Shown: piece by piece, positions 1 through 64,000 of the stretch
Position numbering within the stretch: position 1 is the stretch's first letter
Layout of the letters: each line of letters starts with the position of its first letter
From: Bacteroidota bacterium
GTDB taxonomy: Bacteria; Bacteroidota; Bacteroidia; Chitinophagales; BACL12
Length of the DNA stretch: 64,000 nt
Reading direction: 5' to 3'
NCBI GenBank assembly: GCA_016718035.1
Contig: JADKEK010000010.1
Span: 120,289 to 184,288 of the forward strand
Translations under genes and position numbers: made by a program
Notes under the pieces: model-generated
What the model saw: only the letters and a program-made list of their open reading frames with translations
Told to the model about the DNA's origin: nothing
Database searches by the model: none

Positions 1-2
1 TT

Positions 3-986
3 GCTGTATTAACAGATGGTACTGTAATTACATTGCCTTCAGCAGCAACTGCTACCTTACAAGTAATTCATAATAGTGCAGATCCTGCAGCTGAAGTTGT
101 AGATATTTATGTTGAAGAAGTATTAACTGTAGACAATTTTGTTTTCAGAACCGCAACAGGAACTATTACCATTCCTTCCGGTGTTCCGGTATCGATTGGT
201 GTTGCGCCGGGAACAAGTATGGGTGCAGCAGATATTCTTGCCAACTTCGATATAACATTTGCTGATAATCAAAATTATGTAGCTGTTGCAAATGGTGTAT
301 TAAATCCTGCAACATTTGCAGCAAATCCTGATGGGATTTCTACTGCATTTACTTTATTTTCTGCGGATAATATTCGTCTCGTAGCTGATGATGCTTCCAA
401 AGTGGAATTCATTGCCGTACATGGTGCATCTGATGCTCCAACTGTAGATGTAAGGGTTGGTGGAACGCCATTAGTAGATGACGCATCTTATGGTGATATT
501 ACAGGTTATATAGCAGTTGATCCTGATACTTATATATTGGATGTAACAACCGCAGATGGCGCAACTACCGTGGCTTCTTATTCAGCTCCTCTCGATGGAT
601 TAGCCGGTGGTACTGCTGTTGTATTTGCTTCAGGCTTCTTAAATCCTGCAGTTAATAACGATGGCCCTACTTTTGGTTTATTTGCTGCATTGGTCGACGG
701 AACAGTAGTGCAATTTTCTACATTTGTTGGTGTAAATGATAATATCAGTTTAATTGGATTGTCTGCATATCCTAATCCAACTACAAATACGCTGATTTTA
801 ACGAATGGCAATAATACTAATTATCAGGCTTCAATGATGAATATGAATGGACAACTTGTAAAATCATTTAATGTAGCTAGTGGTGGTAATACAATTAACG
901 TAACCGACTTGTCGGCCGGAATGTATACTATCTTAGTATCTGATGGTAAATCAAGTTATCAAACAAAAGTATCTATAATTAAATAA
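3..986 (+). CDS. Secreted DUF4397-like protein with T9SS type A C-terminal sorting domain; the 5' end lies outside the window
   Basis: The frame is open from nt 3, with no stop before the listed ORF start at 33. It has repeated beta-rich segments of the DUF4397 kind (e.g. VDVRVGGTPLVDDASYGDITGYIAVDPDTYILDV). The last ~80 aa (LSAYPNPTTNTLIL...LSAGMYTILVSDGKSSYQTKVSIIK) fit the Por/T9SS CTD pattern. Confidence 0.7.
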   Translation, partial: AVLTDGTVITLPSAATATLQVIHNSADPAAEVVDIYVEEVLTVDNFVFRTATGTITIPSGVPVSIGVAPGTSMGAADILANFDITFADNQNYVAVANGVLNPATFAANPDGISTAFTLFSADNIRLVADDASKVEFIAVHGASDAPTVDVRVGGTPLVDDASYGDITGYIAVDPDTYILDVTTADGATTVASYSAPLDGLAGGTAVVFASGFLNPAVNNDGPTFGLFAALVDGTVVQFSTFVGVNDNISLIGLSAYPNPTTNTLILTNGNNTNYQASMMNMNGQLVKSFNVASGGNTINVTDLSAGMYTILVSDGKSSYQTKVSIIK

Positions 987-998
987 TCAGGTTTAATC

Positions 999-1033
999 AA
1001 AAAAAAATCCCACATATTATGTGGGATTTTTTT
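999..1033. terminator. Bidirectional rho-independent terminator between convergent genes
   Basis: A-run, then stem tcccacat / atgtgggat around a short AT loop, then a T-run. It lies between the stop at 986 (+) and the stop at 1090 (-). Confidence 0.6.
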
Positions 1034-1089
1034 GCTTTATATGATTTTGATATTTTTAATTTAGCAATATTTTTTCGTTGCAACTATAT

Positions 1090-3093
1090 TTAATTTTTAA
1101 TAAACTTCCCGGTTGTTATCAATTCACCAAACTGAATACGAACAAAATACATACCGCTAGTTAAATCTGCTATATTGATGGTAATCGAATTACCGTTTAT
1201 AGATGATAATACGATGTGTTTTCCGGTAATATCCAAAATTTCAATAGTGCCATTTCCTGTTACGCCGGATAATTCGAAATTAATCAATGTTGAAGCAGGA
1301 TTAGGTTTGATTATTAAATCAGTAGTTGCAGGTATATCATCAATTCCGGTAATACAAGGCATTACTAATAATGAACCCGGAGTTCCTGCAGGGCAGCTTT
1401 CCATCCAATTAGATGGTTTGTTCATATTCTCTCCAATGCTTACAATTTGTAAAGCAGTTCCACCACCATCGGGAGATAATGGATAAGGAGCAACATCTTC
1501 AAAACTTACGCTTTGGAAAATTTGTCCGTCCTGGTCGTAAATTGCAATGATATCGCCACCATCATTAAATCCAAAATTTAATGGTCCAACTTTATTGGTT
1601 ACATCAGGAAACTGACTACTAAATAATGCTTCATCTTGATACAATACCAAATAACCACCGTCGCCGGTTACCATTGTACCTTCCGGAACAATAAAACTAT
1701 TTCCACTTTCATCTTGAATGGTAAATCCAGATATATCGAAATCGGTTTCCGACCAATTAAATAATTCGAACCAGTCGCCTGAATTTGCAACATCAGCAGC
1801 GTGATAATTAATTTCATCTATAATGGGGTTCTCAAAACAATTAGTATATGCCTCTCCCGGTGAGCCAAGCACACATCCTGCAAACCATGACGTAGAAGAA
1901 GCTGGTTCGTTAATAGTAAAATCGAATTCCATTGTCCGTCCAAAACCATCTGCTGTTGCAGGCCATGGGAATTTATCTTCGAAAACAAATCCGGTAATTA
2001 ATTGTCCCACAGGATTGCGTAAAACTATGGAATCGCCATCATTTGAAAAATTAAATACCATGTCGCCAACAACATTTGTTACACCAGGATACACTGCACT
2101 AAACTGTGCTAAGTTTTCAGCAACAACTAGATATCCACCGGCAGGTAAAACTACATTATCACCAATTTTATAGTTGGTATAAAATTCTTTATTTCCAATT
2201 TGATATGACGTTAAAACAATATCCACTGCAGTCGGATTATATAATTCAATCCAATCACCGAGTTTACAAGTATTACTGTTATAATTAACTTCACTTATGA
2301 CAATAGCAAAATCGGCAACTCCTGGGAAATTGGCTGTAAATGTAGTATTGTCCGTAAAATTATTATTAAATGATAGTGCTGTGGCATCTGTAATAAAAGG
2401 ATTGTCGCTCCAGTTGGTAAATGTAAATCCCGGATTTGGAATAGCTGTGACAGTAACCGGTACACCATCAAAATATACGCCTGACCAAGGTAAATTTTCA
2501 GGAATAATTGTTGAAATTTTAATATATCCGGCACCGGGGGGATTTACTTCTAAAGTAACAGTAACCTGGTCGTTTAAATCAAAATAATTTTCAATTTCAT
2601 TGCGCTGATAACCAACACGTGGTTCAAAAAAATCTTTTAATTCATTTACACCTGAATTCCACGCACCTACACTTGGGGTTCCCCAACGACCATATTGTGC
2701 GGGTATTTCATCCTGAATTTCATCTGCATTTACATCGATTAAATTTTCTACAATTTCCCATGTGAAATAATAGTTCATTAAATCGGCATATCTGTTAATA
2801 AAATAATTTCTGAAATCAGTATTGTCTACAAGCTCATTCATCATATTAATTTCTTCGCTTAAATAAGGGAAGTTAATAAGCGATTGAATACTATTGCATG
2901 AAGGACATTCCGAACCGGCTCCTGTATCCCATAAAATAAATTTCCATTTCATATCAGGTTCATATGAGCGGAAACATCTTAAATTATAGGCCATTTCATC
3001 GTTGTTTACAAAAAATTGTAAAGCAAAATGATCTACCCAATTTTCAATATCAATTAATTCCAATGCTAATGCATAATCGTCAGGATTAGTCAT
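1090..3093 (-). CDS. CotH-family protein, C-terminal fragment (CotH C-half, two lamin-tail domains, T9SS CTD). It continues the 3228..4466 ORF across a frameshift.
   Basis: WVDHFALQFFVNNDEMAYNLRCF...ILWDTGAG is CotH-like. There are two LTD units (ISEVNYNS..GDWIELYNPT..GGYLVVAEN and IDEINYHA..GDWFELFNWS..GGYLVLYQD). The C-terminal IKPNPASTLINFEL...GMYFVRIQFG is a T9SS CTD. The Met at 3093 is not a real start: this frame stays open up to 3237 and reads IFLRNNQGVNPDKVDIIRSGAGEDVW... Confidence 0.75.
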   Translation of the reverse strand: MTNPDDYALALELIDIENWVDHFALQFFVNNDEMAYNLRCFRSYEPDMKWKFILWDTGAGSECPSCNSIQSLINFPYLSEEINMMNELVDNTDFRNYFINRYADLMNYYFTWEIVENLIDVNADEIQDEIPAQYGRWGTPSVGAWNSGVNELKDFFEPRVGYQRNEIENYFDLNDQVTVTLEVNPPGAGYIKISTIIPENLPWSGVYFDGVPVTVTAIPNPGFTFTNWSDNPFITDATALSFNNNFTDNTTFTANFPGVADFAIVISEVNYNSNTCKLGDWIELYNPTAVDIVLTSYQIGNKEFYTNYKIGDNVVLPAGGYLVVAENLAQFSAVYPGVTNVVGDMVFNFSNDGDSIVLRNPVGQLITGFVFEDKFPWPATADGFGRTMEFDFTINEPASSTSWFAGCVLGSPGEAYTNCFENPIIDEINYHAADVANSGDWFELFNWSETDFDISGFTIQDESGNSFIVPEGTMVTGDGGYLVLYQDEALFSSQFPDVTNKVGPLNFGFNDGGDIIAIYDQDGQIFQSVSFEDVAPYPLSPDGGGTALQIVSIGENMNKPSNWMESCPAGTPGSLLVMPCITGIDDIPATTDLIIKPNPASTLINFELSGVTGNGTIEILDITGKHIVLSSINGNSITINIADLTSGMYFVRIQFGELITTGKFIKN

Positions 3094-3227
3094 CGAATGG
3101 GTATTAAAAAAAGTTTTTAAATCATTATACGCAGTAATGGTACCTGCTTCAGCAATGTCCCAAACATCTTCACCTGCGCCACTTCTGATGATATCAACTT
3201 TATCAGGATTTACACCTTGATTGTTTC

Positions 3228-4466
3228 TTAAAAATATTTATCTAATTCTTCTCTTGATGAATATAGTCCCCAATATGCGCCATTAATAAACGTGGCTACG
3301 TTTTGATAAGCCGGTGTTACAATATGTGTTTGTGCCGCTAGTCGGTTGTTGATTACATCCTTCATTCTGGCATTAGAATTTCCCCAATCGTTATTAGCGC
3401 GAACACGAAATCCGTTTAAAGAATCTAATGGTTTATAATTTTCAAAAACATTAAAATCATATTCGCTATTATCACCAAAATCTTCATCAGCGGTAAACTG
3501 CATGCCTTTTTGCGGATAAACAGCGATAGAAGAATTTCCTGCAGCTTCAAACTTGATATTTTTACTAATTTTTTGAACGTGGTCTGCAGTAAAGTATTCA
3601 ACACCGGCAGGTATTTGTGGATTGTCAGGTTCCCATCCGTCTGCGCCATCATAAGCAGCTTCACAACTTAAACCTTCGTTAAACATATCACAGGAATTGG
3701 AACTGATACTAACTACCGGTAATTGTGTAGTCTCATCAATAAAAAATGTTCCGGTAATTGTTCTACTAGGCAATTTGCCCGGTTGTTTAGATACTGCTTT
3801 TACTACCTTGGTAGCACTAATGGTAATTGGTCCTGTATAGGATATGCCATCAACATCAGGCCAGTCGCCATTTGTGGTATATAAAATATCAGTTCCGCTT
3901 ATTGTTACATCAACACTTCCAGCATAAAAACCCGGTGCAGTGGTAAATATTGGTTCATCTGAATATGCGGAATAACAAGTAACATCGTTCGGGTCTTTTG
4001 CTGTTTCCGTATCAGCATAACACCAATCACCACCATCAGGTATACGCGCCATAACATCAGTAGCATATACATTACCAATGGTAACGCTGTCAATCAAATT
4101 ACCGCTTTCATCATAAAGCGCAACCGTTTCACCATTACTTAATTTAAAGTTGGTATGTAAATAATTGACAATACCGGGGCATCCGTAACAATCGCGATTT
4201 TTTTCTGATGCGAAAATTAATAATCGTTCTCCGGCTTCAATAATGTAATTCGGTAATAACCACTTATTCCAGGTATCCGGGTTATCGGTAATGCCATATT
4301 GTTGTACGTTAATATCAGCAACGCCAATATTCATTATCTCAATCCAATCCGGAAATTGACCATCTTCATCAGCCACAACGCGATTATTTGGTGCTATTTC
4401 ATTAATTACCAGCTGTGCTGTTACCAATTGCGGAACGGCCAACAATAGAAGGAGGAGCTTTTTCAT
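3228..4466 (-). CDS. CotH-family protein, N-terminal fragment (signal peptide, lamin-tail domain, CotH N-half), truncated by a frameshift
   Basis: Signal peptide MKKLLLLLLAVPQLVTAQ. LTD motif LVINEIAPNN...FPDWIEIMN...AGERLLIFASEKN. The CotH-like segment FRVRANNDWGNSNARMKDVINNRLA...INGAYWGLYSSREELDKYF ends abruptly in mid-domain at a stop inside an A/T homopolymer. Confidence 0.75.
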   Translation of the reverse strand: MKKLLLLLLAVPQLVTAQLVINEIAPNNRVVADEDGQFPDWIEIMNIGVADINVQQYGITDNPDTWNKWLLPNYIIEAGERLLIFASEKNRDCYGCPGIVNYLHTNFKLSNGETVALYDESGNLIDSVTIGNVYATDVMARIPDGGDWCYADTETAKDPNDVTCYSAYSDEPIFTTAPGFYAGSVDVTISGTDILYTTNGDWPDVDGISYTGPITISATKVVKAVSKQPGKLPSRTITGTFFIDETTQLPVVSISSNSCDMFNEGLSCEAAYDGADGWEPDNPQIPAGVEYFTADHVQKISKNIKFEAAGNSSIAVYPQKGMQFTADEDFGDNSEYDFNVFENYKPLDSLNGFRVRANNDWGNSNARMKDVINNRLAAQTHIVTPAYQNVATFINGAYWGLYSSREELDKYF

Positions 4467-4727
4467 GAAGCTAATTTAACTATTAATTCATAATTGCTTC
4501 ATATTGGGTTTAACCTGAGGGGCGGCTACCTAAAATGTAAAGCTAGTATAACAATGATGTTAAAATTATGTGTAATGACAGGAAATTTGCCTGGAAACTA
4601 CATAGTAGTAGCACAAACGACTAGAAGAATTGGTCCAAACGCAACAAAAATTACAAATTAATTGGTTATCTTGTGACTTCAAATTTATCAGGCAAACCCA
4701 CAAAATTTTAAAATTTCACCCTTTTTT

Positions 4728-6059
4728 ATGAAGACCTTAACCAGATTTTTATTGACTTTTTTATGCCTATTAGGTAGCAAACAGCTGCTTATAGCTCAAA
4801 CGGATTGTGATAATGTGACATCAGGCAATATTCCAATTACTGAAATTGGAACCGGATTTTTTATGGGCTATCAAGGCGGATTATATCCCGGTGGTTCTAA
4901 TAATATTCCACCTGCTCATTTACTTGCCGGAAGAAATATGGGCAATACCATAAAACCTTTAAATGCAGAAGGAGCAGTAGATATGGACAATGGTAAAATT
5001 GTTTTTGTAGCCTTTGGAGCCTCTACCGCAGGTAATACTTTTAATACATTTAAAGCAACAGTAAATTCCACACCGGATATTTATAATCCTTGTTTGAAAT
5101 TTGTTAATTTATGTATGGGTGGCAAAGGATTGGAAACAATGATACCACCTCAACATGATTGGTACTGGGCACAAATTGCTGACACTTTAATGGAAGATTT
5201 TGAAGTAACTGCGGAACAAGTACAAATTGGTTGGATTAAAACGGCATCTAAAGATGATTCTATTCCTGAATTTCCTATGCAAGCTGATTCTATTTATGAT
5301 AAATATATTCCGTCTATTCAACGAATAAAAGAAAATTTTCCGAATATTCGCATATTATACATCAGTAGTCATGCATATGGCGGTTATGCTGGCGAATTAT
5401 CTGATAATGCCGATTTAGCCGGTGAACCAGCTGCATATTATGGCGGATTTGCTGTTAAATGGGTAATAGAAGATCAAATTGAAGGCTCACCTGAACTTGA
5501 TTATTTAGGAGTTGATGCAGTTTCACCCTGGTTGGCATGGGGGCCTTACTTTTGGGCAGATGGATTAACGCCCAGAGCAGCTGATGGATTAATTTGGGAA
5601 TGTGAAGATTATGAACCTGATGGTGGAGGATTTCACTTATCAGAATCAGGCAAAACTAAAGAGTCGGAGATGCTGATTGATTTTTTATATAATCATCCCA
5701 CTTCGAAAAAATGGTTCCGCAACGGTCCAAAATGGAGTAGTTGTGATCCGGCAGGAAGATTGGCTGATGGGTCTATAATTGAAAACGATTCCGAAACCGA
5801 TTATTTTGAAGATGCACTTACAATTTATCCTTCACCAAATGACGGTAATTTTTATGTATCATGGAATAATATAATAGCTGGAAATTGTTTATTGCAATTG
5901 GCAAATAGCCAGGGACAGGTTATTTACAATAAAACATTACAACTTGCAGAAGGTGATGTAAATCAACACATCAGTATACCAAATTTACCTTCGGGTATTT
6001 ATTTTATTAATGTAATGGCAAATAATACAAGGCTGACAAAAACGCTTACGATAAAGTGA
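4728..6059 (+). CDS. Secreted hypothetical protein with T9SS type A C-terminal sorting domain
   Basis: Signal peptide MKTLTRFLLTFLCLLGSKQLLIAQ. I do not recognise the ~350-aa N-terminal domain. The C-terminal LTIYPSPNDGNFYV...LPSGIYFINVMANNTRLTKTLTIK is a T9SS CTD. Confidence 0.7.
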   Translation: MKTLTRFLLTFLCLLGSKQLLIAQTDCDNVTSGNIPITEIGTGFFMGYQGGLYPGGSNNIPPAHLLAGRNMGNTIKPLNAEGAVDMDNGKIVFVAFGASTAGNTFNTFKATVNSTPDIYNPCLKFVNLCMGGKGLETMIPPQHDWYWAQIADTLMEDFEVTAEQVQIGWIKTASKDDSIPEFPMQADSIYDKYIPSIQRIKENFPNIRILYISSHAYGGYAGELSDNADLAGEPAAYYGGFAVKWVIEDQIEGSPELDYLGVDAVSPWLAWGPYFWADGLTPRAADGLIWECEDYEPDGGGFHLSESGKTKESEMLIDFLYNHPTSKKWFRNGPKWSSCDPAGRLADGSIIENDSETDYFEDALTIYPSPNDGNFYVSWNNIIAGNCLLQLANSQGQVIYNKTLQLAEGDVNQHISIPNLPSGIYFINVMANNTRLTKTLTIK

Positions 6060-6071
6060 AAAAAATACCAT

Positions 6072-6103
6072 AAAAAAAAGACCTCAATTGAGGTCTTTTT
6101 TTT
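6072..6103. terminator. Bidirectional rho-independent terminator
   Basis: aaaaaaaa-gacctc-aatt-gaggtc-ttttttttt between convergent stops at 6059 (+) and 6124 (-). Confidence 0.7.
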
Positions 6104-6123
6104 ATGCTAAATCAATTTTACGA

Positions 6124-6522
6124 TTATTTTTTATCAAATAATGGCTGCAGTGTTAACCACGCTAATGCCGGAAATAAATGCATAGGTGCAGCTAAGCCTA
6201 AAAATAACTCAGGTGCCATAATATCTAATGGCAAAGCAGTTGAAAGCGGGCCATAAAAGCTCGCAATAGAAAGGGTTGCCAGCAAAATATTAAAAAGAAC
6301 CACACCATTTTTCTTTACATATTTGGTTATGAAAAAATAACCAATTGCCATTACAACACCGGCAAATATATTGGCGCCAATTATAGAACCGTAATTAATG
6401 ATGGCGGAAAAATCGGTCATCATGGCAAAATAATAAATTTTGTCCCAAACTATACAGGCTATGGTTGATGCTATTGCTGCAACTAGCCCTCTGATTAATA
6501 CTGCTTTAAATGTCATACCCAT
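6124..6522 (-). CDS. Small integral membrane protein (about four predicted TM helices), function unknown
   Basis: The 132-aa ORF is strongly hydrophobic throughout. Its start is adjacent to the stop of the upstream YceI-like gene, which suggests an operon. Confidence 0.55.
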   Translation of the reverse strand: MGMTFKAVLIRGLVAAIASTIACIVWDKIYYFAMMTDFSAIINYGSIIGANIFAGVVMAIGYFFITKYVKKNGVVLFNILLATLSIASFYGPLSTALPLDIMAPELFLGLAAPMHLFPALAWLTLQPLFDKK

Positions 6523-7055
6523 TATTTAGTTACAGGTACACTAACTGATAATTTGATAACTTCCGATGCTGTACCGCCCGGTTCACCAATTTTCCAATCG
6601 TTGCGGTTTACCTCAAAGTTGCCTTTAAATGATGCACCGGTACTTGTTTTTTCTATTGTAAATGGAATGGTGATTTCTTTTTGTACACCATGCATATCAA
6701 GTATCCCTTTAGTCATTAATCCTGTACTTCCTTTGAAAACAGAAGTGGAGGTAAATTTAATTGTAGGATAAGTTTCAGCATCAAACCATTTTTTACTCAC
6801 TGCATGTTTGTTCTGCATGCCGTTTCCGGTATTGATAGAATTTACATCAATTGTCACTTCAAATTTAGAAGCACCTAAATCATTTTCATCAAAAGCAATA
6901 CTGCCTTTTAAATCGTTAAATACACCTGATGGGTCTGCACTGCTAAAAGCTACTGAATAGCCATCAGCAATTTTCCATGTTTGTGCCGATTTAAATGTAA
7001 AGGCCGAGGCGAGCAACAATACAACTGCTGCTAAAGGAAAGATTATTTTTTTCAT
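6522..7055 (-). CDS. YceI-like periplasmic polyisoprenoid-binding family protein
   Basis: Signal peptide, then WKIADGYSVAFSS...LKGSIAFDENDLGASKFEVTIDVNSINTGN..KHAVSKKWFDAETYPTIKFTST, which is characteristic of the YceI family. Confidence 0.75.
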   Translation of the reverse strand: MKKIIFPLAAVVLLLASAFTFKSAQTWKIADGYSVAFSSADPSGVFNDLKGSIAFDENDLGASKFEVTIDVNSINTGNGMQNKHAVSKKWFDAETYPTIKFTSTSVFKGSTGLMTKGILDMHGVQKEITIPFTIEKTSTGASFKGNFEVNRNDWKIGEPGGTASEVIKLSVSVPVTK

Positions 7056-7076
7056 AGTTTATTCATTTTTAACCCT

Positions 7077-7096
7077 AAATGTATGTATATACATTT
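7077..7096. promoter_or_regulatory. 20-bp palindrome, a candidate operator upstream of the yceI-like operon
   Basis: aaatgtat-gtat-atacattt: perfect 8-nt inverted arms with a 4-nt spacer, 22-41 nt upstream of the start codon at 7055. Confidence 0.25.
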
Positions 7097-7164
7097 AAGT
7101 TCCCAAAAATAGGTTAAATTTTATTAAATATGTTCGGGAAGGATTAGAATGCCCTAAACACGGG

Positions 7165-7689
7165 CTATTCAGGGAACCGATAGCCGTTGAGAAACATTTG
7201 GCTGACGTTAAAAATCGGATATTCACCAGGGCCAATAATGAGCATTACGGCCATATTATTGCCATCTACCCATCCTTTCACCTGCACTTGAGTACCGGTG
7301 TCATCAGCCCAGTAATCGATAACTCCAACGGCTTCGGGATTGTATTCAGTAGTATGTCCTTTACCATAACCGGCAGCACTTACTATAGCAAAACTGGATT
7401 GTAAAAAGTCCAAATAGGAAATCAGCAATGCTTCATTGAGCATTTTATCATCACCAATACTTTCTTTAAAATCAATAGCAATTATGGAAAACACAAAACT
7501 ATCCACCTCTACATCTGCCGTATAAACCAACGAGCTATCTTCAGAATAGCTAATACTAAATTCCGGCTCACCAGGAAAATAGGCTGCTCCGGCACTTTCG
7601 CCGATGTCGTATTTGGTAAATCTAGGCACCTGCGCATTAACTAGCGTAAAACAAATAATACTCAAAGTGAATAATACTAATTTTTTCAT
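7165..7689 (-). CDS. Secreted hypothetical protein
   Basis: The likely start is MKKLVLFTLSIICFTLVNAQ at 7689. The longer ORF start at 7722 would overlap the upstream terminator hairpin. I recognise no domain. Confidence 0.6.
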   Translation of the reverse strand: MKKLVLFTLSIICFTLVNAQVPRFTKYDIGESAGAAYFPGEPEFSISYSEDSSLVYTADVEVDSFVFSIIAIDFKESIGDDKMLNEALLISYLDFLQSSFAIVSAAGYGKGHTTEYNPEAVGVIDYWADDTGTQVQVKGWVDGNNMAVMLIIGPGEYPIFNVSQMFLNGYRFPE

Positions 7690-7700
7690 GTCAATAAAGG

Positions 7701-7730
7701 TAAAATAAAAAAGCGGCATCATTGTGCCGC
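7701..7730 (-). terminator. Rho-independent terminator of the Kelch-repeat gene
   Basis: The minus strand reads gcggca-caatga-tgccgc followed by ttttttatttta, just downstream of the stop at 7753. Confidence 0.6.
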
Positions 7731-7752
7731 TTTTTAAAACTTTTTTTTATCA

Positions 7753-9222
7753 TTAATCAATCATTACTTTTTTTACTATTCGGTTACCTGTTTCATCATG
7801 AATAATTAATATGTAATTACCCGGAACCAAATCTGTTACCTGCATACTTGTTGTATTATTTGCTATGTTCATCATTTTCACTGCTCTGCCATTCAAGTCA
7901 TATAATGTAGCATAAGTTGCAGCATATATAGTTGGTATTTCAATATTCAATACCACACTTGACGGATTGGGATATACAATAGCCTCAAAAACGGGGTTAA
8001 TAATTTCTTCAGCAATAAGACGTAATGGTGCAGTAAAAATATCAACGCGTTTGGTATTGGTTGGAGTAGGATAGCCATAAGCTATAGTTCCACCTGCAAA
8101 AAATCCTTTACTGCCAACAGTTGTAGCAGCAACACCAGTGCGTGCAATAGATAAATTTTGTGTTGACCAACTGTTTAAAATTGGGTCATAAATTTGTACC
8201 AAGTCGGTATAAGTTCCTGCAGGAACTAAACTACCACCGGCAGCATATAATTTACCATTTATTACACTCAATGAAAATCCTGTTACATTGGTTGGCATTG
8301 TAATTGTACTCCAAGTATTAGTGAGTGTATTGAGCACATAAATATCGTTCGCATTTCCACCAAGTCCGCCACCAAAATAGGCATTATTACCAATTACAAC
8401 TGACCTCATGGCTGATTTAGCAATTGGCATATATACTACTGACCATGAATTGGTAGATGCATTGTAAATATCCACATTGGTTACATCACCCATATTACCG
8501 GTACCGCCTGCAAAAATGATTAAATCACCCACTACAGCAACAGCAATATTTTCACGTTTTTTAGAAAGTGTAGTTTTTGTCCAAATACCTGTTGTTACAT
8601 CATAAATATCGGCGTTATTGGAAGGTACAATATTATAGGACATGTCCCAATACCAACCTCCCGCAAAAACTATTTTATTTCCTGCAGCGCCAACTGCAAT
8701 ATTTGATCTTGCTTTAGATAAATTGGCAGTTGTTCTCGCACCGGTTACTGCATCGAAAATATCTACCTTTTTATACATATTTACCGGACCGGCAATGTCT
8801 GTTCGGCCAGTTCCACCTGCAAATACTACTTTATTGCCAATGGCACCTGCTCCACCAATTTCTCTTGCAGTAGATAAATTGAGTGTAGACCAGGTATTAG
8901 TAGTACTGTTATAAACATTTACTGTTTTGGTGTATTGTGGGTCGGCAAAATAGCCATATTTACCACCTGCAAAATATACTTTATCACCATAACTTACTAC
9001 ATCAATCAATGTTCTGGCAATGGTTAAATTGCCATAAGTATGCACACCTGTTACAGCATTAAATACATTCCATTCAGTACCATTTGAAAAAACGGCACAA
9101 GTAGAGGTGGAAGCTGCATACATATTGACAGCTGCCGTATTGGTTGAATCTATTACCCATTGGGCTTTGCCAAGGCTAATAATCATCAACATAACACTAA
9201 ATAATAACAATCTCTTTTTCAT
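7753..9222 (-). CDS. Kelch-repeat (beta-propeller) protein with T9SS type A C-terminal sorting domain
   Basis: The likely start is MKKRLLLFSVMLMIISLGKAQ at 9222. At least seven blades each carry an xxFAGG motif (KVYFAGGKYG, KVVFAGGTGR, KIVFAGGWYW, LIIFAGGTGN, NAYFGGGLGG, KLYAAGGSLV, KGFFAGGTIA). The C-terminal IVYPNPSSVVLNIE...LVPGNYILIIHD is a T9SS CTD. Confidence 0.75.
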   Translation of the reverse strand: MKKRLLLFSVMLMIISLGKAQWVIDSTNTAAVNMYAASTSTCAVFSNGTEWNVFNAVTGVHTYGNLTIARTLIDVVSYGDKVYFAGGKYGYFADPQYTKTVNVYNSTTNTWSTLNLSTAREIGGAGAIGNKVVFAGGTGRTDIAGPVNMYKKVDIFDAVTGARTTANLSKARSNIAVGAAGNKIVFAGGWYWDMSYNIVPSNNADIYDVTTGIWTKTTLSKKRENIAVAVVGDLIIFAGGTGNMGDVTNVDIYNASTNSWSVVYMPIAKSAMRSVVIGNNAYFGGGLGGNANDIYVLNTLTNTWSTITMPTNVTGFSLSVINGKLYAAGGSLVPAGTYTDLVQIYDPILNSWSTQNLSIARTGVAATTVGSKGFFAGGTIAYGYPTPTNTKRVDIFTAPLRLIAEEIINPVFEAIVYPNPSSVVLNIEIPTIYAATYATLYDLNGRAVKMMNIANNTTSMQVTDLVPGNYILIIHDETGNRIVKKVMID

Positions 9223-9371
9223 AATTTTGGTTTTTAGAAAACACATTTATATTACAAAGTTCTCTCGTAACCAAAGAGGGTAATGTGACAATTGTTACTT
9301 AGCGGGGTGACAGATATTGCTGGTTTCCAACAATTTTAAGGGTATCTTTTAAGTAATTAATGAGGTATGAA

Positions 9372-10658
9372 TTATTTTCCACCATTCATAAATAATGTGT
9401 TTAAATCGCCTCGTTTTTTGATATCATTTAAAACGGTTTCCTGTTTTACAAAGAAAAAGGGTGGAAGTTGTTCCCATTGCTCAGGATGGTAAGTGTATTT
9501 AACAAATTCGTTGTTTTCATAGGTGTTTAATTGTTGCATTAGGGTATCATCAATGATATATCCAATCGAATCGCAAGTCCATTCTGAATAATCGGTTATT
9601 TGATAAACTTCCTGATTAGTTGCCACATGGGTAAATGAATTGGTATGTGCATGGAAAATATTTTTCACAAAGTATTTGCCATTTAAGTTGAGATAATTTA
9701 TTTCCAAATACCCTTCATCAAATTCGCCTGTATATTTTAAATCGGGCATTAAAAAATTATTGTTTTTTGGATATTCATATTTAGGGTCACGTTTAGCTTC
9801 ACGAACAATTTTTAAAATAGCGTAATCGTCTTTATTAATAATATAATATCCGCTCTCATCTGCTTCACCATAAAACTCTTCTGAGGAATAATTATCTACA
9901 CCGTGATTTTCACCTGTAATCCCACGCAAGCTATAACTAATTACCCAGGTGCTGTCGGTAGAGGTGGAGTCGATATAAAAATCACCATGTCGTAAAAAAT
10001 AGGGCGTCAATAAAGAGTAATCGTGATGGTATACCGGATTTTGTTTAAAAACATCATATAATGCATGGTCATAATATTGGTCTATCGCAATTGTATATCG
10101 CGTGCGTCTTATTTTTTGTAAACCAAATGCTTCATCGCAACCCAATTTATTTTTTTCATTTTTAATCCGCATCACCGTCGCCACATTAGCTTCTGTAATT
10201 TCACGAAATACATTATTTATTTTTTTATAGTTGCGATAAAATCCAAAAGCAATATGCGCAGAATCAGCGTATAAATAGGGGAGTTGTCCTGCTGCTTTTT
10301 TCATTATGGTCAACCCATCCAGATATTCAATAGGTACGGTTTCCAATTCATACGGGGGACAAAAAACTACAACCGGTGAAAATTGGGTATTTGGTTTCGG
10401 AATACTGATTGCTACATGACAATTTAATCCAAGCACAGTCAAATTGATGGCTCCGGTATCCGGTCGGTTTATTTCAAATTTCCCTAAACTATCGGTGCTG
10501 TAAAGTCCTCTCACCCCTTCCAACTGAATAGGGCAGTCAGCCATTGGCGCGTTAGTAGCAGCGTTAATAATGGTGGCAGTATATATATGTTGCGCATTGA
10601 TTTGCAGGGGTGCGCAAAAAACAATCAATACCAACCATATAGTCACCACATATTTCAT
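9372..10658 (-). CDS. Secreted hypothetical protein with an N-terminal carboxypeptidase-regulatory-like fold
   Basis: Signal peptide MKYVVTIWLVLIVFCAPLQINAQ. YTATIINAATNAPMADCPIQLEGVRGLYSTDSLGKFEI resembles CarboxypepD_reg-type domains. I do not recognise the rest. Confidence 0.55.
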   Translation of the reverse strand: MKYVVTIWLVLIVFCAPLQINAQHIYTATIINAATNAPMADCPIQLEGVRGLYSTDSLGKFEINRPDTGAINLTVLGLNCHVAISIPKPNTQFSPVVVFCPPYELETVPIEYLDGLTIMKKAAGQLPYLYADSAHIAFGFYRNYKKINNVFREITEANVATVMRIKNEKNKLGCDEAFGLQKIRRTRYTIAIDQYYDHALYDVFKQNPVYHHDYSLLTPYFLRHGDFYIDSTSTDSTWVISYSLRGITGENHGVDNYSSEEFYGEADESGYYIINKDDYAILKIVREAKRDPKYEYPKNNNFLMPDLKYTGEFDEGYLEINYLNLNGKYFVKNIFHAHTNSFTHVATNQEVYQITDYSEWTCDSIGYIIDDTLMQQLNTYENNEFVKYTYHPEQWEQLPPFFFVKQETVLNDIKKRGDLNTLFMNGGK

Positions 10659-10753
10659 ATCCACCAAAATTATACATTACTAATCATTCAATTTCATCCC
10701 AAAGTAAAATTTAAATACCCTCCCGTAACTTCCTGCCTCCCCGCCTTCCCGGC

Positions 10754-10785
10754 AAAAAAAAAGCCCCCACAAAAACGCGGAGGCT
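10754..10785 (-). terminator. Rho-independent terminator of aconitase
   Basis: The minus strand reads agcctcc-gcgtttttgt-gggggct followed by ttttttttt, starting 22 nt after the stop at 10807. Confidence 0.6.
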
Positions 10786-10806
10786 CATATAACAATATAT
10801 TATAAA

Positions 10807-13062
10807 TCACTCATTAATTAAATTTAACGCAGAACCAGCCTTAAACCATTCTATTTGTTGTTGATTATAAGTATGATTAACAGTAATATTTTCGCTGCTG
10901 CCATTACTGTGATTTAAAACTAAAGTAAGCGGCACATTCGGAGCAAATGATGTTAAACCAATAATATCAATTACATCATCTTCCAAAATTTTATCGTAAT
11001 CATTTTTATCCGCAAAAGTTAACGCTAACATACCTTGTTTTTTCAAGTTGGTTTCGTGGATACGCGCAAACGATTTTACTAAAATGGCACGGACACCTAA
11101 GAAACGTGGTTCCATAGCAGCGTGTTCGCGGCTTGAACCTTCACCATAATTTTCATCACCAACTACAATAGAACCAATTCCTGCAGCTTTATAATCGCGT
11201 TGTACTTTTGGTACTGATTCGTAAGCACCTGTTAATTGATTTTTAACGGCATCGGTTTTTTCATTAAAATAATTGAGCGCACCAATTAACATATTATTGG
11301 AAATGTTATCTAAGTGTCCGCGGAATTTTAACCATGGACCCGCCATTGAAATATGGTCGGTAGTACATTTTCCTTTTGCTTTAATTAATAATTTTAATCC
11401 TTTTAAATCGGTTCCTTCCCATGCTTTAAACGGTGCTAATAATTGCAAACGTTTTGAATCCGCTGCAACAATTACATTAACTTCACTGCCATCAACAGCC
11501 GGTTCAATATAACCTGCATCTTCAACAGCAAAACCTTTGGTTGGTAATTCCAAACCTTTAGGTTCGTCTAACATCACCGCAACACCATCTTCGTTAATTA
11601 AAGTATCAGTAAGTGGATTAAATGTAATAGAACCTGCAATTGCTAATGCAGTTACAATTTCCGGTGACGCAACAAATGCATGCGTATTCGGATTACCATC
11701 GTTGCGTTTTGCAAAGTTTCTGTTGAAAGAAGTAATAATGGTGTTTTTCCGTTCAGGGTCGTTGCTGTGACGTGCCCACTGACCAATACATGGTCCGCAA
11801 GCATTTGCTAACACAACACCACCAATTTTTTCGAAATCGGATAGTATACCATCGCGTTCTACCGTAAATCGCACTAATTCACTTCCCGGTGTTATGGTAA
11901 ATTCTGATTTTACTTTTAATTTTTTTGCCACAGCTTGTTTTGCCAATGAAGCAGCGCGGTCTAAATCTTCGTAACTGGAATTGGTACAAGAACCAATTAA
12001 ACCTACTTCTAATTCTGCTGGCCAGTTATTCGCAATAACAGCATCTTTTAATTTTGAAATTGGCCAAGCTAAATCCGGGGTAAAAGGACCATTTACATGT
12101 GGTTCCAATTCACTCAAATTAATTTCAATAACCTGATCAAAATAAGCCGATGGATTAGCATACACTTCTGCATCACCATTCAAATGTGCGGCAACGGTAT
12201 CAGCTAATGCAACAATATCGGAACGATCGGTAGCATTTAAATATCTGCGCATGCTATCATCGTAACCAAATACTGATGTAGTTGCACCAATTTCTGCACC
12301 CATATTACAAATTGTGCCTTTACCTGTGCAGGAAATACTTTCTGCACCTTCACCAAAATATTCTACAATTGCACCGGTTCCACCTTTCACGGTTAAAATT
12401 CCGGCAACTTTTAAAATCACATCTTTAGCACTGGTCCAGCCACTCATTTTACCGGTGAGTTTTACACCAATTAATTTTGGCATTTTAAGCTCCCAAGGGA
12501 AACCTGCCATCACATCTACTGCATCGGCACCACCAACACCAATTGCCACCATGCCTAAACCGCCGGCATTTACGGTATGACTGTCGGTTCCAATCATCAT
12601 ACCACCCGGAAATGCATAATTTTCAAGCACTACTTGGTGAATAATACCTGCACCCGGTTTCCAAAAACCAATACCATATTTGTTTGAAACAGAAGCCAAA
12701 AAGTCAAATACTTCTTTGCTGCTTTCCAGTGCTGCTGCTAAATCCTGCTGTGCACCAACTTTTGCCTGAATAAGGTGGTCGCAATGCACTGTAGAAGGAA
12801 CAGCTACTTTTTTCTTACCTGCGCTCATAAACTGCAATAATGCCATTTGAGCGGTAGCATCCTGCATGGCAACACGGTCCGGCCCAAAATCCACATAATC
12901 CTTGCCGCGCACGTAGTTTTTCGTCGCCAAACCCTCGCTCAGGTGAGCATACAATATCTTCTCAGTAAGGGTTAAAGGACGGTTAAGAATAGCTCTTGCA
13001 GCAGCAATTTTTGAAGGATAATTGGCATAAACCTGTTTAATCATTTCAATATCGAAAGCCAT
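10807..13062 (-). CDS. acn: Aconitate hydratase (about 750-aa mitochondrial-type aconitase)
   Basis: Full-length aconitase signature: [39 protein letters not shown], and Fe-S cysteine motifs [11 protein letters not shown] and [10 protein letters not shown]. Confidence 0.95.
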
Positions 13063-13091
13063 ATTGGTAAGGTGTTTTTTGAATTCGTCTG

Positions 13092-13099
13092 CAAAGGTA
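13092..13099 (-). promoter_or_regulatory. Candidate -7 promoter box for acn
   Basis: The reverse complement reads TACCTTTG, matching the Bacteroidota consensus TAnnTTTG, 29 nt upstream of the start codon. Confidence 0.4.
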
Positions 13100-13223
13100 A
13101 CAAACAGAGGTCATTATTAGTTTATTAAACGAATAAAAATTATTTTTTAGACTTGTCTAAAAATAGTAAAACCATATGCTTTATAAATTTTGTAAAAAGA
13201 AGTAATTTTGGTAAAACTCCATT

Positions 13224-14867
13224 ATGAAAATCACTTCACTTGCTGCCTATTCCGCTGCGTCGGGATTGTTGCTCGGTCTCGCCTCAGAAGCTTCCGGCCA
13301 AATGACTTATTATAACATTGACCCTGATGCTACAGTTTTTGGTGATATCGATTACCCTATTGATTTAAATCTTGATGGCATTCCGGAAATGACGATGCAT
13401 GGCAATAGATGGTGGACGTTTACCAGTGGCGATGTATTCTCATCACAGCAAATCAGCTTTTTTAATTATGCGGAAATAGCAACATCAGCAGGCCCTCCTG
13501 AACCTGCACCAATTAATTTACATGTTGGCACAGCGCAATTCCCTACTTTGGCTGATGTTGGAGAAACAAATACAGCAGCTGACTTGCAATTACATTTTCA
13601 AAAGCCGGATGATGAAAGCAATGTTGTTGTTTACAGGGTGATACTATATTCCGGTTACGATGACCCCACGCTTGCTGAAGCAAATGCCGTTACTGCCGAA
13701 CGATACACTCAAGTGCTTCCGACAGGTGACGATATCACCATAAATTTTAATGAAACTACGCTCGATATAAATGGCAATCCGCTAATTTCCGGTACTTATT
13801 ACAAAGCTATTATTCTTTCCATACCTGATGGCATTATTGTAACAGGAAGAGACCTTTCATTACCATCAAATACGATGAACTATATTTTAAGAGAAGCACC
13901 AGTTGCTGAAGATATTTATTTAAATTCTACTGGTAATGAAGATGATATTTCCGGTTTTTATGGAAGTTTTACATTGGATGAAACTAATGTATCATCTGTG
14001 CGTGCATATTTAACTGATGGTTTTGCATTTGTAGAAGAGTTACTGCTTTTAGAAAGTGATTATTATATGGAATTAACACCTGTTGTTGGTGAAAACTTAA
14101 TATCATTTTCTACCGATAAATTAATTTATACTTCTGGTGCACCAGTGCTGTTTGAAACTTATTATTTAAATATAGTTTCTATACCGGATAGTACCACCAA
14201 TTCTATCCCGTTATACGAGTATGATGGTGCATATTTCAAATACCAATACTATTCCGAAACACCCACAGTTACTATAGTTGATACAGTTGGCAACGGCTCA
14301 GCCATTCAAGTAAATTTCCCCATGTTTAATAATGAAGATGATTTGGAACATTATCGAATTTTTGTTGCAAAAGCTGATGATGTTGTATCGCCTGAAATTG
14401 TTTCTACAATATCAGCAATAAAGCGAATAGATATAACACCAACAGGCGCAAATCTGGATATCAATTTACATGATCTTCTTCACGATATTGATGGCAACAG
14501 TATTCAGTATGACCAACCTTATAAAGTTTATGTTGCTTTAAAGGGAGATTTTTATCCTGATTATTATTCACTCGCAGAACCATCAGCAGAATTTATTTTA
14601 GAAAAAAACTATGTCGAACCTGCAGTCAATCAAATGCCAAATGCTACACCTGAAATTTGGGTTAACAATAATATTGCACACATGCAAGGATTTACAGAAG
14701 AAGATCACACAATATTGTTATACAATGCACTTGGAGAAATATTATTGAATACTAATTTTTCAGGGGCTGATTTTTCTTTATTGCTGCCGGAATTGCCTAC
14801 CGGAATTTATGTGATAAGTGTAATGGGTGCAGGATCAGTATATCAACAATCGGTATATGTGTATTAG
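13224..14867 (+). CDS. Uncharacterised T9SS cargo protein, paralog 1 of a four-member local family
   Basis: Signal peptide. YYNIDPD...DLNLDGIPE is an EF-hand-like Ca loop. Three ~110-aa modules follow; the first, DVGETNTAADLQLHFQKPDDES..YRVIL...LDINGNPL...IPDG, is about half identical by eye to the first module of paralog 2. The C-terminal LLYNALGEILL...LPTGIYVISVMG is a T9SS CTD. Confidence 0.75.
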   Translation: MKITSLAAYSAASGLLLGLASEASGQMTYYNIDPDATVFGDIDYPIDLNLDGIPEMTMHGNRWWTFTSGDVFSSQQISFFNYAEIATSAGPPEPAPINLHVGTAQFPTLADVGETNTAADLQLHFQKPDDESNVVVYRVILYSGYDDPTLAEANAVTAERYTQVLPTGDDITINFNETTLDINGNPLISGTYYKAIILSIPDGIIVTGRDLSLPSNTMNYILREAPVAEDIYLNSTGNEDDISGFYGSFTLDETNVSSVRAYLTDGFAFVEELLLLESDYYMELTPVVGENLISFSTDKLIYTSGAPVLFETYYLNIVSIPDSTTNSIPLYEYDGAYFKYQYYSETPTVTIVDTVGNGSAIQVNFPMFNNEDDLEHYRIFVAKADDVVSPEIVSTISAIKRIDITPTGANLDINLHDLLHDIDGNSIQYDQPYKVYVALKGDFYPDYYSLAEPSAEFILEKNYVEPAVNQMPNATPEIWVNNNIAHMQGFTEEDHTILLYNALGEILLNTNFSGADFSLLLPELPTGIYVISVMGAGSVYQQSVYVY

Positions 14868-14938
14868 TAAATAAAATTTATCCGGTATTTCAATTATACT
14901 ATGCTAATCAAATAATAGCTTTAATAAAACCTCCAAGC

Positions 14939-16864
14939 ATGAAAACCCTGCAATTAAACACCTACGCTTCACTTGCTGCTGCTTTTCTTGCTACACATAA
15001 ACAAGCAGATGCGCAATTGATATTTACAGAAGTTGATCCCGACAAAATAATAACTAGTTTTGCCAATTATGGTCTCGATTTTAATGATGACGGAATTGAT
15101 GAAATAGTTTTTGAACCTGATTACTATTATACCTGGACATCTTTTGGTGGAGCATCATGGGGGTATAGTTCTCAAAATATGGATTTATTGAATTATGCTA
15201 ATGTAGCATTTTCAGAAAGCAGGCCAATGTTTTTACCACTAGGTGATGTGGTTGATGATACCAAACCCTTCACTTCAGGCAGCCTCAACTTATTTTATGG
15301 GAAATTTAATATAAGCCCCGAAACACTCGAAATGTATTCAGGAGAAAGCTGGATAAATACAGAAGGATTTATCGGTGTAAAATTTAATATAGATGCTAAT
15401 GTCCATTATGGTTGGGTGCGTGTCACCCTCAATCATGTTGAAGATGGACGTTTGCCTAGTTTAACCATTAAAGATTATGCCTATAATGCCACCCCCGGCG
15501 AAGGCGCAGAAACACTATTGTTTTCGGCATCAACTGCTAAAAATTTAATTCTTTCCGATATCGGAGAAACAAATACCGCAAACGATTTGCAATTACAATT
15601 TGATAAAGCAGTTGATGAATCAACCGTCAGCGCTTATCGCATTATTTTAGATAAAAGTTATCCCTATCCAACTTTAGCTGAAGCTAATCTCTTGCCGCCT
15701 GATCGATACACAGAAATATTACCCACCGGTTCAGATATCACAGTCCATTTCGACGAAACTACCTTAGATGTTGATGGCAATCCATTATTACCGGAAACCA
15801 ATTACAGGGCCTATGTGCTATCAGTAGCAGATGGAGTGATAGTTACAGTAAATGATATTTCCATTGCTTCAAATGCTGCGCAATATACCTTTGTTGAGGC
15901 ATCACCTGCGGCATATCCCAATTTGGCGGTTAATTTTATCGACGATGATATGTCGGCTTTTTATGTCACCTATAATTTTTATAATACAGATGTAGATACC
16001 ATTAAAGTATTTATTACAGATTATATTTATTATGAGTTAGATGAGCTCTTGACATTTTCACCTGATTATTTTGTAATAAGTAACCCGGTGATTGGCCCTA
16101 ACACAGTAACATTTACGCCCGATAACTTAGTATATTTAAGTGAAACACCTGTGCTTTTTAATAAATACTATTGTTATTTAGTTTCTGTGCCCGATGGTAC
16201 TGAAAGTAGTTTTTATTCTTATACATTTACCACCGATTATTTTTTATATCCCTACACAGATATTGCACCCGAAATAATTAATTCCAATATTTCCGGCAAC
16301 ATTACCGATATTCATGTGAATTATCCTATGTGGGAAAATGAAGAGAAAATAAATGAATATCTTATAGTGGTTGTTCCTGAAGGGCAATTGTTTACTAATA
16401 CGATGGTAGACACATTGGGATTTACTGAGGCTTATGATTTTCCACCGAATGGAGAAGATATTTCCAAAGACATGCTGCTATCTGCACGTGATGTTAACGG
16501 CGACGTTATTGTGCCGGGAATCTACTATCATATTTATGTTGTTTTAAAAGGAAATGTATCTCCTGTATATTATACCTGCTCCCAACCTTCCGCTGCATTT
16601 ATCTTAACAGCGCCGTTGTCAGCGAGTGCCATTGAAAATACTATTGCAATGGAATGTATAGGAACAACCTTACACGTAATGTTATCCAATTTACATACAG
16701 CCAACATGCAAATTGTGAACGCTGCAGGAGTAATCGTTTATCAAAACAAATTAATCAACACTGAATCTGCAATCGACCTCAGTTTTTTACCTGCAGGTAT
16801 GTATATCGCAACAGTTACCACTGATAATGAAAAAACGAATTTTGTATTTCCATTGACAAAATAA
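14939..16864 (+). CDS. Uncharacterised T9SS cargo protein, paralog 2
   Basis: Signal peptide. FTEVDPD...DFNDDGIDE loop. GFIGVKFNIDANVHYGWVRVTL..LTIKDYAYN domain. Three modules as in paralog 1 (DIGETNTANDLQLQFDKAVDES..YRIIL...LDVDGNPL...VADG). T9SS CTD (MQIVNAAGVIVYQ...LPAGMYIATVTT). Confidence 0.75.
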   Translation: MKTLQLNTYASLAAAFLATHKQADAQLIFTEVDPDKIITSFANYGLDFNDDGIDEIVFEPDYYYTWTSFGGASWGYSSQNMDLLNYANVAFSESRPMFLPLGDVVDDTKPFTSGSLNLFYGKFNISPETLEMYSGESWINTEGFIGVKFNIDANVHYGWVRVTLNHVEDGRLPSLTIKDYAYNATPGEGAETLLFSASTAKNLILSDIGETNTANDLQLQFDKAVDESTVSAYRIILDKSYPYPTLAEANLLPPDRYTEILPTGSDITVHFDETTLDVDGNPLLPETNYRAYVLSVADGVIVTVNDISIASNAAQYTFVEASPAAYPNLAVNFIDDDMSAFYVTYNFYNTDVDTIKVFITDYIYYELDELLTFSPDYFVISNPVIGPNTVTFTPDNLVYLSETPVLFNKYYCYLVSVPDGTESSFYSYTFTTDYFLYPYTDIAPEIINSNISGNITDIHVNYPMWENEEKINEYLIVVVPEGQLFTNTMVDTLGFTEAYDFPPNGEDISKDMLLSARDVNGDVIVPGIYYHIYVVLKGNVSPVYYTCSQPSAAFILTAPLSASAIENTIAMECIGTTLHVMLSNLHTANMQIVNAAGVIVYQNKLINTESAIDLSFLPAGMYIATVTTDNEKTNFVFPLTK

Positions 16865-17064
16865 AATCTTGGAATAATAGATTGTTTTATTGAGTCGCCA
16901 AGATTTATTTTGGTCTGAAATAAAATTGGTGTTCAATAAAAGTTGAAATGTTTGATTTTTCGGATGAGCACCTGCTTGCATGTAGTTTATTTCTCCGATT
17001 AATATTTGTTAATATCACCTCAATCTAAAAGCGAACATGTAATTTTGCCCTATAACATCAGTAG

Positions 17065-18291
17065 TTGACGCTAAAAGAGAATATATCGCTAGCATTACGT
17101 GCCATTCGAGCTAACCGCTTACGAAGCATGATCACCATTACCATCATCGCAATCGGGTTGATGGCACTAATTGGTATTCTTACGGCTATTGATGCACTGG
17201 AAGGCTCTATAAGCTCAAATTTCGCCACTTTGGGTGCCAATTCCTTTTCCATTCGCAACTTCAATGAAATTTCAGATGGCGATGAAACCCCAAAACCGGC
17301 GATTTCTTATAAGGAAGCAACAAATTTTAAAAAGGAGTATCAATTTCGAAGCGCATATGTTTCCATTTCAAGTGTATTTATTCGTGGTTCAGCAACTGTA
17401 AAGCAGGCCGATAAAAAAACCAATCCGAATGTGGATGTTTTAGGGGTAGATGAAAATTTTATTACCATTGGCGGTTATACAATTAGCAGCGGACGCGGGT
17501 TTTCAGCCACCGAATTGGAGAGTGCAGCCAGAGTGGTAGTGTTAGGCAGCGACGTCGCCAAAAAGATATTCACCGAAAAAGACAATCCAATTGATAAAGG
17601 CATTTCTATCAATAACCAATATTTCAGGGTAATAGGCATTTTAGAGGCCAAGGGCAGCAGTTTTATGCAATCGGATACAAGAGTGCTTATTCCGCTTACA
17701 ACAGCACGCAGTGTCTTTCCTCAGGCCGGTATCGATTCTTATGTTATTTCGGTTGGGGTAGATAATCCCGCCGACATGGAACCTGCAATTGGCGACGCCA
17801 CCGGGTTAATGCGTCAGGTGCGCAAATTAAGAATAGGGGAGGAAGATGATTTTACCATCTCCAAAAGCGACAGCGTAGTAAATGTTATGATAGACAACCT
17901 CAAATACGTTGCTTTCGGTGCCATGTTTATCGGTTTTATTACACTGATAGGCGCTGCAATCGGTCTTATGAATATCATGCTGGTGCAAGTGAACGAACGC
18001 ACTAGAGAAATAGGCGTTAGTATGGCCATTGGTGCCAATAGGGCCACTATCAGGAGCCAGTTCCTTATCGAAAGTATAGTAATCTGTATTATCGGCGGTA
18101 TTTGTGGTATCCTACTCGGCATTTTCATTGGCAATTTTGTCGCCCTGGCATTAAACGCCAGCTTTATTCTACCATGGTTATGGATTTTAGTTGGTTTAAC
18201 TGTTTGTGTTATTACCGGTGTAGCTGCGGGATATATGCCTGCCCGTCGCGCCTCCAAACTCGACCCAATCGAAGCACTTCGCTACGAATAA
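17065..18291 (+). CDS. ABC transporter permease, MacB/FtsX family (MacB periplasmic core domain plus FtsX 4-TM domain). No cognate ATPase lies in the window.
   Basis: LKENISLALRAIRANRLRSMITITIIAIGLMAL is the typical N-terminus. A large periplasmic loop is followed by the C-terminal FtsX helices (LMNIMLVQVNERTREIGVSMAIGA...YMPARRASKLDPIEALRYE). The start appears to be TTG, with a stop immediately upstream in frame. Confidence 0.85.
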   Translation: MTLKENISLALRAIRANRLRSMITITIIAIGLMALIGILTAIDALEGSISSNFATLGANSFSIRNFNEISDGDETPKPAISYKEATNFKKEYQFRSAYVSISSVFIRGSATVKQADKKTNPNVDVLGVDENFITIGGYTISSGRGFSATELESAARVVVLGSDVAKKIFTEKDNPIDKGISINNQYFRVIGILEAKGSSFMQSDTRVLIPLTTARSVFPQAGIDSYVISVGVDNPADMEPAIGDATGLMRQVRKLRIGEEDDFTISKSDSVVNVMIDNLKYVAFGAMFIGFITLIGAAIGLMNIMLVQVNERTREIGVSMAIGANRATIRSQFLIESIVICIIGGICGILLGIFIGNFVALALNASFILPWLWILVGLTVCVITGVAAGYMPARRASKLDPIEALRYE

Positions 18292-18407
18292 AAAGTGCTT
18301 TCGCTAATTCATACATAGGTTTCGCTTAGTGGAAACCGTCATTTCACACATTTCCGGTTTTTTGGTAATTTGTTGTAAATTAGTTTTACGGCATAAATCA
18401 ACTTATT

Positions 18408-19670
18408 ATGAAAACCCGTAACACAAACAAATTATTACAGTACTCAACTTTATCCACTGCTTTTTTATTAGCAGGAAAAGTTGAAGCACAAACTGAATAT
18501 CACGAATTTGACCCTTATTTACCATTAACCAATGCATCAGAAGTATTTATTGATGTAAATGACGATGGCGTAGATGATTTTTCTTTTGAATTTGCAAAAA
18601 GCTGGGGCACCAGTTCAACAGGATATGCCGGTGATAATTTCATTTTTAATGCCAAACAATTTGGCGAAAATGAAATGATGATAGCTTCGTTACCTGCTGT
18701 AGAATTTTATTCTTCCATTTTTACTGTTTATTGCTCATTCCCTTCAACCTTAGGTGTAAAACAATTAGCAGAAAATACCATTATCGATGTATTTAAAGAA
18801 TTTGGCAAAGCCGATGTAATGGCACGTGTTGATCAATGCGGATTTTATGGTGCAGATGGTGAACAAGGTGAATGGTTACTTGAAGGTGGAACAAAAGATT
18901 ATTTTGTTGGATTCAGAACAAATGATATAAGTGGTTATTATGGATGGATGCGCATTCGTCATTATGATTTTGGAGATGTAGATTATGTAAAAGATTTTTA
19001 TCTCAACGATGCAATAGGCAGTGGTGTTCAAACGCCTGACCTTGATAATATGGTTGCTCCTGCACCTGACAATTTAAATTTATTTTATGGTGGAGATGGC
19101 AAATTGATGTTGGAATTTAATGCTGCAAGCGATGAAGATAGTTTACAAGAATACCGTGTTATTTTGCGCAATACGATTTTTACCAGTGAATTAACAGCAA
19201 CCATTTGCGAAACTACTTTGCCTGGTAATTACATTACCGTTAATAAAACCGGTGCTTCAACTTATGTTGCAGACCTCAGCACACTAACTACCGATTGGGT
19301 GGGAAATACTTTAGAAGAAGGCGACGGTGTTAGCGCTTATGTATATAGTAAATTTAATTATCCGGTTACTATGTTGAACGGATTGTCGCCTGAATCGAAT
19401 GAACGCACATTGTCTGATGATGTAGCTATTCATAATAATGTGAACAACGAAACGCAGGTATGGCTGCATGATAATGTATTACATATAATTGCAACAAATA
19501 ATAACATTGAACAAATTGTAATTTACGATATACTCGGTCGTATAGTATATGCGGAACCTTTAAGTGAAAGTCAAAATCACATCAGTATTCCCAATCAATT
19601 AAATCAGGGTATATATGTCGTTTCAATGGTTACGGCGGATGGTGTTATTAGCCGGCAAATAAAATTGTAA
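18408..19670 (+). CDS. Uncharacterised T9SS cargo protein, paralog 3
   Basis: Signal peptide. YHEFDPY...DVNDDGVDD loop. YFVGFRTNDISGYYGWMRIRHYD...VKDFYLND domain. One module (LEFNAASDEDSLQEYRVIL). T9SS CTD (IVIYDILGRIVYAE...LNQGIYVVSMVT). Confidence 0.75.
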   Translation: MKTRNTNKLLQYSTLSTAFLLAGKVEAQTEYHEFDPYLPLTNASEVFIDVNDDGVDDFSFEFAKSWGTSSTGYAGDNFIFNAKQFGENEMMIASLPAVEFYSSIFTVYCSFPSTLGVKQLAENTIIDVFKEFGKADVMARVDQCGFYGADGEQGEWLLEGGTKDYFVGFRTNDISGYYGWMRIRHYDFGDVDYVKDFYLNDAIGSGVQTPDLDNMVAPAPDNLNLFYGGDGKLMLEFNAASDEDSLQEYRVILRNTIFTSELTATICETTLPGNYITVNKTGASTYVADLSTLTTDWVGNTLEEGDGVSAYVYSKFNYPVTMLNGLSPESNERTLSDDVAIHNNVNNETQVWLHDNVLHIIATNNNIEQIVIYDILGRIVYAEPLSESQNHISIPNQLNQGIYVVSMVTADGVISRQIKL

Positions 19671-19674
19671 TATT

Positions 19675-20574
19675 ATGCATCCTACCACCCAAACACGCTT
19701 GATGCATTACAGTTTAATGGCTGGTGCAATAACTGTTGCACAAAAATCAAATGCACAAATTATTTATACCGATATTGAACCGGATATTTTATTATACCAA
19801 TATGTAAATGATTCAGAAGGCTGGGGTTATGTTGATTTGAATGATGATGATATTACTGATGTTGCTGTATTATTTGAAGTAGGATATAATTGCGGGTATT
19901 GCCCGTATTGGGTCGATTTCAGGGTGAATGTCAGCACACCAAACGAGGCTGCAGTTGCATTTGATGGGCCATGTACTTTGTCTACCGCTTACAGTGATGG
20001 CACCTGCTATGTGCCAGGTAGATGGTTAACCAATTTTTTGGTAGAAGGACAGGAAATTAATCCCGAAGGTGAATTTTTAAATAATGCACCTGAGTTATAT
20101 GATTTTAATTGTGGTGCATATGGTGGGCAATGTGTTCAAGGTTTTTTCAGAAGTGAATATAGTGCAACAGATGATCAATTTATTGCTATCCGATTAATTG
20201 AGATGGATACTAATTATTGCTGGGTACGTTTGCGATGGGAGGGGGACAAACTGTATTTAAAAGATTATACCTGCAATTTAAATGCAGGTGAAGGTTTAAT
20301 TATTGATATTCCTGAGCCATCGCCGGTGAACATCGAAAATGAAACATGGCAACCTGCAATTATTTCAACAAATAATAGTATTCAAATTCAATCGAATATT
20401 ATTCCGGAGAATGGTATTATTCAGTTAGTAGATATGCAAGGCCGAATTGTATATGCAACGGCATGGAATCAAAAAAAACATATTATTGAGACTGATTTAC
20501 CTTCAGGTTTATACATCTTAACGATACAGGACATTACCCATAATTATTCGCAACAAATTGCATTACCGTTTTAA
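19675..20574 (+). CDS. Uncharacterised T9SS cargo protein, paralog 4 (shortest: N-domain plus CTD only)
   Basis: Signal peptide. YTDIEPD...DLNDDDITD loop. FIAIRLIEMDTNYCWVRLRWEGDKLYLKDYTCN domain. T9SS CTD (IQLVDMQGRIVYA...LPSGLYILTIQD). It starts 4 nt after paralog 3. Confidence 0.75.
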   Translation: MHPTTQTRLMHYSLMAGAITVAQKSNAQIIYTDIEPDILLYQYVNDSEGWGYVDLNDDDITDVAVLFEVGYNCGYCPYWVDFRVNVSTPNEAAVAFDGPCTLSTAYSDGTCYVPGRWLTNFLVEGQEINPEGEFLNNAPELYDFNCGAYGGQCVQGFFRSEYSATDDQFIAIRLIEMDTNYCWVRLRWEGDKLYLKDYTCNLNAGEGLIIDIPEPSPVNIENETWQPAIISTNNSIQIQSNIIPENGIIQLVDMQGRIVYATAWNQKKHIIETDLPSGLYILTIQDITHNYSQQIALPF

Positions 20575-20612
20575 AAAATAAAACCCTCACAAATTTAATT
20601 GTGAGGGTTTTT
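20575..20612. terminator. Bidirectional rho-independent terminator
   Basis: aaaaaataaaa-ccctcac-aaatttaatt-gtgaggg-ttttt between convergent stops at 20574 (+) and 20639 (-). Confidence 0.7.
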
Positions 20613-20638
20613 ACTATATATTCTCCAACCTTTTATGC

Positions 20639-21085
20639 TTATCCTTCGATAACTTCAAAGTTTACCGGAATGTTGTGGTCTTTATCTAACGCAATGTGCG
20701 CAGTAAAGTTGCCTAAAGTTTTCACTTCATCAGGAAGAACAATTTTCTTTCTGTCAACAACTAATCCGATTTGTTTTTTGATTGCTTCAGCTAATTGAAC
20801 GTTGGTAATAGAACCAAAAATTTTATCGCTTGCACCTACTTTAGCGCCTACTTTAATAGTATTTGCTTGTAATTGCGCGGTAACTTCCTGGATTTTTTCG
20901 AGTAATTTACGCTCACGCGCAACTTCACCCTTTTGGCGTTCAACCATCATTTTACGGTTGCCTTCGTTGGCAATTACAGCTAACCCCCTTGGGATTAAGT
21001 AATTGCGGCCATAACCATCACGAACTTTTACAAGTTCATTGGCATCGCCTAAATTGTCTACGTCTTTAATTAATATTACTTCCAT
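20639..21085 (-). CDS. rplI: 50S ribosomal protein L9
   Basis: MEVILIKDVDNLGDANELVKVRDGYGRNYLIPRGLAV is the canonical L9 N-terminus. It is the last gene of rpsF-rpsR-rplI. Confidence 0.95.
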   Translation of the reverse strand: MEVILIKDVDNLGDANELVKVRDGYGRNYLIPRGLAVIANEGNRKMMVERQKGEVARERKLLEKIQEVTAQLQANTIKVGAKVGASDKIFGSITNVQLAEAIKKQIGLVVDRKKIVLPDEVKTLGNFTAHIALDKDHNIPVNFEVIEG

Positions 21086-21092
21086 AGCTCAA

Positions 21093-21359
21093 TTATTTTA
21101 AAAGGTCAGTTACGTAAGGTAAAATAGCAATCTGTCTGCCGCGTTTAATAGCTTGCGCTACTTTGCGTTGGTATTTCAGACTGTTACCTGTTAAGCGACG
21201 AGGTAAAATTTTACCTTGTTCGTTAACAAATTTCAATAAGAACTCAGGATTCTTGTAATCGATATACTTAATTCCGCTTTTTTTGAAACGGCAGTATTTC
21301 TTGCGCATCATCCCTAATTTGGGCGCTGCGAGGTATCTGATGTTTTTTCCACCTGCCAT
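21093..21359 (-). CDS. rpsR: 30S ribosomal protein S18
   Basis: [60 protein letters not shown] is the S18 signature. Confidence 0.95.
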
Positions 21360-21360
21360 A

Positions 21361-21753
21361 TTAAGCCTCCTCAGTTGCTTTGGTTAACTTATCTTGTGAA
21401 TTAGCGCCCGCTTTGGCTTTGCGTCCAATTTCACCGCGGCGCTTGCGTTCGTTATAGTCGATGGAATACTTGTCTAAGCGAATGGTTACAAAGCGTAATA
21501 CATTCTCATCACGGTTAAACTGGATATCCAATTTAGCATTGATGTCACTTGGGCCTTTGTACTCAAGCACATAATAAATACCTGTGCTTTTTTTCTTGAT
21601 TTTGTAAGCTAACTGCTTAAGGCCCCAGTGCTCTTCGGCAACTACTTCACCTCCGTTCGAACGAAGGAAGTCCTTGTAGGCTTCCTCGGTCCTCTTCACG
21701 TCGTCATCTGAGAGGACAGGAGTGAAAATGATGACTGTTTCGTACTGGTTCAT
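21361..21753 (-). CDS. rpsF: 30S ribosomal protein S6
   Basis: [20 protein letters not shown]...[25 protein letters not shown] is the S6 signature. It is the first gene of the conserved S6-S18-L9 operon. Confidence 0.95.
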
Positions 21754-21782
21754 TTTTTTGTTTGTTTTTAGAAAATGGACTG

Positions 21783-21790
21783 CAAAGATA
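21783..21790 (-). promoter_or_regulatory. Candidate -7 promoter box for rpsF-rpsR-rplI
   Basis: The reverse complement reads TATCTTTG (TAnnTTTG), 29 nt upstream of the rpsF start codon. Confidence 0.45.
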
Positions 21791-21881
21791 GCCTTTTTTC
21801 TTTAAGATTTACAAAAATTCCGTAAAATGGCGTTAAACCATTCCCTATCTTAGCGGTCAAAGTCCCAAAATCATATCAATT

Positions 21882-22733
21882 ATGAAGCAATTATTGTTCA
21901 AAACAACCATCATCTCTGCGTTTGCCATTGCGACGCTTGCGGGATGTAAAAAAGAAAACCTCGACACTGACACAACTATTGCTTTAGACAATTCCATCGC
22001 TGATGGGGCTTTTCAGGACATGATGGGCGTGGTGAGCGAACAGGCTACCAACGAAGGCTTGTCCGGGTTCACAATCGGCACTATTCACGCTAAAATTGCT
22101 GATGATTGCCCTACCGTTACCTTCAGCGAAGCATTAGGCGTTTTCCCGAATACGATGACCTTAGACTTCGGCACGAGCTGTGTCGGGTATATGGGCGTTG
22201 AGCGTTCAGGGAAAATTATGGCCACCTTCACCGGGTATTACAAGGATGCGGGCACGGTTATCACCCTAACCACCGATAACTACTATGTAAACGGCAGCAA
22301 GGTGGAAGGCACCAAAACCGTTATCAACGAAGGCCTTACTATTGAGGGACATCCTTGGTTTTCGGTAATTGTTGATGGAGGCCTCATAACCCTGGAAACC
22401 GGCGAAACGATTTCATGGAATAGTTCCCGTATGCGCGAGTGGACAGCAGGTTACGATACGCCTGAATTGGAAGATGATGTGTATGGCTTAAACGATGGTG
22501 TTGCGGCTGAATATGCTATTACGGGTGTTAACCGCAATGGAACTCCATTTACTGCGCATATTGCTCAAACCTTAGTAAAACGAATGGATTGCCGGTACAT
22601 TACCTCCGGTATTCTTGAAGTAACGCCTGAGGACATGACCACCCGTTCACTTGATTTTGGTGATGGTGATTGTGATAATAAAGCAACTTTAACAGTTGGT
22701 GAATTTTCAGCGGAGATTACACTGTTGTATTAA
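21882..22733 (+). CDS. Hypothetical lipoprotein
   Basis: Lipobox-type signal MKQLLFKTTIISAFAIATLAGCKKE. I recognise no domain. Confidence 0.6.
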   Translation: MKQLLFKTTIISAFAIATLAGCKKENLDTDTTIALDNSIADGAFQDMMGVVSEQATNEGLSGFTIGTIHAKIADDCPTVTFSEALGVFPNTMTLDFGTSCVGYMGVERSGKIMATFTGYYKDAGTVITLTTDNYYVNGSKVEGTKTVINEGLTIEGHPWFSVIVDGGLITLETGETISWNSSRMREWTAGYDTPELEDDVYGLNDGVAAEYAITGVNRNGTPFTAHIAQTLVKRMDCRYITSGILEVTPEDMTTRSLDFGDGDCDNKATLTVGEFSAEITLLY

Positions 22734-22760
22734 TTTGCCTCCAAACATAAAACCAAAACA

Positions 22761-22789
22761 AGCCGCCTGTATTTACGGGCGGTTTTTTT
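22761..22789 (+). terminator. Rho-independent terminator of the lipoprotein gene
   Basis: ccgcctgt-attt-acgggcgg followed by ttttttt. The T-run merges into the left inverted repeat of the repeat element. Confidence 0.65.
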
Positions 22790-22821
22790 GTTTCATCCAC
22801 CTCAGCGGACTGATAGCGCGG
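22781..22821. repeat. Left 41-nt terminal inverted repeat of repeat locus 1
   Basis: ggtttttttgtttcatccacctcagcggactgatagcgcgg. The reverse complement of 23680-23720 is identical at 40 of 41 positions, and the first 33 are perfect. Confidence 0.85.
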
Positions 22822-22917
22822 AGGTGCGGAGAGGGCGGAGAATGTTTGATATAAAAAACCATTTAATATTTAATCGGCTTACTAACTCAGCGTCTCCGCG
22901 TGAACCAGTTCAAAATT

Positions 22918-23671
22918 GTTTCTCGCAAAGACGCAAAAGTTTTTGATATGATGTTTTAAGTCTAAATAAAAAACCAATTCAAGCGCACAAAGTTACTATG
23001 CCTTGCAGCTTTGCGTGCTTGAAAACAATCCATATAGCACATCATTTATTCAAATTTCCTTAGCGCCTTTGCGAGAAATAAACTAGGAATGTTTCTCGCA
23101 AAGACCCACAGTTTTTTGTTATGTTATTTTAAGTTTAAATAAAAAACCAATTCAGGCGCGCAAAGGTTTAATTGGTTTACCAGCTTTGCGCGCTTGAAAA
23201 CAATCCATATAGCACATCATTTATTCAAATTTCCTTAGCGCCTTTGCGAGATATAAACTATGTTCCCTGCTCGAAAACCAGCACCATTTATTCAAATTTC
23301 CTTAGCGCCTTTGCGAGAAATAAACTAGGAATGTTTCTCGCAAAGACGCAAATTTTTTTGATAGGTTATTTTAAGTTTAAATAAAAAACCAATTCAGGCG
23401 CGCAAAGGTATAATTGGTTTACCAGCTTTGTGCGCTTGAAAACAATCCATATCGCACACCGTTTATTCAAATTTCCTTAGCGCCTTTGCGAGAAATAAAC
23501 TAAGAATGTTTCTCGCAAAGGCCCAAAGTTTTTTGTTATGTTATTTTATGTTTAAATAAAAAACCAATTCAGGCGCGCAAAGGTTTAATTGGTTTACCTG
23601 CTTTGCGCGCTTGAAAACAATCCATATCGCACATAATACGATTATTTAACCTTAGCGCCTTTGCGAGAAAC
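22918..23671. repeat. Tandem array of four ~165-240-bp palindromic units (repeat locus 1), ORF-free
   Basis: Units start at 22918, 23091, 23333 and 23508, each with gtttctcgcaaag, and each ends with ctttgcgagaaa(t/c). Unit 2 carries a 66-bp internal duplication (23218 vs 23284). Each unit contains a 13-bp GC-rich inner hairpin (e.g. 23153-23165 / 23184-23196). Confidence 0.85.
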
Positions 23672-23679
23672 AACCGGCA

Positions 23680-23720
23680 CCGCGCTTTCAGTCCGCTGAG
23701 GTGGATGAAACAAAAAAACC
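23680..23720. repeat. Right 41-nt terminal inverted repeat of repeat locus 1
   Basis: ccgcgctttcagtccgctgaggtggatgaaacaaaaaaacc is the reverse complement of 22781-22821 with one mismatch. Confidence 0.85.
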
Positions 23721-23741
23721 TCCCGAAGGAGGTCTTTATTA
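23713..23741 (-). terminator. Rho-independent terminator of the TPR gene and TonB-cluster transcript
   Basis: The minus strand reads gacctcc-ttcg-ggaggt followed by ttttttt. The T-run merges into the right inverted repeat. Confidence 0.65.
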
Positions 23742-23757
23742 TTTGATGTGTTCTTTA

Positions 23758-25362
23758 TTAATTCGTGCATTTAACAACCTGTTCCAATTCTTTCACAAAA
23801 GTATTTTCAGGGTCAATAGCTTTTGTTTTCATGATATAAATACAGGCATCAGTATTTTGCTCAATTGAATTATACCAGTAAGCACAATACAAATACGCTT
23901 CAATTAAATTCTTTTTATTTTTTTCGATATCTTTTTCAGCTACCTCAATATATTTTAAATAAAAAGGTAATGCACTTCCTTTAATCTCATCACCATCAAT
24001 GCGGCCTTTAGTTTTTGCACGTTGCAAATAACCGTCAGGAGAATTTGGTTGCATAATAATAAAGTTTGCATACGTAGTATCAGCATTTACATAATCACCA
24101 GTTTGGAAATAAGAACGACCAAGGAAATAAACATCAAGCGCACCTTCATCAAATTTAGTTATCAATTGATTGTAGGTTACAATAGCGTCAGCATATTTTT
24201 TAGTGTTGTATAAATACTTCGCATATTCAGCATACACTTCCTGAGTTGCAGTAGTGTCGTTAGACAATGCCATGCCATAAAAAAACATCGCTTTAGCAGT
24301 ATCTTTTACTTCCACAGCAAGCCTTGCTGAATAAGGATAATCCAGGGCGATAACTTTTTTATCCGGAATATTCCAATAAGATTGCACGGCTTTATAACCA
24401 TCAGCAAATAAAGTAGCTGAACGAGGTGCATCTATTTTGCGTAATGAATCACCAAAGTCGAAATGTGCCCAGTATAAAATTCTCCAAGCAATAAAGTTGT
24501 TAGGTTCATCAGCAATTATTTTAGTTGCTTCTTCAATAGCACAAGTGTAATCGCCAATCTGATAACAGGTAACTGCAGGAACAATACGAGCAGCTTTGTC
24601 TTCAGCATTCAGTTCAACATATTTATCAAAACATGGTTTAACCTTAGCATAATCACCGGCAAGGTAATATTCTTCACCAAGTTCTTTCCATGCAACAGCA
24701 ATGGTAGGATCTAATGCTACAGTTTTTTCATATTCGGCAATAGCGTCTTTATGGTTACCGGTTTTAGAGTGGATACGTGCAATACGCAAGTGCGTAACAG
24801 CAATATTATCATTCACTGTTCTTGCTTGCTCATATTTAGTCATTGCTTCGCTAGGTTTTTCGGAAGCAAGATAAGCATCACCATAAGCCAATAAGTTAAT
24901 TACTAAACTAGCATCGGTGCTATACGCAATGTCGAAGTATTTAATTGCTTCATTATTATCTATTTTGTAATAAGCTTCACCAATCTGGTAAAATATTTCA
25001 GCACTTTTTGATTTGCTTACTTTAATAGCGCTTTCAAAATTTTCTTTCGCCTCAGCAGGTTTGTTATTGAGTAAATTTAATTTACCCATAGCCACATAAA
25101 TGAGGGCGTTTTTATTTTCAACCAATTCGCTGGCTTTTTTGTAATAGATTTTTGCCGAATCGATACTACCGGTGATACTGTAAACATTACCTAAATAATA
25201 ATTTGTCTCCACGGTCGGTGCAGTAGCATTTAATCCGATAAGGATTTTTTTAGCTTTAAAATAAAATTCGGACTCTATCGCTTTTTTAGCATCCTGCACA
25301 GTTTGTGCCTGAATAGCACTCTGCATTAACAGTAAAGCGATGAATGTTTTAATGATTCTCAT
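23758..25362 (-). CDS. Tetratricopeptide-repeat (TPR) protein, secreted; last gene of the TonB cluster
   Basis: Signal peptide MRIIKTFIALLLMQSAIQAQ. Many TPR-like units are rich in A/Y/L (YYLGNVY, YQIGEAYY, GDAYL, LGEEYYLAGDY, YFLGRSYFQTGDY). Confidence 0.8.
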   Translation of the reverse strand: MRIIKTFIALLLMQSAIQAQTVQDAKKAIESEFYFKAKKILIGLNATAPTVETNYYLGNVYSITGSIDSAKIYYKKASELVENKNALIYVAMGKLNLLNNKPAEAKENFESAIKVSKSKSAEIFYQIGEAYYKIDNNEAIKYFDIAYSTDASLVINLLAYGDAYLASEKPSEAMTKYEQARTVNDNIAVTHLRIARIHSKTGNHKDAIAEYEKTVALDPTIAVAWKELGEEYYLAGDYAKVKPCFDKYVELNAEDKAARIVPAVTCYQIGDYTCAIEEATKIIADEPNNFIAWRILYWAHFDFGDSLRKIDAPRSATLFADGYKAVQSYWNIPDKKVIALDYPYSARLAVEVKDTAKAMFFYGMALSNDTTATQEVYAEYAKYLYNTKKYADAIVTYNQLITKFDEGALDVYFLGRSYFQTGDYVNADTTYANFIIMQPNSPDGYLQRAKTKGRIDGDEIKGSALPFYLKYIEVAEKDIEKNKKNLIEAYLYCAYWYNSIEQNTDACIYIMKTKAIDPENTFVKELEQVVKCTN

Positions 25363-25381
25363 TTTAGGTTGGTATTTATTT

Positions 25382-26296
25382 TTATTCTACTATATTAATT
25401 TTCCTTTCAGTCATCTTCTCAGGAATTAACCCTGCTTTTAAAATGATCCTTGAGGCTTTGCTTCTATATAAGAAGTTGACAAAACCCGTGCCTAATAATT
25501 GGGAGGTGTTTCCTTTAACAACGTTAACACTTCTCAAAAGCGGATATTTATTGGTCATTATGGTTGATTGTGACAATTCAGTTACAATACTTTTTCCGGT
25601 TGAATCGGTTTTGGCTACTGCTAATACCTTGTTGCCATTGAGTAATTGTTGGGCATTTGGGTCGTCGAAATCACTAATTTCAGCAAACGAAATAAACCCT
25701 ATTGCTTCCGGATTTGCCGCAATATACGCCACAAGTGTATCGGTATTATCTAACGAAAACAAATTTTTATAATTGCCACCGGCGTCGCCAATTAATTGTT
25801 TAATCATGCCGGTATTTTTGGTGTTAAACACAAATCCGGTTTTTTCGTATTTGCCGGCATATCCAGGTTTTGTGCTGGCAATAAACTCGTCGATATTAAA
25901 AATGGTGTCGGTGTTTTTTTGAGATGTAATTACGGCAATGGCTTCTTTGCCAATGGTAAATTGTTTAATCGCCACTCCGTTTACTTTTTCGAGAGCAGCT
26001 AATTCATTATCGCTCAATACGCGACCTGTAACCATCATGCGGGTTTTATCTTTCAGCATGGCATCCAGTATCATAGCATCGGAGCCGTAGGTTGGGGTAA
26101 TATCAGATTCGGGATAAACATTTTCGTACGACTGAATAAGTTCATCTAACAACACTTTATAACTTTCATCAGCATAAATACTCAGGGTGCCTTTGTTCAG
26201 GTTTTCTACATCCTTATCAAAAGATTTACTTTGACCGCAACCGGCGGCGAAGAGGGTTGCAGACAGCAGGAGCACTATGTATTTATTCGTTTTCAT
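25382..26296 (-). CDS. PstS-like periplasmic substrate-binding (PBP) lipoprotein
   Basis: The likely start is MKTNKYIVLLLSATLFAAGCGQ at 26296. The body (GTLSIYADESYKVLLDELIQSYENVYPESDITPTYGSDAMILDAM..., GFISFAEI) resembles phosphate-binding-protein-type PBP domains. Confidence 0.55.
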   Translation of the reverse strand: MKTNKYIVLLLSATLFAAGCGQSKSFDKDVENLNKGTLSIYADESYKVLLDELIQSYENVYPESDITPTYGSDAMILDAMLKDKTRMMVTGRVLSDNELAALEKVNGVAIKQFTIGKEAIAVITSQKNTDTIFNIDEFIASTKPGYAGKYEKTGFVFNTKNTGMIKQLIGDAGGNYKNLFSLDNTDTLVAYIAANPEAIGFISFAEISDFDDPNAQQLLNGNKVLAVAKTDSTGKSIVTELSQSTIMTNKYPLLRSVNVVKGNTSQLLGTGFVNFLYRSKASRIILKAGLIPEKMTERKINIVE

Positions 26297-26534
26297 CTTG
26301 TTCGCTGATGTCCTCATTGTTACTCTTGTAGGCCTGATAAACCCGAAATAAACGCAACAGGCCATAAGCTATTAAAACAATACCCAGGGCGTTGGCAAAA
26401 TTTTTCGGAATATCTGCACCAAGTGTTTTGAGAATATCCGGATTGCTGAGTATGTAAATGCCCATAAACAAATAAGCTACAGAGGCTACCAGTTTAAGTA
26501 CGTTTACTACGCTGCTAATTTCGTATTTTCTCAT
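26283..26534 (-). CDS. Small two-TM membrane protein with an acidic tail, function unknown
   Basis: The 83-aa ORF has two hydrophobic helices and an EDISEQDENE tail. Its 3' end overlaps the likely start of the PBP gene by 14 nt, which suggests translational coupling. Confidence 0.4.
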   Translation of the reverse strand: MRKYEISSVVNVLKLVASVAYLFMGIYILSNPDILKTLGADIPKNFANALGIVLIAYGLLRLFRVYQAYKSNNEDISEQDENE

Positions 26535-26550
26535 TTGGCTATAAAAATAA

Positions 26551-26580
26551 AACCATCTTTGGAATTACCCGCAGATGGTT
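26551..26580 (-). terminator. Hairpin between tonB and the downstream genes, a possible internal terminator or attenuator
   Basis: The minus strand reads aaccatct-gcgggtaattccaa-agatggtt followed by ttatttttat, 23 nt after the tonB stop. Confidence 0.4.
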
Positions 26581-26602
26581 TTATTAAATTTATGGTTGGC
26601 GA

Positions 26603-27451
26603 TTAATCACCTAATGTAAACTTAACCGGAACGGTATACCAAACAGCGGCAGGTTTACCATTTTGGCGACCCGGTGTCCAGTTTGGCATTTCCTTCACAA
26701 CGCGGAGTGCTTCCTCGTCGCAACCGGCTCCAATACTGCGCACAACGTGTGCCTGGCTAACTGCTCCTTTATCGTCTACAACGAATTTGATATACACGGT
26801 GCCTTCAATACCGTTATCACGCGCCATACGCGGATATTTGATGTTATCACCTAAATATTTATAAAGGTTTTTAACACCACCCGGATATTCCGGCATTTGT
26901 TCAAGGAAATCGTACACTTTTTTCTCTTCAACAACTGGTTGTTGTACCACTTTTACTTCTTCAATAACGATATCAGCATCTTCATCACCTTCCTGATTAA
27001 CGGTAGAGATGTCGGCTTTGATTTCGTCAACCGAAATAACTTCATCTTCAGCTACTTCTTCATCTTTTTTCACAACCATCTCCACGAATTTCACGGTTGG
27101 GCGGACTGGTGGTGGTGGTGGCGGCGGAGGTGGAGGAGGAGGTGCTTCTTCATCCAGCGGAGGTGGTTCGGTTAAAGTAACCACGCGCTCAATAGCCACT
27201 TCGTCAGATTTTTTCTTCAAAAACCCCAAACCCACATAACTAAAGCCTGTAAGCACTGAGCTCAGGCAGAAAATGAAGATGAGTGCCTTTACTGTGTTTC
27301 TTTTAGTCAGATGACGTAAAAAGAACGCACCATAAGACTTGTTGCGATTGTCGAAAACAATCTCATCCATGGTTTGGTTTAAATACTTTTTATTATCTTC
27401 CATAATCTCGGATAATTTTTTATTTGGATGCCTGTGGAACCGAAATTCCAT
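26603..27451 (-). CDS. tonB: Energy transducer TonB
   Basis: N-terminal anchor (NRNKSYGAFFLRH... TM helix). A run of 14 consecutive Pro. The C-terminal TonB domain is MPEYPGGVKNLYKYLGDNIKYPRMARDNGIEGTVYIKFVVDDKGAVS. The start is uncertain: Met codons at 27451, 27403 and 27370. Confidence 0.85.
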   Translation of the reverse strand: MEFRFHRHPNKKLSEIMEDNKKYLNQTMDEIVFDNRNKSYGAFFLRHLTKRNTVKALIFIFCLSSVLTGFSYVGLGFLKKKSDEVAIERVVTLTEPPPLDEEAPPPPPPPPPPPPVRPTVKFVEMVVKKDEEVAEDEVISVDEIKADISTVNQEGDEDADIVIEEVKVVQQPVVEEKKVYDFLEQMPEYPGGVKNLYKYLGDNIKYPRMARDNGIEGTVYIKFVVDDKGAVSQAHVVRSIGAGCDEEALRVVKEMPNWTPGRQNGKPAAVWYTVPVKFTLGD

Positions 27452-27473
27452 AAAACATCTAAAAATTATTTAT

Positions 27474-28034
27474 TTATTGTGGTGTTGGCACGATATCCAA
27501 CTTTCCACCATTGGCAATTGCTTCCACTTCTAAATCGGCGATGTCCTGAATGGCATAGATTTTAGTATTCGTAATATCCATTTCATCGAGAATGTCCACC
27601 ATATTTTTATAAGAAGCACCTTCGGTCATTTTAATGATAACAATCATTTTTTCCGGGTTACCATGTTTTCTGCCTACGTCTTTTTGTTTATCGTATAAAA
27701 CCTCTCTTACACCATCAGCAGCATAATTGGTGGTTTTCATATCATAAACAACCTGACCTTCGTAATACCAGATTTTATCGTCCTTATCTAACAATAAGTT
27801 GATTACCTGCGATTCCTTAACGTCGGTTTTCACCTGTTCGTCTTTTTTAGGCATATTCAGCTCCATGGCCACCGGCTTGTTCAGCGTGGTAGTCAACATA
27901 AAGAAGGAAATCAACAGGAACGCCAAATCCACCATTGGGGTAAAATCGACCCTGGTTGACATTTTTTTGGAACGAACCTTGCCTTTCCCGTGCTTACTGT
28001 GACTCCCTTTCTCGGGCGTTTGTATATCAGCCAT
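27474..28034 (-). CDS. exbD: ExbD/TolR family biopolymer transport protein
   Basis: TRVDFTPMVDLAFLLISFFMLTTT is the ExbD/TolR TM signature. It sits between exbD and tonB. Confidence 0.85.
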   Translation of the reverse strand: MADIQTPEKGSHSKHGKGKVRSKKMSTRVDFTPMVDLAFLLISFFMLTTTLNKPVAMELNMPKKDEQVKTDVKESQVINLLLDKDDKIWYYEGQVVYDMKTTNYAADGVREVLYDKQKDVGRKHGNPEKMIVIIKMTEGASYKNMVDILDEMDITNTKIYAIQDIADLEVEAIANGGKLDIVPTPQ

Positions 28035-28045
28035 AGCTAGTTCTT

Positions 28046-28738
28046 TTATTTAGCAGGAGGTTCAGTGCCTGCTGCTTCAGCAGAAACCGGCCCTTCGAGC
28101 GATGTGATTAAATTAAATGTATGAATGTTGACAGGTTCTTCAGTCAGAATTTTGATTACTTCCTGCACAGCTTGAACATTCGTGGTTTTATCGCCTTTAA
28201 TGGCAACCCTGATGTCTTCGCGGTCAGTAGCCCCTGATTCTTGTTTGTCTAAACGGTCGGCCCAACGTGCGGATTGTATCCAGTCGCGCAATTGGTTGTT
28301 GGCCGAATCGATAGGCACACCTGAAAAATCTTTCAACGACCCCAAATCGGCAGCAGGAATATTCAATATTTCAGGCAATTGGCTAATATCATAACCATAA
28401 ACCGGTAAATTGATAAAGTTGGCGATTTGTTGATCGGTTAATTTTTCAAGAGCAGGGTAGGTTTTACTATAGCGTTGTTTAAGATTTTGAAGCGTAGCTA
28501 CTTTTACTTTCGGATTTTCTACCGAAAAGTAAATCATACCTTCTTTATCTACAGTAATAACCATCATATTATCCGGAACGGGTATTTCCGACGCGGAGGT
28601 AGGCATATCGATAACGACAGGCGTTGCCGGGCGGAATTTTGCCGTAAGGATGAAGAACGTCAACAGCAGGAACGACACGTCCGTCATGGCGGTCATATCC
28701 ACTATGGTGCTACTGCGTTTTACTTTTATTTTAGGCAT
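28046..28738 (-). CDS. exbD: ExbD/TolR family biopolymer transport protein (long form)
   Basis: VDMTAMTDVSFLLLTFFILTAKF is the ExbD/TolR TM signature. It lies directly downstream of exbB. Confidence 0.85.
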   Translation of the reverse strand: MPKIKVKRSSTIVDMTAMTDVSFLLLTFFILTAKFRPATPVVIDMPTSASEIPVPDNMMVITVDKEGMIYFSVENPKVKVATLQNLKQRYSKTYPALEKLTDQQIANFINLPVYGYDISQLPEILNIPAADLGSLKDFSGVPIDSANNQLRDWIQSARWADRLDKQESGATDREDIRVAIKGDKTTNVQAVQEVIKILTEEPVNIHTFNLITSLEGPVSAEAAGTEPPAK

Positions 28739-28776
28739 CGTTATTTCGTTTTGAAACGTGCACTGAATTTAGTGAA

Positions 28777-29583
28777 TTATTTCTCTGTTGCAGAGAAGGT
28801 TTGTGTGATTGTGAAACCAACTTCGTCAATTCCGTAAGTCAACTTATCGATCATTCCTGTAAAAATGTTATAGAAAATGATGGCGAAAGCTGAAGTTCCG
28901 ATACCGATTGCAGTATTTACAAGTGCTTCTGAGATACCGGCAGATAATGCGGTAGGGTCAGGAGTACCTTCAGTAGCAAGGGCAGAGAACGCACGAATCA
29001 TACCCAATACCGTTCCGAGGAGGGCGATGAGTGTTCCGATAGAGGCGATAGTTGCCAAAATTGGAAGGTGTTTTTCTAAAGCCGGCATTTCTAATGATGT
29101 AGCTTCTTCAACTTCTTTTGAAATGTTTAACACTTTTTGCTCAGTGGTTAACACATTGTCTGCTTTCATTTCTGCGTATTTATGTAAACCTGCGTTTACA
29201 ACATTAGCTACAGAACCTTTCTGACGGTCGCACTCTTTTAATGCAGCGTCAATGTCTTTATTGGTAAGATGGTATTTCACCTTTTGTAAAAAAGCCTGAA
29301 TTGAACCGTTACCTTTTGCTTTGGTGATAGTGAGCATACGTTCAACTGCAAAAACGCAAACCGTAAGGAATAACGCTAATAATACAGGAACGATGAAACC
29401 CCCTTCGTGCACTAATGCAAGGTAGTTGCCCGGTTTTGGGTGACCGTCTTCCGTAAAGTTGGCTTTGTCACCTGCTACGAAGACATAAAATAAAATACCT
29501 ATCACAAGATTAATTGCGATAACCAAGATTCCAAGACTGTTTACAGTGGTCTTTTTTGTTGTTTTTGCTGCTGATTGAGCCAT
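28777..29583 (-). CDS. exbB: MotA/TolQ/ExbB proton-channel protein
   Basis: Three TM helices and the conserved C-terminal core LATIASIGTLIALLGTVLGMIRAFSALA...PTALSAGISEALVNTAIGI. Confidence 0.9.
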   Translation of the reverse strand: MAQSAAKTTKKTTVNSLGILVIAINLVIGILFYVFVAGDKANFTEDGHPKPGNYLALVHEGGFIVPVLLALFLTVCVFAVERMLTITKAKGNGSIQAFLQKVKYHLTNKDIDAALKECDRQKGSVANVVNAGLHKYAEMKADNVLTTEQKVLNISKEVEEATSLEMPALEKHLPILATIASIGTLIALLGTVLGMIRAFSALATEGTPDPTALSAGISEALVNTAIGIGTSAFAIIFYNIFTGMIDKLTYGIDEVGFTITQTFSATEK

Positions 29584-29634
29584 AAGGTTAATTTTAATTT
29601 CCTTTTAATAAATGTTATAGTGGGCAAATATAGA

Positions 29635-29642
29635 TTAATTTT
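29635..29642 (-). promoter_or_regulatory. Candidate -7 promoter box for the exbB-exbD-exbD-tonB cluster
   Basis: The reverse complement reads TATATTTG (TAnnTTTG), 51 nt upstream of the exbB start codon. Confidence 0.35.
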
Positions 29643-29834
29643 TAAAAAAAGCGTTTTGCAATTAACGTTTTTAAAATTTCACTTTATTATTTTTATGTTA
29701 ACCGCAAAGTCGCCAAATTGTTGTATTGCCGCAATTTAAGTATAAACTCATGCCCCAATTGCTTTGGTATATTGGCCTGGCTGTTTTACACAAATTTGAC
29801 AATAACCCATTGAAAATCAAGCCTCACGGCCGGT

Positions 29835-29864
29835 TTTGTCGAACAGTGGGCTCAATTTGTCGAA
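29835..29864 (+). promoter_or_regulatory. Perfect 9-bp direct repeat with a 12-bp spacer, a candidate LytTR-regulator binding site
   Basis: TTTGTCGAA (29835-29843), cagtgggctcaa, TTTGTCGAA (29856-29864). The 21-bp periodicity ends 40 nt upstream of the kinase start codon at 29905. Confidence 0.45.
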
Positions 29865-29904
29865 AAAAGAAACGGCCTTGCCATAAACTTTACAACTTTG
29901 CACT

Positions 29905-30981
29905 ATGAGCATAGGTTTAACAAAAGTGAATAAAATGTTCAAATCGCCTTCATGGCGTATTTTCTTACATGTGGCATTCTGGCTGTTTTACCTGTCGTTG
30001 CCTTTTTATGCGTATTTGGAGGCTAGTCCTTCGAAATATGCCTATCTCATACTCATTTTGGTCAATTTGGCTTATTTACCCTTTTATTATACCCTGGCTT
30101 ATGTGATCATTCCCCGGTATTTTAACAAACGCAAATGGCTGTACTTTGTGGTATATACCCTTGCCAGTTATATTTTGTTTGTATGGGTGTGCAAGGGGAT
30201 TGAAATGGCCTTTTTCGACAGGTTAATTTATGAAAAGGAGATTACCGATTTCAAAAAAGAAATTGACAGTCCGCTGTTAGATGGTTTTGAGCTGCTGAGA
30301 ATGGTATTTGTTACCATTATTCCATTAAGTATCATGCTTATGCGCCAATTTATGCGCGTGTATGTGGAGCGAACAGAATTAATAAAAACCAATACTGAGT
30401 TGGAATTAAATTTTCTCAAATCGCAAATCAACCCGCATTTTTTGTTTAATACCTTAAATAATATTTATTCTTTATCGCTGCAAAAATCGGATAAGTCGCC
30501 GGAAATGATTTTAAAGTTGAGCGATTTAATGCGGTATATGTTATATGATTGTAATGTGCAGCGCGTTGACCTGGAAAGAGAAGTGCAATTTTTACAAGAT
30601 TATATCGACCTGGAAAAAATTCGTCACGGCGATAAGGCTACAATCAATTTTACGGTTACCGGTGTAACGCACGAAAAAAAGGTGCCGCCTTTATTATTAA
30701 TCCCGTTTGTAGAAAATGCATTTAAACACGGCATAAATGCGCAATTGGGAAATGCATGGGTGCGTATTGATTTGCGGTTGGATGACCACCAACATGATTT
30801 TATTTTTATAATTGAAAATAATAAACCCTCGAGCGAAGAAAAACTCAATCACAAAAACGGTGGGATAGGTATTTTGAATGCGCAAAAAAGATTACACATG
30901 TTATATCCTGAAGCACATACTTTATTTATCCGTGAAAATGAATCAACTTATATCATTGAACTACGAATACCTAAATTATGA
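29905..30981 (+). CDS. Sensor histidine kinase, LytS/YehU-type (His_kinase domain), multi-TM N-terminus
   Basis: Five or six N-terminal TM helices, then LELNFLKSQINPHFLFNTLNNIYSL and LLLIPFVENAFKHG...GGIGILNAQKRL, typical of LytS-family kinases. It overlaps the regulator gene by 4 nt. Confidence 0.85.
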   Translation: MSIGLTKVNKMFKSPSWRIFLHVAFWLFYLSLPFYAYLEASPSKYAYLILILVNLAYLPFYYTLAYVIIPRYFNKRKWLYFVVYTLASYILFVWVCKGIEMAFFDRLIYEKEITDFKKEIDSPLLDGFELLRMVFVTIIPLSIMLMRQFMRVYVERTELIKTNTELELNFLKSQINPHFLFNTLNNIYSLSLQKSDKSPEMILKLSDLMRYMLYDCNVQRVDLEREVQFLQDYIDLEKIRHGDKATINFTVTGVTHEKKVPPLLLIPFVENAFKHGINAQLGNAWVRIDLRLDDHQHDFIFIIENNKPSSEEKLNHKNGGIGILNAQKRLHMLYPEAHTLFIRENESTYIIELRIPKL

Positions 30982-31721
30982 GTCAAAAAATAAACTGCCT
31001 GATTGTTGATGATGAACCTTTGGCACAACAGGTAATAGAAACATATATTCAAAAAATGCCGTCGCTGGTGTTGGTGGGCAAATGTGATAATGCGATGGAA
31101 GCGTATGAAGTATTACACAACGAAAAAATTGATGTCATGTTTTTAGATATTCAGATGCCGGTAATTACAGGTGTTGAATTTTTGCGAACATTACAAAATC
31201 CACCGGCGGTAATTTTTACTACTGCTTATCCTGATTTTGCTATGGAAGGGTATGATTTAAATATTACCGATTATTTATTAAAACCCGTTTCTTTTGAACG
31301 ATTTTTAAAGGCGGTGAACAAAGCAACCGAACATATTGCATTGCAACAACAATCGGCACAGGAAAATGATGCAACGGCAACCGACTATTTTTTTGTGAAA
31401 GAAGACAGTAAGTTGGTGAAAATCAATTTTTCGGATATTGACCATATTGAATGTATGAAAGATTACGCAAAAATTTTCACCAAACAACGTATGATAGTTA
31501 CACATCACACCATGAAACGATTTGAGGAAGTTTTACCGCCACTACAATTTGTCCGCATCCATCGAAGCTATATCGTAAACATCCCTTCCATTCAATCCAT
31601 TTTTGGCAATATAGTTGAAACACCTAAAGGTAAATTACCCATTGGTGCAAATTATAAAGATGAATTAATGAAAGTGGTTTCGGGGGGGGGTGAGTTAAAT
31701 GAAGCTAAATTTATATGTTGA
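30978..31721 (+). CDS. LytTR-family two-component response regulator
   Basis: Receiver domain (INCLIVDDEPLAQQ...DVMFLDIQMP...LLKP) plus C-terminal LytTR DNA-binding domain (FVRIHRSYIVNIPSIQSI). Confidence 0.9.
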   Translation: MSQKINCLIVDDEPLAQQVIETYIQKMPSLVLVGKCDNAMEAYEVLHNEKIDVMFLDIQMPVITGVEFLRTLQNPPAVIFTTAYPDFAMEGYDLNITDYLLKPVSFERFLKAVNKATEHIALQQQSAQENDATATDYFFVKEDSKLVKINFSDIDHIECMKDYAKIFTKQRMIVTHHTMKRFEEVLPPLQFVRIHRSYIVNIPSIQSIFGNIVETPKGKLPIGANYKDELMKVVSGGGELNEAKFIC

Positions 31722-31989
31722 ACAAAATAGATTTATTTAAATTAATTTTAAAGACATGCAATTGATGACAAATTAAATTGAAATGCTAAAATCCATTTTT
31801 AAATATTTCCCAAAACAACCGATACACTAAGGCCAAAATGTATTGGCAAAGTTTGCTTTATCTTTTTGCCTGCGTGCTGTTATGGGAGGCGATGGTTGAC
31901 GTAAACCGGAGGAAGGGCAAAAAATGAATTTTCCCCCAAATAATTTGCACAGCCATTTTATTTTTACTCTATTTGTCCAAAAAACAGAC

Positions 31990-32457
31990 ATGAAGCGACT
32001 ACTACTATTATTGATTTTAGCTTGTACCCTGCAAATTGGTAAGGCTCAGGTAAATGACCATGCCATTGGTGTTAGGGGTGGTTTTGGAGGTGGGATAACC
32101 TACCAACATGGATTGAGTGATATTAACAGGGCTGAGATTATTGGCGGGTTTGGAGTAAACAACGATGCGCTTAGTTTGAGGGCAGCGCTGGCGTACCAAT
32201 GGGTGTTTGATATTGGGGTTGGTTTAAACGTTTACGCGGGCCCCTCGGCAACGGTTGGGGCGCAGTTTTTTGATACGCCTGTTGGCAACGCGGAAGATGG
32301 ATTATTTATGTTATTAGGTGGCCAGTTGGGTATTGATTATAATTTCCAGGAATTTCCGGTTATGCTTTCTATAGATATTATGCCACAGGTGGGTGTATTA
32401 AACAGCAATCAGGATTTTTATATTGACCCTGCTTTTGCCATCAGATATGTATTTTAA
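31990..32457 (+). CDS. Small outer-membrane beta-barrel-like protein
   Basis: The likely start is MKRLLLLLILACTLQIGKAQ at 31990. It has a Gly-rich alternating pattern and a terminal aromatic residue (AIRYVF). Confidence 0.5.
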   Translation: MKRLLLLLILACTLQIGKAQVNDHAIGVRGGFGGGITYQHGLSDINRAEIIGGFGVNNDALSLRAALAYQWVFDIGVGLNVYAGPSATVGAQFFDTPVGNAEDGLFMLLGGQLGIDYNFQEFPVMLSIDIMPQVGVLNSNQDFYIDPAFAIRYVF

Positions 32458-32479
32458 TTAATAGTAAAAATATTATAGA

Positions 32480-32514
32480 AGGTGAATGATAGCAATATGG
32501 TTCACCTTTTTTTT
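32480..32514. terminator. Bidirectional rho-independent terminator
   Basis: aggtgaa-tgatagcaatatgg-ttcacct followed by tttttttt, between convergent genes; it overlaps the hemJ stop. Confidence 0.6.
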
Positions 32515-33049
32515 ATGCTTCGCGTTTGCGTTTGTAAATTTTTACGGCAATCATCATAATTACTGCCAGCAACAATAATCCGAGAAGACCGTACAACATG
32601 TTTGCCGTATTTTTTAATTCGATTAGAAATACAATGGCAACCAGAAAAATAGTGGCTAACTCGTTAAATAATCGCAATTGTTGTGAGCTGAGTTTTGATG
32701 TTTGTTTGCTTAAACGTTTTTGAATGCGCAGACAACTAAAGTGATAAGCGATGATGCATACGATAAAAAATAATTTCATGTGCATCCAACCTTCTTGCAA
32801 AAACTGCTGATTAAAATACAATAAACTACTGCCGGTTATTACTACTAAAATCATGGACGGTGTGCCAATAATAGACATGAGGCGGCGTTCCATAATGATG
32901 AATTGTGTTGCGAGTATCGATTTGTCGGGTTCGTTGCGCTGCAAAGCTTCGGTGTGATAAATATATAAGCGCACAATATAAAATAACGCTGCAAACCAGG
33001 TTACAATAAAAATAATATGTGCTGCAACAAAATAACTGTAATAAGCCAT
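32513..33049 (-). CDS. hemJ: Protoporphyrinogen IX oxidase HemJ (CopD/UPF0093 family membrane protein)
   Basis: YFVAAHIIFIVTWFAALFYIVRLYIYHTEA is the typical HemJ N-terminus. The protein is ~178 aa with four to five TM helices. Confidence 0.75.
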   Translation of the reverse strand: MAYYSYFVAAHIIFIVTWFAALFYIVRLYIYHTEALQRNEPDKSILATQFIIMERRLMSIIGTPSMILVVITGSSLLYFNQQFLQEGWMHMKLFFIVCIIAYHFSCLRIQKRLSKQTSKLSSQQLRLFNELATIFLVAIVFLIELKNTANMLYGLLGLLLLAVIMMIAVKIYKRKREA

Positions 33050-33066
33050 GCCTTTGGATTGAGTAA

Positions 33067-34749
33067 TTACCTTACGAGTACAAAATTACCTTGTTTCACT
33101 AAATTTTTTTCATTTAATGCAGCAGTCACTCTGTAGGTAAATACGCCAATTGGTTGTAATTCATTTTCATATTTGCCATCCCAACCTTTTTCTAATTTAT
33201 TGGTTTCGAAAACAAGCTCTCCCCAACGATTAAAAATTTCGATATGATAATTTTTTATGCTGCCGGAATAAATGGCTTCGAAATAATCGTTAAAGTGGTC
33301 GCCATTTGGAGAAAATGCAGTTGGAAAATCGAGATGATCGCCACATCCGTTGAGTACTTTTAATTCGTCGGAAGTGGAACAGCCATTTTCGTCGGTGACA
33401 GTCAGAGTAAAGGTGCCGGCTTCGGTTGTTGTAAACTGAGGTGTTGTAAATCCATTGCTCCATGTATACGAGTCGTAACCGGAAGGGGCAGTAATTTCTG
33501 TTGCACCACAAATGGTAATTGCACTGCCGAGTTCTAATGTTGGATTTGCATTTTCGGTAATTTTAATGGTATCGGTAAAATTACATTCGCCTAAACTAAC
33601 GGTAACCCAATAGGTGCCTGCAGCATCAAAAAAATAGGATGATTCAATACTACCATCGAACCACTCGTAAGTAGAACCTTCCTGTGCGACATCAATAGTA
33701 ACACTTTCGCCTTCACAAAATGCTTCTTCAATAATTACAGATTCACCGGGGTCAACAACGGTAACTTCCAGATATCCGGTATCGTAATAACAGTTATAGC
33801 TGATATTACATTGCAGGGTATAAGTGCCGGGACCGGGCCAGTCGGTAACGGTCATGGTTGTAAGGTCGTCGCCGGTGTAAACAATACCTGCGGGTAATTC
33901 CCAATCGATATCAGCAGCGGGTAAAGTGTTGATGGTATAATCGTTTTCGGAACCTATACAAATGGTGGTAGGGCCGGTAATGGAAATGGCTTCAACATCG
34001 AGATTGCGGACACATAAGTCGTCGATAGTAGCTGTTAATTTGCGTTGATAGGCTCCGCCGGGAAGGTTGCCGATTTGCACAGTATTCAATCCGTCGATGG
34101 TTGTAGGCACTGTAAAACAGTCGATTTGCCCGTACATAATTTCGTGCTCTTCATCTTCAAAAACATCAAGATGCATGTAGTTGTATGCTACGCGAATGAG
34201 TTGGATATAATATGTATCGTTATAAGGGGCTGAGAGCAATTCCGATTGGGTTACCACTCCGTTGTCGTTGGCATATAACGTAAAACCAATATTGTCGGGA
34301 GCGGCCGCAAAATCGCTGGTCCAGGCCAGCATAATGGCGTCGGTATTCGAGTTTTCGCAAATGGAGTAGGTGTCCGAATATGGGTTAAGGGTACCTTCCG
34401 AAAGCGATAAAACGAGATGGCCTGTTCTTCCTGAAGCGCCTCCCTGAACTGGGGTAAATGCCATGGAAGCTGTCCAGAAGTCGTTGTTTAATTCGGCTCC
34501 CAGCTCGTGATAAAACCGGGTGTCATTTGCATCGATAGTGGCATCATAGTTGAGCGTGCCATCTGCAATAGTTAAGTCGCCGGTTTGATTATTCGATGTG
34601 CAAGCTCCTGTTACCGGGTAATACCAATAAAAGTATTCCCATGCCGATTCATCAGCAAAATCGTCAGCAAACAAACAAGCTTGTCCAAATAGTTGTGGTG
34701 TGTGCAATAGGGGAAACACCAGTAGGGTGAAAATAAAGGGTTTCCGCAT
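33067..34749 (-). CDS. Secreted protein with T9SS type B (gliding-motility-associated, CHU_C-like) C-terminal sorting domain
   Basis: Signal peptide. Ig-like repeats. The C-terminal FPTAFSPNGDHFNDYFEAIYSG..YHIEIFNRWGELVFE...GWDGKYENELQPIGVFTYRV is the type B sorting-domain signature. Confidence 0.85.
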   Translation of the reverse strand: MRKPFIFTLLVFPLLHTPQLFGQACLFADDFADESAWEYFYWYYPVTGACTSNNQTGDLTIADGTLNYDATIDANDTRFYHELGAELNNDFWTASMAFTPVQGGASGRTGHLVLSLSEGTLNPYSDTYSICENSNTDAIMLAWTSDFAAAPDNIGFTLYANDNGVVTQSELLSAPYNDTYYIQLIRVAYNYMHLDVFEDEEHEIMYGQIDCFTVPTTIDGLNTVQIGNLPGGAYQRKLTATIDDLCVRNLDVEAISITGPTTICIGSENDYTINTLPAADIDWELPAGIVYTGDDLTTMTVTDWPGPGTYTLQCNISYNCYYDTGYLEVTVVDPGESVIIEEAFCEGESVTIDVAQEGSTYEWFDGSIESSYFFDAAGTYWVTVSLGECNFTDTIKITENANPTLELGSAITICGATEITAPSGYDSYTWSNGFTTPQFTTTEAGTFTLTVTDENGCSTSDELKVLNGCGDHLDFPTAFSPNGDHFNDYFEAIYSGSIKNYHIEIFNRWGELVFETNKLEKGWDGKYENELQPIGVFTYRVTAALNEKNLVKQGNFVLVR

Positions 34750-34754
34750 GTGGG

Positions 34755-34762
34755 CAAATTTA
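34755..34762 (-). promoter_or_regulatory. Candidate -7 promoter box for the type B cargo gene, with leaderless-type spacing
   Basis: The reverse complement reads TAAATTTG. Only 5 nt separate the box from the start codon at 34749. Confidence 0.35.
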
Positions 34763-34785
34763 GTGATTTTGTATGAAAGGGATAT

Positions 34786-34793
34786 TAATTTTG
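34786..34793 (+). promoter_or_regulatory. Candidate -7 promoter box for purK, with leaderless-type spacing
   Basis: TAATTTTG is followed by catc and then the ATG at 34798. Confidence 0.35.
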
Positions 34794-34797
34794 CATC

Positions 34798-35952
34798 ATG
34801 AAAGCGATAGCATCGGGCGATTTAACTTTAGGTATTTTAGGTGGTGGACAATTAGGAAAAATGTTGATTGAAGCTGCCAGCAACTGGAATATTCAGTGTC
34901 ATGTGCTTGACCCCGATGCCGAATGCAGTTGTGCGCATATGGCACATACTTTTGTGCAGGGTAGTTTTAAAGATTATGATACGGTTTACAATTTTGGCAA
35001 AAACCTGCAAAAAATTACCATTGAAATAGAACATGTGAATGTTGAAGCATTAATTCAATTGGAAAAGGAAGGAAAAACGATTTATCCGAAACCGGCTGTT
35101 TTGCAAATTATTCAGGATAAGGGGAAACAAAAATCGTTTTATGCTACAAATGATTTACCAACTGCTCCATTTACCTTATTGTCGAATCTACAAGAAGTGC
35201 TTGCAGGAATTCAAAACGGAACAATTACTTATCCGTTTGTCCAAAAATCTTGCACTGCCGGATATGATGGAAAAGGTGTTGCGGTAATTCGTAATGCAAA
35301 CGATTTGCCTAAATTATTGGAAGGTGCATGTGTAATTGAGCAGTTAATTGATTTTGAAAAAGAATTAGCCGTAATTGTGGCGAGAGATGTTGATGGAAAA
35401 ACAACATGTTTTCCTGCTGTTGAAATGGAATTTCATCCGGTTGCAAATTTGGTAGAATTTTTATTGGCACCGGCAATTATTTCCGAACAAGCTGCAGCTA
35501 AAGCAAAAAAAAATGCGGAGGATTGTATTACGGCATTTGGACTGACAGGAATTTTAGCGGTTGAAATGTTTTTAACCAAATCAGGCGAAATATTAATTAA
35601 CGAAGTAGCACCGCGACCACATAATAGCGGGCATCATACCATAGAAGCCAATTATGTTTCACAATATGAGCAATTACTGCGCACCATTTTTGAAATACCG
35701 ATGGGTGATACTACTCCACGCGACCATGGTGTGATGGTGAATATTTTAGGTGAAGATGGTTATACCGGTGAAGCCTTATATGAAGGATTAAAAGAGTGCC
35801 TCGCAATTCCGGGTGTTTTTGTGCATTTATATGGTAAAAAAATTACGAAACCATTTCGCAAAATGGGTCATGTTACCATTGTTGGAAAAGATGCCAGTGC
35901 GATTAAAGCAACAGCAAAATTGGTAAAGGAGCAATTAAAAGTGATTGCTTAA
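34798..35952 (+). CDS. purK: 5-(carboxyamino)imidazole ribonucleotide synthase (N5-CAIR synthetase)
   Basis: LGILGGGQLGKML at the N-terminus, an ATP-grasp core, and EVAPRPHNSGHHTIEA..SQYEQLLR..., all characteristic of PurK. Confidence 0.9.
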   Translation: MKAIASGDLTLGILGGGQLGKMLIEAASNWNIQCHVLDPDAECSCAHMAHTFVQGSFKDYDTVYNFGKNLQKITIEIEHVNVEALIQLEKEGKTIYPKPAVLQIIQDKGKQKSFYATNDLPTAPFTLLSNLQEVLAGIQNGTITYPFVQKSCTAGYDGKGVAVIRNANDLPKLLEGACVIEQLIDFEKELAVIVARDVDGKTTCFPAVEMEFHPVANLVEFLLAPAIISEQAAAKAKKNAEDCITAFGLTGILAVEMFLTKSGEILINEVAPRPHNSGHHTIEANYVSQYEQLLRTIFEIPMGDTTPRDHGVMVNILGEDGYTGEALYEGLKECLAIPGVFVHLYGKKITKPFRKMGHVTIVGKDASAIKATAKLVKEQLKVIA

Positions 35953-36545
35953 AAAATCTTATTTGTTTTTAGCCAACCTGTAATACTTAGTCGCGGAACA
36001 TTTGTGATGAGTACTTCATGTTCCAGTTCATCACTTTTAAAAAAAACGCATTTGCAATTTTCAGGTGCAATATTGGTTACAGTTGTTGGATAATGAATAC
36101 ATAATTCGCCTCCATCGCTTAATACCCAGTTGGGATTTAAATACGTAATCATGGAAAATGCGCGGTCGCCGTTTTGTTCAAAGCGGTCGAAATGTTTGGT
36201 ATAAAAACTGCCTTCTTCGTATCGGGCAAAATGAAATTCGTATCCTGTTATTCCTGCATAACAAGTGGCATTCAAGTGTAAAACAAAAGCATCGATAATA
36301 TCTAAAAATGCATTTTCACTGGCGTTTTCATGTGTGCGGTCCAACCAAAAAATGGTATCGCCTCTTAATAGTTGGTCGATATGAACAGCGGCCTTATTGC
36401 CGGTTCCGGCCTGCACCATTTTATGTGTATTAAATACATCAACCAAACGTTTATTCAGGCTGAGTGCCAGTTCCTGTGAAATGAAATTTACATCTATGCC
36501 CAACTGATCGTCAACATAGGATTGAATGAGTTTTTCGTAAGGCAT
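35949..36545 (-). CDS. 2OG-Fe(II) oxygenase (prolyl 4-hydroxylase-like)
   Basis: HxD...H facial-triad context (YTKHFDRF ... ELEHEVL) and ...RLSITGW, typical of the P4Hc/2OG-FeII_Oxy_3 family. Confidence 0.65.
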   Translation of the reverse strand: MPYEKLIQSYVDDQLGIDVNFISQELALSLNKRLVDVFNTHKMVQAGTGNKAAVHIDQLLRGDTIFWLDRTHENASENAFLDIIDAFVLHLNATCYAGITGYEFHFARYEEGSFYTKHFDRFEQNGDRAFSMITYLNPNWVLSDGGELCIHYPTTVTNIAPENCKCVFFKSDELEHEVLITNVPRLSITGWLKTNKIF

Positions 36546-36693
36546 AATTTCGATTAAGGCGAAAACGTTACTGGTTGCGGTGAAGGTAAGCCGAATAAAT
36601 GACGTTTCGGGTAATAATTGAACTGAAACCGATAAAGGTTTGTTTGAGTAAACATTATCATGTAGTTTTGAAAAATAATAAATGGTATATCAG

Positions 36694-37044
36694 ATGAAAT
36701 CTATTATAACAATAATTGCAATAATTGCTTTTGGACATGTTGCCACTGCACAAACCGGCAATGTTGCTACGGCAGTAATTGCCTCGAGTATAGTTTGCGA
36801 CCATTGTCTGGAATGTGGCACATGTGGTGGAAGTATTGATGATACATTATTAGGACTAAACGGTGTGAAAAATATAGCTATAGACGTTAAAGCAAATACG
36901 ATAACGGTATATTATAAACCTGAAAAAATTGCTTTGGATGAAATCAAAAAAGCAATTGTTGCTATTGGTTACGATGCCGATGAAATGAAAGCCGACCATC
37001 AGGCTTATGACAAATTAGATGCTTGTTGTAAAGCACCGGAATAG
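36694..37044 (+). CDS. Secreted heavy-metal-associated (HMA)-like domain protein with an atypical four-Cys cluster
   Basis: The likely start is MKSIITIIAIIAFGHVATAQ. It has C-x2-C-x2-C-x2-C (CDHCLECGTC) in place of the usual MxCxxC. The ferredoxin-like remainder is VKNIAIDVKANTITVYYKPEKIALDEIKKAIVAIGYDA. Confidence 0.55.
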   Translation: MKSIITIIAIIAFGHVATAQTGNVATAVIASSIVCDHCLECGTCGGSIDDTLLGLNGVKNIAIDVKANTITVYYKPEKIALDEIKKAIVAIGYDADEMKADHQAYDKLDACCKAPE

Positions 37045-37093
37045 TTAGCCTGTCAAGTAATATTTATTTTCAACTGAAAATTAATGGCTATTG

Positions 37094-38071
37094 ATGAAAA
37101 CAGGATTATTGCTCGTGTTAATATTGTGTCTACCTGTTTTCTTACAAGGGCAAACTCGACCTGAAATTTCCACTGTAGATATTACGTATTTCTGGTCGGC
37201 ATTTGATCAGTTATCCGAGGCGAAAAATCATGCCGACAGCGTTGAAATAATTCAAAAAAATTATATTGATATTTGTAGTAATGTATATAGTAAATATATA
37301 CAAAGAAGTAATATTTCCGCAGAGGAGTATGTAACATTATTTACCATTTATCCCAATTATTGGCGTGCCATTCGGCCGCTTACAGAACAAATAACCAATA
37401 GGAGAGATGAACTCGAAACGGCTTTGCAAAAATTAGCTGCAACTATTCCCGGATTTAAGATACCTGATATTTATTTCGGCATTGGTTGTTTACGGCAGGG
37501 AGGAACTATAAAGGGAAATACCATAATTATTGGCGCTGAATTAGCAGCCGCTGATACATTAATTGATAAGTCCGAACTTTCAACCTGGTTAAAATCGGTG
37601 GTTGGCAAAACGGGTGATATTGTAGCCATGACTGCCCATGAATCTATTCATGTACAACAATCCTGGTTTCCTTTGGGCGAGTTTTTTTCTTTAGCTAAAC
37701 ATCATCAGTTGAAATTATTGAACATGGCCATTTTAGAAGGTAGTGCCGATTATATTACCACAAGTGTATTGGGTTTAAATATTAATGCCGGAATTCGGGA
37801 ATATGGCCTTCAACATGAATGTGAATTATGGAAAAATTTCGAAGCATCTATCGCAAATGACCCATTTGATTATTCGAAATGGTTATACAATGGCAACTCA
37901 GCTCGTGACATGCCTGCAGATATGGGATATTTTATTGGGTATCAAATTACGCAAGCCTATTTTAATAGCGAAGCAGATAAAAACAAAGCATATACAACTA
38001 TTTTTAAACGTGGGAAATATAGGAAGGTTTTTGAAGAAAGTGACTATAAACATTTAGTTTGCGGCTCATAA
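37094..38071 (+). CDS. Secreted putative zinc metalloprotease (HExxH; DUF2268-like)
   Basis: Signal peptide MKTGLLLVLILCLPVFLQGQ. HESIH motif at MTAHESIHVQQ, and a downstream EGSADY. The family assignment is from memory of DUF2268 and is unverified. Confidence 0.5.
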   Translation: MKTGLLLVLILCLPVFLQGQTRPEISTVDITYFWSAFDQLSEAKNHADSVEIIQKNYIDICSNVYSKYIQRSNISAEEYVTLFTIYPNYWRAIRPLTEQITNRRDELETALQKLAATIPGFKIPDIYFGIGCLRQGGTIKGNTIIIGAELAAADTLIDKSELSTWLKSVVGKTGDIVAMTAHESIHVQQSWFPLGEFFSLAKHHQLKLLNMAILEGSADYITTSVLGLNINAGIREYGLQHECELWKNFEASIANDPFDYSKWLYNGNSARDMPADMGYFIGYQITQAYFNSEADKNKAYTTIFKRGKYRKVFEESDYKHLVCGS

Positions 38072-38141
38072 TTTCATGCTACATTAAAATATTATTGAAA
38101 GGTTTTGCGTTTATAAATAGATTTGAATAAACCCTACTTAC

Positions 38142-39116
38142 ATGAAAAATTATTTTACCCTGGCTTTGTTATTGCTGCTAACATTTTCAGTTAAGGCAAT
38201 TGATTCAAAAAAAATATGGTATAAAAATGGTCAGCTAAAAGCTGAAGTTGGTTTCGAAAATGGTTTGTTTAATGGCGATTTTAGGTCGTGGTATGTAAAT
38301 GGCCAAAAAAAGGCAGTAGGGAAATTCTTCAATAATCAGCGTATAGGTAAATGGCAATTATGGGATTCCTTAGGAACCCTTCGGGTGGTTCGTGAATACA
38401 CCGATGGATTTACATTTACAACGCAGTTATTAAAAGCAGTTGATGGAGCGGAATTACCATTGTCGGTATATCCTAAATATCCAATTGCAACAAATAATTT
38501 AGGCGAGCCGGATTATCCTGCATTAGAAAAACATCAAATTTTGGTATTTAAGGATTTATGGCGCATGATAGATAATACGCCTGAAAATGCTTTATTGTTT
38601 CAAGATAATACTGTTCATCAGGTGATAAGTAATTACTTAGATATTGAAGGGAATGCGGTGTTTGATGATTATAAATTTAACCACTTGTTGAACATTGACA
38701 GTTTACGAAAAATTATGCGTGACCCGCAAATGAAAATAATTGGCTATCGCTTATACGAAGGATGGAATTATTTTGACCCTTATCAGATGTCCGATTATTG
38801 GATTATGGGCATTTGCCCCATTGTTCAGCATACAACAAACGGAAAAAAAGCAGATTTAGGTTGGATACGATTTAATAATTTGCGAGGGGACTTAGATGCC
38901 GTTGCTGTGAAAGATTCCGGTGGTAAGGTGATGACATTAGACGAATTGATACAAGCAAATGCATTTAGTTCTACCATTTATAAAGAGGCTAATATTTATG
39001 ACCGTGCAATAGCTGATTATAAAAAAGGAGATGAAATAATAGCGGAAGCTTATCGTATTGAATTCGACATTTGGGATATGGAACATGAAATGTGGATGCG
39101 GTTAACCGAGGAATGA
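38142..39116 (+). CDS. Secreted MORN-variant (YwqK-like) repeat protein fused to an unrecognised ~230-aa C-terminal domain
   Basis: Signal peptide. WYKNGQLKAEVGFENGLFNGDFRSWYVNGQKKAVGKFFNNQRIGKWQLWD are MORN-variant repeats. I did not confidently recognise the C-terminal part (…YRLYEGWNYFDPYQMSDYWIMGICPIV…). Confidence 0.55.
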   Translation: MKNYFTLALLLLLTFSVKAIDSKKIWYKNGQLKAEVGFENGLFNGDFRSWYVNGQKKAVGKFFNNQRIGKWQLWDSLGTLRVVREYTDGFTFTTQLLKAVDGAELPLSVYPKYPIATNNLGEPDYPALEKHQILVFKDLWRMIDNTPENALLFQDNTVHQVISNYLDIEGNAVFDDYKFNHLLNIDSLRKIMRDPQMKIIGYRLYEGWNYFDPYQMSDYWIMGICPIVQHTTNGKKADLGWIRFNNLRGDLDAVAVKDSGGKVMTLDELIQANAFSSTIYKEANIYDRAIADYKKGDEIIAEAYRIEFDIWDMEHEMWMRLTEE

Positions 39117-39153
39117 ATTAAAACACCATTAGTCATAATTGCACGGCTTTCCT

Positions 39154-39161
39154 TAATTTTG
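39154..39161 (+). promoter_or_regulatory. Candidate -7 promoter box for the purE-like gene, with leaderless-type spacing
   Basis: TAATTTTG is followed by cagta and then the ATG at 39167. Confidence 0.35.
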
Positions 39162-39166
39162 CAGTA

Positions 39167-39544
39167 ATGGCAAAATCTACATCTTCCAAAGCCAAATCTG
39201 CCAAAAAGCAATTGTTACCTGTTGTTGGTATCATTATGGGCAGTGATTCGGACTTAAAAATTATGCGTGATGCGGCTGAAGTAATTGGCGTTCCGGTAAA
39301 ATCCAGCAATTCAATTGACGGTTGGGATTCGATTTTGTCCATTTTACAAATGCCAAACGGTGTTCCTGTAGCTACTGTTGCATTAAACGCGGCTAAAAAT
39401 GCAGGTATACTCGCTGCTGAAATATTGGGAACAAGTAGTATTGCTATCCGCAATAAAATTATTGCCTACAAAATGAATATGCAGGAAACGGTAATTCATA
39501 AGGCAAAAAAAATTGAAAAAGACGGATATAAATCACATTCCTGA
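39167..39544 (+). CDS. purE: PurE-like N5-CAIR mutase with an in-frame internal deletion; probably non-functional
   Basis: The N-terminal VVGIIMGSDSDLKIMRDAAEV joins directly to IGVPVKSSNSIDGWDSILSILQMPNGVPVATVALNAAKNAGILAAEILG. The ~55 residues that normally lie between them, including the SAHRTP and AGGAAHLPG motifs, are absent. Confidence 0.8.
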   Translation: MAKSTSSKAKSAKKQLLPVVGIIMGSDSDLKIMRDAAEVIGVPVKSSNSIDGWDSILSILQMPNGVPVATVALNAAKNAGILAAEILGTSSIAIRNKIIAYKMNMQETVIHKAKKIEKDGYKSHS

Positions 39545-39546
39545 GC

Positions 39547-41013
39547 TTAATTTTCTTTACCGGAGTCTTGTGTAGTTGCTTGTGACTTTTCGGCAAGTTC
39601 AGCTTCCATGGCATCAATGGATGCTTTTAGTTTTTTCTCATTAAAGAAGCTAAATATGATGGCGGCTATAAAACATAAAATAAATCCGAAAATGCCTGAA
39701 AGCCGGATGCCCAATTCTTCGAAAGGCACTTTACTAAACACGCCTGCTAAATAATTTCCTAAACCTTTCGATTGGTCTAAACCAATTAAAATGGTGAAAA
39801 TCACAATACCCATTGTTTGTCCGAATTGAATAAACAAACTGCGAATAGCAAAAAAGGTAGCTTCGCGATTTTCTTTTGTTTCATAGGCATCGGCCTGTGT
39901 TAACTCAGCTAAAATTACCGGGGGTAAAATGCCTAACACTGCAAATGGAACAGATAAAACTGCGGCTAATAAATATGCTTCATATACATTTTCTAATCCG
40001 AAATTGCCTAAATAGCGAACACTTGAAAATACCAACGATAACATAAATAATGAAGATAAAATCATTACTTTTTTAGAATATCGTTTAGCGAGGAAATAGA
40101 CAATAGGCGACCAAATCATCGCCAGTCCGACTGTAGTAGCAACCATACCGGTTCCATGTTTCTCTTCCAGTCCCAGCAAGGCTTTCACGTAATACAATGC
40201 CCCGGTTCCAATAATGGTTAACGAAATAAAATAGGTGAAATCGGCAATGAGATATAACAGTACATTTTTATTTTTCAGCACCGTTTTAAAATTGTCCTTA
40301 ATACCGGTTGTAACAGGATTGGGTACGATATATTTTTTTTCTTTGAGGAAAACCGGTATTAATAGAAATATCCAGCCAATAACAAAAATGGTCCATATTG
40401 CTAATTGGTAAGCGCGAAATTTATCCTCCATATGCAAAACATCCTGATTAAAATTCAGTAATGCGTTGGAAGCACTCGCAATTACTAAACCTATAGTGTA
40501 GGCAATGGACTGAAATGTTGAGATACGCAATTTAACTTCGGAGTTATATCCAAATTCCGGTAAAAGTGCATTATAGGGAATTACATAAAATGAGATGGAC
40601 ACATTAAATAAAATCTGAATACCTGCAAGCCACCAAATATTACCCATACTTTCGGTGCGGGTGAGCGGCATCCACAATAAAAAACCTGTAATTAAAACCG
40701 GCAACAACGCAAAAATCATAAAAGGAATACGGCGACCAAGTTTATTACCACTTTTATCGCTCAAATGTGCGATTACGGGGTCAATAATGGCATCAATTAA
40801 TCGTGCGCTTAACACTACTAAGGTAAGTGCATTAATAAACCCAAGGATAGTAATTTTAGGAATCAGGTTATTGAGTTGGTCGTCGCCAACAGGCTGATAA
40901 AAGTAGATGATAATGCCTGCAAGCAGGTTTACCACTACGCTCCATCCGAGTGTTCCGGATGCGTAAATGAGCTGACCACGAAGCGGTAATTTTTCAGTTT
41001 GTTTCACAACCAA
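39547..41013 (-). CDS. MFS transporter, glycoside-pentoside-hexuronide (GPH)-type symporter family
   Basis: About 12 TM helices. The N-terminal LIYASGTLGWSVVVN...ARLIDAIIDPVIAHLSDK..LGRRIPFMIF is the GPH/MFS_2 signature. The start appears to be TTG or GTG. Confidence 0.75.
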   Translation of the reverse strand: MVVKQTEKLPLRGQLIYASGTLGWSVVVNLLAGIIIYFYQPVGDDQLNNLIPKITILGFINALTLVVLSARLIDAIIDPVIAHLSDKSGNKLGRRIPFMIFALLPVLITGFLLWMPLTRTESMGNIWWLAGIQILFNVSISFYVIPYNALLPEFGYNSEVKLRISTFQSIAYTIGLVIASASNALLNFNQDVLHMEDKFRAYQLAIWTIFVIGWIFLLIPVFLKEKKYIVPNPVTTGIKDNFKTVLKNKNVLLYLIADFTYFISLTIIGTGALYYVKALLGLEEKHGTGMVATTVGLAMIWSPIVYFLAKRYSKKVMILSSLFMLSLVFSSVRYLGNFGLENVYEAYLLAAVLSVPFAVLGILPPVILAELTQADAYETKENREATFFAIRSLFIQFGQTMGIVIFTILIGLDQSKGLGNYLAGVFSKVPFEELGIRLSGIFGFILCFIAAIIFSFFNEKKLKASIDAMEAELAEKSQATTQDSGKEN

Positions 41014-41049
41014 ATCCTAATGAGGGTGTAAAAATAGGATAATCGTGCA

Positions 41050-41901
41050 TCACCGTTTTATTTCACGGTAGTATTCTTTGTTGAAAGTGGCATAATGTGC
41101 CGCTGAATCTGCATTTGAGGGCAATAAATAAAATTTGTTAAGTATTTCAGCCTGGGATTGATAACAAGCAGCAGCATTTCTTTTTGCCGGCCAAAAATTA
41201 GTAATATCCGCTGCTAAGTCTGGCTCCGGCAGTCCGTTAACACCATACAGTTCGATGGCCAATTTGTAGGAAGGTAAATCGGCGACAATAAAATCTTCTA
41301 AGGCCTGTGGCAGGGTCATTTGATATAAATACTTTGGGCTAAAGTCTGCATTCCCTACATGGGTAGTAAACAGGTCCCGAACAATTTTGGCACTAAGTAA
41401 ATGTTCCGGATGTCCATAACCGCCGATAGCATCATCGTAAGTAATTAATACATCCGGTTGCCAATCCAATACGGTTTTATATATTAACGAACTAATTGAA
41501 TCGAGGTTTTCCGGCCAAAACCGGACGTTTTGTTGCATGATATCCTCCCAGTTGTTATTATAAAAATCGCATAACAATGTTTTATCATAACCCAAACTTT
41601 TTGCGGCAGCGTTCCATTCATTGGTGCGCACCATTTTATCTTGATCATCTGAACCTTTTGTGAGGGTTAGTAAATACACTTCCCAATTATTCGCTTTCAT
41701 TTTTGCTATGGTTCCTGCACAAGTAATTTCATCGTCGGGGTGCGGAAAAATAAACATAGCTTTTTGAGGGTTGGCACCTTGAATTTCCCATAGGATAACA
41801 GATGCATCCTGCATTTGGGCAACATGGCTGTAGTTTAGCTGCGTGTTTTTGCAACCGCAAATCACTACACCAAATAGGATAATAATTGTTTGTTTTACCA
41901 T
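41050..41901 (-). CDS. PIG-L/LmbE-family deacetylase, lipoprotein
   Basis: Lipobox FGVVICGCKN. IFPHPDDEITCAGT and GGYGHPEHL are the PIG-L zinc-site motifs. Confidence 0.8.
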   Translation of the reverse strand: MVKQTIIILFGVVICGCKNTQLNYSHVAQMQDASVILWEIQGANPQKAMFIFPHPDDEITCAGTIAKMKANNWEVYLLTLTKGSDDQDKMVRTNEWNAAAKSLGYDKTLLCDFYNNNWEDIMQQNVRFWPENLDSISSLIYKTVLDWQPDVLITYDDAIGGYGHPEHLLSAKIVRDLFTTHVGNADFSPKYLYQMTLPQALEDFIVADLPSYKLAIELYGVNGLPEPDLAADITNFWPAKRNAAACYQSQAEILNKFYLLPSNADSAAHYATFNKEYYREIKR

Positions 41902-41940
41902 AAAAAAATCCCCGTTTAAGGAATGTCGAAAATCGGGGAG
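41902..41940 (-). terminator. Rho-independent terminator of the 41989..42348 gene
   Basis: The minus strand reads tccccg-(19-nt loop)-cgggga followed by ttttttt. Confidence 0.45.
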
Positions 41941-41988
41941 TATTTAGGTTTAATAATTTTAGTCATTAGGAATTAGCGCACAAATAGT

Positions 41989-42348
41989 TTATTCCTCATT
42001 GACTTTTTTTTCCAGGAGATAAAAATAATATTTATTGCCATTTGCATCTGCATAGGCACTTGAAGAAACATAAGTCCAACCTTTTTCATTCATGTAGTTT
42101 AAAACATGCATCATTGATTCGAATTTTCTAACTTTTCCGGTTACTTCGTCTCTTTCGGCTTCGTTCTTCCAAATACTTAATCCCTGGCCATAATCGATTT
42201 CTATTTTAACGCGTTTCATCAAGGCGCCTTGAAATCCTTCAACCTGGCAGTAATACGTTGTTTGAGTGCTCTCTTTGTCCAGCGTTACCTGGCCAAAACC
42301 TACATTTAATGAGCAAAAAATGGCAATACATGTGATAATTTTTTTCAT
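41989..42348 (-). CDS. Small secreted hypothetical protein
   Basis: Signal peptide MKKIITCIAIFCSLNVGFGQ. 119 aa with no recognised domain. Confidence 0.55.
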   Translation of the reverse strand: MKKIITCIAIFCSLNVGFGQVTLDKESTQTTYYCQVEGFQGALMKRVKIEIDYGQGLSIWKNEAERDEVTGKVRKFESMMHVLNYMNEKGWTYVSSSAYADANGNKYYFYLLEKKVNEE

Positions 42349-43051
42349 AGTTTCAAAAGTGAGTTAATAAAATGGTTGAATTTTCGAATAAATTTAGTAA
42401 AAATTTGCTAACAAAATGATGAAAATTATATTAGATTTAGTTTTAATTTTTAATGAAAAGTATTTTTAATTAAAAATGTAATAATTTTAATTTACTTTTT
42501 TATACCAATTTCGGGGTATTGCCTATAGAGCCACAATCAAAATAGCTTATTGATAATGTTACGTCAAATTTGCTTTTATAAAAGTTATTGAATTAAATTC
42601 ATTTCGAGCAAGTGAAATTCATGATAAAATATTAACATTTGGCTAAGATGCCAAATTTATTGTCGTGCACAACGAAACAAATGTTGTTTTAAAAATGAGA
42701 ATTCAAATTGGGTGCATACAATTAGGTAAGCAATTTAGAAACATTTGAGATTAATGAAAATAAATACAGATTTAAATTAAGTGACGTTACGTATCTTTTA
42801 GATGCACCAGATGATTCAGAATGGGAAACTGTTGAAAAAATTAAAAAGCAGGATTGAGTTTTTAAAAGGTAAACGACATACTGAATGAAAAACTCCTAAA
42901 ACAGCAAAATGAAATTATTGATGCGAAGCCCAATGATTGGTACATACACACTTATTGCCTTTGTTTTGAATCTTATTTAACCGACTGAATGATAGAGGGT
43001 TAATAATTTAAATTTAGTTTAAATTATTATCGAAGGTTTGCTGTAATTATC

Positions 43052-43059
43052 TACCTTTG
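43052..43059 (+). promoter_or_regulatory. Candidate -7 promoter box for the esterase gene
   Basis: TACCTTTG, 17 nt upstream of the ATG at 43077. Confidence 0.4.
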
Positions 43060-43076
43060 CACCCAAATTTACCATT

Positions 43077-44105
43077 ATGCGAAAACTACTGCTTAGTGTA
43101 ACAGTGCTTGCTGTGTTATTCACCTCTTGCAAAGACAAACTTGAAAAAAAGGATAAAACCTTATCTGAAATGCAAAATGAGGATGAAAATCCTAATAATT
43201 ATGTGCCAGTGCTTAGTACTGCCAGCGAGTCTCCTGTTTATAAGAAAATCAACGACACCGTTGACATGCACCTCAATATTTACTATCCAGAAAAACACAA
43301 AAAACAAGACCCTACACCGGTAATTATATATTTCTTTGGAGGAGCCTTCCTGCATGGTAGCCCGGCTCAATACGAGCAACACTGTCAGTATTTCGCCAGT
43401 CGCGGAATAGTTGCCATATCTGCCGACTACCGCGTAATATCGCGCAACAAGGGTAATGCATTAAATTGTATTTATGATGCAAAAAGTGCTATCCGTTATG
43501 TGCGCGAGCATGCCGAGGACCTCAATATTGACCCAAATAAAATTGTTGTTGGTGGCGGTTCAGCAGGTGGATTTTTAGCGTTACAATTGGCTATGAATGA
43601 TAGCAAATGGCAAGACCCTAGCGATAACGCAGCAACTTCTTGTGTGCCAAATGCTATGGTGTTGTTAAATCCTGTGGTAAATTCCATGGAACACGATTTC
43701 AGGATTGTAAAATTTAAGGACAACGAAGCGGATTCTAATTCTCTATCTCATGCTTCAGAAGTGAACCCTTTAACCACTATTAAGACAGGAATGCCACCAG
43801 CAGTTGTTTTCCACGGCACGGCAGATAAGATCAGTGGTTACGAGTTTGTAGCACAATATTGCGCCGACTACGAAAAAGCTGGTAATACCATTACCCTAAA
43901 CACCTACGAAAAAATGAAACATGGTTTTACCGCTCCTAAATTTCAGAATGGTAAATATTATCGTGAATCATTACGCAAAACAGATGAATTTTTAATCAGT
44001 TTAGGTTACCTGACCGGAGCCCCAAATGTGCCTGAGCCTGACCCAAAAGATATGCCTAAAGAAAACCAAAAACCGAAGGCTCAGAAAAAAAATAAACCCG
44101 AATAA
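43077..44105 (+). CDS. Alpha/beta-hydrolase (esterase/lipase, hydrolase fold-3 type), lipoprotein, with a Lys/Pro-rich tail
   Basis: Lipobox LFTSCKD. Oxyanion-hole region VIIYFFGGAFLHGS. Nucleophile elbow GGGSAGG. The C-terminal tail is PNVPEPDPKDMPKENQKPKAQKKNKPE. Confidence 0.75.
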   Translation: MRKLLLSVTVLAVLFTSCKDKLEKKDKTLSEMQNEDENPNNYVPVLSTASESPVYKKINDTVDMHLNIYYPEKHKKQDPTPVIIYFFGGAFLHGSPAQYEQHCQYFASRGIVAISADYRVISRNKGNALNCIYDAKSAIRYVREHAEDLNIDPNKIVVGGGSAGGFLALQLAMNDSKWQDPSDNAATSCVPNAMVLLNPVVNSMEHDFRIVKFKDNEADSNSLSHASEVNPLTTIKTGMPPAVVFHGTADKISGYEFVAQYCADYEKAGNTITLNTYEKMKHGFTAPKFQNGKYYRESLRKTDEFLISLGYLTGAPNVPEPDPKDMPKENQKPKAQKKNKPE

Positions 44106-44127
44106 CAAGTCATTTTGTTTTACAGAA

Positions 44128-44156
44128 AGAGCCTGTTTATGCAGGCTCTTTTTTTA
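44128..44156 (+). terminator. Rho-independent terminator
   Basis: agagcctg-tttatg-caggctct followed by ttttttt, 23 nt after the stop at 44105. Confidence 0.7.
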
Positions 44157-44237
44157 TATACCATTTAACATCAATTAACACCGCGATTTGTAATAAATCG
44201 AAGTAATATTTTACTATTGTAATTACATTTTTCAGGC

Positions 44238-46691
44238 ATGAGAAAATTTTTACCCTTATTTTATTTTTTGACGTTTATCCTATCGGCAAATGCGCAGGAT
44301 ATACAGCGTAAGCAATTAATTGCTTCGCGAATTACATCTAATATTCATATTGATGGCATCTTGAATGAACCTGAGTGGGCAGATGTTGCTGAGGCGACGG
44401 ACTTTACTCAATTCCAGTTTGTTTATGGAAAACCTTCTGCTTATGCTACTTCTATTAAAGTGATGTACGATAATACGGCCATTTATATTGGTGCAACCAT
44501 GTATGACCCTCATCCCGATAGTATTCAAAAGGATTTAGCGGCTCGTGATGAATTTGGGTCCGCCGATTTTATTGGAATTATTATGGACCCTTACCAGGAA
44601 GGTGTAAATGGCATTGAATTTTTTGTCACCGCAAGTGGTGTCCAAGCAGAAGCAAAAACATATCCGAATAGCGATAATGGTGAAGATTTTACCTGGGATG
44701 CTGTTTGGGTGAGTGCAGCAAAAATTACAGAAAAAGGATGGGTAGCAGAGTTGAAAATTCCATTTTCTGCCATTCGTTTTCCAAACAAGGATGAACAAAG
44801 TTGGTATATCAATTTTGTTCGTGAAGTAAAACGCAACCGCGATAAAAGTGCATGGAATGCAATCGACCCTCAGGTGCAGGGTTTTGTTAATCAAAGCGGT
44901 ATTTTAACCGGGATTAATAATATAAAAGCACCGGTTCGATTATCATTGTCGCCTTATTTTTCTACCTATTATGATGTATTTAACGATAAAGCAAATGATG
45001 TAAGTGCCGAAAGCTGGAGCTTCAATGGTGGCGCCGATTTAAAATATGGATTAAATGATGCGTTTACTTTGGATATGACGTTAATACCTGATTTTGGTCA
45101 AGTGCAAAGTGATAATCAGATTTTAAACTTAACACCTTTCGAAACTTATTTTGTTGAGCAACGTCAATTTTTTACAGAAGGAACAGAATTATTTAATAAA
45201 GCAGGATTGTTTTATTCCAGAAGGGTAGGAGCAACACCTGTTGGATATTATGATGTGTTATATGGTACTGATCCTTCTGCTGAAATTATTAGTAATCCAT
45301 CACAAGCCAGATTGTTAAATGCCGCAAAATTATCAGGGCGCACTACCGGTGGTTTAGGTATTGGTGTATTTAATGCAATAGAGGGAGAAACAGTTGCGGT
45401 GGTTAAAGATAGTGCTGGTGTTGAATCAACTACAATAACAGGTCCGCGTTCAAATTATAATGTATTGGTTTTTGATCAGAGCCTGAAAAATAATTCTTTT
45501 ATAACATTTACGAATACCAACGTATTAAGAGAAAATGCCTTCAACGATGCCAATGTTACAGCAGTTAATTTTTCGTTTAATGATAAGCCAAATGTTTGGG
45601 CTATAGAAGGTGGTGGTGCCTACAGTCAAAAATATACAGGAGTTGAAACCGCTGCAAACAATGGAATTTATCATTATTTATCTGCGGGCAAATCAGGAGG
45701 TAAACGCAGGTTTGCTGTTGGCTATGAATATACAGGCGCTACCTACGATAACAATGATTTAGGATTCCTTCCAATAAATAATTTACTCAATTTTTTTGCT
45801 AATACCAGTTACCACACCTATGAGCCATTGTGGCATTTAAATCAATTAAATTTAACGGTAGATGTAAATTATACTCGCATAATTAATCCCGATGCATTTC
45901 ATAATTTTTCCATCAATTTAGATGCATGGGGTAATTTCAGGAATTTTATTTTTATGGGACTTTGGATGTATACCGAACCTGTAATTACTTACGATTATTT
46001 TGAACCTCGCTCACCCGGTCGTTATTACACTTATCCGATTAATTATAATTTCGGAGGCTGGATTTCTTCAGATTATAGTAAACGGTTTGCATTTGACTTA
46101 AGTAGTAATTTACGTTTATTTGGTGAAGAAGGTCGTTATCGACACAATATCGATTTTAGCCCTCGTTTTAGGGTAAATGATAAAATATTATTAACTGCTT
46201 ATGGCGGAAGATTTTTCTGGCCGAATGATGTTGGCTTTGTAAATTATGATGGTGATTCAATTATTTTAGGTAAACGTGATAATGTTACATTTGAAGGACT
46301 TGTTCAGGCGAATTACACACCTAATGTAAAAATGAGTTTTGGTCTCAGGTTACGCCATTATTGGAGTTTCGCAGAGTATTCGGCATTTTATAATCTTGGT
46401 GATGACGGTAGTTTGTTGCCTACCACTTACAATTCATTTGACGCCGTTGGCAATTCATTTGATGATGTTAATTTCAACGCGTTTAATGTGGACTTCGTGT
46501 ATACCTGGTTTTTTGCACCGGGCAGTGAGTTAAATATTGTTTGGAAAAATTCGATATATCAGTTTGGAACATATTTACCTGAAAATTATTTAGATGATAT
46601 AGACCAGGTGTTTGATGCTCCGGTTGGCAATAATTTCTCTATCAAATTATTGTATTACCTCGACTACTTATATTTAAAGAAAAAACAATAA
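44238..46691 (+). CDS. Large secreted or outer-membrane protein with an N-terminal CBM9-like domain (DUF5916-type)
   Basis: Signal peptide. IHIDGILNEPEWADVAEATDFTQF...YDNTAIYIGATMYD is the CBM9-like opening seen in DUF5916 proteins. A long beta-rich C-terminal region ends with an aromatic-rich terminus. Confidence 0.65.
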   Translation: MRKFLPLFYFLTFILSANAQDIQRKQLIASRITSNIHIDGILNEPEWADVAEATDFTQFQFVYGKPSAYATSIKVMYDNTAIYIGATMYDPHPDSIQKDLAARDEFGSADFIGIIMDPYQEGVNGIEFFVTASGVQAEAKTYPNSDNGEDFTWDAVWVSAAKITEKGWVAELKIPFSAIRFPNKDEQSWYINFVREVKRNRDKSAWNAIDPQVQGFVNQSGILTGINNIKAPVRLSLSPYFSTYYDVFNDKANDVSAESWSFNGGADLKYGLNDAFTLDMTLIPDFGQVQSDNQILNLTPFETYFVEQRQFFTEGTELFNKAGLFYSRRVGATPVGYYDVLYGTDPSAEIISNPSQARLLNAAKLSGRTTGGLGIGVFNAIEGETVAVVKDSAGVESTTITGPRSNYNVLVFDQSLKNNSFITFTNTNVLRENAFNDANVTAVNFSFNDKPNVWAIEGGGAYSQKYTGVETAANNGIYHYLSAGKSGGKRRFAVGYEYTGATYDNNDLGFLPINNLLNFFANTSYHTYEPLWHLNQLNLTVDVNYTRIINPDAFHNFSINLDAWGNFRNFIFMGLWMYTEPVITYDYFEPRSPGRYYTYPINYNFGGWISSDYSKRFAFDLSSNLRLFGEEGRYRHNIDFSPRFRVNDKILLTAYGGRFFWPNDVGFVNYDGDSIILGKRDNVTFEGLVQANYTPNVKMSFGLRLRHYWSFAEYSAFYNLGDDGSLLPTTYNSFDAVGNSFDDVNFNAFNVDFVYTWFFAPGSELNIVWKNSIYQFGTYLPENYLDDIDQVFDAPVGNNFSIKLLYYLDYLYLKKKQ

Positions 46692-46719
46692 CAACTTTAT
46701 CATTGCTGATGTTATTAAA

Positions 46720-46759
46720 ATAAAAAAGTCTGATAACAATTGTTATCAGACTTTTTTTA
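46720..46759. terminator. Bidirectional rho-independent terminator
   Basis: aaaaaa-gtctgataaca-at-tgttatcagac-ttttttt between convergent stops at 46691 (+) and 46774 (-). Confidence 0.75.
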
Positions 46760-46773
46760 CAAACTAAATGAGA

Positions 46774-47277
46774 TTATTGAATATTCAATTTTTTCTTAAC
46801 TAAAGGTAAAATATCATCACCTTCCGGAGCCATAATTAATACCGCTAATGAATTGTCAATTACATAAGTGTAACCGTTTTCTTTTGCTACAGTTTTAATT
46901 AATTCGGTTGTTGAAGTGATAATTGGTTGGAATAATTCCGCCTTTTTGGCTTCGATTTTTGTGTTAGATTCCTGCTCATATTGGGCAAGGCGTTGTTCTA
47001 AAGTGGCAGCATCCTGTAATTTTGCTTCACGAGCTACTTCGCTTAAAGTAGTATTATTGGTTAATTCAGCAGCCAAAGCCTGGTATTCAGCATAATAAGA
47101 TTGAAATTGTATTTCAAATTCTTTGGCATAAGCGGTTAATTTAGCATTGGCATCTTTTGCTTCAGGTAAAACTTGTAATAAGTCCTGAGAGTTGATATAG
47201 GCAATTTTACCCTGAGCTTGTGCAAAAACTGCAGTTGTAACAAACAAGGTAAATACCAACATTTTTAAGTGTTTCAT
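46774..47277 (-). CDS. OmpH/Skp-family periplasmic chaperone
   Basis: Signal peptide. KIAYINSQDLLQVLPEAKDA..., then a long coiled-coil region rich in Q/E/A/L. 167 aa. Confidence 0.8.
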   Translation of the reverse strand: MKHLKMLVFTLFVTTAVFAQAQGKIAYINSQDLLQVLPEAKDANAKLTAYAKEFEIQFQSYYAEYQALAAELTNNTTLSEVAREAKLQDAATLEQRLAQYEQESNTKIEAKKAELFQPIITSTTELIKTVAKENGYTYVIDNSLAVLIMAPEGDDILPLVKKKLNIQ

Positions 47278-47306
47278 ATATACTATTCTATTTTAAAGTT
47301 GAAGCG

Positions 47307-47314
47307 CAAAGATA
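47307..47314 (-). promoter_or_regulatory. Candidate -7 promoter box for the ompH-like gene
   Basis: The reverse complement reads TATCTTTG, 29 nt upstream of the start codon at 47277. Confidence 0.4.
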
Positions 47315-47337
47315 AGTAAATGGGTGATACCGCCAAA

Positions 47338-48300
47338 TCAACGGTCAGCCTTGCCCAAAGCAATCAACGCCATTAGCGGTAGCGGGAAATCGCCTTCAAT
47401 TACCCACTGTTTTGTTGGGTCAAAACTCCACATAGGCCTCAGATATGGTTCTTCAAAAATCCATTGCAGGTCAGGGTTGCTATCCCAAAACGGTTTTAAC
47501 ATATTATCCTTCCAAATCCATTGTTGCTCAACCCCCGCGTCCCAAAAGGGTTTCAGCGTTCCGCCATCCCAAATCCATTCCGTTTGAGGGTCAGCACTCC
47601 ATAACGGTTTTATATATTTTCCGTCAAATGACCATTCGTCGTCCGGGCGATAACCCCAAGCTGGTTTTAATACTTTGCCATCCCAAACCCATTCATAATA
47701 GGATAAATATTCGTTGGCAGGACGCATATAGGCCAATCCGCCGGAATTGTTATTTTGTGTTAAAGATGACATTATTACATTAACCTGATCATCTAACTGA
47801 TAATGTTTAATGTACATATGAGCAGCTGCCACAATTTGCACCTGATTGGTAAATCTACCTTCTATGGTCCCTATATGGTTGCCATCAATTCCGCTGAAAA
47901 CATGGTATAATGAATCGTTTTTAATTACAATTGACAACAAATCTTCGTTTTCTTCATCAAGTGGGTGATCACCTAAATAAAATATGCTGTTTCTGGTAAT
48001 GTATTGAATCGTTTTGCTGTCGTTTTGATATACCAGCCCCGTTTTTTTACTCAAAATGTCTTTTGCATTAACCAGAAATAAGAGTTGTTGGCGACTAGTG
48101 GTATCTCCCTGATAAATACTATTGCCTTGTAAAGTATAATCAATATTGGTTGGAGAAGTAAAAATCTGGTTTTCCGTAATTTTACCGATAATTGTGGTAG
48201 AGTCTATAAATAAATAGATATCCTCGTTTTGAGTAAAAACAGGTTGGTGAACAAAAAAGCTCACCATAAATAACAAAATAGAAAAGCGCACTTTTATCAA
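47338..48300 (-). CDS. Hypothetical protein with six C-terminal 19-aa Trp-rich tandem repeats
   Basis: A signal-like N-terminus is present if the TTG at 48300 is the start (MIKVRFSILLFMVSFFVHQPVFTQ). The repeats are listed under the repeat feature. I recognise no domain. Confidence 0.65.
   Translation of the reverse strand: MIKVRFSILLFMVSFFVHQPVFTQNEDIYLFIDSTTIIGKITENQIFTSPTNIDYTLQGNSIYQGDTTSRQQLLFLVNAKDILSKKTGLVYQNDSKTIQYITRNSIFYLGDHPLDEENEDLLSIVIKNDSLYHVFSGIDGNHIGTIEGRFTNQVQIVAAAHMYIKHYQLDDQVNVIMSSLTQNNNSGGLAYMRPANEYLSYYEWVWDGKVLKPAWGYRPDDEWSFDGKYIKPLWSADPQTEWIWDGGTLKPFWDAGVEQQWIWKDNMLKPFWDSNPDLQWIFEEPYLRPMWSFDPTKQWVIEGDFPLPLMALIALGKADR
47371..47694 (-). repeat. Coding tandem repeat, 57-nt (19-aa) period, six copies
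   Basis: EWVWDGKVLKPAWGYRPDD / EWSFDGKYIKPLWSADPQT / EWIWDGGTLKPFWDAGVEQ / QWIWKDNMLKPFWDSNPDL / QWIFEEPYLRPMWSFDPTK / QWVIEGDFPLPLMALIALG. The [EQ]W anchor falls at residues 203, 222, 241, 260, 279 and 298. Confidence 0.85.
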
Positions 48301-48305
48301 ATAAT

Positions 48306-49406
48306 ATGAATATTAAAGGTAAACATTATAAAACGATTTGGTTACATCCCAATAACGAAAATATTGTGCAAATTATTGACCAACGTTGGTTACCACATCA
48401 ATTAGTGATTGCCGATATTAAATCGGTAGACGAAATGTGCACGGCTATTAAAGATATGTGGGTGCGCGGTGCTCCTTTAATTGGTGCCGCTGCAGCCTGG
48501 GGTATGTATCTTGCTACTGTTGAAGTTCCAGCCAGTTGCGCACGTGATTTCTTTTTTGAAGAATGTTATGGAAAATTACTTAAAACTCGCCCCACAGCAG
48601 TCAATTTAAAATGGGCATTGGATGAAATGTTGAAATCCATTACCGGTAATGATTCAATTATTGAATCGCGTTGGTATGGTAAAACTCGTGCAGAATGGAT
48701 TAGTGCTGATGATATCAAAGTGAATGAACAAATAGGCAATTTAGGCGCACAATTAATTCAGGAAATTGCAGCGAAAAAAAATGGAGTAGTCAATATTTTA
48801 ACGCATTGTAATGCAGGTTGGTTGGCAACTGTTGACAGAGGTACTGCAACAGCACCAATTTATAAAGCAAAAGAATTAGGGTTGCCAATACATGTTTATG
48901 TTAGCGAAACCCGTCCGCGTAATCAAGGCGCGCAACTTACTGCCTGGGAATTATTGGAAAATGATATTCCTCATACTTTGATTGTTGACAATGCAGCGGG
49001 ACATTTAATGCAAAATAATTTAGTGGATATCGTTATTGTGGGCACCGACCGAACTTCACGCACAGGTGATGTTGCCAACAAAATTGGCACGTATTTAAAA
49101 GCACTTGCTGCCTTTGATAATAACATCCCTTTTTATGTAGCTGCACCATCTTCAAGTATTGATTTTAATATGCGAAATGCATTTAAAGAATTAATTATTG
49201 AAGAGCGCAATCCGGATGAAGTAAAATATGTGCAGGGATTGGAAAATAATCAGATTAAACAAGTATTAATTGCACCTGAAGCAACACCGGCAATTAATTA
49301 TGCTTTTGATATTACACCGGCAAAATTGATAACCGGATTAATTACCGAAAATGGAATTTGTGCCGCAAATGAAATTGGGATTACCGGACTGTTTCCCGGA
49401 AAATAA
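48306..49406 (+). CDS. mtnA: S-methyl-5-thioribose-1-phosphate isomerase
   Basis: IIDQRWLPHQLVIADIKSVDEMCTAIKDMWVRGAPLIGAAAAWGMYLA and THCNAGWLATVDRGTA...VSETRPRNQGAQLTAWEL are the MtnA/eIF-2B-family signatures. Confidence 0.85.
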   Translation: MNIKGKHYKTIWLHPNNENIVQIIDQRWLPHQLVIADIKSVDEMCTAIKDMWVRGAPLIGAAAAWGMYLATVEVPASCARDFFFEECYGKLLKTRPTAVNLKWALDEMLKSITGNDSIIESRWYGKTRAEWISADDIKVNEQIGNLGAQLIQEIAAKKNGVVNILTHCNAGWLATVDRGTATAPIYKAKELGLPIHVYVSETRPRNQGAQLTAWELLENDIPHTLIVDNAAGHLMQNNLVDIVIVGTDRTSRTGDVANKIGTYLKALAAFDNNIPFYVAAPSSSIDFNMRNAFKELIIEERNPDEVKYVQGLENNQIKQVLIAPEATPAINYAFDITPAKLITGLITENGICAANEIGITGLFPGK

Positions 49407-49709
49407 TTATCGCTCTACAATAGCGTTGATTTCAACCATTTCTCCAACCATACAAATACTTGCATATGACACAGGAGTATAGGCGATATCAATTTTTTTA
49501 CCATCAGCAGGAACTATATCAAAATCACCCAGATTGATTGGCTCAAGCCGCGTGCCATCAGTTAATTCAATTACCCAAATACAGCCATCCAAACCTCTAT
49601 AATCTCTAAAATAAGCAGTTTCAGTATCTGCTATAACTTCTTCATTGGTAGTATTACAGCCAATTACCATAACCAATAATACTGTAATTGCAACAAGCAA
49701 ATTTTTCAT
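49407..49709 (-). CDS. Small hypothetical lipoprotein
   Basis: The likely start is MKNLLVAITVLLVMVIGCN at 49709. About 100 aa with no recognised domain. Confidence 0.5.
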   Translation of the reverse strand: MKNLLVAITVLLVMVIGCNTTNEEVIADTETAYFRDYRGLDGCIWVIELTDGTRLEPINLGDFDIVPADGKKIDIAYTPVSYASICMVGEMVEINAIVER

Positions 49710-49842
49710 GGCTTTGTGTTTATCTAGTAAACGAAGATAATACATAAATAGTCTGCAAAAAAATGTAATAATTTTGTCAGGATTAACCGGCTGCCTCAAC
49801 CTTGGTTATCAGCCAATTGCATTTATTCCCCTACATTTGTAT

Positions 49843-50454
49843 ATGCCTTTACACGACGATGGATATGTGAAATATGCTTCACAATGGACAAAAACTGCCT
49901 TGCTAAAGGAAGATTTTGAGGAGTTGATTGTGTATAGAAATAAGCTGGCGGGTTTGAACTTAATTGGCATTTACCCTGACCAGATTGGATATGGCAATAT
50001 TAGTCAGCGAATTAAACAAACCACACAATTCATTATTTCCGGTACTCAGACAGGTCAGCACAAAATAGCGCTGCCAGAGCATTTTTGTAAAGTAACCGAT
50101 GTAAATATTGCTCAAAATAAATTGTTATGCGAAGGCCCTGTGCAAGCATCTTCTGAAGCAATGACACACGCGGCTATTTATTTAGCGGATACTAATGTGA
50201 ATACGGTAATACATATTCATCATCACGAATTGTGGCAACAATTAAAAAACATTGTCACAACTACTGATATCACCATCACTTATGGAACACCCGAAATGGC
50301 TAATGCTATGTTTGATGCTGTGAAGGCTATCGAAAAAAATAAATTACCGAAAATTATAATTACAGCAGGGCATCAGGAAGGCGTATTTACATTTGGTAGT
50401 AGTATGAAAGATGCCTATGAAACGCTGATGATGTTTTACCATGAACATCAATAG
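49843..50454 (+). CDS. Class II aldolase/adducin-family protein, a possible MtnB-like dehydratase
   Basis: YGNISQRI..FIISGTQTG...QASSEAMTHAAIY...NTVIHIHHHE matches the class II aldolase metal-binding layout. The likely start is MPLHDDGY at 49843. Confidence 0.6.
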   Translation: MPLHDDGYVKYASQWTKTALLKEDFEELIVYRNKLAGLNLIGIYPDQIGYGNISQRIKQTTQFIISGTQTGQHKIALPEHFCKVTDVNIAQNKLLCEGPVQASSEAMTHAAIYLADTNVNTVIHIHHHELWQQLKNIVTTTDITITYGTPEMANAMFDAVKAIEKNKLPKIIITAGHQEGVFTFGSSMKDAYETLMMFYHEHQ

Positions 50455-50456
50455 GT

Positions 50457-51287
50457 TTAGTCAACAAACAAAGGATAGTGCATGCCCGGAATAATTTTCT
50501 TTTCTGCAGCAACTTCATATAAAGCGCTAATTGCAGCTTTACCTTCTTCACCCAGATCAACACTAAAATCATTTACATATAATGCGATATGTTGTTGCAT
50601 AACCTGTTCATCCATTTCCTGCGCATGATCGCGAACATATTGCATGGTTTGGGCTGGATTAGCGAGGGCAAATTCAACACTTCGTTTTACTACGCGATTA
50701 ATTTTTAATTGTAATTCAGGTTCAAAATCTCTTCGTGTAACAATTCCGCCCAATGGAATGGGTAATTGATATTTTTTTTCCCACCATTCACCAAGGTCGA
50801 TGATTTTTTTTAATCCTTTATGAATATAGGTAAATCTGTTTTCGTGAATAATTAAACCGATATCAATGGCATCGTTGAGCAGCGCATTTTCTATTTCATT
50901 AAATACCATTTCTTTTTTAGTTGCGGCCTCTGGAAATGCTAATGTCATTAAAAAATTTGCTGTTGTTAATCGCCCCGGTATACCAATTAAACAAAATTCA
51001 ATTTTAGACCGTGGAATTTCATCTTTCGAAATCATTAATGGCCCACAACCTCTTCCCAGTGCAGATCCTGCCGTAAGTAACTGATACTGATTGCTCATAT
51101 ATGCAAAGGCATGATAACTCAATTTCGTAATATCGTATTTGCCATCCATTGCTTCGCGATTTAATGTTTCTACATCGCCGTGAATAATATCAAAGGTTAA
51201 ACCTTCGGTATCAATTTTTTGATGAGCAAGTGCATCGAAAATAAAGGTATCATTAGGGCAGGGAGAATAGGCTATACTGAGGTTCAT
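50457..51287 (-). CDS. mqnD: 1,4-dihydroxy-6-naphthoate synthase (futalosine pathway)
   Basis: MNLSIAYSPCPNDTFIFDALAHQKIDTEGLTFDIIHGDVETLN is the MqnA/MqnD-family opening, closest to MqnD as I remember it. It overlaps mqnB by 4 nt. Confidence 0.75.
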   Translation of the reverse strand: MNLSIAYSPCPNDTFIFDALAHQKIDTEGLTFDIIHGDVETLNREAMDGKYDITKLSYHAFAYMSNQYQLLTAGSALGRGCGPLMISKDEIPRSKIEFCLIGIPGRLTTANFLMTLAFPEAATKKEMVFNEIENALLNDAIDIGLIIHENRFTYIHKGLKKIIDLGEWWEKKYQLPIPLGGIVTRRDFEPELQLKINRVVKRSVEFALANPAQTMQYVRDHAQEMDEQVMQQHIALYVNDFSVDLGEEGKAAISALYEVAAEKKIIPGMHYPLFVD

Positions 51288-51961
51288 AAAATGCTATTGG
51301 AAATTATTTTTTGCAACGCGATATTTAATTGCTCAACAGCTAATGGAATATTCCAGTTCGCTTTATTGCGTTTTTCTACATAATTGGAAATACTGCGCAA
51401 TTGAAAACATGGCAAATGCATGTGCATACAACAAAAATAAAATGCGGCTCCTTCCATGCTTTCAATGTCGGGATGATATTTTGCTACCGTTTTAGCAATT
51501 GATTGTTCGTTGCCACTTGCCGTTTCTACTGTAATTGCTTGAACAAGTTTAAAATTCAAATTAAATGCTATGGCCGGAATGGAAGGTTCAAGACTTCCGT
51601 TTACAAATGGATAATTATTGGGCTGACTAAAGCCCAATTCAAACACATCCAAAAAAGTTTCGTTATCATCAGCTCCAAGTTGTGCAAACCTGTCGTTGGC
51701 AGCAATTACCACTTCACCTAAATTAATCTCCTTGTTAAAACTTCCCGCAATCCCCGCCTGAATAGCTAAATCGTAACGCCTAGTGGACAATAATCGCGTA
51801 ACATGAAAAGTTGCTGAAGCTATACCAACACCGGTTATGAGCACATCAACGGTTGAATCACCTTTTTGGAGCAACTGAAAAACCGAACCGGGCACGTATT
51901 TTGCCTCCCCTAGGATAGGTTGCAATTCAAGTTCGGTTGCTGCTACTAAAAGCAATTTCAT
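51284..51961 (-). CDS. mqnB: Futalosine hydrolase (nucleosidase family)
   Basis: MKLLLVAATELELQPIL...LITGVGIASATF...ESMEGAAFYFCC has the PNP/UDP-phosphorylase-fold nucleosidase layout, and the gene is coupled to mqnD. Confidence 0.7.
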   Translation of the reverse strand: MKLLLVAATELELQPILGEAKYVPGSVFQLLQKGDSTVDVLITGVGIASATFHVTRLLSTRRYDLAIQAGIAGSFNKEINLGEVVIAANDRFAQLGADDNETFLDVFELGFSQPNNYPFVNGSLEPSIPAIAFNLNFKLVQAITVETASGNEQSIAKTVAKYHPDIESMEGAAFYFCCMHMHLPCFQLRSISNYVEKRNKANWNIPLAVEQLNIALQKIISNSIL

Positions 51962-52056
51962 AACGCGAAGGTAGCCTAAATTTCACCTTACCGAAAAGGA
52001 ACCTGAACAAATGTTAATTAATTTTGTCACCTTTATACAGACTTTATAAGCACACA

Positions 52057-52611
52057 ATGAGAATAGGATTTATTATAAGCTTGGTTTTATTTGCCGGGTT
52101 ATTAAATGCCCAAACGGAGGCAATTTATTTTAAAGCAGACTCGCTTTTTACGTTTAAGGACAGCAGAGATGGTAAATCATATATGGCATTTGAAATTAAC
52201 GGTGTAGCGTGGATGGGTGAAAACCTGCGCCATAAAACAAGTGAGAGCTGGTGTTATGAAGATAAAAAGGCCAATTGTGAAGAATATGGTAGAATGTATA
52301 ACTGGCAGGAAGCACAAACTGCATGCCCAAAAGGCTGGCATATTCCAACCCGTGTTGAATGGGATAGTTTAATTACCTGGTTGGGAGGCGATAGAAAAGC
52401 GGGATATTCGTTAGCTTACAGTGACAGTTTGGGATTTAACATCAAATTTGGTTATCCGCCAAATGTAAATGGTAGATATAGCGATTCGAATGTGCAGGCT
52501 AGTTATTGGACCAGCGATGAAAATAGTGCTTCAACTGCTTGGGTATATTATTTCATCAAACAAAAATTACCTTATGCTTATACCAATTTCTTTTCCAAAA
52601 TTATGGTATGA
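52057..52611 (+). CDS. FISUMP-domain (Fibrobacter succinogenes major paralogous domain) secreted protein; 3' end truncated by a frameshift (true end about 52679)
   Basis: DSRDGKSYMAFEINGVAWMGENLR...YGRMYNWQEAQTACPKGWHIPTRVEWDSLITWLGG is the FISUMP signature. The expected terminal motif is encoded in the next frame as ...NYGMMCRCVQD (52599-52631). Confidence 0.8.
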   Translation: MRIGFIISLVLFAGLLNAQTEAIYFKADSLFTFKDSRDGKSYMAFEINGVAWMGENLRHKTSESWCYEDKKANCEEYGRMYNWQEAQTACPKGWHIPTRVEWDSLITWLGGDRKAGYSLAYSDSLGFNIKFGYPPNVNGRYSDSNVQASYWTSDENSASTAWVYYFIKQKLPYAYTNFFSKIMV

Positions 52612-52692
52612 TGTGCCGCTGCGTGCAAGATAGTGCTACAAAACCTGTTGATGAATCGGGAGTTTTAAAAGAGGACTAAGCAGATTTTAGGC

Positions 52693-52721
52693 AAAAAAAA
52701 ATCCGCTGAATTACAACGGAT
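52693..52721 (-). terminator. Rho-independent terminator of tRNA-Cys
   Basis: The minus strand reads atccgttg-taatt-cagcggat followed by tttttttt, starting 4 nt after the tRNA 3' end. Confidence 0.65.
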
Positions 52722-52724
52722 TTG

Positions 52725-52795
52725 AGGTCGGAAGCGGATTCGAACCGCTGTAGAAGCTTTTGCAGAGCCTTGCCTAGCCACTCGGCCATCCGACC
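52725..52795 (-). tRNA. tRNA-Cys (anticodon GCA), 71 nt, CCA not encoded
   Basis: The minus strand reads GGTCGGA-TG-GCC-GAGTGGCTA-GGC-A-AGGCT-CTGCAAA-AGCTT-CTAC-AGCGG-TTCGAAT-CCGCT-TCCGACC-T. This gives a 7-bp acceptor stem, a T-loop TTCGAAT, anticodon GCA and discriminator U. Confidence 0.9.
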
Positions 52796-52804
52796 ATTGA
52801 GGCG

Positions 52805-52812
52805 CAAAAATA
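52805..52812 (-). promoter_or_regulatory. Candidate -7 promoter box for tRNA-Cys
   Basis: The reverse complement reads TATTTTTG (TAnnTTTG), ending 9 nt upstream of the mature tRNA 5' end. Confidence 0.45.
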
Positions 52813-52837
52813 AAAACTTATTACATAACTCGCTAAT

Positions 52838-53200
52838 TTAAATTTTCGTTCCCACATCTTTTATTTCAATACACACCTTTTTAATGTCGCCACCAAGCGG
52901 TGGATTTAATTTACAAATACGGATAGTTATATTCCCCGAATTACCAATAAAATTGCGGGTGCCGAGCACAATTTGCCGCGCTGCGGTTTCGATAAGTTGA
53001 TATCTGCCCGCCATTACTTCACGGCAAATATTATATAAAACACCATAATCCAACGTTTCTGTTATTTGGTCATTTTGGCTGATGATGGCATCACTTTCAA
53101 CGGTTAAAGTCACCTCAAACCTGTTGCCATGTGCTTGTTCGAAATCGTGTAAACCGATATAACTCTTGAATAACATGTCCTCCAAAACAATTGTTGCCAT
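52838..53200 (-). CDS. folB: Dihydroneopterin aldolase
   Basis: IVLEDMLFKSYIGLHDFEQAHGNRFEVTLTV...LDYGVLYNI... has the FolB layout. The likely start is MATIVLED at 53200. Confidence 0.8.
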   Translation of the reverse strand: MATIVLEDMLFKSYIGLHDFEQAHGNRFEVTLTVESDAIISQNDQITETLDYGVLYNICREVMAGRYQLIETAARQIVLGTRNFIGNSGNITIRICKLNPPLGGDIKKVCIEIKDVGTKI

Positions 53201-53397
53201 CTTTTTTTTGCACAAAATTACAGATTATACGAGGTATAATGGTGTAATTGCTTGGTTACAATTTGCCGAAATGCAGATGTCCCAATGGTTGCAGGCGTTT
53301 GAGAAAATTGTGACATTGCTACATTGACCCACATTTTAACCAATAATTTTAGATTATTAACGTGTGGCGTTTATCGGTTTATCCAGCTAAAATGCCT

Positions 53398-53405
53398 TAA
53401 CTTTG
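53398..53405 (+). promoter_or_regulatory. Candidate -7 promoter box for gcdH
   Basis: TAACTTTG, 22 nt upstream of the ATG at 53428. Confidence 0.4.
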
Positions 53406-53427
53406 CGCAAAATTTAAACCGAATTAT

Positions 53428-54606
53428 ATGCCAAACGATCTTTTTGAAGGAGTAGACTATTTTCAGTTAGATGACTTACTTACTACAGAACATAAGCTTA
53501 TTCGTGATACTGTTCGCCAGTTTGTAAAACAGGAAATTTCACCAATTATTGAGGAGTATGCCCAAAAAGCAGAAACGCCTAAACACCTAATTAAAGGCCT
53601 CGCAGAAATTGGCGCTTTTGGACCAACTATTCCAGTTGAATACGGCGGAGGTGGCCTCGACAATATTGCGTATGGTTTAATAATGCAGGAAATTGAACGC
53701 GGCGACAGCGGTATCAGGTCGTTAGTGAGCGTGCAGGGAAGTTTGGTGATGTATCCTATTTATACATTTGGAAGTGAGGAACAACGCAGAAAATATTTAC
53801 CAAAATTGGGAAGTGGAGAAATGATTGGTTGCTTCGGATTAACGGAGCCGGACCATGGTTCTGACCCTGGTAGCATGATTACCAATATTAAAGATAAAGG
53901 TGACCATTACCTTTTGAACGGAGCTAAAATGTGGATTAGTAATTCGCCTTTTGCTGATATCGCGGTTGTTTGGGCAAAAGATGAAGAAGGCAAAATTCGC
54001 GGTCTTATCGTAGAACGTGGAATGGAAGGATTTTCAACCCCTGAAACCCACGGCAAATGGAGTTTACGTGCAAGTGCAACCGGTGAACTCGTGTTCGATA
54101 ATGTTAGAGTACCTAAAGAAAATATTTTCCCTGAAATTAAAGGTCTTCGCGGCCCATTAAGTTGTTTGTCTACTGCCCGTTACGGCATTAGCTGGGGTGC
54201 ATTAGGTGCTGCAATGGATTGTTACGATACTGCTTTGAGATATACGCAACAACGCAAACAATTTGGTAAACCAATTGCAGGTTTCCAATTACAGCAAAAG
54301 AAATTAGCAGAAATGATTACCGAAATTACCAAAGCGCAATTATTGGTTTGGCGATTAGGTGTACTGAAAAATGAAAATAAAGCTACCCCTGCTCAAATTT
54401 CAATGGCAAAACGTAACAACGTAGCCATGGCATTAGACGTTGCACGTGATGCGCGCCAAATGTTAGGTGGTATGGGTATCACCGGCGAATATTCAATTAT
54501 GCGTCACATGATGAATTTGGAAAGTGTAGTAACATACGAAGGAACACATGACATTCATTTATTAATTACCGGTGCAGATATTACCGGAATTGATGCATTT
54601 AAATAA
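53428..54606 (+). CDS. gcdH: Acyl-CoA dehydrogenase, glutaryl-CoA dehydrogenase type
   Basis: GCFGLTEPDHGSDPGSMITNIKDKGDHYLLNGAKMWISNSPFADIAVVWAK...IRGLIVERG and the C-terminal YEGTHDIHLLITG match the GCDH-type ACAD pattern. Confidence 0.8.
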   Translation: MPNDLFEGVDYFQLDDLLTTEHKLIRDTVRQFVKQEISPIIEEYAQKAETPKHLIKGLAEIGAFGPTIPVEYGGGGLDNIAYGLIMQEIERGDSGIRSLVSVQGSLVMYPIYTFGSEEQRRKYLPKLGSGEMIGCFGLTEPDHGSDPGSMITNIKDKGDHYLLNGAKMWISNSPFADIAVVWAKDEEGKIRGLIVERGMEGFSTPETHGKWSLRASATGELVFDNVRVPKENIFPEIKGLRGPLSCLSTARYGISWGALGAAMDCYDTALRYTQQRKQFGKPIAGFQLQQKKLAEMITEITKAQLLVWRLGVLKNENKATPAQISMAKRNNVAMALDVARDARQMLGGMGITGEYSIMRHMMNLESVVTYEGTHDIHLLITGADITGIDAFK

Positions 54607-54627
54607 AAATAAATAATCTCGTTATAA

Positions 54628-54662
54628 AACTGCAATGCCATTCGTATTGCAGTTTTTTTTTG
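54628..54662 (+). terminator. Rho-independent terminator of gcdH
   Basis: aactgcaat-gccattcgt-attgcagtt followed by ttttttttt. Confidence 0.7.
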
Positions 54663-54765
54663 TGGTGAATGAATTATTGATAGTGTTTCACTCATTTTTT
54701 CGATTAGGAAATGCAGGCTTTTTTCGTTATTTTTGAAAAAAGGCAAAAAAAAGGAGTAACAAATA

Positions 54766-55749
54766 ATGAATTCTTGGTGGAAGAATGTATTTATCAATAA
54801 TGTATTCATAGATTTAAAAAGAAAAGGCAAAACAGCAGCAACAGTTTCGCAATACGAATTAGCGAAACACGTTAAAGTGCTCACCATCACCGTTAGGCAA
54901 GTTGTAAAAAGTTTTTGGCTCATCACAATAGGCGTATTATGCGCAGGATTTGGTTTGCGCGGATTTTTATTACCCAGTGAATTTATTGATGGAGGAGCAG
55001 TTGGTATTTCATTATTAATTGCAGAAGTAACGCATTTACCATTAGCAGTTTTATTAATTGTGGTAAATATTCCTTTTGTTATTTTAGGATTTAATACGAT
55101 TGGTAAAGATTTCGCCATAAAAACAATTCTGGGCATAATTGCACTTGCATGTGCTGTCGCATTTATTAATTACCCGATTGTTACAGAAGATAAATTACTC
55201 GTAGCCATTTTTGGTGGATTTTTTCTTGGCGCAGGAATTGGTTTAGCGATGCGTGGTGGTGGAGTTATTGATGGCACGGAAGTGCTGGCAATTAATTTAA
55301 GCAAACGTATTGGAGGTAGTGTAGGTGATATTATTATGGTAATTAATATCATTATATTTTCTATTGCTGCGTATGTGCTATCCTTGGAGACTGCTATGTA
55401 TTCCATTTTAACTTATTTGGCTGCGTCCAAAACTGTTGATTTTATTTTAGATGGTATTGAAGAATATACTGGGGTAACAATTATTTCTCACAAGTCAGAA
55501 GAAATAAGAAATATGATTACCGGTAAATTAGGGAGAGGTGTTACTATTTTTAATGGTAAAAGGGGTTTCGGCACACATGGGCATAATCATCGTGATATTG
55601 ATATTGTTTATACGGTAATTACGCGTTTGGAAGTAAGTAAACTCAATGCTGAAATTGAAAAAATTGATAAATCTGCATTTATTGTCATGAGTAGTATCCG
55701 CGATACCAAAGGTGGTATGATTAAAAAGCGGGTGCATAAACATGAATAG
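54766..55749 (+). CDS. YitT-family membrane protein (DUF2179 C-terminal domain)
   Basis: GLRGFLLPSEFIDGGAVGISLLI, several TM helices, and the C-terminal GVTIFNGKRGFG...IDIVYTVITRLEVSKL...AFIVMSSIRDTKGG, as in YitT/DUF2179. The start codon is uncertain. Confidence 0.75.
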   Translation: MNSWWKNVFINNVFIDLKRKGKTAATVSQYELAKHVKVLTITVRQVVKSFWLITIGVLCAGFGLRGFLLPSEFIDGGAVGISLLIAEVTHLPLAVLLIVVNIPFVILGFNTIGKDFAIKTILGIIALACAVAFINYPIVTEDKLLVAIFGGFFLGAGIGLAMRGGGVIDGTEVLAINLSKRIGGSVGDIIMVINIIIFSIAAYVLSLETAMYSILTYLAASKTVDFILDGIEEYTGVTIISHKSEEIRNMITGKLGRGVTIFNGKRGFGTHGHNHRDIDIVYTVITRLEVSKLNAEIEKIDKSAFIVMSSIRDTKGGMIKKRVHKHE

Positions 55750-56216
55750 GTTTCACCCGCCTCAGCGGACTGGAAGCGCGGAGAAGCGGAGATTGATTGA
55801 ATATGGATTGTGTGATATGGTTTGTTATTGAGTGCGCGGAGCTGGTAAACCAATTGTTTCTCCCAAAGATGCAAAGGTAAATTGATTGTAAAATGTGCGA
55901 TATGGTTTGTTTTCAAGCGCGCAAAGCTGGCAAACCATTTGTTTCACGCGGAGAAGCGGAGATTGTTTGAATATGGGTTGTTTGTTTTGAGCCCGCGGAG
56001 CTGGAAAACCAATTGTTTCTCGCAAAGGCGCAAAGGTAAATTGAATGTAAAATGTGTGATATGGTTTGTTTTCAAGCGCCAAGCTTTTAAACCATTTGTT
56101 TCACGCAATGATGCAAAGCTTTTAAACACATACTACCTTTGCTCGCTTGAATTGGTTTTTTATTTAAATCGGTGCATTATACGGAAAGTGTTTGACTTTG
56201 CGCCTTTGCGAGAAAC
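55750..56216. repeat. Repeat locus 2: direct array of five ~75-106-bp half-units plus one closing arm. It belongs to the same family as locus 1, in the opposite orientation.
   Basis: Half-units start at 55750, 55856, 55941, 56015 and 56098, each with gtttc(a/t)c... The array ends with ctttgcgagaaac at 56216. The first unit carries the same boundary motif as locus 1 (cctcagcggactg at 55760-55772) and starts immediately after the yitT stop codon. Confidence 0.85.
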
Positions 56217-56460
56217 AACAACCTGTAGGTAATTATTTTTCCCCATTCGAAACCAGAACCACGAGCACTTAAAAAATGTTGATAATAAGTTATTAAATTT
56301 TTCTATTTTTTGTAAATTACACTAGATTCAACCTATCCACAGCAGACAGATTAACGCTCCGATTGTGCATAGATTTTTATTCATAAATATTGGGTTACAA
56401 CTGTTTCCCGTTATACTTTTGGCGTCCCGTAACAGGGGAGAACCGGCAAACTGAACCAAC

Positions 56461-58008
56461 ATGGCAGAATTCGATAACAACCAGACTAATCAATATAAAA
56501 AAAACGACCGCAAACGTAACCAGGCCGATTTATCCAGCGTGGTTTATGGTAAAGTACCACCACAAGCACCCGATTTGGAAGAAGCCGTTTTAGGCGCTTT
56601 CATGATCGACCGCGATGCTGTTACCAACGCTATTGAAATATTGAGGGCAGAAAGCTTTTACGATGACCGTCACCGCATCATTTTTGCCGCCATCCGCCGT
56701 TTGTTTGAAAAAACACAACCTATCGACTTACTTACCGTAACTGAAGAGTTGCGCAAAATGGGTCAACTGGAAGAAGCCGGCGGACCGTTTTATGTTACTT
56801 CACTAACCAATAGAGTGGCTTCTGCGGCGCATATCGAACACCATGCGCGTATTGTTACCCAAAAATTTATTCAGCGTGAACTTATTCGTATTTCCAGCGA
56901 AATAGTGCACGACTCGTATGAAGATACTACCGACGTATTTGAATTGTTAGATAAAGCCGAACAAAACTTATTTAACATCGCCGATAAAAATTTACGCACG
57001 AGTTATAATGAAATTAATAATTTATTAAGCGCGACCATAAAAGAAATTGACGAAGCGAGAAAACATGAAGATTCATTAACAGGATGTCCTTCAGGTTTTA
57101 GTAACCTCGACCGTGTTACAGGTGGCTGGCAAAAATCAGATTTAATTATCGTGGCTGCCCGACCAGCGATGGGTAAAACTGCATTCACTTTATCGCTTGC
57201 GCGAAATGCGGCTGTTGATTTTAACAAAGGTGTTGCCATTTTTTCACTTGAGATGAGTTCTCAGCAATTAGTAAAACGTTTATTAAGTGCTGAAACAGAA
57301 ATTCCAGCGGAAAAAATTATTAAAGGTCATCTCGCTGAACATGAAATGGTGCAGTTGGTAAAACTTTCAGGTAAATTAGGAGAGGCTCCAATTTTTATTG
57401 ATGATACACCTGCCATCAACATTTTTGAATTACGTGCAAAATGCCGCCGTTTAAAAATGCAACACGATATTCAATTGGTAGTTATCGATTATTTACAATT
57501 AATGACTGCCTCCGACTCAAATAAAGGCGGTGGAAATCGCGAACAGGAAATCAGTCAGATTTCACGTTCATTAAAATCTATTGCCAAAGAATTAAATATT
57601 CCTATCATCGCATTATCGCAGTTATCGCGTAAAGTGGAAGACCGCGGTGGAAGCAAACGACCAATGTTATCCGATTTACGTGAATCTGGAGCCATTGAGC
57701 AGGATGCCGACTTAGTATGTTTCCTTTACCGTCCTGAATATTATGGATTGGATGTGGATGAAAATGGATTGCCGACAAAAGGTATTGGTGAAGTAATGAT
57801 TGCTAAACACCGTAACGGTGCATTGGAAAATGTGCGCGTTCGCTTCGTTGATAAATTCATCAAATTCGTTGACCTTGATGAAATGTATACGCCTCAAAAT
57901 TTAACACCACTCGCTAATGTCATCACCGATAATAAAGCCACTATCACCCGTAAATCCAAAATGGATGATATGGATAATATCGATATGTCCGAGGAACCAC
58001 CGTTTTAA
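56461..58008 (+). CDS. dnaB: Replicative DNA helicase DnaB
   Basis: PPQAPDLEEAVLGAFMIDRDAV, Walker A AARPAMGKTAFTL, and IDYLQLM...REQEISQISRSLKSIAKELNIPIIALSQLSR. Confidence 0.95.
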   Translation: MAEFDNNQTNQYKKNDRKRNQADLSSVVYGKVPPQAPDLEEAVLGAFMIDRDAVTNAIEILRAESFYDDRHRIIFAAIRRLFEKTQPIDLLTVTEELRKMGQLEEAGGPFYVTSLTNRVASAAHIEHHARIVTQKFIQRELIRISSEIVHDSYEDTTDVFELLDKAEQNLFNIADKNLRTSYNEINNLLSATIKEIDEARKHEDSLTGCPSGFSNLDRVTGGWQKSDLIIVAARPAMGKTAFTLSLARNAAVDFNKGVAIFSLEMSSQQLVKRLLSAETEIPAEKIIKGHLAEHEMVQLVKLSGKLGEAPIFIDDTPAINIFELRAKCRRLKMQHDIQLVVIDYLQLMTASDSNKGGGNREQEISQISRSLKSIAKELNIPIIALSQLSRKVEDRGGSKRPMLSDLRESGAIEQDADLVCFLYRPEYYGLDVDENGLPTKGIGEVMIAKHRNGALENVRVRFVDKFIKFVDLDEMYTPQNLTPLANVITDNKATITRKSKMDDMDNIDMSEEPPF

Positions 58009-58042
58009 TTAATGCTACTTTACTGAAAATAGATTAATGGTT

Positions 58043-58355
58043 GTTTCTCGCCAAGGCGCTAAGTTTAGGTGAATATTTGATGTGTGATATGGTTTGTTTT
58101 CAAGCGCGCAAAGCTTTTAAACCAATTAATATATTTCTCCGCTTTCTCCCATCTCCGCGTGAAACAATCATCGAACGGTTCACGCGAAGCCGCGGATACA
58201 AGGCGCGGAGATTAAAGGAAAATTTAATGTTATATAAGGATTGTTTTTAGGACGAAAAGTTATTAAACGAAGCACCTTTGCTTGCTTGAATTGGTTTTTT
58301 ATTTAAAAATAGCACATCGTGCTGGTAATTTTACCTTTGCGACTTTGCGAGAAAC
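58043..58355. repeat. Repeat locus 3: a single family unit whose central loop carries a ~160-nt nested insertion
   Basis: gtttctcgcc... at 58043 and ...ctttgcgagaaac ending at 58355. The inner stem arms caagcgcgcaaag (58101-58113) and ctttgcttgcttg (58276-58288) are separated by 162 nt. That segment contains its own hairpin cgcgtgaa/ttcacgcg (58156-58163 / 58179-58186) and a ctccgcg/cgcggag pair (58153-58159 / 58204-58210). Confidence 0.8.
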
Positions 58356-58404
58356 ACTTCGTAAATTATATCCTGACACTGAAACAAACAATAATACATC
58401 AACC

Positions 58405-59505
58405 CTATCGGCTCGCATAACGCACAAGCAACAGCGCAACAAAGGCAAACAAAATATTCGGAATATTAGTCCCGATGATAGGATGCAATCCATTATTAAT
58501 GGAAAACGAAGTAGAAAATTGCATGAAAAAAATATATAACGCACTCAACGCAACACCCGCGATAATATTAAACCAATTACCACCACGTATTTTTTTAGAC
58601 CCCAATGCAGCTCCCATAATCACTAAAATTAATGCAGAAATAGCAGAAGAAGCCCTGCGATATTGTTCAACAGTATAATATTCTAATTCACCCGTACCTT
58701 CCGCTTTTTTCTCCGCAATGTATTGCTCCATTTCTTCATAATTCAACACATCCTTAATACGTATATCCTCATCAAAATCTTTAGGTAATAAATTTAAGAC
58801 AGTATCCATTTGTTTGCCTTCGGTATACTTTTCACCCGGACTTTTAATTTCCCAATATTTGTAATCCACAAACCGCCATTGTTTGGTGTCGGCAATATAT
58901 TGGATTTTCGAAGCATTTATTTTTCTTGTCAATTGTCTGTCCTTATCACTGCCTTTAAATTCTTCCAACGAAAAATTATAACCTTCGTTGTTTTTGAATT
59001 TAAATCGTTCTAAAGAAATAAAAGTGTTTTTATTTATTTTAAGATGTTTGTTATTACCATAATTTTTAGGCGCATGAATATACTTGTCCTCAAAAGCTAA
59101 TTTCCGTTTATTGGTTTCAGGCACTGTCCAGTAATTGGCATACAACAACACGCCAACAGCAGCTAACCCGCAAACGATGTAAGGCCTCAAAAAACGTCGA
59201 AAATTCATCCCACTATTAAACATGGCAATAATTTCACTGTTATAAGCCATGCGCGAAGTGAAAAATATAACCGCTAAAAATATGAGTAAAGGAGCTAGTA
59301 TTGACGTGATAAATGGAATGAAGTCCAGGTAGTATTGAATAATTTCAGGAGTCGGTGCGTTTTTTTCGACAAACTTTTCTGTTTTTTCAGAAAGGTCAAT
59401 AACAATGGCGATAGATATAATTAGGACATGTGCGAATATGGTAGACACTACGAATTTTTTTACTACGTAAATGTCGATAATACTCAACCATCGCCTAAAC
59501 GGCAT
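58405..59505 (-). CDS. LptF/LptG-family (YjgP/YjgQ) permease
   Basis: IDIYVVKKFVVSTIFAHVLIISIAIVIDLSEK..., a periplasmic beta-jellyroll middle, and C-terminal TM helices. The likely start is the Met at 59505, which avoids overlap with tgt. Confidence 0.75.
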   Translation of the reverse strand: MPFRRWLSIIDIYVVKKFVVSTIFAHVLIISIAIVIDLSEKTEKFVEKNAPTPEIIQYYLDFIPFITSILAPLLIFLAVIFFTSRMAYNSEIIAMFNSGMNFRRFLRPYIVCGLAAVGVLLYANYWTVPETNKRKLAFEDKYIHAPKNYGNNKHLKINKNTFISLERFKFKNNEGYNFSLEEFKGSDKDRQLTRKINASKIQYIADTKQWRFVDYKYWEIKSPGEKYTEGKQMDTVLNLLPKDFDEDIRIKDVLNYEEMEQYIAEKKAEGTGELEYYTVEQYRRASSAISALILVIMGAALGSKKIRGGNWFNIIAGVALSALYIFFMQFSTSFSINNGLHPIIGTNIPNILFAFVALLLVRYASR

Positions 59506-59528
59506 AAATATATAATCCCCAATTTTTT

Positions 59529-60695
59529 TCACAGTCTCGCGGAAACATTTTTTACCATTTGCACTTTCCATTGTGCAAAATCACCAGCTATAATATGTTT
59601 TCTTGCTTCTTTTACCAGCCATAAATAAAAACTTAAATTATGGATGCTGGCAATTTGTGGTCCAAGTCGCTCACCACTCGCAAATAAATGGCGTAAAAAC
59701 GCTTTGCTGTGTAAACGACTAGTTGAAGCATTACTTGAAATATCTATGGGCGAAAAATCGGTCTCCCATTTTTTGTTTTTAATATTAATTATGCCTTCGG
59801 CAGTAAACAACATACCATTTCTGCCATTGCGTGTTGGCATCACACAATCAAACATGTCGATACCTAACGCTATACTCTCTAAAATATTGGCGGGTGTTCC
59901 TACACCCATTAAATAACGGGGTTTGTTTTCCGGCAAAATACTACAAACAGTTTCGGTCATGGCATACATATCTTCATGCGGCTCTCCAACACTCAATCCG
60001 CCAATCGCATTACCCTCAAGTTCCATGCCTGCAATTACTTCTGCACTCTGTTTGCGCAAATCGGGATAAACCGAACCCTGCACAATTGGAAATAAAAATT
60101 GCCTATAGTCATAAATTGGTGCAGTTGATTTAAAATGTGTAACACAACGTTGTAACCAGCGATGTGTAAGTTCCATGCTCTTTTTGGCATAGGGATATTC
60201 GCAAGGGTAGGGTGTACATTCGTCGAATGCCATGATAATATCAGCACCTATTTTTCGCTGAATATCCATTACACCTTCCGGTGTAAAGGTATGTTTGGAG
60301 CCATCAATATGCGATTGAAAAGTAACGCCCTCTTCTTTGATTTTGCGGATTTGCGCTAAAGAATGCACCTGAAAACCACCACTATCGGTTAAAATCGGAC
60401 CCTTCCATCCATTAAATTTATGTAAACCTCCGGCTTTTTCTATCGTATCAGTCCCGGGTCGCAAATACAAATGATAAGTATTCCCTAAAATAATCTGGGC
60501 CGCGATATCCTCCTCAAGCTCCTTGAAATGTACGCCTTTAACAGTGCCAATGGTGCCGACAGGCATAAAAATGGGCGTTTCAATGCTGCCATGGTCGGTT
60601 TCAAGCACACCTGCACGGGCTTTTGAATGCGGATCGGTATTGGTTAATTGGAAAAACACGCCGCAAAAATACTTAATTGTGGAAAGCTTGTGCAT
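59529..60695 (-). CDS. tgt: tRNA-guanine transglycosylase (queuine tRNA-ribosyltransferase)
   Basis: SKARAGVLETDHGSIETPIFMPVGT, ILGNTYHLYLRPG, LTDSGGFQV, GLSVGEP, and the zinc-site region CVMPTRNGRNG. Confidence 0.95.
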   Translation of the reverse strand: MHKLSTIKYFCGVFFQLTNTDPHSKARAGVLETDHGSIETPIFMPVGTIGTVKGVHFKELEEDIAAQIILGNTYHLYLRPGTDTIEKAGGLHKFNGWKGPILTDSGGFQVHSLAQIRKIKEEGVTFQSHIDGSKHTFTPEGVMDIQRKIGADIIMAFDECTPYPCEYPYAKKSMELTHRWLQRCVTHFKSTAPIYDYRQFLFPIVQGSVYPDLRKQSAEVIAGMELEGNAIGGLSVGEPHEDMYAMTETVCSILPENKPRYLMGVGTPANILESIALGIDMFDCVMPTRNGRNGMLFTAEGIINIKNKKWETDFSPIDISSNASTSRLHSKAFLRHLFASGERLGPQIASIHNLSFYLWLVKEARKHIIAGDFAQWKVQMVKNVSARL

Positions 60696-60744
60696 ATGTT
60701 ATGAACTGTTGTCAACTTAAATGTGGAGCACAAGTTCAATAATC

Positions 60745-60752
60745 TAACTTTG
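60745..60752 (+). promoter_or_regulatory. Candidate -7 promoter box for the GT2 gene
   Basis: TAACTTTG, 13 nt upstream of the ATG at 60766. Confidence 0.4.
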
Positions 60753-60765
60753 CCGCAGCACTATT

Positions 60766-60999
60766 ATGGACGACTCATTTATTAATATCCTTGTATTTTA
60801 CACATTTTGCGGAGCAGCTTTTTTTCAACTTTTTTATTTCCTGTTTTTTTATTTGCGTTTAGCAAATTATAAACCGAAAGAAAAGAAAATAACGCAGTAT
60901 CCACCTGTATCCGTAATTATTTGCGCACGGAACGAAGACACTAATCTCAAACAGCATCTTCCAAAATTCTTGCACAAGACTATCCTGCATTTGAAGTAA
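60766..60999 (+). CDS. Family 2 glycosyltransferase, N-terminal fragment (frameshifted near 60963-60966)
   Basis: TM helix, then YPPVSVIICARNEDTNLKQHLPK, the GT2 opening. The sequence after LPK is out of frame: the next frame reads ILAQDYPAFEVIVVDDNSDDGT. Confidence 0.8.
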   Translation: MDDSFINILVFYTFCGAAFFQLFYFLFFYLRLANYKPKEKKITQYPPVSVIICARNEDTNLKQHLPKFLHKTILHLK

Positions 61000-61001
61000 T
61001 T

Positions 61002-61892
61002 GTGGTTGATGATAACTCTGATGACGGCACTACCGAATATCTCTTTTTCCTTTCACAAAAAGAACCGAGATTAAAACGCACCAAAACAGGTAACAGCAAT
61101 CGGATGATGGCAGGAAAAAAATTCCCGCTCACATTAGGCTTAAAAGCTGCTGCTAACGAATTGGTGGTATTAACCGATGCAGATTGTTACCCTGCTACCA
61201 ATCAATGGCTTAAACAAGTTGTAAGTGGATACGCAACAGATAATAAAGCAATTGTATTAGGTTATGGTGCTTACGAGAAAAAACCGGGACGATTAAACAG
61301 ACGAATCCGATATGAAACTTTTTTAACGGCATTGAATTATTTATCGTTTGCTTTGGCCAAACTACCGTATATGGGGGTGGGAAGAAATTTATCGTACCAA
61401 AAAGGATTGTTTTTTAGCACAAATGGTTTTTTCGACCATCGACATATTCCAAGTGGTGATGATGATTTATTTATCAATAAAGTCGCCACTAAAAGAAATA
61501 CAGAAATCGTAATATCTCCTGATGCATTTACTTACTCTCCACCCAAAGAAACCCGTGAGGAATGGATAGAACAAAAAACGCGTCACATGAGCACTGCCAG
61601 GTATTACCGGGCTAAACATAAATTCTGGTTAGCGCTTCAGCCAATTTCGCATATTTTGTTTTGGATTACGTCACTCTATTTATTGGCTACCGTATTTGTT
61701 TATTGGTATATAGTTGCAGCTGCATTTGTTTTGCGCTGGGCACTTTTGCGATACACATTCGGACAGTCGATGAATAAACTGGATGAAAAAGATTTAAAGC
61801 CTTATATCGAGTTATATGATATCATGCAAATCGGCTACTATTTCCGCTTTGCCAAAGCAGCTTTAGTAAAAACAAAATATAGATGGGATTAA
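61002..61892 (+). CDS. Family 2 glycosyltransferase, C-terminal fragment (continuation of 60766..60999)
   Basis: VVDDNSDDGT...LTDADCYP...GDDDLFIN are GT2 DxD and acceptor motifs, followed by C-terminal TM helices. The listed start is an artefact: this frame is open upstream through 60960. Confidence 0.8.
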   Translation: MVDDNSDDGTTEYLFFLSQKEPRLKRTKTGNSNRMMAGKKFPLTLGLKAAANELVVLTDADCYPATNQWLKQVVSGYATDNKAIVLGYGAYEKKPGRLNRRIRYETFLTALNYLSFALAKLPYMGVGRNLSYQKGLFFSTNGFFDHRHIPSGDDDLFINKVATKRNTEIVISPDAFTYSPPKETREEWIEQKTRHMSTARYYRAKHKFWLALQPISHILFWITSLYLLATVFVYWYIVAAAFVLRWALLRYTFGQSMNKLDEKDLKPYIELYDIMQIGYYFRFAKAALVKTKYRWD

Positions 61893-62485
61893 ACGAAAAT
61901 CTTTCTGATCGCGCCCGTGAGGATATGGAACTGGTTGAAAAAGCCCGCAAAGGCGACCAGTATGCCTATAGTGTTTTAATGGGGCGATATAAAGATTCAA
62001 TTAATTTCATGCTGCTCAAAATGGTTCACAATCGCGATGATGCCGATGATTTAACCATAGAAGCTTTTGGGAAAGCATTTTTACACCTTGAAAAATATAC
62101 TCCTGACTTTGCATTCAGTACATGGCTATTTAAAATTGCCCTGAATAATGCCATAGATTTTATTCGCAAAAAGAAATTAAAAACATTGAGCTTAGATGAT
62201 GAAAATGACGAATCATCAAAATATGTTTTTTCCAAAATTAAAACAAGTGCATTAGACCCGGAAGAGTCTATCATAAAAGATCAACGTGCAGGCTTAATGC
62301 GCACCATTTTAGATGAACTCAATCCGAAATATAAAACATTAATCGAAATGCGTTATTTTGAAGAACTGAGTTATGAAGAAATAGCAGAAAAACTCAATAT
62401 GCCGCTCGGCACAGTAAAAGCCCAACTTTTCCGCGCACGAAATTTTCTTTATGAATTACTCGCCGAAAGAAAAGGGAGGATTTGA
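61883..62485 (+). CDS. RNA polymerase sigma-70 family factor (ECF/sigma-24-like)
   Basis: Region 2 is YKDSINFMLLKMVHNRDDADDLTIEAFGKAF..F..WLFKIALNNAIDFIRKK. Region 4 is RYFEELSYEEIAEKLNMPLGTVKAQLFRAR. No anti-sigma gene lies downstream. Confidence 0.85.
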   Translation: MGLNENLSDRAREDMELVEKARKGDQYAYSVLMGRYKDSINFMLLKMVHNRDDADDLTIEAFGKAFLHLEKYTPDFAFSTWLFKIALNNAIDFIRKKKLKTLSLDDENDESSKYVFSKIKTSALDPEESIIKDQRAGLMRTILDELNPKYKTLIEMRYFEELSYEEIAEKLNMPLGTVKAQLFRARNFLYELLAERKGRI

Positions 62486-62808
62486 TATTGAAATTGGTTT
62501 GAAATTATAAAATGACAGCTACTATCTTGCGATCACCAAAGGGTTGCATTTTGCTCTTCAAATTATTTTTTCCGGCTTTAGTATCCGCACAAATTTAAAC
62601 TATATTTAAATAGCAAATTAAAATCATCTTTGTATTTCCTTTGTGTTAATTCTCTTTATTGTTCGGCTGTTTGGTTTATCAATCACTATCTCCGCCTCTC
62701 CCCACAAACCATACAATCCGCGTGAACCAAAAACAACTCCGATGCAAACAACATTTAATAATCACCGGCAACTAATTTGCAAAGAACTGCAAAAAACAAT
62801 CCTGCAAA

Positions 62809-64000
62809 TTACCCCTCTAAATAATCTCTCAAATATTCAAACTCACTGCCCAGGTTACCATTAACGGTTATACTGGCATCATTTATCATGCTGGAGTTTT
62901 CTTTGAAAAATTCATCCCACACCGATTTAATCAATAATGAACCAAATTCTTCGCTTGCACTTCTAGGTAATTCATTCGGTAAATTATCAATTGCCATAAT
63001 ATCAATTGATTCAGGAATATAAGGTGCTATTTCTAACTCGGTATTTACATCATATCCATAAACAGGTTCGTTAATGGTGGTAGACCGTATAGTGGCAGGC
63101 ACACCTCCGTTAACATCGCAGCTTACATCTGCAATAACTTTAATTCGCCAATTCGGATTGCGCATGTCTTCTTTTGAAAATAATTGAGGCGCAGCTGGAC
63201 TCCAAAAAATACAATTAATCAGAACATCACATTTATTCATAAAATAATTAAATGTGCATTTATATAATTCCGGATGATGATGGAATTCATCTTTATTAAA
63301 TCCGCCATCGCTTTTGCGGTCGTATAAATCGTCACTATCTAAAACACAATATACCGCTTCATTAAATTCATAATTTAAAAACTCATCTTTGGTAACACGT
63401 TTTAATTTTATGTCATCCAAAAACTCAACAGCTCCTTTACCAACTCTTCCGGTGCCTGTGACAATAATTTTTACATTCGGAATTTTTAATCCTTTATATT
63501 GAAATTTTAATTCATTATAATCACGGCAATCTTTTGCACGTTTTAAATGTTCTTCATCAATACGTTGTCCTAAAGTCCACAATGCATTATGCGCACCAAT
63601 AATACCTGCCCAACGTCCAAATGCAATTACCCGAATGCCATGTTCATCTTTTAAACATTCATAATCTATCATTCGGATATTTTTTTTCACCAATTGTTGC
63701 AACAACTTTCTGTTTTGTGGTTGTTTTTTAATTGTGTGAGAAAAAAACAGGTATGTTTTATCCGGAATAAGTAAATCGTAAGGCACTTCTTTTACACCCA
63801 TTATGATATCACAGTCTCGCAAGTCCTCTTGTAAAGTAATACCGGCATCTTCAAATTCATAATCGGCAAAGCAACGTCCTTTACTCGGTTGCACTACAAT
63901 ATCGATTTCAGGAAAACCGGATTTTAATTGTTGAATTTGACTTGGAATTATCGGTATACGGGCATCCGGCGGAAATTTCGCCTCGCGTAAAATGCCTATC
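62809..64000 (-). CDS. Alanine dehydrogenase/PNT-fold NAD(P) oxidoreductase (saccharopine/lysine-ketoglutarate reductase-like); the 5' end lies outside the window
   Basis: The frame stays open to nt 64000 (…IGILREAKFPPDARIPIIPSQIQQLKSGFPEIDIVVQPSKGRCF…). It has the Rossmann motif VTGTGRVGKGA. I have seen similar N-terminal wording in LKR/SDH-like enzymes. Confidence 0.6.
   Translation of the reverse strand, partial: IGILREAKFPPDARIPIIPSQIQQLKSGFPEIDIVVQPSKGRCFADYEFEDAGITLQEDLRDCDIIMGVKEVPYDLLIPDKTYLFFSHTIKKQPQNRKLLQQLVKKNIRMIDYECLKDEHGIRVIAFGRWAGIIGAHNALWTLGQRIDEEHLKRAKDCRDYNELKFQYKGLKIPNVKIIVTGTGRVGKGAVEFLDDIKLKRVTKDEFLNYEFNEAVYCVLDSDDLYDRKSDGGFNKDEFHHHPELYKCTFNYFMNKCDVLINCIFWSPAAPQLFSKEDMRNPNWRIKVIADVSCDVNGGVPATIRSTTINEPVYGYDVNTELEIAPYIPESIDIMAIDNLPNELPRSASEEFGSLLIKSVWDEFFKENSSMINDASITVNGNLGSEFEYLRDYLEG

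Follow-up and report, generated by a model that had tools for sequence, protein, structure and literature searches.

The closest described counterparts of the proteins considered here are T9SS cargo proteins of Porphyromonas gingivalis such as RgpB and HBP35, which carry a Sec signal peptide with Gln at position +1 and, at the extreme C-terminus behind Ig/FN3-like spacers, a domain of about 75 amino acids (Por_Secre_tail/TIGR04183; PF18962). Gln directly after the signal-peptide cleavage site is known in Bacteroidota as the 'Q-rule' (PMC5837995, PMC10653852). Two further elements also have described counterparts. Tandem FN3 arrays occur in fibronectin (6xay), LAR (6tpw), and cytokine-receptor ectodomains (8d82), and the Dx[DN]xDG calcium-binding loop motif is found in integrin alpha FG-GAP repeats, thrombospondin type 3 repeats, dockerins, and EF-hands (PMC3123361). 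MacB-type permeases are represented by MacB of E. coli (5nik) and by the split MacB-like transporter Spr0694-0695 (5xu1). We analyzed a 64-kb stretch of DNA (the window) from an uncultured Chitinophagales bacterium, in which a short region combines genes related to these systems. We read the region as four old paralogs of a family of secreted or surface proteins together with one unrelated housekeeping gene, the N-terminal head domains of the paralogs probably serving in Ca-stabilized surface binding on FN3 stalks, and assign this reading a probability of roughly 0.7.

The region contains five ORFs, all on the + strand and all exactly where the sequence-only reading had placed them. Paralog A (13224..14867; 547 aa; identical to NCBI MBK9557513.1) encodes a predicted signal peptide, a truncated head, three FN3-like modules, and a type A CTD, and paralog B (14939..16864; 641 aa; identical to MBK9557514.1) has the complete architecture. 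The MacB-type permease gene follows (17065..18291; 408 aa, TTG start; identical to MBK9557515.1), and beyond it lie paralog C (18408..19670; 420 aa), with a head, one FN3-like module, and a CTD, and paralog D (19675..20574; 299 aa), in which a Cys-rich head is joined straight to the CTD. A terminator-like hairpin with a 13-bp stem is found at 20580..20611, between paralog D and the convergent rplI gene. Pairwise blastp comparisons (A-B, 37% identity over 452 aa, 1e-82; B-C, 3e-13; C-D, 6e-12; B-D, 3e-6) demonstrate a homology far above chance, and a head-domain HMM run against the six-frame translation of the window matched these four ORFs only (8e-59, 4e-54, 4e-44, and 4e-10). The common build plan proposed for them (a predicted signal peptide, head, zero, one, or three modules, type A CTD) is supported. 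The cluster itself is ordinary, being one more array of uncharacterized T9SS cargo genes.

The type A CTD was recovered on all four proteins, in agreement with the sequence-only reading. Three of the CTDs exceed the NCBIfam TIGR04183 cut-off of 23 bits, these being the CTDs of paralogs B (33.5 bits; 16634..16861, + strand), C (32.6 bits; 19443-19661, + strand), and D (34.1 bits; 20353-20565, + strand). The CTD of paralog A (14643..14864, + strand) scored 21.8 bits, just below the cut-off, and was detected by a local CTD HMM at 5e-26. The signal peptides, as judged by inspection, have a basic N-terminus, a hydrophobic stretch, and a small-x-small motif followed by Gln; the Gln that follows the predicted cleavage site does not vary among close family members (Q26), and over 210 head domains it is present in 81%. 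Spacer modules and terminal domain, along with the predicted signal peptide and its Gln, are shared with RgpB and HBP35; the window proteins differ from these in having a head with no curated family and no solved relative, and their export is predicted from sequence. Six other genes in the window bear a T9SS CTD, five of type A and one of the CHU_C type, which suggests that the T9SS is present in this genome and in use; no core gene of the system was noticed in the window. A Sec signal peptide, cut before the Gln, would take each paralog into the export route, and from the domain content we infer that the outer membrane would be crossed through the T9SS by means of the type A CTD. By analogy with Porphyromonas cargo, the PorU sortase would remove the CTD and the protein would then be linked to anionic LPS (A-LPS) or released (PMC4560394, PMC8545088, PMC9143113); anchoring to A-LPS was described in Porphyromonas and may not hold for Chitinophagales. 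Literature searches combining T9SS with Chitinophagales cargo, or sulfotransferase with T9SS, returned nothing relevant.

The head is an all-beta domain of about 165 amino acids that contains a calcium-type loop (Dx[DN]xDG) and a core strand of the form HYGW-R. In paralog B it comprises residues 25-191 (15011..15511, + strand; HMM 7e-60) and includes the loop D47-E55 (15077-15103, + strand) and the core sequence HYGWVRV. The HMM also delimits the heads of paralog C (18486-19031, + strand) and, Cys-rich, of paralog D (19753-20301, + strand). Paralog A has a head remnant (13296..13499, + strand) that keeps DLNLDGIPE and matches profile positions 1-68 only. The four loops (DLNLDGIPE, DFNDDGIDE, DVNDDGVDD, DLNDDDITD) and the three core strands (HYGWVRV, YYGWMRI, NYCWVRL), each of the latter followed by KD[YF], are present as they had been read. 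The motif Y-x-[DE]-[IVF]-[DE]-P-[DY], which had been ascribed to all four proteins, is matched exactly by paralogs C and D only; paralog A departs from it at position 3 (N, in YYNIDPD) and paralog B at position 1 (F, in FTEVDPD).

Conservation of the loop is strong. All four paralogs have the linear motif, in which positions 1, 3, 5, and 9 provide the acidic ligands, with D replacing G in the loop of paralog D, and over 210 head-domain instances the pattern D-x-[ND]-x-[DN]-G-x-x-[DE] shows D at 99%, N/D at 99%, D/N at 100%, G at 67%, and D/E at 99%, the acidic positions being conserved at 99-100% and fitting the Dx[DN]xDG motif. Such a loop holds one structural Ca2+ in other proteins, and we infer from the motif that the head loop does likewise. 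An AlphaFold2 model of the B head alone (pLDDT 88.6, pTM 0.83) places the loop between two beta-strands, as in FG-GAP hairpins. The head differs from the described Dx[DN]xDG proteins in having a single loop per domain. Membership in the FG-GAP family was rejected, as no Pfam FG-GAP match passed threshold. The loop had been called EF-hand-like; a calcium-type loop is indeed present, but it is flanked by beta-strands in the model, with no helix-loop-helix, and EF-hand_5 was matched in just 1 of 30 members, at E=0.3.

The view that the head belongs to no named family was upheld by searches of Pfam, NCBIfam, and PDB sequences. When 30 diverse heads were compared with Pfam, no match fell below E=0.026; the head profile found only chance-level matches among PDB sequences (integrin alpha-6, 0.73; plexin, 0.36), and Foldseek found no match in PDB or BFVD for the confident B head model. 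A full-text literature search for the core motifs of the head (HYGWVRL, IKDYAYN, and variants) found no paper.

The modules were analyzed by HMM and by structure prediction. Module HMMs gave counts of 3, 3, 1, and 0 in paralogs A, B, C, and D, confirming the zero, one, or three modules originally proposed, with a module size of about 120 aa. The three modules of paralog A (13530..14609, + strand) correspond approximately to residues 103-221, 223-341, and 342-462 (HMMs 1e-54, 5e-45, and 2e-49), those of paralog B (15524..16618, + strand) to residues 196-318, 319-438, and 439-560, and the single module of paralog C lies at approximately 19104-19406 (+ strand, HMM). The modules are homologous to one another (hhalign probabilities of 98.6%, 99.3%, and 85%). 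They had been considered unassignable to a named family. This did not hold, as Foldseek searches of PDB with the modules from a whole-protein AlphaFold2 model of paralog B (pLDDT 84.6) returned the well-described tandem FN3 arrays at 8e-11 to 1e-6, with fibronectin, LAR, and the cytokine-receptor ectodomains at 8e-11 to 2e-7. The modules are, according to the model, consecutive FN3-like beta-sandwiches. They differ from the known arrays in that their similarity to Pfam fn3 (PF00041) is below the gathering score (E=0.11, 13.1 bits compared to a cut-off of 25) and in that a short helix separates strands 3 and 4 in each module. Some relatives touch PF23608 (Ig_ILCR1) instead.

The mature protein would accordingly present an N-terminal head on a stalk of zero, one, or three FN3-like modules. 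The role of the head is most likely Ca-stabilized binding, of an adhesin- or lectin-like kind, and stalks of differing length would hold the heads, related but diverged, nearer to or farther from the cell surface. The sequence-only reading had described Ca-binding surface or secreted proteins; the loop motif, signal peptide, and CTD agree with this description, in which Ca2+ binding and export are both deduced from sequence. The binding function is likewise a prediction, and the head could have an activity hidden from such analysis. One such activity would be enzymatic, the head being a hydrolase or lyase and the proteins secreted degradative enzymes; many T9SS cargoes are hydrolases, and in one giant protein the head is fused to Peptidase_M43. 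We consider this highly improbable, since the head has no enzyme-family match in Pfam, NCBIfam, or PDB sequences, its near-invariant residues are the calcium-loop acids along with P, Y, G, W, and R in the core strands and include no conserved catalytic-looking set, and it is found in tandem copies and beside the adhesin-type modules PKD, HYR, and Ig-like. Ca-stabilized binding remains the reading we favor.

Comparison with related genomes clarified the irregular structure of paralog A. DNA and protein alignments with a 635-aa ortholog (L009:55-1962) revealed an in-frame deletion of 264 bp (88 codons), with its junction at approximately nt 13498, and this deletion accounts for the 547-aa paralog lacking the core strand. 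The deleted form is found on one contig and the full form on six. The observation that three of the four proteins have the core was thus correct, but the absence from the fourth reflects a deletion relative to the ortholog and is not a property of the family.

To place the four paralogs within the wider family, the head profile was searched against 1.84 billion clusters, yielding 9,015 cluster representatives at E<=1e-3 and 3,244 at E<=1e-10. The head domain is therefore not lineage-specific, contrary to what had been proposed for the family; only the form with head, three modules, and CTD is rare, the 641-aa protein having 21 homologs. The commonest architecture in the wider family is head plus CTD, about 280 aa in length, as in paralog D: 110 of 214 head matches are 250-320 aa long, the length of head-plus-CTD proteins such as the 299-aa paralog. 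The head directly follows the signal peptide in 196 of the 214 matches. Giant proteins carry several copies of it, and it is also present in fusions with Peptidase_M43 and fn3, with PKD, or with HYR and P-domain.

The family evolves fast, its copy number shifting by tandem duplication, loss, internal deletion, and read-through fusion. Across related Chitinophagales MAGs the identity of family members is 26-56%, compared to 77-84% for the permease and 84-88% for aconitase. The proposed expansion by tandem duplication gained support in that the three upstream paralogs of one related locus (L001) cluster together and arrays of up to five genes exist elsewhere. Paralog C forms its own clade with the orthologs from L008 and L009, and the family genes upstream and downstream of the permease fall in different, old subfamilies.

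The permease has the two domains of a MacB-type (type VII) ABC transporter, a MacB periplasmic core and an FtsX transmembrane domain of four helices (MacB_PCD, 5.5e-35; FtsX, 5e-22), and matches MacB (4e-51) and Spr0694-0695 (2e-34) over its full length. It differs from these in that an ATPase is neither fused nor adjacent to it, and in lacking adaptor and TolC genes in its neighborhood. The earlier statement that no ATPase partner lies in the window proved correct: the ABC signature S[GR]G[QEMK] was found in no ORF of the window, no such ATPase is present in the syntenic loci, and the only two Walker A matches in the window belong to non-ABC proteins, a PurK-type ATP-grasp protein and DnaB. 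Judging from this gene content, the ATPase must be encoded elsewhere. The permease had been viewed as interrupting the cluster. Synteny in related MAGs demonstrates instead that it holds a fixed place in the genomic backbone, flanked by aconitase on one side and rplI-rpsR-rpsF on the other, with family genes of different old subfamilies on its two sides in varying numbers (upstream/downstream 2/2, 2/?, 1/3, 3/1, 0/at least 1, 0/1, and 0/0).

The permease and the four cargo genes might nonetheless form a single co-transcribed functional unit, in which the exporter supplies or processes something that the cargo needs. The five genes share a strand, are separated by short spacers with no clear terminator between them, and of 8 related MAG loci, 7 have family genes beside the permease in the same orientation. 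We give this arrangement very little likelihood. One related locus (L005) keeps the order aconitase-permease-rplI and has no family gene, and in another (L006) 1.5 kb of other small ORFs separate the permease from the family gene. The co-occurrence that had been suspected is confined to one syntenic Chitinophagales lineage, as no MacB-like gene was found near the family in any of the 87 loci outside it (7 distant and 80 metagenomic). The permease is conserved like a housekeeping gene and the family diverges fast, and the window contains no ATPase or adaptor gene for such an exporter. In addition, the + strand at 17040..17047 reads TAATTTTG, which fits the −7 promoter consensus of Bacteroidota, TAnnTTTG, and whose first base lies 25 nt ahead of the permease start codon; another copy precedes paralog A (13203-13210), and both are consensus matches only. 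A sigma-70 promoter scan of the region gave background level, the sigma-70 consensus not applying to Bacteroidota. These data establish the permease as an unrelated backbone gene that lies beside the family by accident of synteny and encodes the membrane component of a distinct MacB-type ABC exporter; a functional link to the family restricted to this lineage is unlikely. The cargo genes have built up in the spaces between genes to either side of the permease.

Elsewhere, head-domain genes have a different neighbor, a protein of about 760-880 aa with Phosphodiest, TPR, and Sulfotransfer domains (PST). PST directly adjoins head-domain genes in four loci (L014, L015, L017, and L018, twice in the last) and in 40 of 80 metagenomic loci, rising to 20 of the 27 loci of at least 8 kb; these 80 loci sample one head subfamily, picked by two peptide patterns. 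PST usually lies 30-70 bp upstream on the same strand, followed by one to five head-domain genes. Across these loci, no real gene families other than head and PST recur; a third recurrent set is probably spurious, made up of ORFs antisense to PST. Among the PST-linked members are P0019 and P0013, which of the outgroups sharing FN3-like modules with the window proteins are the nearest.

This association raises the question of whether the head proteins work with PST, either as its substrates (for example, by sulfation or some different modification before export) or as binders of its product, the window paralogs having moved away from the enzyme gene. The adjacency, the recurrence of just these two families, and the position of P0019 and P0013 speak for such a partnership, which we consider unlikely, though far from negligible. 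No PST was found among the scanned window ORFs (20 larger ORFs plus the aconitase, ribosomal-protein, and family genes) or in the syntenic loci. PST has neither a signal peptide nor a transmembrane segment, is cytoplasmic, and so cannot reach a folded exported protein; furthermore, adjacency by itself does not establish an enzyme-substrate relation, and the metagenomic count reflects the single subfamily sampled. A more far-reaching proposal, which we regard as speculative and decidedly doubtful, is that the head marks a large undescribed class of T9SS cargo forming a dedicated pair with the cytoplasmic PST, which would either modify the heads, with sulfation close to the acidic Y-T-D-x-x-P-D strand at the N-terminus as one possibility, or synthesize their ligand; the window genes would then be a relocated, expanded branch, and the head perhaps a fold without a solved relative.

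More than 9,000 protein clusters contain the head domain, almost always right after the signal peptide of a T9SS cargo protein. Pfam, NCBIfam, and PDB have no entry for it, so that a curated model and a solved structure would be worthwhile. That PST so often accompanies it offers a concrete handle on function in cultured Bacteroidota that carry the pair.

Paralogs A (13224-14867, 547 aa), B (14939-16864, 641 aa), C (18408-19670, 420 aa) and D (19675-20574, 299 aa), together with the permease (17065-18291, 408 aa), were all found on the + strand at the coordinates claimed in the sequence-only reading. The cluster is bounded on one side by a divergent aconitase gene (10807-13062, - strand) and on the other by the convergent genes rplI-rpsR-rpsF (20639-21753, - strand). 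Blastp and an HMM of the N-terminal head domain agreed on the paralogy of A-D. Pairwise blastp aligned A and B at 37% identity over 452 aa (1e-82) and gave 3e-13 for B-C, 6e-12 for C-D and 3e-6 for B-D, and in a six-frame translation of the window the head HMM matched A-D alone. The loops and core motifs that had been quoted are present as written; the motif Y-x-[DE]-[IVF]-[DE]-P-[DY] is exact in C and D, but reads YYNIDPD in A and FTEVDPD in B. The earlier observation as a whole, with its ORFs, paralogy and motifs, is confirmed. A 147-aa ORF antisense within the permease gene (17814-18257, - strand) is probably spurious.

The type A sorting domain model TIGR04183 (NCBIfam) scored above its cut-off in B, C and D and 1.2 bits below it in A, whose C-terminus aligns with those of the other paralogs and matched a local CTD HMM at 5e-26. 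An AlphaFold2 model of B, computed from 15 homologs (mean pLDDT 84.6), consists of an all-beta head (residues ~27-183), three beta-sandwich modules (~201-312, 325-435 and 445-555), each with a short helix behind the third strand, and a CTD sandwich (569-641). By Foldseek against the PDB, the modules matched tandem FN3 arrays, the best quoted being the gp130 complex 8d82 (8e-11), with RPTPmu, LAR and fibronectin 6xay (2e-7) as further matches. The modules are also homologous to one another (hhalign probabilities of 98.6%, 99.3% and 85%). The ~110-aa module, previously left without a named family, is therefore an FN3-like spacer, present by HMM in three copies in A, three in B, one in C and none in D. 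The modules are too diverged for the Pfam fn3 model (E=0.11); in some relatives PF23608 Ig_ILCR1 is touched.

The G/C-W-[VM]-R-[VIL] core had been described as present in three of the four proteins. A does lack it, but the cause is a deletion in A, its ortholog being intact. In L009, a locus from a MAG of the same species with proteins 94-100% identical, the A ortholog is 635 aa, and DNA alignment showed that the window's copy has cleanly lost 264 bp in frame, with the junction near 13498; the 88 missing codons include the HYGW-R strand of the head core. The 547-aa form was recorded from 1 contig only and the full 635-aa form from 6. The sequence comparison indicates that the missing core is a strain-level deletion rather than a feature of the family. 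In another MAG of the species, a 1300-aa protein (P0223; MBK9456889.1) joins undeleted A (1-634) to B (660-1300) by reading through the 71-bp A-B spacer, from loss of the A stop codon or a sequencing error.

When 1.84 billion cluster representatives were searched with a profile built from 11 head domains, 9,015 proteins passed E<=1e-3 and 3,244 passed E<=1e-10, and the proposal that the head is lineage-specific does not survive these numbers. In A-D the head has no hit from Pfam or NCBIfam, 30 diverse head members had no match in Pfam, and no PDB sequence is related to it. The head alone was modelled confidently (pLDDT 88.6, pTM 0.83), and Foldseek returned no match for this model in the PDB (best E=0.03, TM-score <=0.26) or in BFVD. 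The head represents a large family outside the curated databases. In a survey of 214 head-domain sequences, the head lies immediately behind the signal peptide in 196, the protein is 250-320 aa, the size of head+CTD proteins such as D, in 110, and 16 carry 2-5 head copies. Fusion partners of the head are Peptidase_M43+fn3, PKD, HYR+P-domain and Big_5; the architecture of head, three modules and CTD is rare (21 B homologs in 5.8 billion sequences).

Conservation was examined over 210 head domains. Gln follows the cleavage site in 81%. Conserved motifs are Y-T-D-x-x-P-D (Y 92%, P 98%, D 97%), the core Y-G-W-x-R (Y 91%, G 88%, W 100%, R 93%), K-D-Y-A-Y, and the loop D-x-[ND]-x-[DN]-G-x-x-[DE] (99%, 99%, 100%, 67% for G, and 99%). 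This loop conforms to the Dx[DN]xDG calcium motif, which has been reported in a dozen unrelated folds (PMC3123361). Its identity as an EF-hand was ruled out because it connects two beta-strands in the head model.

The permease is a full-length MacB-type membrane subunit (MacB_PCD 5.5e-35, FtsX 5e-22; E. coli MacB 5nik 4e-51, split transporter 5xu1 2e-34) and, as had been noticed, has no ABC ATPase partner encoded in the window. A match to the Bacteroidota -7 element, TAATTTTG, starts 25 nt before its start codon. Six close relatives of the permease, 77-84% identical, turned up in Chitinophagales/Bacteroidota MAGs when species genomes were scanned with it, a count that leaves out the same-species L009; two further loci were reached via family homologs. 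All syntenic loci have in common a backbone of aconitase (-), permease (+) and rplI-rpsR-rpsF (-), with 77-93% identity to the window proteins for the backbone versus 26-56% for the family. The number of family genes upstream/downstream of the permease is 2/2 in the window and L009, 1/3 in L003 (= L004), 3/1 in L001, 0/at least 1 in L008, 0/1 in L006 with 1.5 kb of other small ORFs in between, and 0/0 in L005; L007 has 2 upstream and its contig ends downstream. Two backbone genes with no Pfam match are syntenic in all related MAGs, one of 431 aa (window 9372-10667, - strand; 36-43% identity where complete) and one of 283 aa (21882-22733, + strand; 55-64%).

In a neighbour-joining tree the heads form three clades, comprising all upstream genes (A/B type), the C type and the Cys-rich D type, so the permease is flanked by different, old subfamilies on each side. 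In L001 the three upstream paralogs group with one another; this is a recent tandem duplication and bears out the proposed tandem expansion of the family. The same locus, from the Chitinophagales MAG GCA_041392955.1, has an inserted fatty-acid desaturase gene separating the family array from the permease, and the permease is split into two ORFs (15265-16493; MacB_PCD, 279 aa, and FtsX, 127 aa) by a frameshift or assembly error.

The permease had been taken as part of the cargo cluster, but it is unrelated: L005 lacks family genes, the sole related MAG to do so, and none of 80 metagenomic head loci contains a MacB/FtsX gene. Such a gene is also absent within 8-10 kb of four distant B homologs and three head+CTD genes, all outside this lineage. 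As a housekeeping gene resident at this site, the permease owes its adjacency to where the family expanded rather than to a common function. Three ORFs occupy the permease-rplI space of L005 (11869-12394): a short one made of tandem repeats of IRKTNGGILSIRYQESG, one of 112 aa and one for a 116-aa membrane protein; L006 shares the second and third.

Further T9SS cargo in the window amounts to five type A genes and one of CHU_C type, and this region of the genome is therefore rich in T9SS substrates. The head is found in none of the DUF4397+CTD protein (33-986), a 443-aa protein with the CTD as its sole recognised part (4728-6059), the Kelch beta-propeller+CTD protein (7753-9246) and the 560-aa CHU_C protein (33067-34749). 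A CotH/LTD/Fn3_assoc cargo is encoded as two ORFs of 412 and 667 aa (1090-4466, - strand), probably a frameshift or pseudogene, because its syntenic counterpart is a single gene (1131-1319 aa). The window's one Rfam match is a tRNA gene (52725-52795, - strand).

The architecture, type A CTD, FN3-like stalk, conserved calcium-type loop, fast divergence and copy-number change are the solid parts of the picture. By established T9SS biology, the proteins would be exported by Sec and cleaved before Gln (PMC5837995, PMC10653852), the CTD would guide outer-membrane translocation (PMC11285876), and PorU would remove it, with attachment to anionic LPS or release to follow (PMC4560394, PMC8545088, PMC9143113). 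By its anatomy the head is most likely a calcium-stabilised binding module, since it lacks a catalytic signature, recurs in tandem and neighbours adhesin-type modules; stalks of 0, 1 or 3 modules would hold the diverged heads at differing heights.

At loci without the aconitase backbone, a gene for a ~760-880-aa enzyme (PST) usually stands before the head-domain genes; the enzyme is composed of an alkaline-phosphatase-superfamily domain (PF01663 Phosphodiest), TPR repeats and a C-terminal sulfotransferase domain. Examples are L014:7663-9936, L015:7466-9940 (- strand), L017:5281-7923 and two genes in L018 (5495-7933 and 9142-11670). These enzymes are 35-40% identical to one another, keep the SDHGF motif, have the G-x-P-[RK]-[ST]-G-[ST]-S loop in three of five cases, and carry neither signal peptide nor transmembrane segment; NCBIfam has no equivalog for them. 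A metagenome scan with the head alignment, which sampled one subfamily, gave 80 loci (L020-L099). A PST homolog adjoins head genes in 40 of these; among the 27 loci of at least 8 kb it does so in 20. It typically sits 30-70 bp upstream and shares their strand, with 1-5 tandem head-domain genes behind it. Apart from head and PST, no real gene family recurs at these loci; the ~115-aa ORFs that make up a third recurrent group run antisense within the PST gene and are probably spurious. Ahead of PST, about 12 loci have a separate ORF of ~185 aa that resembles a sulfotransferase. A cytoplasmic enzyme has no access to a folded exported protein. We found no paper on the head-PST pairing. PST is neither among the window ORFs scanned nor in the syntenic loci, and the lead therefore concerns the wider family, not the window cluster.

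What stands of the original interpretation is a tandem-expanded T9SS cargo family with a calcium-type loop; the lineage-specific head, the nameless modules, the core as a family trait and the permease link do not. The window cluster itself is ordinary, and the parts to follow up are the very large uncurated head family and its enzyme partner PST.
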